From the NCBI GenBank assembly GCA_003144275.1, contig NJBF01000008.1, positions 66,932-98,931 on the forward strand: a DNA stretch of 32,000 nt. The letters are read 5' to 3'. The notes under the pieces were generated by a model. It was not told the DNA's origin. It saw only the letters and a list, made by a program, of their open reading frames with translations, and made no database searches. Positions 1 to 32,000 of the stretch are shown here, in pieces. Position 1 is the first letter of the stretch, and every line of letters begins with the position of its first letter. The DNA is from Candidatus Heimdallarchaeota archaeon B3_Heim. Its GTDB lineage: Archaea; Asgardarchaeota; Heimdallarchaeia; Hodarchaeales; Hodarchaeaceae. Both the position numbers and the translations under genes were made by a program.

Positions 1-339
1 AAGAATGAAACGGTGCTCGATCCTTTTTTAGGTTCAGGAACAACCTTGAAGATTTGTCGCATTACTGGACGAAAGGGTATAGGATACGAAGTTAATGAGA
101 ACTATAGAGAGTTGATTAAAACAAGAATTCTCGAAGATTGGGAATTTCCTCCAATTGAAGCACAATATAAGACGATGGGAACGACCTTTTTCTATGAAAC
201 ACTTCAATATGTTCATAACAGAATAGTAAGCGAACCTGCAATTTCTCTCAAAGAGATAATAAATGAACTTAATAGGAAGTTTCCGAAGAAATTTACCAAA
301 TCTTGGATATCACATCTTAACAGTCTAAATATGGAGTAG
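1..339 (+). CDS. Site-specific DNA methyltransferase (N4/N6 type), C-terminal part; gene starts before the window
   Basis: Frame is open from base 1 (KNETVLDPFLGSGTT...). It has SAM-binding motif I DPFxGSGTT followed by GRKGIGYEVN, typical of N6_N4_Mtase, then a ~65-aa C-terminal extension. Confidence 0.85.
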   Translation, partial: KNETVLDPFLGSGTTLKICRITGRKGIGYEVNENYRELIKTRILEDWEFPPIEAQYKTMGTTFFYETLQYVHNRIVSEPAISLKEIINELNRKFPKKFTKSWISHLNSLNME

Positions 340-658
340 TGTCTGAAATTCTCGTTTAGACATGTTTATTCAATAAAAACTCATTTAATTCAGGTATTAT
401 TGATATAAAATAAGCTAATACTTGGTCATATCAATTTTTTACCTGCTTTTCCTGGTTAAGACGAAGATATTATAGTCCACTAATAATTAAAGTCAATTTG
501 GCGAGTTGAAAATTCATTTTTCTTATTGAATTCTATGCATTGAGATAAGAACATCTAGTATGCTAACGAATTACTAAACACAACATCATATCATGAAGAT
601 CCTATACATGAAGGGTACGCAAACTAGGTAATGTTAGATACCAAAACAAAGGAATAAC

Positions 659-666
659 TTTATAAA
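659..666 (+). promoter_or_regulatory. TATA box of the histone gene
   Basis: TTTATAAA preceded by a purine-rich BRE-like stretch; SD AGGTGA at 719-724, 8 nt before ATG 733. Confidence 0.6.
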
Positions 667-732
667 GATAGGGAAATTCAAGTAATTGTCGAAAAAGAAT
701 CGACGTATTTTTGAGAAAAGGTGAAATAAATT

Positions 733-936
733 ATGGTAGGATTTGCAAGTGCTCGCGTAGAGAAGCTTATTCGTAATGCTGGTGCACGCCGTGTATCCGC
801 AGACGCAATCAGTCGGCTTAACGAGGTTTTAACCGACTATGGTATGGAACTAGCCAAATACGCAGTCGAAATTGCTCGTCACTCTGGTCGTAAGACCGTT
901 AAGGAAAATGATGTTAAATTAGCCGCAACCAAATAA
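733..936 (+). CDS. Archaeal histone (HMfA/HMfB family)
   Basis: 67-aa histone fold: ARVEKLIRNAGARRVSADA...IARHSGRKTVKENDVKLA, with RKTV...D clamp; no tail. Confidence 0.97.
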   Translation: MVGFASARVEKLIRNAGARRVSADAISRLNEVLTDYGMELAKYAVEIARHSGRKTVKENDVKLAATK

Positions 937-970
937 GGTTTAGACTAATTATATTTCATAAAATCCTTCA

Positions 971-986
971 CCTCCCTTTTTTTTTC
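971..986 (+). terminator. Oligo-T archaeal terminator after the histone gene
   Basis: CCTCCC followed by T9, about 35 nt after the stop and before the convergent response regulator. Confidence 0.55.
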
Positions 987-1070
987 TTACTAATAACATA
1001 AGAAGTCTTCTTTAAACGGAAAGATCATCGAGCAACGAATAACTTTTAATTAAATTGTCAAGCAGATAAA

Positions 1071-1484
1071 TTAGTTTTCAATCGCTCGCTCTTCACGAGT
1101 TACTGCTTTCAATTTTTCAGTTTGTAGTTGCTGAATTCGGTCTATTTCAGCTAATAGATTCCGAATACTGGTTGGTTTCGTAAAAAAACCAATAGCACCT
1201 GATTCCAGTGCCTCTTTCTCGACTCTCTTTTCAGCCGAGACGAATAAAACTTTAGCTTGAGGTGTTTTTTTTAATATCTCCTTCATTGCAACGAGTCCAT
1301 CCAGAACTGGCATACGGTAGTCCATGATTATGATATCAGGTTTAATAGGTAGCTCTGAAAATTTCTCAATGGCTTCTTTTCCGTTACTGGCATTCCCAAT
1401 GACATCATGACCTTCCATCATCAATAGCTTAGAATATATCATGAGGAGGTCTCTTTCATCATCTACCAAGAGAATGCGTGCCAT
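1071..1484 (-). CDS. Stand-alone response regulator receiver protein (CheY-like)
   Basis: ILLVDDE, phospho-acceptor IIMDYRMP, VSA, FTKP; no output domain; SD GAGGA. Confidence 0.95.
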   Translation of the reverse strand: MARILLVDDERDLLMIYSKLLMMEGHDVIGNASNGKEAIEKFSELPIKPDIIIMDYRMPVLDGLVAMKEILKKTPQAKVLFVSAEKRVEKEALESGAIGFFTKPTSIRNLLAEIDRIQQLQTEKLKAVTREERAIEN

Positions 1485-1682
1485 TATTAGTCCTCAAATT
1501 GATAATATATAATGAATCTATACCCATTTTTTGACGAAAATGGTATTTAGGGAGATTTGTTTAGTAATTTTAATATTACGTTACCTCATTTATTAAACTC
1601 ACTATATAATTTCGCAGTTCTTATTTGAAGAGCTGACAAGTCAAACTTCTGATTTGCCGATTTGATATACTATAAAGTAATT

Positions 1683-2816
1683 TCAACTTGTTTGTTCTGT
1701 TTCACCTAAAAATGTCAGGATTGGCATAAAAGAATCCATGTAATCAAGTGTAGTGATTGTGTGAGGAAGTGAAAGGAAGTTTCGATACTCTACATTAAAC
1801 AGAATATCATTGTCACTCATTAAGGATATTAAATGAGTTTCAGCCACTTTAGCTTCCTCAAAAGAGCTAAAAACCGCCGTTACTATGACATCGAACCCAA
1901 ATCTCATCAAAATAATTGGTGTTAGCACTTTATCAATAAGGCTTAGCGACATCTCAATAGTTGAGGCCTGAGATGAAATGATACAGTAGCGGCAAAGTAG
2001 AAGTATATTAAGCCCTAGTTTCTTAGTGTTGGGAAATAATCGGGGTACTATTACTCCTGAATCAACAAGTTTTTTCAACCACCTTGTAGTAGTCGTCCTT
2101 GGTCTTCCAGTTAGTTGAGATACTTCCCTTGGAGTTCGTCCTGGCGCTTCGAGAAAAGAATAGAGGATTTCTTGTCCTACTTGTGTTATTCTCAGTTGAG
2201 GATCTTGGGGGGGCAGAAAAATAGGTTTCTCTAGTTTTTCTTCTAAGCTTAAACCAAAAAGTCTGAATAATGATTTAGAATAATCTAGAAATCTTGGAAA
2301 TTCTGATAATCGAATGGGAAAATGTAATTCTTGTTGGAAACTGAAATTTATTCCCAAATTCAATAGGTTGTTTTCTAGTTGATCTGATATTTCTTCAAAT
2401 TTATTATAATTTTCATAACAGCTCAAAGTTAACGCCAAGTTACTCTCAACGGCTGAAAACAGAAGTCTATTGGAATTTTTTAGAATATCTAGAAAATTAA
2501 CTGACTTTTTTTCATCAGATGAATCAGATACACCATAATAGGAAGATAGTTCCGATATGACTCGTATATTGAGGGTGATAAATTCTATGTTGAGATATGC
2601 CACATTAGGTAAATAAACGAGCGTATAGTACTTTTTGGCCTTTAGCCGTTTCTTTATGGTTGAGAATGTGGAACGTTTGATGCCAATTTTTAATGCAAGT
2701 TCGAAATCGGGAATTTCTGGATATTGGACAAGGTAGGCCATCACGAGTTGCTCTCGTTCACTTAATCCACCTACGAAATCTGATTCATTTTTCATACAGA
2801 ATATCCATCCTATCAA
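1683..2816 (-). CDS. Internally duplicated Lrp/AsnC-like wHTH regulator (copy B); start may be ATG at 2795
   Basis: Two HTH-like segments (DFELALKIGIKRSTFSTIKKRL; PREVSQLTGRPRTTTTRWLKKL), each followed by PN..xLG and a RAM-like domain. Confidence 0.7.
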   Translation of the reverse strand: MIGWIFCMKNESDFVGGLSEREQLVMAYLVQYPEIPDFELALKIGIKRSTFSTIKKRLKAKKYYTLVYLPNVAYLNIEFITLNIRVISELSSYYGVSDSSDEKKSVNFLDILKNSNRLLFSAVESNLALTLSCYENYNKFEEISDQLENNLLNLGINFSFQQELHFPIRLSEFPRFLDYSKSLFRLFGLSLEEKLEKPIFLPPQDPQLRITQVGQEILYSFLEAPGRTPREVSQLTGRPRTTTTRWLKKLVDSGVIVPRLFPNTKKLGLNILLLCRYCIISSQASTIEMSLSLIDKVLTPIILMRFGFDVIVTAVFSSFEEAKVAETHLISLMSDNDILFNVEYRNFLSLPHTITTLDYMDSFMPILTFLGETEQTS

Positions 2817-3970
2817 ATAGAATTCTTGATTACGGTATTTTTATTGAATGGCTTCAAGTTATACCTCTCTGAAGCTTTTAAATACTCCAAAAGTGGATTT
2901 AAAGAGCGATGAAAATCTTTAACAAATGATAAATTTCCTGTCGAGGTCACTATTTTGTCTTTTATTTGATTGGGGGTATTCGTAGTGTTACGAATGGTTT
3001 TTATAAAGGCATTCTCATCTTTACGGAAACTAGAATAATCTTTCGATACAGAATTTATCACTATTTCTCTGTGACTAATAAAGAGATTGAATGGGTGCAT
3101 ATTGTATTGCACACTTTCAATTAAACGTTTCCTATCTTTGTCATTAAGCCCTCGTATCGAAATAAAATATGCTACCTGTATTTTCATACCAAGCATAACT
3201 AAATTGGGCATGTATCGGGTAAAATAGAGTTCATTTCTTAGAAAAAATTGCACCCAGCGAGAAATTGTATTCCTAGGTTTACCAACAATTTCTGCTAGCT
3301 CAATTATCGATTTACTTGGGTAATTAATTAAATTATTGAAAATTTTCCACCCTACGGGAGATATTTGGTCAATTACATCTTCACTAGAACATAATAGAGG
3401 AGAAGTTGAGTGTTTCTCTTCAATCAGAATTCCCCAAACTGATGCCAGTTGTTTTCCGTATTCCATGAAATTTAACACCCCTTGTTCCGTAGCGGGACCT
3501 GTATATAGGTGGAAATTATGTGGATCGGACAGACCAGATTCATAACAAAAGCCGGCTAGTGTTTTATGTGCTAACGTCACATCAGTTAATGATTTACTAA
3601 TTAGAAGCGAAAATCCACCATGAGTATCAATAATAGACGAAACAATGCTTGGAAAGTGTTGAATGCGTTCTTGTAGACTGGAAGGTTGATTATTCATCAA
3701 TCTCGCAAGTATAACAGGATTCAGATGAAAGGACTCTAATGCGATTACTTCAGCTTTTAGTGATAGGAAATTTGGAATATTCACTGGTCGAATCGCTAAT
3801 GAACTAATAAGTTCTTTTTTAATTGTTGAGAATGTTGAACGTTTTACTGATAGTTTTCGGGCAATTTCATAATCAGAATCTATGGGATACAAACATAAAC
3901 CAACGATCACTCGCTTCTGATTCATCGTTAAGCTATGGGTACCAATCATCCTAAGATATTCCAAATTCAA
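2813..3970 (-). CDS. Internally duplicated Lrp/AsnC-like wHTH regulator (copy A)
   Basis: Paralog of 1683-2816: DYEIARKLSVKRSTFSTIKKEL and IIELAEIVGKPRNTISRWV, each followed by PN motifs. Confidence 0.7.
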   Translation of the reverse strand: MNLEYLRMIGTHSLTMNQKRVIVGLCLYPIDSDYEIARKLSVKRSTFSTIKKELISSLAIRPVNIPNFLSLKAEVIALESFHLNPVILARLMNNQPSSLQERIQHFPSIVSSIIDTHGGFSLLISKSLTDVTLAHKTLAGFCYESGLSDPHNFHLYTGPATEQGVLNFMEYGKQLASVWGILIEEKHSTSPLLCSSEDVIDQISPVGWKIFNNLINYPSKSIIELAEIVGKPRNTISRWVQFFLRNELYFTRYMPNLVMLGMKIQVAYFISIRGLNDKDRKRLIESVQYNMHPFNLFISHREIVINSVSKDYSSFRKDENAFIKTIRNTTNTPNQIKDKIVTSTGNLSFVKDFHRSLNPLLEYLKASERYNLKPFNKNTVIKNSI

Positions 3971-4725
3971 TATTTACTGTGAAAAATAATTGAATGATGT
4001 ACTGATACACCCTACTTATAATATATTAGGTACAAAAAATAATAAATCTTGAAATGAAAAAGGGGAAGTGGGCACCAGCTCTCAACAACGAGTAGCTCCT
4101 TCTTCATCGTAATCCCAGGGCTTATTTACGAAACTACCTCTCTCTCCTCCATTTTTCCCTCTACAAGAAGAATTGTGAAAGCACTTTGTTCGCAGCCAGA
4201 ACTAGTTGTCCTCAAACGGAAAATTTGCCTCTAGTACATCGTCTAAGGCCCAATTGCGAAGAATAGATCCAATTTGATCAGATATATACTTTTTCCCACA
4301 TTATAATGCGGTCTTAACTAAGCCAGGCATTGATTTAACAACAGTTTCCAAAAATACCCCCTTTACGAACTTAAAAGATATTATTCTTATTAAAGAGATC
4401 GATGATGGCATAATATAACAAGTTTCAATCGAATTTTCCGTGTTAAAGCAACAAAAATGGTATTAATTCCCTAAAGTTATAAAATAGCAAGAATTTCATT
4501 AAAAGGACATGAAGTTCTCACTACATTTAGAAAATATTGGTCTGATCCGAATACAGCAAGTGATACGGCCATGATCGTATTTGTTGCCAAATTTGAGTAA
4601 CAATATTTGTTGAAGAAATTACTAAAATAAATAGTTCGAAAGGGAGTATAATCAAAAATTAGGACATGAAATCAGATATGCGCATTTTTATTGAAGTCCC
4701 CATGAAGACTGGAGGAGAAAAAGAA

Positions 4726-5478
4726 TTAATAAGTGTTAAAAAAGTCAATATGTCTAAACTGAGGGGGGTTATAAAGAGCATCATTCAGTAAAACGTTAGA
4801 AAGAAATTCAAAGAGTCTCAACACAGAGTCAGGATGATTGGCTGAACAACCTAAATTTAATTTCGTTGAGAATTTTTTCATATTTAATTCCTCTAAGGAA
4901 TCACCAGTCTCTTTACCAGTAATCCAATGCTCTTTTGCCTCATAATCCCACTTCTCAATCTGACTGGGAGGATAATTTTCTCTAATCTCTTCAAGCTGTT
5001 CTTCCGTGTAGACATAGTCTGTAAATACACAATCTAAATCTAAAGCGACAAAGAATCGCTTGACTGATGAAGGTAGGTATTTATGCAAATAAAAACCATA
5101 AGCATAGGTACTTGGTTCTGTAAAGAATTTACTATAATAAAGTAGTAGAATAATTGAATCTTTATTTATGAGATTGGACAGTTCCGAGTCTTTAATCATT
5201 TTCTCTGTATGCCCTTTTTTTCGCATAAGAACATTGAAATAATCAATTCTACCAAGATGGTGCAAATAATACTCCGTGATATTTAATGTCGTTTTAATTA
5301 ATCCTCTTTGTTTTAATTCTTGGATAAATTCATCAGATTTCACTAAATCTAAGAATTTTCTAAGTCGGTCAAAACTAGGAGAACCTTTATAGTTTTCTGT
5401 TTCGCTAATAGGGGAAAAAATAACGATATTTGTCTTATCTAAACCACTGTTACCCAACGAGTGCACCCTCACAATCAT
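4726..5478 (-). CDS. Hypothetical protein (250 aa)
   Basis: Long ORF with normal composition; TATA-like TTTAAATA about 25-30 nt upstream of the ATG (leaderless). No family recognised. Confidence 0.7.
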   Translation of the reverse strand: MIVRVHSLGNSGLDKTNIVIFSPISETENYKGSPSFDRLRKFLDLVKSDEFIQELKQRGLIKTTLNITEYYLHHLGRIDYFNVLMRKKGHTEKMIKDSELSNLINKDSIILLLYYSKFFTEPSTYAYGFYLHKYLPSSVKRFFVALDLDCVFTDYVYTEEQLEEIRENYPPSQIEKWDYEAKEHWITGKETGDSLEELNMKKFSTKLNLGCSANHPDSVLRLFEFLSNVLLNDALYNPPQFRHIDFFNTY

Positions 5479-5528
5479 TATCTGATTGATAAAATACTCG
5501 GATATTTAAAATTACCCTAGAACTTTGT

Positions 5529-5548
5529 ATTCATGTAGGACCATGAAT
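5529..5548. promoter_or_regulatory. Inverted repeat ATTCATG-N6-CATGAAT, candidate operator
   Basis: Perfect 7-bp inverted repeat just upstream of the putative TATA box of 4726-5478. Confidence 0.3.
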
Positions 5549-5680
5549 TCGTTGACACATATAATTTACCAGTTACTACAATCCATTCTTCTCTCCATAA
5601 CTGGACACCACATCGAGAGGATACCTACTAAGAGTCGAACAAGGGAAAAAACAGAAATGGAAAAAAATCTATTTCTCAAA

Positions 5681-6289
5681 TTATATTAGATCTAGAGCAT
5701 CTTTTAGTTGGTCTTTTTCTTTTTCTGAAAGGCCTTCCTTACTGGGTATTAATAAATCAGATTCTCCAGCTAAGGACATTGAAACTTGTAGAGATTTGTC
5801 GAGATAGTAAGTGGCTTTGTCTTCCATTTTTTTATACTTATACGCCGCTGAAATGATGTACAAACTAGTAGCAATACCCTTTACATAACCAATATCTTGT
5901 GTCACTGCCAAAGCTTCTTCGGTAAAATCAAAAGCTTTGATGAAATCTTTTCTCTCCATTGCGAGGACCCAAGCTAAATTTAACAATGCTTCAGCAGTAC
6001 CTTTTTTGTACTTATGAACACGAGCATTTGCTAGTGAAGTGGCGGTAATTTCCAGGAACTTTTCAAAAGAATTGTTTTTCCAATGTAAAATACCCAAAGC
6101 ATTCTGAACATCAATCTCAGGTTGAACAAAAGACAATTTCGCTGCTTCTTTCAGAGTCTCTTCTAAGAGCAAAATGGCTTTTGAATAAGCTCCTTCTTCT
6201 GCAAGGGAAACGGATTTTTGAAGGATCGCCTTAAATTTATCGATTACCTGAGGATCAAGGGTTTTCATTTTCTTGTTCATTTTGCTCAC
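5681..6289 (-). CDS. Tetratricopeptide-repeat protein
   Basis: About 3-4 helical repeats with TPR spacing (QNALGILHW..., AEALLNLAWV..., ATSLYIISAAY..A..YLDKSL). Confidence 0.8.
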   Translation of the reverse strand: MSKMNKKMKTLDPQVIDKFKAILQKSVSLAEEGAYSKAILLLEETLKEAAKLSFVQPEIDVQNALGILHWKNNSFEKFLEITATSLANARVHKYKKGTAEALLNLAWVLAMERKDFIKAFDFTEEALAVTQDIGYVKGIATSLYIISAAYKYKKMEDKATYYLDKSLQVSMSLAGESDLLIPSKEGLSEKEKDQLKDALDLI

Positions 6290-6531
6290 TTTGCGAACCT
6301 TGAGAAGCTACCAGTACAAAACTTCTGTATTCCTCTGCTACTCTATGAAAAATTTCTGAATTCGTTAATTAAATATTTTGATAGTTCACTACCTAAATAA
6401 TATTTCCCATTGAAGTTATCTCTAACACTCAAACTTTCTATAGAATATAGATTTAGACTAGAGAATTACCACTGTAAAATGCTTGAAGTCGGAAGGAATT
6501 AAGAAAACTACTACCTAGAATGTGTTAAACA

Positions 6532-7248
6532 ATGCGTTGTCTAGGAGATTATGTTCTAGGGGAATTTCTTGAAAGACCAAATAGATTTTTGGCTCGAGTA
6601 CGCGAAATTCCGTCACAAACAGAACACTATGCTCATGTTCCGGATCCTGGACGTTTACGTGAGCTTTTAGTTCCATCCGTAGAGGTTCTTCTTGCGAGAA
6701 GTGATAATCAAAGAAGAAAAACTAAATTTTCTCTCGTTGGAGTGAAAGCTGGTTCCATATGGGTGAATATAGACTCACAACTGAGTAATCAGCTGTTCAA
6801 AGAGGATTATGCAAAAATTGAGCGGTATCGGGATTTTAAACTCTTGAAATCAGAGTTCACATTTCAAAAGTCACGTTTTGATTTTTTGATGGAAGATCAT
6901 AGTAATTCCTCGGCACCTAAAAAGACCCTTATTGAAGTGAAAAGTGCAACACTCGTTAAGGATCATACTGCGATGTTTCCTGACGCACCAACGGCAAGAG
7001 GCGCACGACACGTGAAGGAATTAACGGAGGCACTATCTGTTGGTTATAACGCTGAAATTGTGTTTATAACAAAACGGAATGATGCCATTAATTTCACTCC
7101 CTATAGAGAAATGGATCCCAATTTTTATGAGGCATTAGTTATAGCGAAAAAAACTGGAGTAAAACTGTGTGCAGTTGTTTGTAATTATGATCCGATCGAA
7201 TCACAAGAGCTCACTATTATCAAAGAAATACCTATTTTTGGAGTCTAA
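6532..7248 (+). CDS. sfsA: DNA/RNA nuclease SfsA
   Basis: RPNRF, AHVPDPGRLRELL, SRFDFL, IEVKSATL, FPDAPTARGARHVKEL. Confidence 0.96.
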   Translation: MRCLGDYVLGEFLERPNRFLARVREIPSQTEHYAHVPDPGRLRELLVPSVEVLLARSDNQRRKTKFSLVGVKAGSIWVNIDSQLSNQLFKEDYAKIERYRDFKLLKSEFTFQKSRFDFLMEDHSNSSAPKKTLIEVKSATLVKDHTAMFPDAPTARGARHVKELTEALSVGYNAEIVFITKRNDAINFTPYREMDPNFYEALVIAKKTGVKLCAVVCNYDPIESQELTIIKEIPIFGV

Positions 7249-7402
7249 TATAATATAAACAGTAATAAAGGTAACAAGTTCGATTTCTATTAAACTCTCA
7301 TTATCTCTTCCGAAAAAGGGGAAAAATTAACCTCTGTGTCTGAAATTGACTTAAATCTCCAAGATTAAACCGAAAATTACTTTAATCTGAGCGTTTTACA
7401 TA

Positions 7403-7409
7403 TTTATAA
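7403..7409 (+). promoter_or_regulatory. TATA box of dinB (leaderless transcript likely)
   Basis: TTTATAA about 23-29 nt upstream of TTG 7432. Confidence 0.45.
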
Positions 7410-7431
7410 GATCTTTCGAAACTCGCTGTGT

Positions 7432-8544
7432 TTGACGGTAACGAGAGTGTGGAAGCAAGTAATTGCCCATGTTGATTTAGATGCATTTTTTGCTAGTGTC
7501 CATCTGAAAATTCATCCTTTTCTAAAAAATTATCCGGTAATTATTGGCTCAGATCCCCAAGCAGGAAAAGGACGAGGTGTAGTCTCTACCTGTTCGTATG
7601 AGGCAAGAAAATTCGGACTCCATTCGGGCATGCCAATTTCAACCGCGTATCGACAATGTCCAGATGGAATATATATATGCTCGGGACGTGAGATATCGTT
7701 CACCAATTATCATAAAGAATCTAAGAAAGTAATGGCAATTTTAAAAGAATACACCCCAATTTTTCAAAGTTCAGGACTAGATGAAGCATATTTAGACTTA
7801 ACACAAGTTTGGGAAGAGTATGGTGATACACCAAGAGCGGTTGCTCAAGATATTCAAAATAGGATTCAAAACAAGCTCTCATTACCAATTTCGGTGGGAA
7901 TAGCTGAATCAAAATCCATAGCTAAGATCGGAAGTGACCTTAACAAACCTAATGGTATTGCAATTGTATCGAATACTGATATTCCCATCAAGCTTCATGC
8001 TTTGCCAGTAAGGAAAATTAATGGAGTGGGAAAAAAGACCGAACAAGTGCTTAATCGGAAAGGATTAAAGACAATAGGAGATATCGCAAACACTACTCGG
8101 GAGAAAATCTTTTTACTCTTAGGGGATTATGGCTTGCATTTACAGAAAGTCGTACATGGTGAGAATTATCGACCTGTTGGAAATTTTCGTGGGGAAAGAA
8201 AATCAATAAGCTCTGAGAGAACATTTCGAACAGACCAAAATGATTGGAAGGTTATTAACACCAAAGTAAAAGATATCACCTCTAAACTGGTTAGTAGACT
8301 TCAAGAATATCGTCTCTTGACTAAAACTGTTAGTATTAAAATCCGTTTCGAAGGTTACATTACTTATACTCGTAGTTCTAGCTTTACTAATTATCTTAAT
8401 GATGAATCCGCTATCCTAGGGAAGACCAGATACTTATTGGATGAGTTTAGAAATTCACAAAAGAAAGTACGTTTAATTGGCGTGAGGGTTTCGAGTTTAA
8501 AGAAACAAGGCGGTCAAACGGTATTAACTCAATTTCTTTCTTAA
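7432..8544 (+). CDS. dinB: DNA polymerase IV (Y family, DinB/Dbh)
   Basis: HVDLDAFFASV, STCSYEARKFGLHSGM, GLDEAYLD, SKSIAKIGSDLNKPNG, GVGKKT, little finger RKSISSERTF...RLIGVRVSSL. Confidence 0.97.
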   Translation: MTVTRVWKQVIAHVDLDAFFASVHLKIHPFLKNYPVIIGSDPQAGKGRGVVSTCSYEARKFGLHSGMPISTAYRQCPDGIYICSGREISFTNYHKESKKVMAILKEYTPIFQSSGLDEAYLDLTQVWEEYGDTPRAVAQDIQNRIQNKLSLPISVGIAESKSIAKIGSDLNKPNGIAIVSNTDIPIKLHALPVRKINGVGKKTEQVLNRKGLKTIGDIANTTREKIFLLLGDYGLHLQKVVHGENYRPVGNFRGERKSISSERTFRTDQNDWKVINTKVKDITSKLVSRLQEYRLLTKTVSIKIRFEGYITYTRSSSFTNYLNDESAILGKTRYLLDEFRNSQKKVRLIGVRVSSLKKQGGQTVLTQFLS

Positions 8545-8672
8545 CTCAGACAAATACAATGTGTTTAATTGAAATTCAGCATAATCTAGCTCTACTTATT
8601 CAAGAACATTAAAAAAATTACAGCTGAAAGAGAACATAGTACAAATATTATTTTCTATAGAGGTCTCCCAAA

Positions 8673-10235
8673 ATGGTTTATCGTTTATCAAAAATGCGTT
8701 TTAAGACAAAAGTGCTATTTTTCTGTGTGATCTGGATTTTTTCCGCAATGATAGCTACCGTAGGTGCGATGTTTATTACAACGGCAGCAATTCTTCCTAG
8801 TACTCCCTACAATATTGACGAAAGTCCACTGATTAGAGAGATTCGCCTAGATATGGGTAAATGGTATAGCTGGAATTATTTTAATGAAGAAACTGGGGAC
8901 TGGTTCCAAAATGTAACAGTTTCAGAACAGGAAGGAAAATTACTTGTCTATACTTTGGGTGGAACCCGTATTCCTGACTTTAGGCCTTATCGACTCGAGG
9001 AGGTTAGGGCGAATGGATGGGTTACTTTCTTCCCAGAAGCAGAAATCCTTAACTTCTTTTATCATGACCCATCAACAAACAATTTCACAGTTTACGATGT
9101 CCATATTGGTTTTCGTGAAGCTATATGGGTTAATATGGAGACACATGAGTTAGTTCCCCATTATCAACCCCAAAAGTCATTTCCAATATTTCAGCGAGCC
9201 GAAGAAGGAGCCAGCACTGGAGCTGATCGTTCTGGGGAAATCATAGGAAATTATTATGAGGTTAGCAACAGACCAATTCTAGACTGGTTGAAACAGATAG
9301 TTATTGCAATTGGTGAAAATTTCATAAACGAGTTTCTCTTCGTAGGAAGTTTATTACTCATAACGGTAGCAATTGGAGGAGGTGCAAGTATCCTCACTGC
9401 ATTTTTATTGATCATATTCCGTATTGTCAAGTTAATTGGAGGAAGATTTTGGACATATATGGTTCTTAAGATGCTTAATGGCAAGACAGGGAAATTAATT
9501 AATATTATCCCATTTTTTGACTTCGAAGGTGAAACTTATATTGAAGAAAGCTTTGTAAATGTCATTAATCTATCTGGTGTTCGATCTACTCTCGGAGAAT
9601 TATATAAACAAAGAGCTTACGATATTTTATTCTTCCCCACGGCATTAGCAGCCATTTTAACTATATTATTTGTACAAAATTCTCCTTTTGAAGACAAAGT
9701 TACCGCCCTTGTTTGGAGTCCAATCTTATCTCCGTTTGTTCTACTAATTCTTCTCTTCTACATTCCAGTTATCTGGAGTTTTAACGAGGGAGGATTCAAA
9801 CGAATTAAATCAAGTCCACAGGGGGATATTGTTGCGGTAAAACCTCTCGGAAAGATATTAAGAGATGGACTAGGCATTATTATTGGATTTTCTGGTATAA
9901 TATCCCTTGGAGCGCTTGCAGTACAAGTCACAGAAAGTTTTGCTGGACAAGCTACCTCCACAGAGGGAATACAGGTTGCTGGGTTTTCATTAGATCTTTT
10001 TGGAATAGCTCTACTAGTTCTGTGGACAATAGGCCTCTTTTTGATTTTGCTTGCTTCAATACTAGTCGGTGCATCGTTAATAGCAGTATCATACCTGCAA
10101 TCCACACATTTGAATACAATCAAAGAGCTTCGTGAACGATCAGAGAAAGATCAAGTGATAAGTAACTTTGGATCGCTATCAGCCAATTTTAAACCAAAAG
10201 GAATTGAAACCATTTACTCAACGGATGATGAATGA
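8673..10235 (+). CDS. Multi-pass membrane protein with N-terminal extracytoplasmic domain, unknown function
   Basis: N-terminal TM helix, ~180-aa soluble loop, then about 5-6 hydrophobic segments. Confidence 0.8.
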   Translation: MVYRLSKMRFKTKVLFFCVIWIFSAMIATVGAMFITTAAILPSTPYNIDESPLIREIRLDMGKWYSWNYFNEETGDWFQNVTVSEQEGKLLVYTLGGTRIPDFRPYRLEEVRANGWVTFFPEAEILNFFYHDPSTNNFTVYDVHIGFREAIWVNMETHELVPHYQPQKSFPIFQRAEEGASTGADRSGEIIGNYYEVSNRPILDWLKQIVIAIGENFINEFLFVGSLLLITVAIGGGASILTAFLLIIFRIVKLIGGRFWTYMVLKMLNGKTGKLINIIPFFDFEGETYIEESFVNVINLSGVRSTLGELYKQRAYDILFFPTALAAILTILFVQNSPFEDKVTALVWSPILSPFVLLILLFYIPVIWSFNEGGFKRIKSSPQGDIVAVKPLGKILRDGLGIIIGFSGIISLGALAVQVTESFAGQATSTEGIQVAGFSLDLFGIALLVLWTIGLFLILLASILVGASLIAVSYLQSTHLNTIKELRERSEKDQVISNFGSLSANFKPKGIETIYSTDDE

Positions 10236-10406
10236 GGATTAACGGAGTTAATTATTGTTAATTTTCCCCCCATTCTCCCTTTTTTATCTAATTACGAGTA
10301 TATAGACAATTTACGAATATCAAAATCATTCCCCTTGTAAGAATCTGCGATGGCCGAATGCAAGTCATATTAAAAGATGATGATTACAGCTACATAGGTT
10401 ATAACT

Positions 10407-10937
10407 GTGGATAAGATACAACTTCGAGCATTCTATGAGGAATATGAAGCAATAGATGCTAATAATTACTCTCAAATCTTTGATTTAATCAGGAGAATCG
10501 CGAGTACTGTTCTAAAAAAATCACGAGCGGGTATTCTAATAGGTTTAGAGGATTTAGGTTTTCACCCACAAGGGTTTGTAGGAGGTTATCATCGCGTTGG
10601 TACGAATGAAATTTATCTTAACCGCAATGTATTGCAAATAATGAGAGAAGAAACACCAAAAGGCCACTATAAGGCTTATTTATTCCATTTACTCCTACAC
10701 GAATATATCCACTCTATAGGATATACCGAGGAAGAAGATACTCAAAAAATGACACGATTTATATCTAGGACAATTTTTGGTACAAGACATCCTGTTTTCA
10801 AAATTGCGGCCTACGGACTGAATGCATTATTTCCCCATGAATTCTATGAGGGCCACTTCGAACCCGATGATCATTTACCAAGAAATATCGAATTTATTCA
10901 ACTTCACCATCATGATAGTCGATTAACCTATATGTAA
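10407..10937 (+). CDS. Zincin-like metalloprotein (HEXXH)
   Basis: GGYH..GTNEIYLN followed by HLLLHEYIHSIGY..E. Confidence 0.8.
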   Translation: MDKIQLRAFYEEYEAIDANNYSQIFDLIRRIASTVLKKSRAGILIGLEDLGFHPQGFVGGYHRVGTNEIYLNRNVLQIMREETPKGHYKAYLFHLLLHEYIHSIGYTEEEDTQKMTRFISRTIFGTRHPVFKIAAYGLNALFPHEFYEGHFEPDDHLPRNIEFIQLHHHDSRLTYM

Positions 10938-11107
10938 TTCAGGAAACTACAATAAGTTAAAGTTAATCCTTTATTTTCTATTTGAGAATACTTTCCCTAC
11001 CTAGATATTGATGGAGAGAGAACTTTTAAAATCGTAGCAAAACAGTCCATACTTAAGTTTACATTAATTATAGAATTGGTCAAAAGAAACATTTCAGAGA
11101 GGATTTT

Positions 11108-11347
11108 ATGAAAAAAATTGGTGGATTAGCGAAAGGAGCTGCAAAAGGGGCCGTTAAAGAAGCAATGAGTACCGCATTACAAACAGCAGTAAAAGAAATA
11201 ATTGTTGAAACTGGTGCAAAGGATATAGCAAAAGATCAGTTGTTAGAAGTAGGGAAAAAAGTTATGGGAGATAAATCAATCCCAAACAAGCAAAAATTAC
11301 AGAAAGAAATACTCAAAACATTGATTAAGAAAGAATTAGGACTATAA
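11108..11347 (+). CDS. Small hypothetical protein (79 aa)
   Basis: SD GAGGA, ATG start, Lys/Ala-rich helical sequence; convergent with 11377-13515. Confidence 0.65.
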   Translation: MKKIGGLAKGAAKGAVKEAMSTALQTAVKEIIVETGAKDIAKDQLLEVGKKVMGDKSIPNKQKLQKEILKTLIKKELGL

Positions 11348-11376
11348 GGAATAGCTCCCTTATTCTATCCAATCCT

Positions 11377-13515
11377 TCAACTTTTTTCACCTGTGGATTC
11401 TGTAATATCGCTAGATTTTTCGGGACTCGGAGTCCTCTCATCTGACTCAATGGGCAAATCTAGCGGATCTTTACTACATTTTCTTCTTTCTAGGCGGATT
11501 TTCAATGAGGTCAGCTCCAGAAATATGACGAGGACTATCATAATGACAATACGAGGCATCGCATAAAGATCACCTTGAATCCCTTGATAGCAGGAACCTA
11601 AGAATAAGCCAAGTATGAGAAGTCGACTGAAATTTCTGAAAAAAATAATTATAATTCCATCAGGTTTCTTTCGAACAAACTGGAACCATTCAATCACGAC
11701 TAAAATGAAAATTTGAGCTGTAAGCGCTCCTAACAAATACCAACTCCAAATAGTAAATCCTCCAATCTGATACAAATCACCACTATTAATAGAAGCAAAA
11801 GAATAAGTTGGAATAGCATATGAACCATCCATACTTGTACCAGTAAGTAATATCAAAAGGAAGAGGAGAACCTCGTACACCGAGCCCAATAATAATACGA
11901 GTGCAATAACAAAGGCTTTTATGAAAGAAAATACGGGTGTGAGAATTATGTACAAAGCTGAAGCTAGGATACTAAGCATTTGATAGGAACCCCTCAAAAT
12001 TTTATGCAGTTTTGAATCACTCACCTCTCTGGATGGATCCATGGAGGATTGAGACCTTTGCCTCTTAGGAACAGTCACAATTTCTGAATTAGAAGGAGAG
12101 TCCGGGATAAGAGTCTCTAGAATTTCGTGACGTGATGAAACCAAAGCAGGATCTTGACCCAAATATTGTAGCCCACTAACAATTGATCTTTTTACAGCTA
12201 AATGCCTTTGAAAACCAACCGTGGTTTCAAAGAACACGTATGTCAGAATAAGGAGGGGAGTAAAGATATACATACTAGAGTAGGAATAATTGTAAGTATA
12301 TGCAGTAACCATCATTAAAGTTCGAATCCCAAGTATTCTACCAACCCAAAAACTCACAGTATTCAATTTATAGTTGGAATGAGAAACCCCAGCTTCTGAG
12401 AAGCTCAAGACGATCATAGCAATTAAAATTGCGCTCGTTATGAACAGATGAATATTTAGTGGACCTATTAATCTTGAGGTGAAAAAAGAATCTTGAAAAA
12501 ATCCACTTTGCCACCCATATCCCCAAGGGAAAAGCAAGCTAAATAGTAAAAAAGGCCCCCCGATGGAAAGTACCAGCTTTTCATATCTGGAATAATATTG
12601 AAAATAATCACGCCAATTATGAAATATTTGTTTGAAGTCTGACAAAATTTTACCAGCATCAACTGAATGGGCAACTCTAATCAGGAATGGAGAAATAGTT
12701 CTTATCCAAAAATCAGTTTTTAATTGTCTTTCCAACAATATTTGTAGAACAATTAACAAGGGGAAAAATAGGGCAATTCTCCAAGGTAGGGGTAACAACG
12801 AGGCTTTAAAAATTAGAACAAGAAATCCTATTCTTGCGATGATAATTAAAAAATCGTCATCCAACTTTCGCAGAAAACCCTTGGATAATAAGCTTTGTTT
12901 CCATCTGTGAATCAGCCATCCTTCGAAGAAAAGGAAATTAAATACCCATAAGGCACCAATGGAGATATAACTATCGGTAAAATATTCTACGACATAAAGA
13001 TAGTAGTGACTTGCACCAATATCTCCAAATGGTCTCGTTGCGACCATTATAATTAGCATTATAAAGGTAAAAGCAGAGATAACCCTATAGATTGCAAAAA
13101 GTTTATATTGTCGTAATTGCTCCAGATATTTACGAGTAGAGGAGGAGAATGTGGGGGAGTCTTTTGATTTAGAGCCACGAAAGGAAAGTGGTGGCTTCTT
13201 TACTGAAGCTTTTTTTGATCCATGTCCTGCCTTGGTCTTATCTAGGTGACTGGTCTGGTCATTTTTTGGTTCTAAATATTGGTCACATATTTCAGAGGGA
13301 GAACCACATTCTTCCATCGCTTCTAATACGTTCGAATGTGAAATGGTTTCCCCTGTGGCAAGCTCATTGCTTCGAATAAACATAAAATCATTGATTTCAT
13401 TTAGTAGTGAGTCTATTTCATTTGGATGCATTTTACAGGTTGATTTCAAGTATTCTTCAACATTATCGATATACGAGCGGATTAACACCTTGGCATCGTT
13501 ATTAATTTTCTTCAT
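11377..13515 (-). CDS. HAAS-domain multi-pass membrane protein
   Basis: N-terminal YIDNVEEYL...EIDSLLNEINDF...VLEAMEECGSPSEICDQY (HAAS/DUF1700 pattern), then two TM clusters; 5 nt downstream of PadR. Confidence 0.85.
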   Translation of the reverse strand: MKKINNDAKVLIRSYIDNVEEYLKSTCKMHPNEIDSLLNEINDFMFIRSNELATGETISHSNVLEAMEECGSPSEICDQYLEPKNDQTSHLDKTKAGHGSKKASVKKPPLSFRGSKSKDSPTFSSSTRKYLEQLRQYKLFAIYRVISAFTFIMLIIMVATRPFGDIGASHYYLYVVEYFTDSYISIGALWVFNFLFFEGWLIHRWKQSLLSKGFLRKLDDDFLIIIARIGFLVLIFKASLLPLPWRIALFFPLLIVLQILLERQLKTDFWIRTISPFLIRVAHSVDAGKILSDFKQIFHNWRDYFQYYSRYEKLVLSIGGPFLLFSLLFPWGYGWQSGFFQDSFFTSRLIGPLNIHLFITSAILIAMIVLSFSEAGVSHSNYKLNTVSFWVGRILGIRTLMMVTAYTYNYSYSSMYIFTPLLILTYVFFETTVGFQRHLAVKRSIVSGLQYLGQDPALVSSRHEILETLIPDSPSNSEIVTVPKRQRSQSSMDPSREVSDSKLHKILRGSYQMLSILASALYIILTPVFSFIKAFVIALVLLLGSVYEVLLFLLILLTGTSMDGSYAIPTYSFASINSGDLYQIGGFTIWSWYLLGALTAQIFILVVIEWFQFVRKKPDGIIIIFFRNFSRLLILGLFLGSCYQGIQGDLYAMPRIVIMIVLVIFLELTSLKIRLERRKCSKDPLDLPIESDERTPSPEKSSDITESTGEKS

Positions 13516-13520
13516 ATAAT

Positions 13521-13937
13521 TTACCTCTGTTCACGCTTAAAGGATTGAATTTCATTATACCAGCCTTGAATAGAATCATGGTAAGTAAAATACGTTTGAA
13601 TCATTGATTCGATCATCAATTCACCAGCAGATGTAATAGTATAAATACGACGGGGCATACCTGGAGATTCTAAATCTTCTGCAATTATTGATGTAATTAA
13701 ACCATCTTTTTCCATTCGATTGAGCATTGGATAAACAGTACCAGCCTTTAACGGAATATTAGATTCCCTAAGCATTTTAATCAACCCATAACCGTGTGCC
13801 TCTTCAGTACGTAATCGGATAAGCAATAAAATCATCAATTTTAGTAATCCACGGCGAAAATCACGTTCCCAATCTCGGATTATTTTGGGAGTATCTCTGG
13901 AATTCTCATCTGTGTTATCGGTATTCTCAGTTGACAG
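13521..13937 (-). CDS. PadR-family transcriptional regulator (N-terminus extends beyond the ORF-track start at 13838)
   Basis: WERDFRRGLLKLMILLLI...HGYGL...GTVYPMLNRMEKDGLI...RRIYTITSAG. Frame is open to an in-frame CTG at 13937; an in-frame TGA lies two codons further upstream. Confidence 0.9.
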   Translation of the reverse strand: MSTENTDNTDENSRDTPKIIRDWERDFRRGLLKLMILLLIRLRTEEAHGYGLIKMLRESNIPLKAGTVYPMLNRMEKDGLITSIIAEDLESPGMPRRIYTITSAGELMIESMIQTYFTYHDSIQGWYNEIQSFKREQR

Positions 13938-14000
13938 CTTTCATGCCCCGAGGACCTTTATTGCTCGAAATATCCTACTGTGAATCAGTTCAAAGAATCA

Positions 14001-14029
14001 ATAGCTGAACTTGCACAGCTATATATATA
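14001..14029 (-). promoter_or_regulatory. padR promoter: TATA (TATATATA) overlapped by inverted repeat ATAGCTG-N8-CAGCTAT
   Basis: Perfect 7-bp arms at 14001-14007 and 14016-14022, abutting the TA run at 14021-14029. Confidence 0.55.
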
Positions 14030-14200
14030 GGTGTACCTACAGGAATCCGTTCTCCATTCTTCCCAGTCTACTCGTGCTCTTAACCGTTCTACCTTCTTAT
14101 TTATGTTTATCTAGGCTCGAACGCGCTCCAAATCTACATAGTTCTACTTCTGGTATAAGATTCTCTTCTCGTCAAGTATAGATTTACCTATTTTCTCCAA

Positions 14201-14830
14201 CTACCGACGTGCCTCAAAATACTTTTTTCTCTGATTTACTATTGACTCAAAAATTATTTTTTCCTCCATACCACTGGCGACTCCTCTTTTTACTTCCTCA
14301 AAATATCGATAATTGTTCAAATCGCGATCGTGAGCATTATAAAACATGATCCAAGTTTGGCTATTGATTATTGCTATTGGAATTTGATATTCTGATTCCC
14401 AATCCCATTTATGATACTCTCCTGAATGGGACATCCATACTAACTCGTGTAGCGATGACGGTCTATATTTCCATGTAAGGGCTAGTCCTTCTCGATAATT
14501 CTCGCCAAGACAATTACTAAGGTTAATCTCGTAGTCATCATCTACAATTACGGTAATATAGAACGTATTCTCTTCATTAACATACCACGAGACAACAGGA
14601 TAGATATGGTCAATGTCAATATCTTCCATATAGTCCCACTTATTTATAATAACGGTTTCAATAAAAAGGCGTGGAATAACATACATATAATGTTCTTCTT
14701 TCAATTCCAATAATTGACCTAACTCAGTTTCGGTTTTCACGTTCATAATATCTTTATCGTATTGAATAAAAGTGTAAAGTGATCCTACTTTCTCGTAACC
14801 ATCACGACTTTTTATATACATTCTGTTCAT
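14201..14830 (-). CDS. Hypothetical protein (209 aa), possibly C-terminally truncated by nonsense mutations
   Basis: Long ORF; the same frame continues to 13985 with only TAG stops. Confidence 0.65.
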   Translation of the reverse strand: MNRMYIKSRDGYEKVGSLYTFIQYDKDIMNVKTETELGQLLELKEEHYMYVIPRLFIETVIINKWDYMEDIDIDHIYPVVSWYVNEENTFYITVIVDDDYEINLSNCLGENYREGLALTWKYRPSSLHELVWMSHSGEYHKWDWESEYQIPIAIINSQTWIMFYNAHDRDLNNYRYFEEVKRGVASGMEEKIIFESIVNQRKKYFEARR

Positions 14831-15165
14831 CCTTTACCTGAAGTGATAGATATTAGATAATCCAACTTTCATCTTATTTCTTAGATTTATTCTTTTTAAG
14901 ACTTTCTTTCACCGTTTTATTGTTTCAAAACACAGAATACAAGGTGAGGACTCCATCACATTAAAAACATCGATCAGGTGAACCTTCGACTTATTGAAGT
15001 AGTTACGGTTGAAATTGTAGTAGTTGTTTTCCTTACTCTTATTTTTGGTTCAATCCAGATCTTTTTGATTGTAATAATTTCTCCGTTGCGTTCATCTTAG
15101 ATATATATGGGTATGACAAAGTAGTGTCCGAAAACCAAGAACGAACCCAACTGTTTGAAGCAGAT

Positions 15166-16854
15166 TTAGAGAAACCTTAGCCTTTTTTGAAGGTCCTCCC
15201 ACGATCCTCCTCCAAATTTAAGCAGGTATTCAGTAAGTTTAACGAGAAGAGGTTCCTCATCCAGAATCCAGAGTAAAAGAGGAGACAGTTTTCCCCATTC
15301 AGATTCGTAATCGATACCAGGAAAAAAGCAATGAATAGTTAGATAGACAGCTGTATTATCAAAAGCCGCTCTAAAAGAAGTTCTTCTACCTGATTGTGGG
15401 GGACGATTCGATAAAATCTGCATGATATGATGGGACAGAGTGCGATCATCAGTTGCGGTCTCAAAGTAAAGGAGAGAAAATTCCTTGGCTAAGGTTTCCC
15501 CTTCCATGGTAGAGACCACAGGTTGGGGTGTACAGACTCCAATTAAGGCAATGGGCCGTTCATTTAAAGGAGTGGATGTTGGAAGAGTCTGAAATTTTTC
15601 TTTTAGGAGATTAAAGGATGGTCGATCACTTTTATCGAAAATAATTAGTACTCCGCCCACCTTTTGTAAAGCAGAATTAAGAGTGTCTCCAGAAAGGGAT
15701 TTCAGACTTATCTGAAACAGGAGACTTACAATAAGATCTTTTATCTTAACTTTTTTTATTTCATTCTCAGAAATCCATGCTTCCCAATCCCGAAGTTTGA
15801 TCCCCCTGCGATAGAGCTCTAGGAGGGGCCCCCAGTTCTCAGGAGTCAGCGGATTTCCTCGGACATATAGCACCTGCAGATGCTTGAGCTGAGTTAAGGT
15901 TGGCGGAAGAGATAACAATTTATTATCTTTCACGCGCAATGCGGACAGGTGGATAAGCGAATGTATCTCCTCTGGGAGCTGAGTCAATTGATTGGCATTC
16001 AGGTTTAAATTCCGAAGATTCGACAGAATTAACACAGGATAGGGGAATACCAAGAAACGATTCTTTTGCAAGTACAAGTTCCGAAGGTGATGAAGGTTTC
16101 TGATTGACTCAGGAAGAATGGTTAGGGAATTACTCGTGATTGAGAGTTTTTGAAGAGTTTGTAATCCTCCGAGGGTCGGGGGAAGCATTTTTAAGTGATT
16201 ATTATCCAACGATAAATTTTGTAAATTGGGAAGAGTTCCGAGGGAGTCAGGAAGCGAGCTCAGCTGGTTATACCGACACCAAAACTCACGGAGCTGTGTC
16301 AATCCCCCTATAGTCTTCGGTAGAGTGGTTAAGTCGTTATGATCTAAATCCAACCGTGTTAATTGAGTCAGATTCCCGAATGAGTCAGGTAAAGATCTTA
16401 ACTGACAACAAGTGAGTTTTAGACTTTTCAGGTGCGCAAGACTCCCGAAAGAGATTGGGAGAGTCTGAAGCTCCTGTTTTTCTATGAATAAGCCAACTAG
16501 ATGTTGGTCTTTGATGTCTAGATGAATCATGCCCGAATTATATGGGGTATCCATCTGTCCTCCCAGGTCCAACAATGCATAAGCTTCGTGTTGTACCAAA
16601 ACTGAGTACAGCCAATAATTTCTCTGATACTTTGCATCCAGTTGCAAACGGATACTGTCCTCTGCGGTTCCAGGATCTACATATCCCACAATCTCAAACC
16701 AGCCCGTAGAGCATAACACTCGAATTAATTCTTCCGCAACTGCAGTTTCGAGTTTAAAAAAGTCAAGAAACTCGTCAAATGTTAGTGATAACGTTCCCCC
16801 GGAATTATGAAATTCCCTCTGGATTTTTTGTAGTAGTTCCTGCCCACTCACCAT
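15166..16854 (-). CDS. LRR protein fused to a degenerate Rab/Roc-like small-GTPase domain
   Basis: About 9-10 23-aa LRRs (LxxLxLxxNxLxxLPxxxxxL); C-terminal GGVLIIFDKSDRPSF..L...IALIG....VVSTMEGETLAKEFSLLYFETA follows the Rab-fold pattern. Confidence 0.85.
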   Translation of the reverse strand: MVSGQELLQKIQREFHNSGGTLSLTFDEFLDFFKLETAVAEELIRVLCSTGWFEIVGYVDPGTAEDSIRLQLDAKYQRNYWLYSVLVQHEAYALLDLGGQMDTPYNSGMIHLDIKDQHLVGLFIEKQELQTLPISFGSLAHLKSLKLTCCQLRSLPDSFGNLTQLTRLDLDHNDLTTLPKTIGGLTQLREFWCRYNQLSSLPDSLGTLPNLQNLSLDNNHLKMLPPTLGGLQTLQKLSITSNSLTILPESIRNLHHLRNLYLQKNRFLVFPYPVLILSNLRNLNLNANQLTQLPEEIHSLIHLSALRVKDNKLLSLPPTLTQLKHLQVLYVRGNPLTPENWGPLLELYRRGIKLRDWEAWISENEIKKVKIKDLIVSLLFQISLKSLSGDTLNSALQKVGGVLIIFDKSDRPSFNLLKEKFQTLPTSTPLNERPIALIGVCTPQPVVSTMEGETLAKEFSLLYFETATDDRTLSHHIMQILSNRPPQSGRRTSFRAAFDNTAVYLTIHCFFPGIDYESEWGKLSPLLLWILDEEPLLVKLTEYLLKFGGGSWEDLQKRLRFL

Positions 16855-16913
16855 AGGAGTCTCAGCTCTACCTCGCTAATCAAAAATTTTTTTGTTAGAG
16901 AACCTTATCATCG

Positions 16914-17129
16914 CTAATCTCGTCTCCCTTTAGCTCGCCTTATGAGACAGAATAACCGGGGTTCTCGTTGATATGCGCCTTCCGAGGTAATATTCAATGG
17001 TTCCCAGCCCTCTTCAGCATATTCATTGATTAACTTCTCAAATCGTTCAATGCTTTGTGGATTTTGTGTTTCGGGTTGAGTAAGTATCTTATATTCCCAT
17101 TTTGACATTATTTCATTGACTTGTTTCAT
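16914..17129 (-). CDS. DUF4177-family small protein (start may be ATG 17108)
   Basis: KWEYKIL...FEKLINEYAEEGWEP...LIRR. Confidence 0.8.
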   Translation of the reverse strand: MKQVNEIMSKWEYKILTQPETQNPQSIERFEKLINEYAEEGWEPLNITSEGAYQREPRLFCLIRRAKGRRD

Positions 17130-17767
17130 GATATTTTCCCCTCAATGTTGCCATTGCTCCTGAAAACACGTAACTGCTGATGATACAGATGCAACTCCCC
17201 ATCCAACATCCAGCTCATAACGGCATCCACCACTTGAATTATCGAAGCAGTGTAAACTGATGTTTTGTAGTACACGATAATATTTTTCCAAATGTCTTGC
17301 TTTGTTCCCGATAACATGTACTCTTCTATAGTATGCTGAACTTCGAGTTGTATTTGCTTCGGTACTAAGTCCACTTTATACTGAAAGATGAATACACGCG
17401 CGTGGGGCTATTCTGCATTAGGTGATTCAGAGCTAAGTCAAAATAGTATTTCACTCTAGAGAGATTTTTTATTTACATAGAATCGAGGACGAAGACATAT
17501 CCTTTAACGTTTGAAAATATATGGAGGGTTAATGCTCCTGTGAAACGGTCCAAAAATGAAGTAGCTTCCCCTAGGTCAAAAACCACTATTTTTCTGTGCC
17601 CCAGAGTAAACGTGTACCTCTCATAGTCGATAGTCGGAGCGTAATTTTCATATTTTTTTTGGCATCTGTTTGCGTTGCATAAATATCCTAATAGTGGATT
17701 TTCCTGAATTTGATAAACCCATTAGCAGTAATTTTGGTATCTTGTGTTTTTTCAATTCTTTTCCCAT
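17126..17767 (-). pseudogene. Rag/Gtr1-like small GTPase pseudogene (2 frameshifts + 1 nonsense)
   Basis: Manual translation: MGKELKKHKIPKLLLMGLSNSGKST (G1); shift in an A8 run near 17653-17660; YAPTIDYER (G2), VFDLGE (G3), YVFVLDSM* (TAA 17473-5); shift near 17400; FIFQYKVDL (G4), YKTSVY (G5). Confidence 0.85.
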
Positions 17768-17802
17768 TCTTTCAGTTTTCCTCAGCTGAAGAAAGACCTA
17801 TT

Positions 17803-18774
17803 TCATAATCCTGCTCTCAGTTTACGCCCCTCTTCGCGATCATAGTCCAAACAGAACCCACACAGTTCATCCGCATCGAGATCACGACAAAGGCAGCATA
17901 AAGTATTGACGAAGGACTCACAAATCCCCTGACATTCCGTACACGTCATGAGGGAAATGTCAACTCTATGGCGTTGAAAATTGTTTGGAGGGGAAATAGT
18001 CGGTAACCGAATGCCAGCAGGACGGCCTTGCTGGACGGTGCGCTGAATCAGCTGTCTCTCCTCCAGCACTTGCAGATATGCAGTAAATGTAGAACGTTCA
18101 CGGGCACCTACGGCTAGTTCATCACATAAAAAGAGATATTGCCGACGAACTGCGGGACTAGTGACAATCTATGGAGAAGATTCCTCCACCACCTGGGCAA
18201 TGCTTAGTAATACGAGCTGTTGATGAAAGCTAAGCTACTGAATCCGGAGTTCGGGGGAAATTCCCGCAAATTTATGCTGACTGCGATGAACGTGGACACG
18301 ATTCACCTGAGGGTCGGCCTCAGTTTCTGCCAATTTCGCGGCACGCCAGAGGAGCTCAATCACCGAGTACGCATCCGAGGAGGATTGCGAAATTAACCGT
18401 AACGCAGGACCTTCGATGGTCGCCTGATTTAAACCCTGATGCGCTCGTTCACGGACGATCTGATACAATTACTGCTCGATATAGGGCGAGAGGGGGGTAA
18501 ATTTACTCTCTTCTGAGGGGAGTACACTCTCGGCAAGCTGTTGTCCGCTCGCACGGGAATCTGTCACCAGAAGCAGATTAAGTTTCTTTAACCCCCGAGT
18601 AGCAGGGGATGAGGCATCGATTGCTTCTTGCGCAGGAGTTAGAAGACAGAGAAATTGTGTGAGTTCCTCGGTAGCTACTCTCTCTGCATCATTCAGAACA
18701 ATCAGGTAGTTCCGGTTGTCCTGTTCCAACAGATCCAGAAGTTCCGATGTGAGACGTTCCCTCGAAAACGTGAA
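17803..18774 (-). pseudogene. Orc1/Cdc6-like AAA+/winged-helix gene, 5'-truncated, with three in-frame stops
   Basis: One frame joins three ORF-track pieces: YLIVLNDAE (Walker B-like), PYIEQ*LYQIVRERA, AYSVIELLWRAAKLAE (lid), *LSFHQQLVLLSIA...QYLFLCDEL...YLQVLEERQLI (Cdc6 WH). Stops are TAA 18469-71, TAG 18235-7 and TAG 18169-71. Confidence 0.82.
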
Positions 18775-18926
18775 TCACTCCAGTTTAGATCAAACAATTA
18801 CAAGTATCCTTTGATTGCAGAATTCTAGCATTTGTTCTATGTTTTTCCTATATACTAGAAATTCAATTTATCCACAATTTCATATTTATTTGGAGGGTTT
18901 TAGATAACCGTTCAAGCTCGGTATCA

Positions 18927-20417
18927 TTAGGTATCAATGAGTTCAATTTTCTCTCCCACAAGGAACCCCGCGAAGTCTACGTCGCTATCCTCCCAAAAAA
19001 TCTCAGTGTCGAAAGTTTGGATGACTTTTTCCAAATAAAATAGATAATAATACCTGTCATATTTTAAGATCATCCGTTTTTCATGTGGAGAGAGATCCAG
19101 ATATTTATTAATATCTGATGGGCCAATATTAAGAATATCCGACACTATTTTAATCTTGTTTGGAAATTTTGAGAAATGAAAAGCAATATTGTAAATCCTT
19201 GACTTTAGAATCATTTCGTCAGAAATTTCATTACTAAGGGAAGTATCCCTAAGTTTTAACCATTCTTTAAAAACTTCAGAGGGGAAGTACGGATCAAAAT
19301 CCGAATCATATCCTATAAGAATATTTTTGCTTGTTCGGAAATATTTAGTCATATTATGGAATCTCAAATGAGCAATGATCCGCGCAATTTCACTTTTGAG
19401 ATCCTCGAATTTTTGTTCTATAGTCAGCTCGTTTACTTTATTTATATCTGGAAATCGAAATGGGCTAATCACCTTATCATACCTTCTTTCTTTCGTCTTA
19501 CTTTTGAAATGTGAGTGGACTCCCAAATAGATTGTTGCCAGGCTAAGATAGACAAAAGATAAAAAGAACAGCGTACTAGCTTCCACTCCAATATAAAATC
19601 CTAGAAATTCAGACCTGAAGAAAGTTATGGCAAACCAGATCCCAAATACATTTATTATCAATAAAATGAACGCCATTTCAGATACTTGGTTAACTCTCTT
19701 CATTATTCCTTCTTTCTCCTCCATCATGGTAGAAAGCCTTCTTAGCTTTAATTTATTCCAGTGTGTAACTATCAGTGCTAGTTCTTTTGGTATCACATCC
19801 TCAGAAAGACTTTCTGCTTCAATGTTTTCAACTAGCTTCTTAACTTCAACTTCAGTATTATCTTCCCTCTTTATTTTTATCAACGTAAATAGAACTTCGT
19901 ATATTGCAGTAAAACCTAATGTTTTGCTAAGTTTTTCATCTTGATGTAGTTTAATTTTATCTGTAACACTTCCCCGAAAGAATTTTGTTTCATCATTTAC
20001 TCTGTAAAAATATCTACCCCCGTACCAAATTCCTTTTGGACTCAGAGGGATATGGATTAGAATAAATGGGTTTATTATTCTTGGAAGATGAATGACCTCG
20101 ATTTTTAAATTAAAGGGTGTTCCAAATGAGTCTGTGGCAATCTGATTGATCTTCTTGGTCCATTCTTTAATATCAGTGATTCCTTGCCATGGATCCGCAT
20201 TTTTTTCTTCCACACCAAGAACTATCATACCAGAAGCAGAATTTGCCATAGCAGCCATTGTCTTTGCTAAATTTTTTGGTTTTATCCTCCCACTCTTGAA
20301 ATCTAAATAACTAGTTTCCCCTCTCTTCATATAGTGCTCAAGTGCTTCCTGAATCTGTTCGTGTGTTAAAAATCCCAATAACCCTTTTTCTGGATATTCT
20401 CTCTCTCTTTTTGCCAT
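18927..20417 (-). CDS. Schlafen/AlbA_2-domain protein with two TM helices
   Basis: GETSYLDFKS, AKTMAAMANSASGMIVLGVEE, YFYRV; hydrophobic helices at about aa 246-298. Confidence 0.88.
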   Translation of the reverse strand: MAKREREYPEKGLLGFLTHEQIQEALEHYMKRGETSYLDFKSGRIKPKNLAKTMAAMANSASGMIVLGVEEKNADPWQGITDIKEWTKKINQIATDSFGTPFNLKIEVIHLPRIINPFILIHIPLSPKGIWYGGRYFYRVNDETKFFRGSVTDKIKLHQDEKLSKTLGFTAIYEVLFTLIKIKREDNTEVEVKKLVENIEAESLSEDVIPKELALIVTHWNKLKLRRLSTMMEEKEGIMKRVNQVSEMAFILLIINVFGIWFAITFFRSEFLGFYIGVEASTLFFLSFVYLSLATIYLGVHSHFKSKTKERRYDKVISPFRFPDINKVNELTIEQKFEDLKSEIARIIAHLRFHNMTKYFRTSKNILIGYDSDFDPYFPSEVFKEWLKLRDTSLSNEISDEMILKSRIYNIAFHFSKFPNKIKIVSDILNIGPSDINKYLDLSPHEKRMILKYDRYYYLFYLEKVIQTFDTEIFWEDSDVDFAGFLVGEKIELIDT

Positions 20418-20495
20418 GATGTTTATCTATAGGGTAACCATTTTTAAGATTTCCTTGCTTTATTTAGTCTATTATCTGGATTAATTCGCCTTCAT

Positions 20496-21086
20496 TTGGA
20501 AGAGATGAATAAAACGAATATGTCATCTAAAAAAACACATAAATTATTCGTCTGTTCTGATTCTGAATTATTAAGCTTCCTCTCAACCTTTTCAAGTAAG
20601 AAAATTGGTAAGAATACTCTTGAGCTATTAATCCAGTTTGAAGAGAAATTCCAAGAAAACGAACTGTATCCTTTTTGTCCATTTCTCAGAGTTCCTACAA
20701 CTAATGGCGAATCTAGTTGGATGTTCCTACCAGAATACTTTTTCACCTTTCTTAGTGAAGTATGGGATAATTTCACAGAATTAATCTTGAAGGATACACG
20801 TCAAAAGGGAGATATCTTTGAATCAGAATTGAGACAAATCTTCACAAACGCGGGATTCAATGTTTGGAAGAAGCACAAAATACAAAATTTGATGAATTAC
20901 ATTAAACGTGATGGAACTGGTGATATTGATTTAATTATTCAAGATGAATCGACCGTATTATGGATACAAGCGAAGTCAGTATATTATAATCGAAAATCAT
21001 ATCAGACTGTTCTGAGAAAGGGTAGGAAACAATTGGTTTCTGCATATGAAACGTTTAGGAGGAATCAAAAAACATTTTCGTATTAA
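20496..21086 (+). CDS. PD-(D/E)xK (NERD-like) nuclease fragment, probably a remnant
   Basis: GDIFESEL...GDIDLIIQ...LWIQAKS...RKGRKQL; no SD, open frame without start upstream, coding-like pieces downstream. Confidence 0.6.
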   Translation: MEEMNKTNMSSKKTHKLFVCSDSELLSFLSTFSSKKIGKNTLELLIQFEEKFQENELYPFCPFLRVPTTNGESSWMFLPEYFFTFLSEVWDNFTELILKDTRQKGDIFESELRQIFTNAGFNVWKKHKIQNLMNYIKRDGTGDIDLIIQDESTVLWIQAKSVYYNRKSYQTVLRKGRKQLVSAYETFRRNQKTFSY

Positions 21087-21587
21087 TAAAGTTGAAGTAA
21101 AGGGGGACCTAGAGAGTTATGGCTATTTTAGTAAAGCAGACTATCAGAAGTATATCGAAGGCATCACATCGTAAAGTTAGATGATTCTATCTTAATAACT
21201 ATTGAATATAGCTAACCAAGATAGTTCACCTATAAATATCAAACATTAATAGAGAGGGAGAGAGAAACACAAAGTGAAACCACTAGATTATATTACAAAA
21301 AGAAAATAAAAAAAAATAATTTCGATAAAATAGTCTTTGTTGTTTTACCACCCCTTTGAAAACCTCTAGCCCAATAAAAAAGGGTATTTCTTTTATTTAT
21401 TATTAATTTAGTGTCAATAGTGTCTTTCGATTAGAAAAATCCAAATCATCCGTATTCTGTTTGCTGAAAGAACTAAAAAAATAAAAGAATATTGGATTTG
21501 AGTGATTGTGGTTTTAGCGAATCTTCCATTGACCACTAAACTTAGTTTTATCTTTTAATCTTTGTTATCAATCGTTCAGTGGGATTC

Positions 21588-22070
21588 TTATTGATTAGAA
21601 TTAATCTCCTCAATTGCTTGATTAGGAGTTAAGACCCTAATACTATATCTAGAAGAATTTCCATTTTCATCTGGATTAAGTTTTTCGATTAATCGCATAT
21701 CTGCCGTGATCAATGTAGCTCTAGAGACATAAGCAAGTCTAATAAGATATTTGTCATCTTCAGGTAATTCACTTTCATCTACTAGATGATGTTCTTCGTC
21801 ATTCCAAATCTGAAATTATGCCTTATTCGGGAACAACCTAAAAAGTAAACCAGTTAATATACTCGCATTTGATTTATTTCTTTCCTTTAATATTGAGATA
21901 TGCTTGTAATAATGCTTCAGCAATTCATTGCTTACAAGTATCGAATCACACTGATATCCTATATCAATGAAGATTTTCAAAGCAATCGTGCTATCTTGAT
22001 TTTGATGATCCACTAAATTAGAAGCATGCCTTAAGAGACATTCATCAAGTATGTAGTTTCTCCCTGTCAT
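21588..22070 (-). pseudogene. PIN-domain ribonuclease interrupted by one in-frame TAA (21816-21818)
   Basis: MTGRNYILDE...SNELLKHY...PNKA*FQIW...EDDKYLIRLA...LITADMRL...VLTPNQA; all four PIN acidic positions present across the stop. Confidence 0.82.
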
Positions 22071-23334
22071 TTTCTTTCCCTTCTGGTTTAACACCAACTA
22101 GTACATCAATGTAACGCTTATATTGTTCTATATTTGCTTCAAAAAAATCAGGTAATCCTTCTTTTAATCGTCCATTTTTATCAAATTCTAATTCTTTTCC
22201 ATAACAACCATTTCTGTCGTCCTTAAAGTGATAGAGAGCTAGTTCATGTTTCTTCAATTCTCCTAAACCGATCTTAGTTAATGCATGGTAGACTATGTGT
22301 TCACTATGAGTAGTGATAAGCAATCTTTTATTACAGTCAAGTGCTTCTCTAATGAAAACTTCGATTAGTTTTGATTGAGCACGAGGATGCAAATGTATCT
22401 CTGGTTCTTCTATAATAATTATGCTTTCAGGAGAAGCAAGAGCTAGTTGAGTTAACAAGAAAGCAAGCTGATTTAGCCCAAATCCTTCATTTAAAATTGA
22501 TATATTAGGTATTTGTTCCCTTTTTTTTCTATCAACTTGCTTAACACTCTCTAGCGTAATTTTTTTCCCAGGAAATAATTTATCCTTTAAAGGCTTTTTT
22601 AAAATTTGATTACACCAAGAAGAAACAATTTCTAGAATCTCTGGTTTGTAAGCAAGAGTACTAATCCATTTTGAATTTATTATTTCAAATCTCTCATTAG
22701 AGGGAGTTAAAAGGTTTTCAACTGGGTTATCTTCAAGAAATTCAAAGGGTTTTAAAGTTCCCCTTATGGAAGGAACATACCACAAAGGAAATAGATCATC
22801 TTCAATTATACTAAATGATGATGATAATTCTCTCCTGGTTTGGTTTAATACCCGTCTCTCCTCACCGGATGAACTACTCGAAGTTATGTCAAATGGTTTT
22901 CCGAATTTTTTCGTTGGAGATATACTAATTCTTGTATTTTTACTGTAATGTAGTTGTTCGGGATTTACTTTAGCGTCACTTCCTTTTATGATACCATAAG
23001 GAGGTATCTTCAATTCTGCAAAGTAAGAAATTTTTCCGTTGCTTATTGTGATTTCTTCTTCGTACTGAAGCTTTTTCTTCCTTCCTTTCAATGTGAATTC
23101 AATAGGTATGGTTTGATCTCTGTTAAAAAATACATCTTCCAATTCACCAAATCTAATATTTTCCCCATCAATTACCAAGGTTTCTGATTCTAATGACTGT
23201 TTCAACAATAACATAGCTTGACCAATAGAAGATTTTCCAGACCCATTAGCACCTATGAGGATTGTAATCGGTTTTAATTCAATATTTGCTTCAACAATCC
23301 CTTTAAAATATTTAATACCAAGATATTCCAGCAA
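22045..23334 (-). CDS. ABC-type (AAA_15/AAA_21) ATPase with DUF3696-like C-terminus
   Basis: GANGSGKS, signature-like EGFGLNQL, IIIIEEPEIHLHP, LITTHSE, C-terminal ELEFDKNGRL..GLPDFFE; SD AGGAG. Confidence 0.92.
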   Translation of the reverse strand: MLEYLGIKYFKGIVEANIELKPITILIGANGSGKSSIGQAMLLLKQSLESETLVIDGENIRFGELEDVFFNRDQTIPIEFTLKGRKKKLQYEEEITISNGKISYFAELKIPPYGIIKGSDAKVNPEQLHYSKNTRISISPTKKFGKPFDITSSSSSGEERRVLNQTRRELSSSFSIIEDDLFPLWYVPSIRGTLKPFEFLEDNPVENLLTPSNERFEIINSKWISTLAYKPEILEIVSSWCNQILKKPLKDKLFPGKKITLESVKQVDRKKREQIPNISILNEGFGLNQLAFLLTQLALASPESIIIIEEPEIHLHPRAQSKLIEVFIREALDCNKRLLITTHSEHIVYHALTKIGLGELKKHELALYHFKDDRNGCYGKELEFDKNGRLKEGLPDFFEANIEQYKRYIDVLVGVKPEGKENDREKLHT

Positions 23335-23457
23335 ATCTATCTCTCCTTTTGCTTAAGTGTTTAGTTCAATTTAAATAAAATAAATCAATATATCAAAATA
23401 ATGAATTACATCATATCTACAAATTTAATTACTAATTGTTTCTATCTTTTTTCAATA

Positions 23458-24510
23458 TTAAAAATACTCGTCTAAGGTTGAATCACCTTTTTTTGTTTCT
23501 TCTTTCTTCTTTTTCTTTCTTCTTTCTTGTTTCCATCTTGCTGTAAGTTTACAATAGATCTGTGCCATCGATGATCGGTGACGATGAGTTTTGAAAGGAG
23601 CAATCAGCATTGAATACGAACTTATCAGAATGGTGTCATTGTAAACCTGATTTTCCGTTGGATCCCTTATTATGATCTGTTTTGATTTTAGAAACACTTC
23701 TAAACACTGTTTTAGGTGATTTGGTTTCGGAAATGGAGGAGAAGTTATACCAGTAGCCCCTTCTTCCACCATATTTTTGAATTTCTCATATAACGTTCGT
23801 AAAGTGAATTCAAATGGCTCTAAATCCCAAGCACCTTTTCGAAAAATTTTAGGAGTTAATAATAATTGTTGAATTCGCTCACAAGTATAAGGGATGTTTG
23901 CATTTCTTAGAAAAAGAGGCCAATGATAGTATGAAAGGATGATTTCAGGACCAATTACTTTTATTTGCATAAACATATTAGAAATATTTTTCTTCAACGT
24001 TTTTTCCTTCAAAAAGAAGTGATAACAATCAGAATTTGGATTAAATTCCCAGAGAAGGATTCCGAAATTTCTAGAAAAAAAAGAATTACATTCAGTATGT
24101 TTCGAAACGTATTCTTCTTTAAAATCTTGAAATGCACCATAATCTTTTTTAGGTAGGACAAATACAACGTTTTGTTCTAGAAACGGTAAAACAATACCAT
24201 AGAGGTCATTATACAACAGTAAATCCTTGATTTGTTTCATACCATAATTCTCAGAAAATGAAGCCACTATCTCAATTATAACAGCAGTACGAGTATCTTT
24301 TGAAATATAAAGGAGATCTGGAGTCCTTATTCCGACCGTCTTTTTGTCATTCATAAATTGATAAATATTTGTTTCAATCCCTCGGAATTTAAAATCATTT
24401 TTCTTAATTATAGGAAGCATTTCTAAAATTATGCAGAAATAAACATTAATAGACTCGTTATAGATTTTATACTCCTTTTCGAGCTCTTCCCAAAGTTTAC
24501 GTTTTCCCAC
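23458..24510 (-). CDS. Hypothetical protein with N-terminal PD-(D/E)xK-like fold
   Basis: E...RTPDLLYI....AVIIEIVAS...QIKDL..Y pattern (Lys position replaced); GTG start with SD GAGGG. Confidence 0.6.
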   Translation of the reverse strand: MGKRKLWEELEKEYKIYNESINVYFCIILEMLPIIKKNDFKFRGIETNIYQFMNDKKTVGIRTPDLLYISKDTRTAVIIEIVASFSENYGMKQIKDLLLYNDLYGIVLPFLEQNVVFVLPKKDYGAFQDFKEEYVSKHTECNSFFSRNFGILLWEFNPNSDCYHFFLKEKTLKKNISNMFMQIKVIGPEIILSYYHWPLFLRNANIPYTCERIQQLLLTPKIFRKGAWDLEPFEFTLRTLYEKFKNMVEEGATGITSPPFPKPNHLKQCLEVFLKSKQIIIRDPTENQVYNDTILISSYSMLIAPFKTHRHRSSMAQIYCKLTARWKQERRKKKKKEETKKGDSTLDEYF

Positions 24511-24530
24511 CTATACCCCTCGCTTTTGAA

Positions 24531-25550
24531 TTATGTTGAAACGGAAAGAGGTTTTATATGCCAGGGAGTCCCAACACAGGAGTGAATAGATTCGATTAAA
24601 GCGGTGAGAGATGTATTATCAAAGTTCTGGTCGGCAGAAATACGAATAATATTTCTTACAGCAATTAAAACAAACAAACTACCTGTTTTAGGATCAAAGA
24701 CATTCAAATGAAGAAAAGGATTTCCTGAATGAATAGTGGTTGAAAGAAATCGTTCTTCAAGGTCTTTAGATAAAGAATCTATTATTTGATTGAATTCTTC
24801 CTTTATAAGAGGAGCTTCAAATTCCAGTTCTAATACCTTACCTTGTGGGGAACCCATTACAGAAAAAGTAATTGGTTGTATATCATATTTTGATTTGTTT
24901 TCATTTCTTTGAGCAGTAATGGCGTTGCTAAAAATTGTAAGAAAGTCGTTAATACTCCCTGTCATTATACCAATAGTTCCATCTTGAAAAATTCTTAATT
25001 TCAGAGGGGGAACGCCTATAGGAATTTCTAGAGATACATAACGCCATTTATTTCGTTTTTTATCAAACCCGTCGTAACTATGACTAATATGCGAGATATC
25101 GAATTCTTTATTGAGTACATCTTCAATTTTCATTAGAAGGGACTCCGTGAAAATTATTCGTCTCCAAAGGGGATGCATTAGTTTAAGTAAGCTTTTTTGG
25201 ATGAAATTCCCCTCTGTTAATTCATTTGTTAAGAAAATGATTCCATTTTTGTTATCAATCAGATAGAGAATCGCAGAGGCATCAATTCTCTTCCCATATC
25301 TGCGTGCTCTATAAAAACGGAGTCTAATAAGATCCTCATCAAGTAAATCATAACGAATTTTAATACCGCGTTCTTCAACATCAATATTTTTGAGAAAAAA
25401 CAATTTATTTTCAATGAAATCGTCTGTTAAATCGAGAAAGATAGTTTTTAAATGAAGTTTCCTTCTATCTGAAGTATAAACCATTTCAAGTTTTGAAAAT
25501 AAATCCTCTTTATTTTTCACAGACCTAAATATTGCTTCTATCAATTTCAA
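24531..25550 (-). CDS. Hypothetical protein (339 aa)
   Basis: Long ORF, TTG with SD GAAGGA, 20 nt from the next gene; motif IHSGNPFLHLNVFD; no family named. Confidence 0.75.
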   Translation of the reverse strand: MKLIEAIFRSVKNKEDLFSKLEMVYTSDRRKLHLKTIFLDLTDDFIENKLFFLKNIDVEERGIKIRYDLLDEDLIRLRFYRARRYGKRIDASAILYLIDNKNGIIFLTNELTEGNFIQKSLLKLMHPLWRRIIFTESLLMKIEDVLNKEFDISHISHSYDGFDKKRNKWRYVSLEIPIGVPPLKLRIFQDGTIGIMTGSINDFLTIFSNAITAQRNENKSKYDIQPITFSVMGSPQGKVLELEFEAPLIKEEFNQIIDSLSKDLEERFLSTTIHSGNPFLHLNVFDPKTGSLFVLIAVRNIIRISADQNFDNTSLTALIESIHSCVGTPWHIKPLSVST

Positions 25551-25817
25551 TCCTTCTAAAAAATGAGTTTCTTCAAAAGTTCAAATATATATCCAAATTC
25601 GTTTAGATTTCTAGTAATGTTATAGCTATTCTGATTTCTATTTAAAATTACCTATATTTAAATTCTCTTTTAAGATTACCATATATCCCTCATAATGTAA
25701 CCTACGTGATCTTTGATGATGTAAAAGGAGATCTTTCACATTCAGTTCAGATTACTGTAGTGAGCAAAATCGAACAAAAATTCAATCTTCAAAAAGATGT
25801 AGTAATAATTGCAGGAT

Positions 25818-26072
25818 TCATTCTGATTGTAGGTAGTATTTTATCAGTGATTGTAGTGTATATGTATTTTTACAACCAGGACAAATATACTTACGTGAGG
25901 AGTCAGTCGATTCCCATTCAATATTTTCTGTATACGGAATAGACTCATCAATATCTAAAACAAAGTCAAGTCCATCCACTTCCTTTAAAGCATAAATTAA
26001 ATCGTATTCTCGGAAGAACTCGAGAATTAAATTTAAATCTGGTTGCAGTTCATTATATGAATGCAGTTTCAT
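25818..26072 (-). CDS. Small protein with a single CxxC (CPGC)
   Basis: ATG with purine-rich upstream; protein-like composition. Confidence 0.4.
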   Translation of the reverse strand: MKLHSYNELQPDLNLILEFFREYDLIYALKEVDGLDFVLDIDESIPYTENIEWESTDSSRKYICPGCKNTYTLQSLIKYYLQSE

Positions 26073-26326
26073 AAACTCGTCCTTTTATTTTCTTATTGAT
26101 TCCTTAGAACGAATATATTGAAATATATTTTTTCCTAAGACTAATTAGAAATTCTGTGATCTGCAAAAGGAAGGTATTTTTCACAAAATATTAGTATTCT
26201 TTGAATCATATTAGTCTACCAATAGAAACATTTTTAATTTTAAGAGGGATTAAATACTCACATTTTTACTTTAGATTTCGTGTGGGGAATTAAAAGTAAA
26301 ATTTAAAATTAAGAGAGAAGATAAAA

Positions 26327-26578
26327 ATGAGTTCCGGAGAGGAATATCTAAAAAAATTATTAAGGAGTCAAGAACTCCCTAGAGGATTGATTAAAATACT
26401 TCAAGACACTCGTGATTATTTTGAGAGAATTATTGGCGAAGGAATAGGGATTCCTAATTTGCGATTTTATTACGCAGGATCGTATAAAAAAGAGACTATG
26501 ATTAAAGAATCGTTTGATTTAGTGATATATTATCCTACTAATACCTGTTTTTTGGTTTCTGACTTGTTTATTCAATAA
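26327..26578 (+). pseudogene. cGAS/DncV-like nucleotidyltransferase (CD-NTase/SMODS), N-terminal remnant
   Basis: Spine-like helix EEYLKKLLRSQEL...DTRDYFERII, then YYAGSYKKETMIKESFDLVIYYP (GSYxKxTxI); second Asp of D-h-D missing; ends at 83 aa. Confidence 0.7.
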
Positions 26579-26598
26579 AAAGAATGTGAGGGTTCACC

Positions 26599-26775
26599 TT
26601 GGAATTTGACAAAGATCTATTACCTGAAAGTTTGTTTGAGAAAGCTTTAAATCAATTAGATGATAAAATATCAAAGAATGAGATTATAGAATTGGTAGAT
26701 TTCTTTAACAAGGTTTATTATAAAGATGTGGATATAAAAAATGAATTAAAAACGTTTTTGGATAGATTCGTATGA
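26599..26775 (+). CDS. 58-aa helical ORF (below ORF-track cutoff), coupled to the SMC gene
   Basis: SD GAGGG, TTG start, MEFDKDLLPESLFEKALNQLDDKISKNEIIELVDFFNKVYYKDVDIKNELKTFLDRFV; ATGA overlap with 26772. Confidence 0.6.
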   Translation: MEFDKDLLPESLFEKALNQLDDKISKNEIIELVDFFNKVYYKDVDIKNELKTFLDRFV

Positions 26776-29288
26776 TTACAAAACTTGTTCTGAAAAATTG
26801 GATGAGTCATTTAGACACCGAATTGAAATTCTCTCCAGGTTTGAATCTCATCTTTGGTGAGAACGGTGTTGGTAAAACTGCTGTGATTCATGCAATTGAT
26901 TTTGCTTTGTCTGGTTTCTCTCCAATCAAAGGAGTTAGCTTGAAGAATCTTGTTAAAATAGGCTCTGATGAAACTGTTGTAAAATTAGATTTTTTCACGT
27001 CGGGAAAACAACAACTTTTCAGAGTTAAAAGAAAAATCTATCGTGACCCAGATCGATCTCAAGATGCCTTCCTCTTCGATTTAAACTATCCAGATCGTCC
27101 TCTAGCAACAGGACGTGATGATGTTAATATGGAAATTAATGTTTTGTTAGGATTACAATCCGATTTATCTAAAGATTTAATTTTCTTTAAAGAAGGTGTG
27201 GTTGGTCTTTACCTGGTAAACACACCAAAAGAAAGAGAAAAACAATTTTATGACCTTTTAAATCTAGAAAAAATAGAGCAATTTAGGAAGATTGTTGTTT
27301 CTTCCACAAATGATGAAAGGGGAGAAAAAAATCGAATAGTTATTCGAATCAAAGAAATTGATGATCGTTTATTAAAGCTCGAAGTAAAAAATCTAGATTT
27401 ATTATCTGAAAGGTTATTGGAGATAGAAAATAAGATAGATTCACTGAAAATTAGCAAAGATGAATTATGGACATCAGATAGCGTTGAAATAAATGAATTT
27501 ACAAGGAAAAAAGAAATAGTACAGAATGAGATTGATAAATTAAAAGAATCTTTATTTAGAAAAGAGAGATCAAAAAAGTCACTTCTTTTGAATTATCGCT
27601 CTCTAAACGAAATGGAGACATTTGTAAAGACTCTTCCTGAGTTAAATACTTCTCTGAATGAATGTCAAGACAAAATAGACAAATATTATGATGAAAGGAG
27701 GATTGAACAGGCTAAAATGGATTTAATACGGAGCCAAAGGAATTTATTAGAATCGACTGAGATTCAAAAAGATCTAAGATGTCCCACATGCTGGAAACCT
27801 TTATCTAGAAATGAAATCTCTGATTTATTACTTGAATCAAAAAAAGAAATTAGTAATCTCCACATTTCTGCAAAAAAATTATCTGACAAAATAATACCTT
27901 TATCCTCGGAAATGAAGGAGATAAAAGATGAAATTGGCAGATTATTTGAAGCTAAGAGCAACATTCCACAACTTTCTATGTTGAAAGAAGAGATAGAAGT
28001 TACTCAAACACGTTTCAATGAGAAGACGGAAGAACTAAGAATTTTAAATGAAAAAATTACCTCAATATCAGATTTCGATAGATCAAAAAGAATAATTGAT
28101 ATTGATAATGAAATTAAATCCCTTTCAATTGAAAAAAGTAAGATTGAGAAAGAATTAAACGTTTTTGAACAGAAAGATGACGAAATGAAGTATTTAGAGA
28201 AATCGAGAAAGGGCTTACTAGACAAATTGGCCAGATGCGAGAAAAAATTAAGAATTCAATATTTTCTTCAAAAGGGGCTTGAATCAATTATTGGTAATTT
28301 TACAAGGAATCTTTTCAAACAGCTTATAGAGAATATACAACCAAGGTTAAGAGATCTTGTGGAGATTGAATTTGATGGTATATCAATAGATCCAAAAGAT
28401 AACATTCTAGTGCTTTATCGCGACCAAGAGAGATTAGATTTTCGACACTTAAGTAGTGGTCAGAAATTGCTAGTGTATCTTGCTTTTCGGCTTGCACTTA
28501 TCGAGATCTTCGGTAGTGTAGACTTCTCAATTGTTGATGAACCCTCTGAGCATTTAGATTCCTATCATTGTAAAACTCTTCGGGACGAGTTCTTCAAACT
28601 TTCACAGTCCGATTTCATACCTTTTAGACAAGCTGTAATTGCTGCGAATGATTCTAGATTTTCTGGACCATTAGGAGAGGATATTGATTATCCCTGGCAA
28701 GTTGTTTATCAATTTAAACTTGATAATGGCAATACTAAAACTAAATCAATTCATAAGAAAAAGAAATTAAAAACAAGAGATGAACTAATACGAGATATAA
28801 CAACGCTTACACTTGACGTTAAAGGAATACCTGAATATATTAAAAATCAAGTTAAGACTAACATTGCAGAAGGGAAAACTCCTAGTTTAAAATTTTTATC
28901 TGGTTCAGTATTAGAGATCATGTTTCAAAGATTATTGGTAGAAAATAATATTGAGTTTAAAGAAATAAGGGAATTCGGTCCATTTTCTTGTGATTTTATT
29001 ATAAATATTGAAAATCAACTTTTTGGAGTCATTATTCAGGGTTCTTCTGAAGATGTAAATGAATTGGAAATGAATTTGGATGAAATTCTCCAAATACTTG
29101 AAAATGCTAAGAGTTTTGGATTAGAAGGAGTATTATTTGTAGTTTATGTTCATACAGAAGGATTATGGAAATTCTCTCAATTAAAAAGTACTGATTTATC
29201 AAAATTAAAGGATTCGAGAGAACAAATTGGGTTAAAAAGCATGAATGAGATATTTAGAATTAATAAGAATGCAGCTACTAGTACTTAA
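26772..29288 (+). CDS. Rad50/SbcC-like SMC ATPase with C-terminal restriction-endonuclease-like domain
   Basis: GENGVGKT, FFKEG (Q-loop region), zinc hook CPTC (aa 337-340), LSSGQ (aa 560), FSIVDEPSEHLD (about aa 585-596), plus a ~170-aa tail GSVLEIMFQRLL..NI.F....CDFII. Confidence 0.9.
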   Translation: MITKLVLKNWMSHLDTELKFSPGLNLIFGENGVGKTAVIHAIDFALSGFSPIKGVSLKNLVKIGSDETVVKLDFFTSGKQQLFRVKRKIYRDPDRSQDAFLFDLNYPDRPLATGRDDVNMEINVLLGLQSDLSKDLIFFKEGVVGLYLVNTPKEREKQFYDLLNLEKIEQFRKIVVSSTNDERGEKNRIVIRIKEIDDRLLKLEVKNLDLLSERLLEIENKIDSLKISKDELWTSDSVEINEFTRKKEIVQNEIDKLKESLFRKERSKKSLLLNYRSLNEMETFVKTLPELNTSLNECQDKIDKYYDERRIEQAKMDLIRSQRNLLESTEIQKDLRCPTCWKPLSRNEISDLLLESKKEISNLHISAKKLSDKIIPLSSEMKEIKDEIGRLFEAKSNIPQLSMLKEEIEVTQTRFNEKTEELRILNEKITSISDFDRSKRIIDIDNEIKSLSIEKSKIEKELNVFEQKDDEMKYLEKSRKGLLDKLARCEKKLRIQYFLQKGLESIIGNFTRNLFKQLIENIQPRLRDLVEIEFDGISIDPKDNILVLYRDQERLDFRHLSSGQKLLVYLAFRLALIEIFGSVDFSIVDEPSEHLDSYHCKTLRDEFFKLSQSDFIPFRQAVIAANDSRFSGPLGEDIDYPWQVVYQFKLDNGNTKTKSIHKKKKLKTRDELIRDITTLTLDVKGIPEYIKNQVKTNIAEGKTPSLKFLSGSVLEIMFQRLLVENNIEFKEIREFGPFSCDFIINIENQLFGVIIQGSSEDVNELEMNLDEILQILENAKSFGLEGVLFVVYVHTEGLWKFSQLKSTDLSKLKDSREQIGLKSMNEIFRINKNAATST

Positions 29289-29297
29289 GGTGATTTT

Positions 29298-30875
29298 TTG
29301 AACTATCAGAAAGTCCTTGATCAAATCAAAGGATTATCAATAGTTTTAGATGAAAATGCTCTCTTTTTCCTACTGAAGGGTAAAATATTATCAGTACTCT
29401 GGAATAAGTTTGATGATCTAGGTATAAAGTTAAAGATGACAAAAAATAGTCTTGAAAGAATTAACTTATTAGAGGGACGTGATCCTAAATCTGAAGAATC
29501 ATTTATTAATGATGAATTCATGGCAGAGTTTCAAGATCTTAAACAGTACATTAATTTAAATGGCATCCAAACTCCAGAGGTGGAGCTAACAGGTGTGAAT
29601 AGTTGGTTTAATGTTCTAAATATGAATAGTGAGGAGCCAATCCTCTGGGAACCCTTAGCACTAATTTCTAGAATAAATAATGTTGGAGAGAAATTCTTCC
29701 TTGTTAGTGATAATCCATACTTGAATGAAATTCTTGTTCAGGTCAAAATAAAGGAGTTTATTCAAACAGAATTTCTAATGTTTTCTTCTTATGAGTTTGT
29801 ACTTCTATTTTTCACAATTTGTACCTTTTCGCATGAACAATTGATTAAATTTCAATTGATATATTATAAAAACATAATAATAACTACTAATGAAACAGAA
29901 GAGTATAGACGTCGGGAACTTGAAAAATTCATTCAAGAGGAAACTCCTAGAGCTTTGGATAACAAACCTCATTTTCATGATCCAATGTTAAATAATCTAG
30001 AGATCCATGATCTTATAAAAAACTGTAATGAAATTAATTTAGAACGATATAAAATTATTGGTAATTATGTACGATTTGATGAATCAAGCAGGAACAAAAT
30101 CATCGAGTTGGTAGAAAGGGTGGGTCAAAATCTTCAGTCAAATAAGATTAATTATAAAAATTTTATAATATGGGCTCCTCCAGGAACGGGCAAAACCTTT
30201 CTAATAAGAGAAATAGCAAATGAATATTTATCAGGAGAAAATTCATTTGATGAAATAAATCTAAAAGATTTCACTAATGAAGAAGAATTAATAGAAAGGC
30301 TTTCATTAATTATTGAAGAATCAAATCAAGTTCAGAAAATTGTTCTTTTTGATGAGATTGATTCACATCTAGATAGTACCTGGGTATTTGAGGTTATACT
30401 AAACTTTTGTGATAGAGTATGTCAGTCTATTTTTTCTCCTTTGATCTTTTTTGCAGGTAGTTCAAATGGTAATATAGAAAATTTCATTAGATATTCGATA
30501 GCTTCAAGACCGAAAGGTAGCGATGTAACAGATAGAGTTTTCACTGAAAATCGATTTTCTATTCCTGAATTTACAAATGAGGATCGTTTTGCACTATTTG
30601 TTTCTAAAATTCTTAAGAATAATGAATCGAGATTAAGACCTATAAGATATATCGAAAAAGCTGTCTTGATATGTCTTTTACGTGATCCAAAATACTTTAC
30701 TGCAAGACAATTAACAGAATGCATAAATAGATGTTTAGATTATATAGGAGAATATGATCTAAGATTAACGTTCGAAAAACATATACTTACCTTAGGTTAT
30801 CCATCATTTAGGGTTTTTTTTTACGAATACCATAATGATGATGAAATTTTCGGAAAATTTATCGAAATTAGATAG
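29298..30875 (+). CDS. PIN-like domain fused to an AAA+ ATPase
   Basis: N-terminal SIVLDENAL...FLVSDNPYL (PIN-like); C-terminal IIWAPPGTGKT, VLFDEIDS, KGSDVTDRV, TARQL; SD GGTGA, 9 nt after the SMC stop. Confidence 0.75.
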   Translation: MNYQKVLDQIKGLSIVLDENALFFLLKGKILSVLWNKFDDLGIKLKMTKNSLERINLLEGRDPKSEESFINDEFMAEFQDLKQYINLNGIQTPEVELTGVNSWFNVLNMNSEEPILWEPLALISRINNVGEKFFLVSDNPYLNEILVQVKIKEFIQTEFLMFSSYEFVLLFFTICTFSHEQLIKFQLIYYKNIIITTNETEEYRRRELEKFIQEETPRALDNKPHFHDPMLNNLEIHDLIKNCNEINLERYKIIGNYVRFDESSRNKIIELVERVGQNLQSNKINYKNFIIWAPPGTGKTFLIREIANEYLSGENSFDEINLKDFTNEEELIERLSLIIEESNQVQKIVLFDEIDSHLDSTWVFEVILNFCDRVCQSIFSPLIFFAGSSNGNIENFIRYSIASRPKGSDVTDRVFTENRFSIPEFTNEDRFALFVSKILKNNESRLRPIRYIEKAVLICLLRDPKYFTARQLTECINRCLDYIGEYDLRLTFEKHILTLGYPSFRVFFYEYHNDDEIFGKFIEIR

Positions 30876-31133
30876 AAGTAGATAGCAATCTATGAATTTT
30901 TAAGATAAGAAAAATCAGTAGTCAGACCTTTTTATAGTTTTGAACAGATTTTTTATTTTTTCCAAAAAATTGTTATCATAGCATTTTCATAAAACTCTTA
31001 TTATGAGCTGTATCATGTGAGAATTTATAAAGATCTACTGGTGTTAATCCAGCCTTTGACGTCATTCTTTTGCAGATTATTCATAAACAATGAGGAAAAA
31101 AGATTGATAAATTTCTCCAGCCAAATAAACTTT

Positions 31134-31679
31134 TCAATTCTCCGAGAAATGATATTCTAATGTTCCAGATTTTATATTATGGTCACTAAGAATACGTTCC
31201 TTCAACTCAGAAGCATTTTTGTTGAATACATGATGAAGATAGACCGTTCCCCCTTGAATTATAATTATTAAACTTATTAGGGTTAATATTAATGCTAGAT
31301 TTAAATATAAATGAAAATTCATTATTATTTCCTCTAAATTGAAGATTGATGAAATAATTGCCAGGATTACTGGTGATGTAAAGAAACTTCTAATATTTGC
31401 TCTGAAAAGATTTGTTTCCTCAATTTGCTTGATTTCTTTTGAGGTTCCCTGTGTTACTAAACCGAGCTCATATAAAATTAACTTCTTTCTGAAATATGTA
31501 AACAAAAATGCATTAGCATAAATACAGATTAATATGAAACTAAATATTAATGCAACATTTTGCCTATTTGTACTATCTATGGAGGAGTTTTCAGCGAATA
31601 CAGAAAATACGACATATACAGAACTTACAACTGAAATGAGATATATTGTTAACCGAGATAAATACTGATAGAAATTCAC
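31134..31679 (-). CDS. Small multi-pass membrane protein (about 4 TM)
   Basis: Four hydrophobic segments in 181 aa. Confidence 0.7.
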   Translation of the reverse strand: MNFYQYLSRLTIYLISVVSSVYVVFSVFAENSSIDSTNRQNVALIFSFILICIYANAFLFTYFRKKLILYELGLVTQGTSKEIKQIEETNLFRANIRSFFTSPVILAIISSIFNLEEIIMNFHLYLNLALILTLISLIIIIQGGTVYLHHVFNKNASELKERILSDHNIKSGTLEYHFSEN

Positions 31680-31879
31680 TCTTGTTGGTTTCCCATCTAT
31701 CTGAAATATTTTCTTTCCTTCAAATTCTTTATTACATAATTATTCAATCTCGTTTCCAAATGATCTATACTTTACGAGATAGAATAATTTCATTGCTAAA
31801 AATGAGAGGGAATAAAAAACCAGAGACCCTGATATTAGAAACATAATATAAATCAAGAAAGAACTTAAAATATCAGTCT

Positions 31880-31999
31880 TCACGCATCACCTCTGGGAAA
31901 AGCCACGAGAGGGAAAATCTCATCGCGTAATAGACGAAGAAATCTTCGAGCGGTGAATTGTAAAGAATCTACTTGTTTAATGACAAAATAATCAGGATT
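31880..31999 (-). CDS. C-terminal end of a gene running in from beyond the window
   Basis: Open frame NPDYFVIKQVDSLQFTARRFLRLLRDEIFPLVAFPRGDA* from the window edge. Confidence 0.45.
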   Translation of the reverse strand, partial: NPDYFVIKQVDSLQFTARRFLRLLRDEIFPLVAFPRGDA

Positions 32000-32000
32000 A

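What the first reader, a model, noticed from the sequence alone, without database searches (positions are those of the whole stretch)
21588..25550. Four-gene minus-strand cluster: hypothetical, nuclease-like, DUF3696-type ATPase, PIN
Seen: 339-aa hypothetical, 350-aa PD-(D/E)xK-like protein (20-nt gap), ABC-type ATPase, then an overlapping PIN gene. Established: AAA_15/21 ATPases pair with nuclease effectors in Septu (HNH) and PARIS (TOPRIM); as I recall, Menshen uses a DUF3696-type ATPase with DUF262. Neither upstream protein has the DUF262 DGQQR motif. Inference: a new ATPase-gated PIN-RNase system. The 123-nt AT-rich gap at 23335-23457 may split it into two 2-gene units.
Basis: partly seen in the sequence, partly recalled or inferred. 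Interest (0 to 1): 0.72.

Follow-up and report, generated by a model that had tools for sequence, protein, structure and literature searches.

The report
Two gene pairs; ATPase-PIN defence module
The four genes are two unrelated gene pairs lying side by side in an Asgard archaeon's defence island: a widespread but uncatalogued ATPase-plus-PIN-nuclease pair related to the Menshen and HEC-03 anti-virus systems (its nuclease is broken here by a stop codon), and a very rare pair of unknown function.

Summary
All four minus-strand ORFs, the gaps and the in-frame TAA in the PIN gene are as described. They do not form one system.

**ATPase + PIN (21588-23334).** This is a self-contained two-gene cassette.
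- In about 30 other loci, in Asgard archaea, Bathyarchaeia, Chloroflexota, Bacteroidota and others, a PIN of this family directly follows a homologous ATPase.
- The neighbouring genes in those loci are unrelated, and no DUF262 sensor is present.
- The ATPase best matches Menshen NsnB, then HEC-03.
- The partner is a stand-alone PIN of about 155 aa. It has the VapC-like fold and three near-invariant Asp residues.
- A predicted 2:1 complex places the PIN between the two ATPase C-terminal tails, as modelled for NsnB-NsnC.
- In the window, a conserved Lys codon (codon 85) reads TAA, so the effector is probably dead.

**P1 + P2 (23458-25550).** This pair recurs without ATPase-PIN in three other Hodarchaeales-type loci. 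It resembles the M. jannaschii MJECL33/MJECL32 pair. P2 has a PD-(D/E)xK-like domain that has lost its Lys.

ATPase-plus-PIN defence is already validated experimentally (HEC-03), and this scan has found sensor-less Menshen-like pairs before on other DNA. I therefore rate this a new variant of a known kind, of moderate interest.

The parts
24531..25550 (-). P1, 339 aa. First gene of module B, MJECL33-like, function unknown.
   Evidence: ORF. No Pfam, PADLOC or NCBIfam hit. Only 2 homologues were found among 5.8 billion proteins, one of them named Hodarchaeota. The Atlas gives feature score 0.93 and structure TM 0.61-0.64 to MJECL33/AF_0896_M clusters. It always lies directly upstream of a P2 homologue.
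23458..24510 (-). P2, 350 aa. Second gene of module B. It has an N-terminal PD-(D/E)xK-like domain with TPD...E-I-V (Lys lost) and a helical C-terminal half; MJECL32-like.
   Evidence: AF2 model has pLDDT 77. Foldseek PDB top hits are XisH, YaeQ, BsmI, SfsA and PaqCI, with E 0.03-0.15. AFDB gives full-length uncharacterised clusters at E 9.5e-12 and partial hits to NucS, VRR-NUC and Mrr. Atlas structure TM is 0.62-0.66 to MJECL32 clusters. The motif appears in alignment A5. The M. jannaschii counterpart has TPD...FECK.
23335..23457 (-). 123-nt AT-rich spacer separating the two modules. It probably holds the ATPase-PIN promoter: a TTTATTTAAA-type box about 40 nt upstream of the TTG start, and GGAG 9-12 nt upstream.
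   Evidence: Read directly from the sequence. The promoter role is inference only.
22045..23334 (-). NsnB/HEC-03-type ABC ATPase, 429 aa, intact. It has Walker A GANGSGKS, an Arg in place of the Q-loop Gln, signature EGFG, Walker B IIIEEPE, H-loop TTHSEH, and a conserved C-terminal tail GLPxFFEAN..KRY.
   Evidence: Pfam AAA_15/AAA_21. PADLOC NsnB 1.4e-49, HEC-03B 2.8e-30. Motifs in alignment A7. Orthologues at 40-63% identity lie upstream of every PIN homologue.
21588..22070 (-). Stand-alone PIN-like nuclease gene of 160 codons, interrupted by a nonsense codon. A probable pseudogene of the effector.
   Evidence: Translation. It is 33-55% identical to intact homologues of 159-180 aa. PIN fold: VIA Z 9.5 to VapC11 (3.3 A over 121 residues), and nearly all of the top 50 rows are PIN or PIN-like nucleases. 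D10, D107 and D125 are conserved in 96-97% of 140 family representatives.
21816..21818 (-). In-frame TAA at codon 85. It replaces a Lys that is conserved in 92% of the family, which is one base away from AAA.
   Evidence: The product would end before two of the three invariant Asp residues. No public reads could be listed to check the base.

Best explanation
The cluster is two independent two-gene modules lying next to each other in a low-GC defence island of a Hodarchaeales-type Asgard archaeon.

Module A (21588-23334) is a sensor-less relative of Menshen and HEC-03. It pairs an NsnB-type ABC ATPase with a small stand-alone PIN nuclease. I infer the following mechanism. The ATPase oligomerises and holds one PIN between the C-terminal tails of an ATPase dimer, which keeps the nuclease silent. 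A virus-derived cue acts directly on the ATPase, because there is no NsnA. That cue changes the ATPase's ATP-bound state and releases or activates the PIN. The PIN then cuts RNA, possibly DNA, and stops the infected cell or the virus. In this genome the PIN carries a nonsense mutation at codon 85 (Lys to TAA), so the module is most likely disarmed, and recently so.

Module B (23458-25550) is a rare pair resembling MJECL33/MJECL32. Its second protein has a PD-(D/E)xK-like fold without the catalytic Lys, followed by a helical, possibly DNA-binding, half. I take it to be a separate accessory module linked to mobile elements or conflict systems. Its activity is unknown.
For: **Independence of the two modules**
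- P1-P2 recurs in G019/L006 = L023, L020 and L025, with different flanks and no ATPase-PIN downstream.
- ATPase-PIN recurs without P1-P2 in G037, in G012, G046 and G320, on metagenome contigs L014-L019 and L026-L028, and on the two P0058 contigs.
- It also recurs in 16 of the 17 closest ATPase relatives among 80 GTDB loci.
- Upstream neighbours in those loci are housekeeping genes or lie on the other strand.

**Family size**
- 192 clusters at 50% identity match at E<=1e-3. Nearly all are 145-170 aa.

**Kinship of the ATPase**
- NsnB is the best PADLOC hit for the window ATPase and for four partner ATPases, with HEC-03B second.
- The Q-loop Arg and the GxG signature described for NsnB in PMC12065111 are present.

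**The PIN**
- The fold is PIN.
- Three Asp residues are 96-97% conserved.
- Weak Pfam PIN-clan hits occur in many members.

**Binding**
- A predicted 2:1 complex of the orthologous L014 ATPase and P0012 PIN scored 0.67, against 0.11 for the best of 3 controls.
- That mark was reached by 58 of 80 solved complexes and 2 of 110 mismatched pairs.
- The runs share at least 81% of contacts, and the partner's pLDDT is at least 82.
- The interface is ATPase residues 379-408 of both copies against PIN residues 67-90. This is the geometry modelled for NsnB4-NsnC2.

**Defence role**
- HEC-03 (ABC ATPase + PIN) protects E. coli from phages, and both genes are needed.
- The window neighbours are an LmuB-like SMC protein, a Schlafen/AlbA_2 protein and a NERD-like protein.

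**No NsnA**
- PF03235 has no match anywhere in the 94%-complete assembly. The positive controls worked in 7 of 14 genomes.

**Effector decay**
- The PIN is also disrupted in G320 (TAG, N-terminus lost) and in L059 (frameshift), next to intact ATPases.
Against: - No experiment exists for this family. Defence, toxicity, the substrate and the trigger are all inferred by analogy.
- The window PIN and 60 family members match no HEC-03 model, so homology to the validated system rests on the ATPase alone.
- The fourth canonical PIN acidic residue (Glu at about position 50) is present in only 41% of the family.
- The complex was predicted for orthologues, not for the window's own proteins. Solved ATPase-effector complexes such as Septu and PARIS could bias the model.
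- Many comparison contigs are short, so distant partners cannot be excluded.
- The TAA could be an assembly error. No reads could be listed to check it.
- Independent occurrence elsewhere does not exclude that the two modules cooperate here.
Confidence: 0.72

Rival explanations
1. This is one four-gene system. P1 and P2 would act as sensor and nuclease in place of NsnA, feeding the ATPase, which gates the PIN.
For: All four genes are co-oriented, with gaps of 20 nt and 123 nt and one overlap. Menshen has a DNA-binding sensor gene upstream of NsnB. P2 has a nuclease-like fold plus a helical half.
Against: None of about 30 ATPase-PIN loci has P1 or P2 upstream. None of 3 other P1-P2 loci has ATPase-PIN downstream. 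P2 was found in only 2 of 400 Asgard genomes, and strong PIN-family matches in 4 of 400. The window's genome is the only one with both. The 123-nt spacer contains a TATA-like box and a GGAG before the ATPase start.
Confidence: 0.06
2. ATPase-PIN is a toxin-antitoxin-like addiction or stress module rather than an antiviral system. The PIN would be the toxin and the ATPase a type IV/VII-like antitoxin, with the role of stabilising mobile DNA.
For: The PIN has a VapC-like fold. AAA_21 carries the Pfam label 'putative AbiEii toxin, type IV TA system'. The distribution is patchy and looks HGT-like across bacteria and archaea. The effector is repeatedly inactivated. HEC-03 expression was toxic in E. 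coli.
Against: The closest characterised relatives, HEC-03 and Menshen, protect against phage. The window copy lies among defence-type genes. The two readings overlap mechanistically, as in abortive infection, and are not exclusive.
Confidence: 0.15
3. The PIN-like protein is a non-catalytic adaptor, like the Menshen inPIN domain. The pair would lack an effector of its own, or use one encoded elsewhere.
For: All 35 NsnC inPIN families lack catalytic residues. The second PIN acidic residue is poorly conserved here. One relative, P0112, carries a C-terminal Shedu-type nuclease domain.
Against: Three Asp residues at the canonical PIN positions are 96-97% conserved across 140 divergent representatives. 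About 190 clusters are stand-alone proteins of about 155 aa with no room for another domain. No conserved third gene follows them.
Confidence: 0.07

Closest known systems
Menshen (NsnA-NsnB-NsnC; Millman et al. 2022; domain analysis in Li et al. 2025, PMC12065111)
   Same: The ATPase is NsnB-type: best PADLOC hit, Arg in place of the Q-loop Gln, a GxG signature and a conserved C-terminal helical tail. The gene directly downstream encodes a PIN-fold protein. The predicted complex puts the PIN between two ATPase C-terminal tails, as in the published NsnB4-NsnC2 model.
   Different: There is no NsnA (ParB-DUF262 + ParBDB) upstream or anywhere in the assembly. The PIN keeps three invariant Asp residues rather than being 'inactive'. 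It has no C-terminal effector domain, at about 155 aa against roughly 300 aa. Walker B reads EE here, whereas EN was described for S. silvestris NsnB.
HEC-03 (Hma-embedded candidate 03; Payne et al. 2024 preprint, 10.1101/2024.01.29.577857)
   Same: It has the same two-gene architecture, an ABC ATPase plus a PIN-domain protein described as VapC-like. In HEC-03 both genes are required for phage defence. The window ATPase matches the PADLOC HEC-03 ATPase model at 2.8e-30, its second-best hit.
   Different: The PIN partner and 60 relatives match no HEC-03 model. The ATPase scores higher against NsnB. HEC-03 was found embedded in bacterial Hma systems, whereas this copy is free-standing in an archaeal island.
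Sensor-less Menshen-like ATPase + inPIN-PLD/REase pairs noted earlier in this scan (e.g. e1-1929067, e1-5357689)
   Same: They combine an NsnB-like ATPase with a tightly coupled downstream PIN-containing partner and lack NsnA. One earlier case was also two stacked two-gene modules that had been read as four genes.
   Different: Those partners are about 310-320 aa, with a dead PIN and a C-terminal PLD- or REase-like nuclease. Here the partner is the PIN alone, with catalytic-type Asp residues. I did not re-test those notes.
VapBC toxin-antitoxin, and PARIS/Septu (ABC ATPase holding a nuclease)
   Same: The PIN fold is closest to VapC toxins (Z 9.5 to VapC11). As in PARIS and Septu, an ATPase dimer is predicted to bind one nuclease protomer asymmetrically.
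   Different: There is no VapB-like small antitoxin. The effector is a PIN, not TOPRIM or HNH. The ATPase is nearer to NsnB than to AriA or PtuA.
MJECL33-MJECL32 of the M. jannaschii large extrachromosomal element (Pfam PF25924 / PF27326, function unknown), for P1-P2
   Same: The Atlas gives structure TM 0.61-0.66 to clusters carrying these families. The gene order and tight coupling match the two adjacent hypothetical genes at NC_001732 38825-41339. The TPD...E-x motif segment aligns.
   Different: Sequence similarity is not significant (hhalign E 0.06 and 0.22). P2 has E-I-V where the M. jannaschii protein has E-C-K. Assigning the MJECL numbers to those two genes is my inference from gene order. 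The Pfam models were not in the local library.

Membership tests
Menshen | NsnA (ParB-DUF262 with QRxxxW / DGxQR / FxxxN motifs, plus ParBDB) encoded directly upstream of NsnB | tested here: not met
   P1 and P2 have no Pfam hit at E<=1 and no DG.QR motif. PF03235 has no match in the whole 94%-complete assembly, and the controls were positive. Upstream genes of nine orthologous loci are unrelated.
Menshen | NsnB: ABC ATPase of AAA_15 type with Q-loop Arg, a GxG signature and a C-terminal DUF3696 helix | tested here: met
   PADLOC NsnB matches at 1.4e-49 over residues 1-405, the best of 147 families. The same holds for four orthologues. R190 and the EGFG motif are invariant. Pfam DUF3696 itself was not detected in the window protein and only weakly in one orthologue.
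Menshen | NsnC: N-terminal inactive PIN (no catalytic residues) fused to a C-terminal effector domain | tested here: not met
   The PIN fold is present. However, three Asp residues are conserved at 96-97%, and the proteins are 145-170 aa with no second domain. A single relative, P0112, has a fused SduA_C domain.
Menshen | The PIN domain is bound between two NsnB C-terminal tails (published prediction) | tested here: met
   The predicted complex scored 0.67 against 0.11 for the best control. That mark was reached by 58 of 80 solved complexes and 2 of 110 mismatched pairs. The interface is ATPase 379-408 of both copies with PIN 67-90. This is in silico only and used orthologues.
HEC-03 | ABC ATPase homologous to the HEC-03 ATPase | tested here: met
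   The PADLOC HEC-03B model (the ATPase) matches at 2.8e-30, the second-best hit. Four orthologues match at 1e-31 to 1e-37.
HEC-03 | Partner homologous to the HEC-03 PIN protein | tested here: not met
   The window PIN halves have no PADLOC hit at E<=1. None of 60 family members matches a HEC-03 model at E<=0.1, and 13 of 60 match PDC-M11A weakly. The fold class (PIN) is shared.
HEC-03 | Both genes are required for phage defence | not testable with these tools
   Experimental result for HEC-03 only.
VapBC type II toxin-antitoxin | PIN toxin preceded by a small DNA-binding antitoxin gene | tested here: not met
   The upstream gene is a 429-aa ABC ATPase in every locus examined.
PD-(D/E)xK nucleases (for P2) | alpha-beta-beta-beta-alpha-beta core with D ... 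(D/E)xK catalytic motif | tested here: inconclusive
   The fold hits are consistent but weak: Foldseek E 0.03-0.15 to XisH, YaeQ and BsmI, and Atlas TM 0.54-0.61 to the YhcG and PDDEXK_11 families. The Asp and Glu are invariant, but the Lys position is an invariant Val.

The most novel reading that the evidence does not exclude
This stand-alone, apparently catalytic PIN bound by NsnB-type tails could be the ancestral or minimal form of the Menshen/HEC-03 effector arm. The PIN would originally have been the nuclease. It would later have decayed into the 'inPIN' docking adaptor once C-terminal nucleases were fused to it; P0112, with a Shedu-type nuclease, would be an intermediate. The ATPase alone would then be a sufficient sensor, and NsnA a later add-on. 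The family's presence in Asgard archaea, Bathyarchaeia and Chloroflexota would make it an old cassette shared across domains.
Probability: 0.25. Interest if true: 0.5.

Novelty: new variant of a known kind. Interest (0 to 1): 0.4.

Why it matters
The finding defines an uncatalogued family of about 190 protein clusters. Current PADLOC models see only an orphan 'NsnB-like' ATPase there and miss the partner. If the pair works as proposed, it is the simplest member of the Menshen/HEC-03 group: one ATPase and one small nuclease, with no separate sensor. That would make it a convenient system for asking how these ATPases sense infection and gate a nuclease. It also bears on how the inactive PIN adaptor of Menshen arose. 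For annotation, the result shows that four co-oriented genes in an archaeal island should be read as two cassettes. It also shows that this copy is probably disarmed. P1-P2 adds an Asgard-restricted relative of a gene pair of unknown function from an archaeal extrachromosomal element.

Tried and rejected
- A profile search of the PIN family against PDB sequences found nothing at E<=10. Fold search was needed instead.
- Foldseek of the PIN model against PDB gave only E 0.03-0.3. VIA-align gave Z up to 9.5.
- The search for related loci with the 60-sequence PIN alignment failed because no stretch was conserved enough. I used the ATPase alignment instead.
- The look-up of sequencing runs listed no run for 21400-23400. 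The TAA could therefore not be checked against reads, and read laying was not used.
- Pfam PF25924 and PF27326 are not in the local library. Similarity to MJECL33/32 therefore rests on the Atlas and on a non-significant hhalign.
- The M. jannaschii pair and the P1/P2 relatives have no meaningful PADLOC hit.
- A regex search for DUF262 motifs in the 80 ATPase loci found only two large downstream ORFs and no canonical NsnA-NsnB locus. No ATPase tree against bona fide NsnB could be built.
- I considered recoding or readthrough at the stop. I rejected it because the disrupted copies in G320 (TAG) and L059 (frameshift) are broken at other positions, and TAA is the ordinary stop of neighbouring genes.
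- The literature search found no paper on MJECL32/33. The Asgard defensome paper I text-searched (PMC13700489) does not mention this ATPase-PIN pair.


Full report
**Observation.** The ORF listing confirms four minus-strand genes.
- P1 is 24531-25550 (339 aa).
- P2 is 23458-24510 (350 aa), 20 nt downstream of P1.
- The ATPase is 22045-23334 (429 aa), after a 123-nt AT-rich spacer at 23335-23457.
- The PIN-like frame is 21588-22070. Its ATG overlaps the ATPase stop by 26 nt, and it carries a single in-frame TAA at 21816-21818, codon 85.

The whole right-hand part of the window (19-32 kb) is lower in G+C (0.28-0.34) than the left part. It holds defence-type genes: a Schlafen/AlbA_2 protein, a NERD-like protein and an LmuB-like SMC ATPase. 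The organism is an Asgard archaeon. A same-genus genome (G019) carries a contig identical in layout to a MAG record labelled Candidatus Hodarchaeota. One related contig encodes a weak profilin match.

**One system or two.** A DNA search of 41 relatives already separated the cluster.
- G019 (same genus) has P1 and P2 homologues (335 and 358 aa), followed by small membrane ORFs and no ATPase.
- G037 (same class) has the ATPase (40% identity) and an intact 177-aa PIN (33% identity) with no P1/P2.
- Two further P1-P2 loci (L020, L025) have other neighbours again.
- Every PIN homologue I could place lies directly after a homologous ATPase:
  - metagenome contigs L014-L019, L026-L028 and the two P0058 contigs;
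  - the Asgard genomes G012, G046 and G320;
  - 16 of the 17 closest ATPase relatives among 80 loci from the GTDB species collection. These are from Bathyarchaeia, Dehalococcoidia, Anaerolineales, Saprospiraceae, Chitinophagaceae, Bryobacteraceae, Archaeoglobaceae, Ignavibacteriae and Acidobacteria.
- Genes upstream of those ATPases are on the other strand or are housekeeping genes, such as isopropylmalate dehydrogenase, saccharopine dehydrogenase and transporters.
- Among 400 Asgard genomes, P2 was found in 2 and strong PIN-family matches in 4. Only the window's genome has both.

The four genes are therefore two cassettes that happen to be neighbours here. The spacer has a TATA-like box and a GGAG before the ATPase start. 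This fits separate transcription but does not prove it.

**The ATPase.** It matches Pfam AAA_15 and AAA_21.
- The best PADLOC model is Menshen NsnB (1.4e-49, full length), followed by the HEC-03 ATPase model (2.8e-30) and AriA.
- Four orthologous partner ATPases give the same ranking.
- The alignment shows an intact Walker A, Walker B (EEPE) and H-loop. It also shows two peculiarities described for NsnB: an Arg in place of the Q-loop Gln, and a GxG signature in place of SGG. There is a conserved C-terminal tail.
- Pfam DUF3696 as such is not detected in the window protein.

**The PIN.**
- A profile of ten close homologues finds 192 clusters (50% identity level) at E<=1e-3 in 1.84 billion representatives. 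Nearly all are 145-170 aa.
- An AlphaFold2 model of the closest intact homologue (P0011, 55% identical, pLDDT 79) matches PIN or PIN-like nucleases in nearly all of the top 50 rows. The best is VapC11 at Z 9.5, 3.3 A over 121 residues.
- Many members have weak Pfam hits within the PIN clan.
- Across 140 representatives, Asp10, Asp107 and Asp125 are conserved at 96-97%. They sit at the canonical positions: the end of beta1, the start of the helix after beta3, and after beta4. Glu11 is at 81%, and the usual second acidic residue (Glu50) is at only 41%.
- This contrasts with Menshen NsnC, whose N-terminal PIN-like domains all lack catalytic residues and are fused to a C-terminal nuclease.
- One relative, P0112 (323 aa), does carry a C-terminal Shedu SduA_C nuclease domain. 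This links the family to NsnC-like architectures.

**The stop.** The TAA replaces a Lys that is conserved in 92% of the family, one base away from AAA. It lies upstream of two of the three invariant Asp residues. The sequence after it is still well conserved, so the lesion is recent, or it is an assembly error. No public reads could be listed to decide between these. Two other loci have independently damaged PIN genes next to intact ATPases: G320 has a TAG and a lost N-terminus, and L059 has a frameshift. This is what one expects of a costly effector. It also argues against recoding.

**Physical coupling.** I predicted a complex of two copies of the L014 ATPase with the PIN P0012. These are 43% and 45% identical to the window proteins, and both were given with alignments.
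- The median score was 0.67, against 0.11 for the best of three controls.
- That mark was reached by 58 of 80 solved complexes and 2 of 110 mismatched pairs.
- The runs share at least 81% of contacts, and the partner's pLDDT is at least 82.
- The interface is made by residues 379-408 of both ATPase copies (the conserved C-terminal tail) and PIN residues 67-90.
- This reproduces the published AlphaFold 3 picture of NsnB C-terminal tails sandwiching the NsnC PIN-like domain.
- It is a model, for orthologues, and related ATPase-nuclease complexes have been solved. It supports binding but does not show it.

**Comparison with known systems.**
- Menshen is defined by NsnA-NsnB-NsnC. Here NsnA is absent in cis and in the whole 94%-complete assembly, and NsnC is reduced to a PIN with catalytic-type residues. 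This is not a Menshen member.
- HEC-03 is an experimentally validated two-gene defence of an ABC ATPase and a VapC-like PIN protein, with both genes required. The architecture is the same and the ATPases are related. However, no HEC-03 model matches this PIN family, and only a weak PDC-M11A match occurs in 13 of 60 members.
- Earlier agents of this scan repeatedly reported sensor-less Menshen-like pairs whose partner is a dead PIN fused to a PLD- or REase-like nuclease. The present family differs because the PIN stands alone.
- I therefore class module A as a new variant of a known kind.

**Likely mechanism (inferred).** The steps below are by analogy with PARIS, Septu, Gabija and the Menshen model.
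- ATPase oligomers sequester one PIN per dimer through their C-terminal tails.
- An infection cue acting on the ATPase changes its nucleotide state.
- This frees or activates the PIN, which degrades RNA (possibly DNA) and aborts the infection.

Shown here: conserved gene coupling, the fold, the conserved acidic residues, and a supported predicted interface. Not shown: activity, substrate, trigger, or protection.

**Module B.** P1 and P2 have no family hits. They have only two or three homologues among 5.8 billion proteins, the named ones from Hodarchaeota/Hodarchaeales MAGs.
- The ESM Atlas links P2 to MJECL32 clusters (TM 0.62-0.66). It links P2's first ~180 residues to PD-(D/E)xK families, and P1 to MJECL33/AF_0896_M clusters (TM 0.61-0.64).
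- My AlphaFold2 model of P2 (pLDDT 77) gives weak but thematically consistent PDB hits: XisH, YaeQ, BsmI, SfsA and PaqCI. It also gives a full-length match to uncharacterised AFDB clusters at E 9.5e-12.
- The invariant motif is TPD...E-I-V. In the adjacent gene pair of the M. jannaschii large extrachromosomal element that I take to be MJECL33-MJECL32, the aligned segment reads TPD...E-C-K. The Hodarchaeales proteins therefore seem to have lost the catalytic Lys.
- The function remains unknown. The patchy distribution and variable flanks suggest an accessory module linked to mobile elements or conflict systems.

**Verdict.** The four-gene interpretation is not supported. The ATPase-PIN idea is supported, but the principle is already known. 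Interest is moderate (0.4).

Noticed in passing
window 26772-30875 (+): An 838-aa SMC/Rad50-like ATPase best matches PADLOC LmuB (3.3e-31). It is followed 9 nt later by a 525-aa protein with a C-terminal AAA+ domain (Pfam AAA 5.8e-10). This is a Lamassu-like arrangement in which no LmuA-type effector was recognised.
   Followed up: partly
window 18927-21086: A 496-aa protein with a Schlafen AlbA_2 domain (1.2e-12) lies on the minus strand. A divergent 196-aa protein gives weak NERD / YraN-like nuclease hits (PADLOC NERD 5e-5). Together with the genes to the right, they form a low-GC (about 0.30) island from about 19 kb to the end of the window.
   Followed up: no
L032 (G320:C76) 270-1884; L059 4939-5460: Two further copies of the ATPase-PIN cassette have an intact ATPase but a damaged PIN gene: an in-frame TAG plus a lost N-terminus in one, and a frameshift in the other. 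This points to recurrent loss of the effector.
   Followed up: partly
protein P0112 (metagenome, 323 aa): This is the only long member among the 150 listed hits of the PIN family. It has an N-terminal PIN-like domain fused to a Shedu SduA_C nuclease domain (1.1e-18). It may be an intermediate between the stand-alone PINs and NsnC-like effectors.
   Followed up: partly
G000:C50:21540-23057: The same genome has a second, distant AAA_15-type ATPase (33% identity over the C-terminal third, in a 521-aa open frame). Its partner genes were not examined.
   Followed up: no
L052 = NC_001732 37148-52524 (M. jannaschii large ECE): The MJECL33/32-like pair there sits among a VapBC pair, an OLD-type ATP-dependent endonuclease, an EVE-domain protein, a PIN protein and hsdR. 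This is a defence-rich stretch and hints at a conflict-related role for the pair.
   Followed up: no
window 15166-16854 (-): A 562-aa leucine-rich-repeat protein matches NCBIfam LRR effector models at 1e-22 to 1e-30, far below their cut-offs. It lies in the higher-GC block just left of the island.
   Followed up: no
L053 5641-6489 (Bathyarchaeia): In this locus a DUF6615 protein (1.3e-13) follows the PIN gene by 4 nt on the same strand. No such third gene was seen in the other loci.
   Followed up: no

What the first reader, a model, noticed from the sequence alone, without database searches (positions are those of the whole stretch)
26327..30875. Candidate undescribed defence operon: CD-NTase remnant, small ORF, Rad50-nuclease fusion, PIN-AAA+
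Seen: four co-oriented, tightly coupled genes (20-nt gap, ATGA overlap, 9-nt gap) in a low-GC block. Established: CD-NTases are CBASS signal synthases, and SMC-like ATPases act as sensors in Lamassu and Wadjet. Inference: an SMC sensor carrying its own nuclease-like domain, paired with a PIN-RNase AAA+ effector and once linked to CBASS. I do not recognise this combination.
Basis: partly seen in the sequence, partly recalled or inferred. Interest (0 to 1): 0.78.

Follow-up and report, generated by a model that had tools for sequence, protein, structure and literature searches.

The report
Orphan Rad50-like plus PIN-AAA+ gene cassette
A strain-specific, low-GC stretch of an archaeal genome carries a broken CBASS cyclase followed by an intact cassette (small protein, extra Rad50-like ATPase with a dead resolvase-like tail, PIN-like AAA+ ATPase) that looks like a defence module, but it occurs only once in the public data, so its function cannot be confirmed by comparison.

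Summary
Four co-oriented ORFs lie at the stated coordinates with a 20-nt gap, an ATGA overlap and a 9-nt gap. Their GC content (30.1%) is in the lowest 0.2% of the genome.

Most domain calls hold:
- ORF1 is the N-terminal 83 aa of a 260-289 aa CD-NTase, with its DxD motif collapsed.
- ORF3 is a Rad50/SbcC-type ATPase with a CPTC zinc hook. Its Q-loop (Q to E) and H-loop (H to N) are altered. Its C-terminal tail has an Hjc-like fold but lacks the catalytic Glu and Lys.
- ORF4 is a probable PIN-like domain fused to an AAA+ module.

ORF3 is not the host's repair Rad50, because a NurA-HerA-Mre11-Rad50 operon lies on another contig.

The "system" reading is not demonstrated:
- The tail has no homologue among 1.84 billion representative proteins.
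- ORF4 has one close relative.
- 55 loci with the same AAA+ module have no P0003-like SMC neighbour and no conserved partner.
- Intact cyclase relatives have no SMC or AAA+ neighbours.
- The LmuB match is non-specific.
- The cassette lies in a strain-specific region of at least 18 kb that holds other broken genes.

Best reading (about 0.38): a singleton Rad50-based sensor-effector cassette analogous to Lamassu or RloC. First readers of this scan noted the parts separately on this same DNA, not on other DNA.

The parts
26327..26578 (+). P0001: 83-aa N-terminal remnant of a CD-NTase (CBASS-type cyclase). The GS...DxD motif is reduced to GS...D-L-V.
   Evidence: PADLOC Cyclase PDLC00803, E 2.9e-9, model positions 4-74 of 253. 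Relatives of 260-289 aa at 33-42% identity are full-length cyclases (PDLC00803 E 1e-62; Pfam SMODS and DncV-like NTFase). tblastn shows a 2-aa gap at the DxD motif and no remainder of the gene in any frame.
26599..26775 (+). P0002: 58-aa acidic protein (14 D/E, 9 K/R) with a TTG start. Its stop overlaps the P0003 start (ATGA). It is a possible small partner of P0003, in the position that LmuC or the SbcD C-terminal domain occupies upstream of LmuB or SbcC.
   Evidence: The ORF and its SD-like GAGG 7 nt upstream. No family or Atlas hit. Complex prediction with P0003 gave weak support: score 0.58 against a best control of 0.01. The position analogy comes from PMC12663957.
26772..29288 (+). P0003: 838-aa paralogue of the Rad50/SbcC family of coiled-coil ABC ATPases with a C-terminal extension.
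   Evidence: Pfam SMC_N and AAA_23. NCBIfam Rad50 models at E 1e-26 to 1e-30 but far below their cut-offs. The best PDB sequence matches are archaeal Rad50 heads. Motifs read from the alignment.
26772..27296 (+). P0003 N-terminal head lobe (residues ~1-175): Walker A G-E-N-G-V-G-K-T; the Q-loop Gln is replaced by Glu (F-K-E-G).
   Evidence: Alignment with seven Rad50-like proteins, all of which have Gln at this position.
27780..27791 (+). Zinc-hook CPTC (residues 337-340) at the apex of a short coiled coil (~residues 175-520).
   Evidence: The only CxxC in the protein. It aligns with the CPxC of the homologues. Weak Pfam Rad50_zn_hook hit at residues 332-363.
28329..28736 (+). P0003 C-terminal head lobe (residues ~520-655): signature L-S-S-G-Q, Walker B V-D-E, D-loop S-E-H-L-D; the H-loop His is replaced by Asn (I-A-A-N-D).
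   Evidence: Alignment. All seven comparators have T/S-H at the H-loop.
28884..29261 (+). P0003 tail (residues ~705-830): a domain with a PD-(D/E)xK (Hjc-like) fold. The motif reads E715 ... D741 ... Q756-G-S758, so the catalytic Glu and Lys are missing.
   Evidence: Structure search with the ESM Atlas model hits Hjc, RecU, Mrr_cat, PDDEXK_5 and Cas4 families at TM 0.46-0.66. No sequence homologue among 1.84e9 representatives. My AF2 model has an alpha-beta-beta-beta-alpha-beta order of elements but pLDDT 46. The spacing E-26-D-15-QxS compares with E-30-D-15-ExK in the Hjc of related genomes.
29298..30875 (+). P0004: 525-aa protein with a PIN-like N-terminal domain, a helical linker and an AAA+ module.
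29328..30017 (+). P0004 N-terminal domain (residues ~11-240): probably PIN-like. Candidate acidic residues are D18, E118 and D138; E118 and D138 are conserved in the only relative.
   Evidence: Structure search with the ESM Atlas model hits PIN families DUF3368, PIN_halo and PIN_4 at TM by target 0.67-0.74. No Pfam PIN hit. My own model is below pLDDT 50 here.
30030..30872 (+). P0004 AAA+ module (residues ~245-525): Y-x-I-I-G-N-Y-x-R-F-D-E motif, Walker A P-P-G-T-G-K-T, Walker B D-E-I-D, and invariant R404, K406 and R413.
   Evidence: Pfam AAA E 5.8e-10. Invariant columns across 48 family members. Foldseek places it among classical AAA+ proteins such as Orc/Cdc6, Vps4 and spastin.

Best explanation
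P0002, P0003 and P0004 form a horizontally acquired, strain-specific cassette inside a variable region rich in defence genes. They most likely act as a Rad50-based sensor-effector module. This is analogous to Lamassu or RloC, not membership of either family.

Proposed mechanism:
1. P0003 dimerises through its zinc hook and surveys DNA with its ABC heads. The fused Hjc-like tail has lost the catalytic Glu and Lys, so it would bind branched DNA or DNA ends without cutting.
2. Because the Q-loop Gln and H-loop His are replaced, ATP binding would give a long-lived engaged state rather than fast turnover.
3. The 58-aa P0002 is translationally coupled to P0003 and may bind it as a small adaptor.
4. 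The engaged sensor would recruit or release the AAA+ oligomer P0004. Its PIN-like domain would then cleave RNA or DNA and stop growth or invader replication.

The upstream CD-NTase fragment is debris from an unrelated, decayed CBASS.

Shown: gene order and coupling, domain identities, motif states, accessory status, and a separate housekeeping Rad50 operon. Inferred: all binding, sensing and cleavage steps, and the defence role itself.
For: The genes are tightly coupled and co-oriented.

P0003 has the complete Rad50 layout: Walker A, CPTC hook, signature motif, Walker B and D-loop. It is a second copy, because the host has a NurA-HerA-Mre11-Rad50 operon on contig C97.

The tail has a PD-(D/E)xK fold according to the ESM Atlas structure search.

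P0004 has an intact AAA+ core and a PIN-like N-terminus by Atlas structure. In its AAA+ family the N-terminus is a swappable module: alpha/beta-hydrolase in 25 of 48 members and TPR in 10 of 48. Such swapping is typical of effector-ATPase fusions (my knowledge).

Context supports an accessory, defence-rich setting. GC is at the 0.17th percentile. P0004 and P0001 were not found in the 20-21 congeneric genomes searched. Synteny with the closest relative ends at window position ~13,985. Neighbours include an NsnB-like ATPase (E 1.4e-49), a NERD-like protein, a Schlafen/AlbA_2 protein and the cyclase remnant.

P0002-P0003 complex prediction gave weak support. The score was 0.58 and the best control 0.01. 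That mark was reached by 58 of 80 solved complexes and 2 of 110 mismatched pairs. At 0.60 or under, however, it was reached by only 7 of those 80 and by both mismatches that passed. The runs agree in at least 84% of contacts, and the partner's pLDDT is at least 76.

Precedent: Lamassu arose from SbcCD, and its small LmuC gene lies just before LmuB (PMC12663957).
Against: There is only one instance. The tail has no homologue among 1.84e9 representatives. The whole P0003 has nothing closer than 27% identity, and that relative has no tail and no AAA+ neighbour.

P0004 has a single close relative (43% identity). It starts 34 nt from a contig edge, so its upstream neighbour is unknown.

Fifty-five loci of the same AAA+ family have no P0003-like SMC within 8 kb and no conserved neighbour at all. 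The family therefore usually works alone.

The LmuB model hit is non-specific: a canonical Rad50 scores 114 bits against 107 bits for P0003. No LmuA-like protein is present.

P0003 carries substitutions at three catalytic sites (Q-loop, H-loop and ExK), which is equally compatible with decay.

The PIN and PD-(D/E)xK folds rest on the Atlas's own models. My AF2 models were of low confidence and the hhalign comparison with Hjc was not significant.

The surrounding region contains at least three broken genes.
Confidence: 0.38

Rival explanations
1. Two unrelated units lie side by side. P0002-P0003 (the Rad50-like unit) and P0004 (a self-contained effector-AAA+ protein) were brought together by island packing and do not work together.
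For: Members of the P0004 AAA+ family elsewhere have no conserved neighbour and no P0003-like SMC within 8 kb in 55 loci. The closest SMC relative, P0005, has no AAA+ neighbour. Variable regions pack unrelated genes tightly; the region holds several other defence-like genes.
Against: The gap is only 9 nt, with an SD-like motif directly after the P0003 stop, which suggests co-transcription. The only close relative of P0004 also lies beside a Rad50 gene, though convergent and canonical. That makes two of two for the PIN-AAA+ subfamily.
Confidence: 0.22
2. The genes are decaying cargo. They are intact-looking but functionally dead remnants in a region that is losing its genes, and the cassette no longer does anything.
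For: P0003 has lost the Q-loop Gln, the H-loop His and the ExK Glu and Lys. The adjacent cyclase is truncated. A nearby PIN gene has an in-frame TAA. An Orc1/Cdc6-like frame has three in-frame stops. No relatives exist with which purifying selection could be shown.
Against: Frames of 838 and 525 codons remain open in 30% GC DNA, where stops arise quickly. The Walker A, Walker B, signature, D-loop and zinc-hook motifs and the whole AAA+ core are intact. H-loop and Q-loop variants occur in ABC proteins that act as switches (my knowledge).
Confidence: 0.2
3. The cassette is a recombination, repair or mobile-element maintenance module, not immunity. It would be a compact copy of the archaeal recombination toolkit: a Rad50-like protein, an Hjc-like junction binder and a PIN-ATPase comparable to PINA. 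Its role would be to process replication or recombination intermediates of an integrated element.
For: In archaea the PIN-ATPase PINA binds the resolvase Hjc and drives junction migration (PMC6061704). P0003 joins a Rad50-like ATPase to an Hjc-like fold. The relative P0017 lies next to the Rad50-Mre11-HerA-NurA operon of an Odinarchaeota MAG. The host's genus and order gave no Pfam Hjc match: 0 of 18 and 0 of 2 genomes, against 9 of 10 in other families of the class.
Against: The cassette was not found in any congener searched, so it cannot be a core repair function. The Hjc-like site lacks catalytic residues. P0004's ATPase is a classical AAA+, not the PINA type, and it has no KH domain. No integrase or replication gene of an element is visible in the window.
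Confidence: 0.15

Closest known systems
Lamassu (LmuA-LmuC-LmuB; DdmABC), especially 'long' Lamassu with SbcC-like, CxxC-bearing LmuB
   Same: Both have a Rad50/SbcC-derived coiled-coil ATPase with a zinc hook as the core, a small gene immediately upstream of it, an associated nuclease-type effector and a defence-island setting (PMC12663957).
   Different: There is no LmuA (no hit to LmuA models). The effector candidate is a PIN-AAA+ protein downstream, not an effector with an LmuA C-terminal domain upstream. A PD-(D/E)xK-fold domain is fused to the SMC itself and looks inactive. The LmuB model hit is no better than that of a canonical Rad50. P0002 has no detectable similarity to LmuC or to Mre11 C-terminal domains.
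Rad50-Mre11 / SbcCD DNA-end processing complex
   Same: The head motifs, CPxC zinc hook and antiparallel coiled coil are shared. The best solved-structure matches are archaeal Rad50 heads (E 4e-18).
   Different: There is no adjacent Mre11/SbcD phosphoesterase, and the host's real operon is on contig C97. Scores are far below the NCBIfam Rad50 cut-offs (103 bits against 1000). The coiled coil is shorter. The Q-loop has Q to E and the H-loop has H to N. P0003 also has an extra C-terminal domain.
RloC (Rad50-like zinc-hook ATPase fused to an anticodon nuclease)
   Same: It shares the design principle: a Rad50-like, zinc-hook coiled-coil ATPase with an effector-type domain fused to its C-terminus in one polypeptide (my knowledge; RloC is cited in PMC12663957).
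   Different: The fused domain here has a PD-(D/E)xK (Hjc-like) fold and is apparently catalytically dead; it is not a PrrC-type tRNase. No AAA_13/RloC-type Pfam match was found at E up to 1. A separate PIN-AAA+ gene follows.
PINA-Hjc of archaeal homologous recombination
   Same: Both pair a PIN-domain ATPase with an Hjc-type PD-(D/E)xK protein (PMC6061704).
   Different: P0004's ATPase is a classical AAA+ (PF00004) without the KH domain. The Hjc-like module is fused to a Rad50-like protein and lacks ExK. The cassette is accessory, not conserved.
CBASS
   Same: ORF1 belongs to a CD-NTase family (PADLOC Cyclase PDLC00803).
   Different: Only 83 of about 260-289 residues remain and the DxD motif is collapsed. 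No effector of a CBASS type was recognised. Intact relatives of the cyclase are not linked to SMC or AAA+ genes.

Membership tests
Lamassu | LmuB-type SMC ATPase specifically related to LmuB | tested here: inconclusive
   PDLC03859 LmuB gives E 3.3e-31 (107 bits) over residues 2-598. The canonical Odinarchaeota Rad50 from a Mre11-HerA-NurA operon scores 114 bits on the same model, and other Rad50-like proteins score 106-138 bits. The hit does not discriminate.
Lamassu | LmuA effector protein with the conserved LmuA C-terminal domain in the operon | tested here: not met
   No LmuA model is among the PADLOC hits of P0001, P0002 or P0004 at E up to 1.
Lamassu | Small LmuC gene directly upstream of LmuB that binds it | tested here: inconclusive
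   P0002 is in that position with an ATGA overlap. It has no sequence similarity to anything. The complex prediction gave only weak support: 0.58 against a best control of 0.01.
Rad50-Mre11 / SbcCD | Rad50 head motifs and CxxC zinc hook | tested here: met
   Walker A, signature motif, Walker B, D-loop and CPTC are present, but the Q-loop has Q to E and the H-loop has H to N.
Rad50-Mre11 / SbcCD | Adjacent Mre11/SbcD phosphoesterase partner, and score above the equivalog cut-off | tested here: not met
   There is no Metallophos gene in the cassette. The genuine NurA-HerA-Mre11-Rad50 operon is on C97. NCBIfam Rad50 scores are 90-103 bits against cut-offs of 700-1087.
CBASS | Intact CD-NTase with the GS...DxD catalytic motif | tested here: not met
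   It is an 83-aa fragment. A 2-residue deletion leaves one Asp, and the rest of the gene is absent.
PD-(D/E)xK nucleases (Hjc-like) | Restriction-endonuclease-like alpha-beta-beta-beta-alpha-beta fold | tested here: inconclusive
   The Atlas model matches Hjc, RecU, Mrr and PDDEXK families at TM 0.46-0.66. My AF2 model has the right order of elements but pLDDT 46, and Foldseek gave nothing significant. hhalign against Hjc was not significant.
PD-(D/E)xK nucleases (Hjc-like) | Catalytic E ... D ... (D/E)xK residues | tested here: not met
   E715 and D741 are present. The (D/E)xK position reads Q756-G757-S758, in the same register and spacing as the ExK of Hjc from related genomes.
PIN-domain nucleases | PIN fold with conserved acidic residues | tested here: inconclusive
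   Atlas structure hits to five PIN families at TM by target 0.67-0.74. Candidate residues are D18, E118 and D138. There is no Pfam PIN hit, and my own model is below pLDDT 50 in this part.
PINA | PIN domain, PINA-type hexameric ATPase and C-terminal KH domain, conserved across Archaea | tested here: not met
   The ATPase is a classical AAA+ (PF00004; Foldseek to Orc/Cdc6, Vps4 and spastin) with no KH hit. It was not found in 40 related genomes.
RloC | AAA_13-type Rad50-like ATPase fused to a PrrC-like anticodon nuclease | tested here: not met
   There is no AAA_13 or related hit among the Pfam matches at E up to 1. The tail resembles PD-(D/E)xK proteins instead.

The most novel reading that the evidence does not exclude
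An archaeal immune system built independently from the archaeal recombination toolkit. A Rad50 paralogue would carry a built-in, catalytically dead Hjc domain as a sensor of branched or broken DNA. A mini-adaptor (P0002) would bind it, and it would signal to a PIN-AAA+ executioner. This would parallel, but not descend from, the bacterial SbcCD-to-Lamassu transition.
Probability: 0.13. Interest if true: 0.75.

Novelty: new variant of a known kind. Interest (0 to 1): 0.42.

Why it matters
If the cassette works, it would be a second, independent case of DNA-repair SMC machinery turned into a sensor-effector module, this time in an archaeon. The junction-resolvase fold would be reused as a non-cutting sensor, and the effector type (PIN-AAA+) is not seen in Lamassu.

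It also draws attention to an uncharacterised AAA+ family with interchangeable N-terminal modules that is spread over several archaeal and bacterial phyla.

The cassette is a singleton with several degenerate catalytic sites, so its practical value is limited until another instance or an experiment exists.

Tried and rejected
- **Metagenome scans.** A scan with the P0004+P0017 alignment found no relative. A scan with the P0003+P0005 alignment found one distant SbcC-like locus of 1088 aa, with an overlapping 397-aa ORF upstream that I did not identify.
- **Viral-contig scans.** They gave only weak matches to the SMC head, or nothing.
- **N-terminus-restricted protein search of P0004.** It found only the protein itself.
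- **Odinarchaeota genome of P0017.** It is not held, so I could not look there for a P0003-like gene.
- **AF2 models.** The P0004 N-terminus (pLDDT below 50) and the P0003 tail (pLDDT 46) were too poor to use as evidence. Foldseek of the tail model against the PDB gave no match at E up to 0.001.
- **Sequence searches of the PDB.** The tail and the P0004 N-terminus gave nothing below E 0.1.
- **hhalign of an Hjc profile against the tail.** Probability was below 1%. I used it only to check the register.
- **P0002 against Mre11 C-termini.** There was no similarity. The Atlas search of P0002 gave no usable hit.
- **Bacterial promoter and terminator scan.** It was at chance level and does not suit an archaeon.
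- **Sequencing runs.** None was listed and no RNA holder was listed, so nothing can be said about expression.
- **Taxon name.** Cluster look-ups returned no names. I describe the genome only as archaeal. Asgard-like traits are suggestive, but this is not established.
- **Rejected: P0003 is LmuB.** The control shows the model does not discriminate.
- **Rejected: P0003 is the housekeeping Rad50.** The real operon is elsewhere.
- **Rejected: the cyclase was functionally linked to the SMC.**
Full report
**1. Observation**

They are separated by a 20-nt gap, a 4-nt ATGA overlap and a 9-nt gap. SD-like motifs precede ORF2 (GAGG) and ORF4 (GGTGA). The block is 30.1% GC. The genome mean is 36.1% with an SD of 1.7% for windows of this size, so the block lies at the 0.17th percentile. 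At this composition about 8% of random codons are stops, so open frames of 838 and 525 codons cannot be chance (my calculation).

**2. ORF1 (P0001) is a CD-NTase remnant**

It hits the PADLOC cyclase model PDLC00803 at model positions 4-74 of 253 (E 2.9e-9). Seven of 301 genomes of the same phylum (counting this genome) match it. In other genomes the matches lie mostly in open frames of about 260-290 aa at 29-42% identity. Two of these match the cyclase model end to end (E 1e-62 and 2e-35) and match Pfam SMODS or DncV-like NTFase. tblastn of those proteins against the window aligns only their first ~70-95 residues. It shows a 2-residue gap exactly at the D-x-D motif, so the window keeps a single Asp. 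Nothing of the remaining ~180 residues is present in any frame. The 16-18 kb around six intact cyclases in relatives contains no homologue of P0002, P0003 or P0004. The remnant is real, but nothing links it functionally to the downstream genes.

**3. ORF3 (P0003) is an extra Rad50-family ATPase**

- *Family.* Pfam SMC_N and AAA_23 match it. NCBIfam Rad50 models match at E 1e-26 to 1e-30 but with 90-103 bits against cut-offs of 700-1087. The best solved-structure relatives are the heads of archaeal Rad50 (E 4e-18).
- *Motifs.* I aligned it with seven Rad50-like proteins, including the host's own Rad50. It has Walker A, a single CPTC zinc hook at residues 337-340, the signature motif, Walker B and the D-loop. 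The Q-loop Gln is Glu and the H-loop His is Asn, whereas all seven comparators keep Gln and His.
- *Not the housekeeping Rad50.* The host carries a canonical NurA-HerA-Mre11-Rad50 operon on contig C97.
- *The LmuB hit.* The PADLOC LmuB hit (107 bits) looked promising, so I ran a control. The canonical Rad50 of an Odinarchaeota Mre11 operon scores 114 bits on the same model, and other Rad50-like proteins score 106-138 bits. The hit says "Rad50-like" and no more.

**4. The P0003 tail**

Residues ~650-838 have no sequence homologue in an exhaustive HMMER search of 1.84 billion representative proteins, and nothing in the PDB by sequence. The ESM Atlas holds a model of the protein. Its structure neighbours over residues ~660-830 are almost all PD-(D/E)xK families: Hjc, RecU, Mrr_cat, PDDEXK_5, Cas4/PDDEXK_1 and DUF4365, at TM 0.46-0.66. 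My single-sequence AF2 model has the matching alpha-beta-beta-beta-alpha-beta order of elements but only pLDDT 46. Its Foldseek hits are not significant, although several weak rows are again resolvases and Cas4-like proteins.

I read the sequence against Hjc proteins from related genomes. The register is E715 (helix 1), D741 (strand 2), then Q756-G757-S758 where Hjc has E-x-K. The Asp-to-motif spacing of 15 residues is the same in both. The hhalign score itself is not significant, so I used it only for the register. The tail therefore probably has a resolvase-like fold and lacks two of the four catalytic residues.

**5. ORF4 (P0004)**

- *AAA+ half.* The C-terminal half is a classical AAA+ domain (PF00004, E 5.8e-10). 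Foldseek of the confident part of my model matches Orc/Cdc6, Vps4 and spastin.
- *Close relatives.* Only one exists among 5.8 billion clusters: P0017 from an Odinarchaeota MAG, 43% identical over residues 116-525.
- *Wider family.* The AAA+ module is more widespread. A scan of species genomes gave 55 loci at 25-32% identity in Thermoplasmata, Nitrososphaerales, Bathyarchaeota, Chloroflexota, Deltaproteobacteria and others. An alignment of 48 members shows invariant Walker A and B motifs and arginines. In this family the N-terminus varies: alpha/beta-hydrolase in 25 of 48 members and TPR in 10 of 48.
- *N-terminus of P0004.* Residues ~11-240 have no Pfam hit. The Atlas model's structural neighbours include five PIN families at TM by target 0.67-0.74. 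D18, E118 and D138 sit where PIN acidic residues are expected, and E118 and D138 are conserved in P0017. My own model is unreliable in this part. I rate the PIN-like assignment as probable, not shown.

**6. Do the genes belong together?**

- None of the 55 AAA+ family loci, nor the locus of the hydrolase-fused relative P0020, has a P0003-like SMC protein within 8 kb.
- Clustering of all neighbours found no partner shared by more than 5 loci.
- The closest SMC relative, P0005 (27% identity, no tail), sits among housekeeping genes.
- The one PIN-AAA+ relative, P0017, begins 34 nt from a contig end, so its upstream neighbour is unknown. Its downstream neighbour is the canonical Rad50-Mre11-HerA-NurA operon, in convergent orientation. 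This is curious but is a single case.
- Scans of metagenome and viral contigs added nothing.

The pair is therefore a singleton. Co-occurrence is not supported for distant relatives and cannot be tested for close ones.

**7. P0002**

P0002 is a 58-aa acidic ORF with an SD-like motif, and its stop overlaps the P0003 start. The Lamassu literature (PMC12663957) reports that long LmuB proteins are close homologues of SbcC and that the proposed ancestor carried a single CxxC motif. It also reports that the small LmuC gene lies just before LmuB and derives from the SbcC-binding C-terminal domain of SbcD. That prompted the idea that P0002 is an equivalent adaptor.

There is no sequence similarity to Mre11 C-termini. 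A complex prediction of P0002 with P0003 gave "weak support". The score was 0.58 and the best control 0.01. That mark was reached by 58 of 80 solved complexes and 2 of 110 mismatched pairs. At 0.60 or under it was reached by only 7 of those 80 and by both mismatches that passed. The runs agree in at least 84% of contacts and the partner's pLDDT is at least 76. This raises the odds that P0002 is a real partner a little. It does not establish it.

**8. Context**

- *Strain-specific region.* Synteny with the closest relative (89% nucleotide identity) stops at window position ~13,985. Nothing from 14-32 kb has a counterpart at that locus in three congeners. The relative carries ordinary metabolic genes there.
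- *Absence in relatives.* P0004 was not found in 21 congeneric and 19 other related genomes. P0001 was not found in 20 congeners.
- *Neighbours.* The region holds an NsnB-like ATPase (E 1.4e-49), a NERD-like protein, a Schlafen/AlbA_2 protein and an LRR-Roc protein.
- *Decay.* It also holds the cyclase fragment, a PIN-like gene with an in-frame TAA and an Orc1/Cdc6-like frame with three in-frame stops.
- *Contig end.* The window ends at the contig end, so the far border is unknown.

**9. Interpretation**

The most likely reading (0.38) is a strain-specific Rad50-based sensor-effector cassette. P0003 would sense DNA ends or structures, with a non-cutting resolvase-like tail and a slow ATPase. 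P0002 would be its small partner, and P0004 a PIN-AAA+ effector. This resembles Lamassu and RloC in logic. It fails the Lamassu membership test because there is no LmuA and no specific LmuB signal.

The rivals are:
- two unrelated neighbours (0.22);
- dead cargo (0.20);
- a recombination or mobile-element maintenance module that echoes Rad50, Hjc and PINA (0.15; PMC6061704).

**10. Verdict**

Novelty is a new variant of a known kind (SMC/Rad50-based sensor-effector modules), known from a single instance. Interest is moderate. First readers of this scan noted the individual parts on this same stretch of DNA, not on other DNA.

Noticed in passing
window 21588-23334 (- strand): An NsnB-like (Menshen-type) AAA_15/AAA_21 ATPase at 22045-23334 (PADLOC NsnB E 1.4e-49) overlaps a PIN-like frame at 21588-22070 that carries one in-frame TAA.
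   Followed up: partly
It lies in a stretch of higher GC (0.46-0.47), just before the low-GC block. I confirmed the stops but did not test the family assignment.
   Followed up: partly
whole genome G000 and relatives: No Pfam Hjc (PF01870) match was found in this genome, in 18 congeners searched or in 2 other genomes of the order. Nine of 10 genomes from other families of the class have one. The lineage may use another junction resolvase.
   Followed up: no
loci L018-L072 (genome contigs): An uncharacterised AAA+ family has a conserved Y-x-I-I-G-N-Y-x-R-F-D-E motif and interchangeable N-termini (alpha/beta-hydrolase in 25 of 48 members, TPR in 10 of 48). It has no conserved gene neighbour. It occurs in Thermoplasmata, Nitrososphaerales, Bathyarchaeota, Chloroflexota and Deltaproteobacteria.
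   Followed up: partly
L001 (Odinarchaeota MAG contig, 1-9285): The only close relative of P0004 (P0017, 413 aa, lacking the first ~110 residues) starts 34 nt from the contig end. It lies about 800 nt from the 3' end of a convergent canonical Rad50-Mre11-HerA-NurA operon.
   Followed up: partly
L105 (G230:C1:2396000-2414000) and L108 (G280:C42): CD-NTase paralogues related to P0001 occur as clustered copies within a few kb: three in one genome, one of them shortened, and two in another.
   Followed up: no
window ~13985: Synteny with the nearest congener (89% nucleotide identity over 11373-13984) ends here. The remaining 18 kb or more of the window has no counterpart at that locus in three relatives.
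   Followed up: yes
window 15166-16854 and 18927-20417 (- strand): An LRR protein with a Ras/Roc-like GTPase domain, and a Schlafen/AlbA_2-domain protein of 496 aa, lie between the syntenic part and the low-GC block.
   Followed up: no
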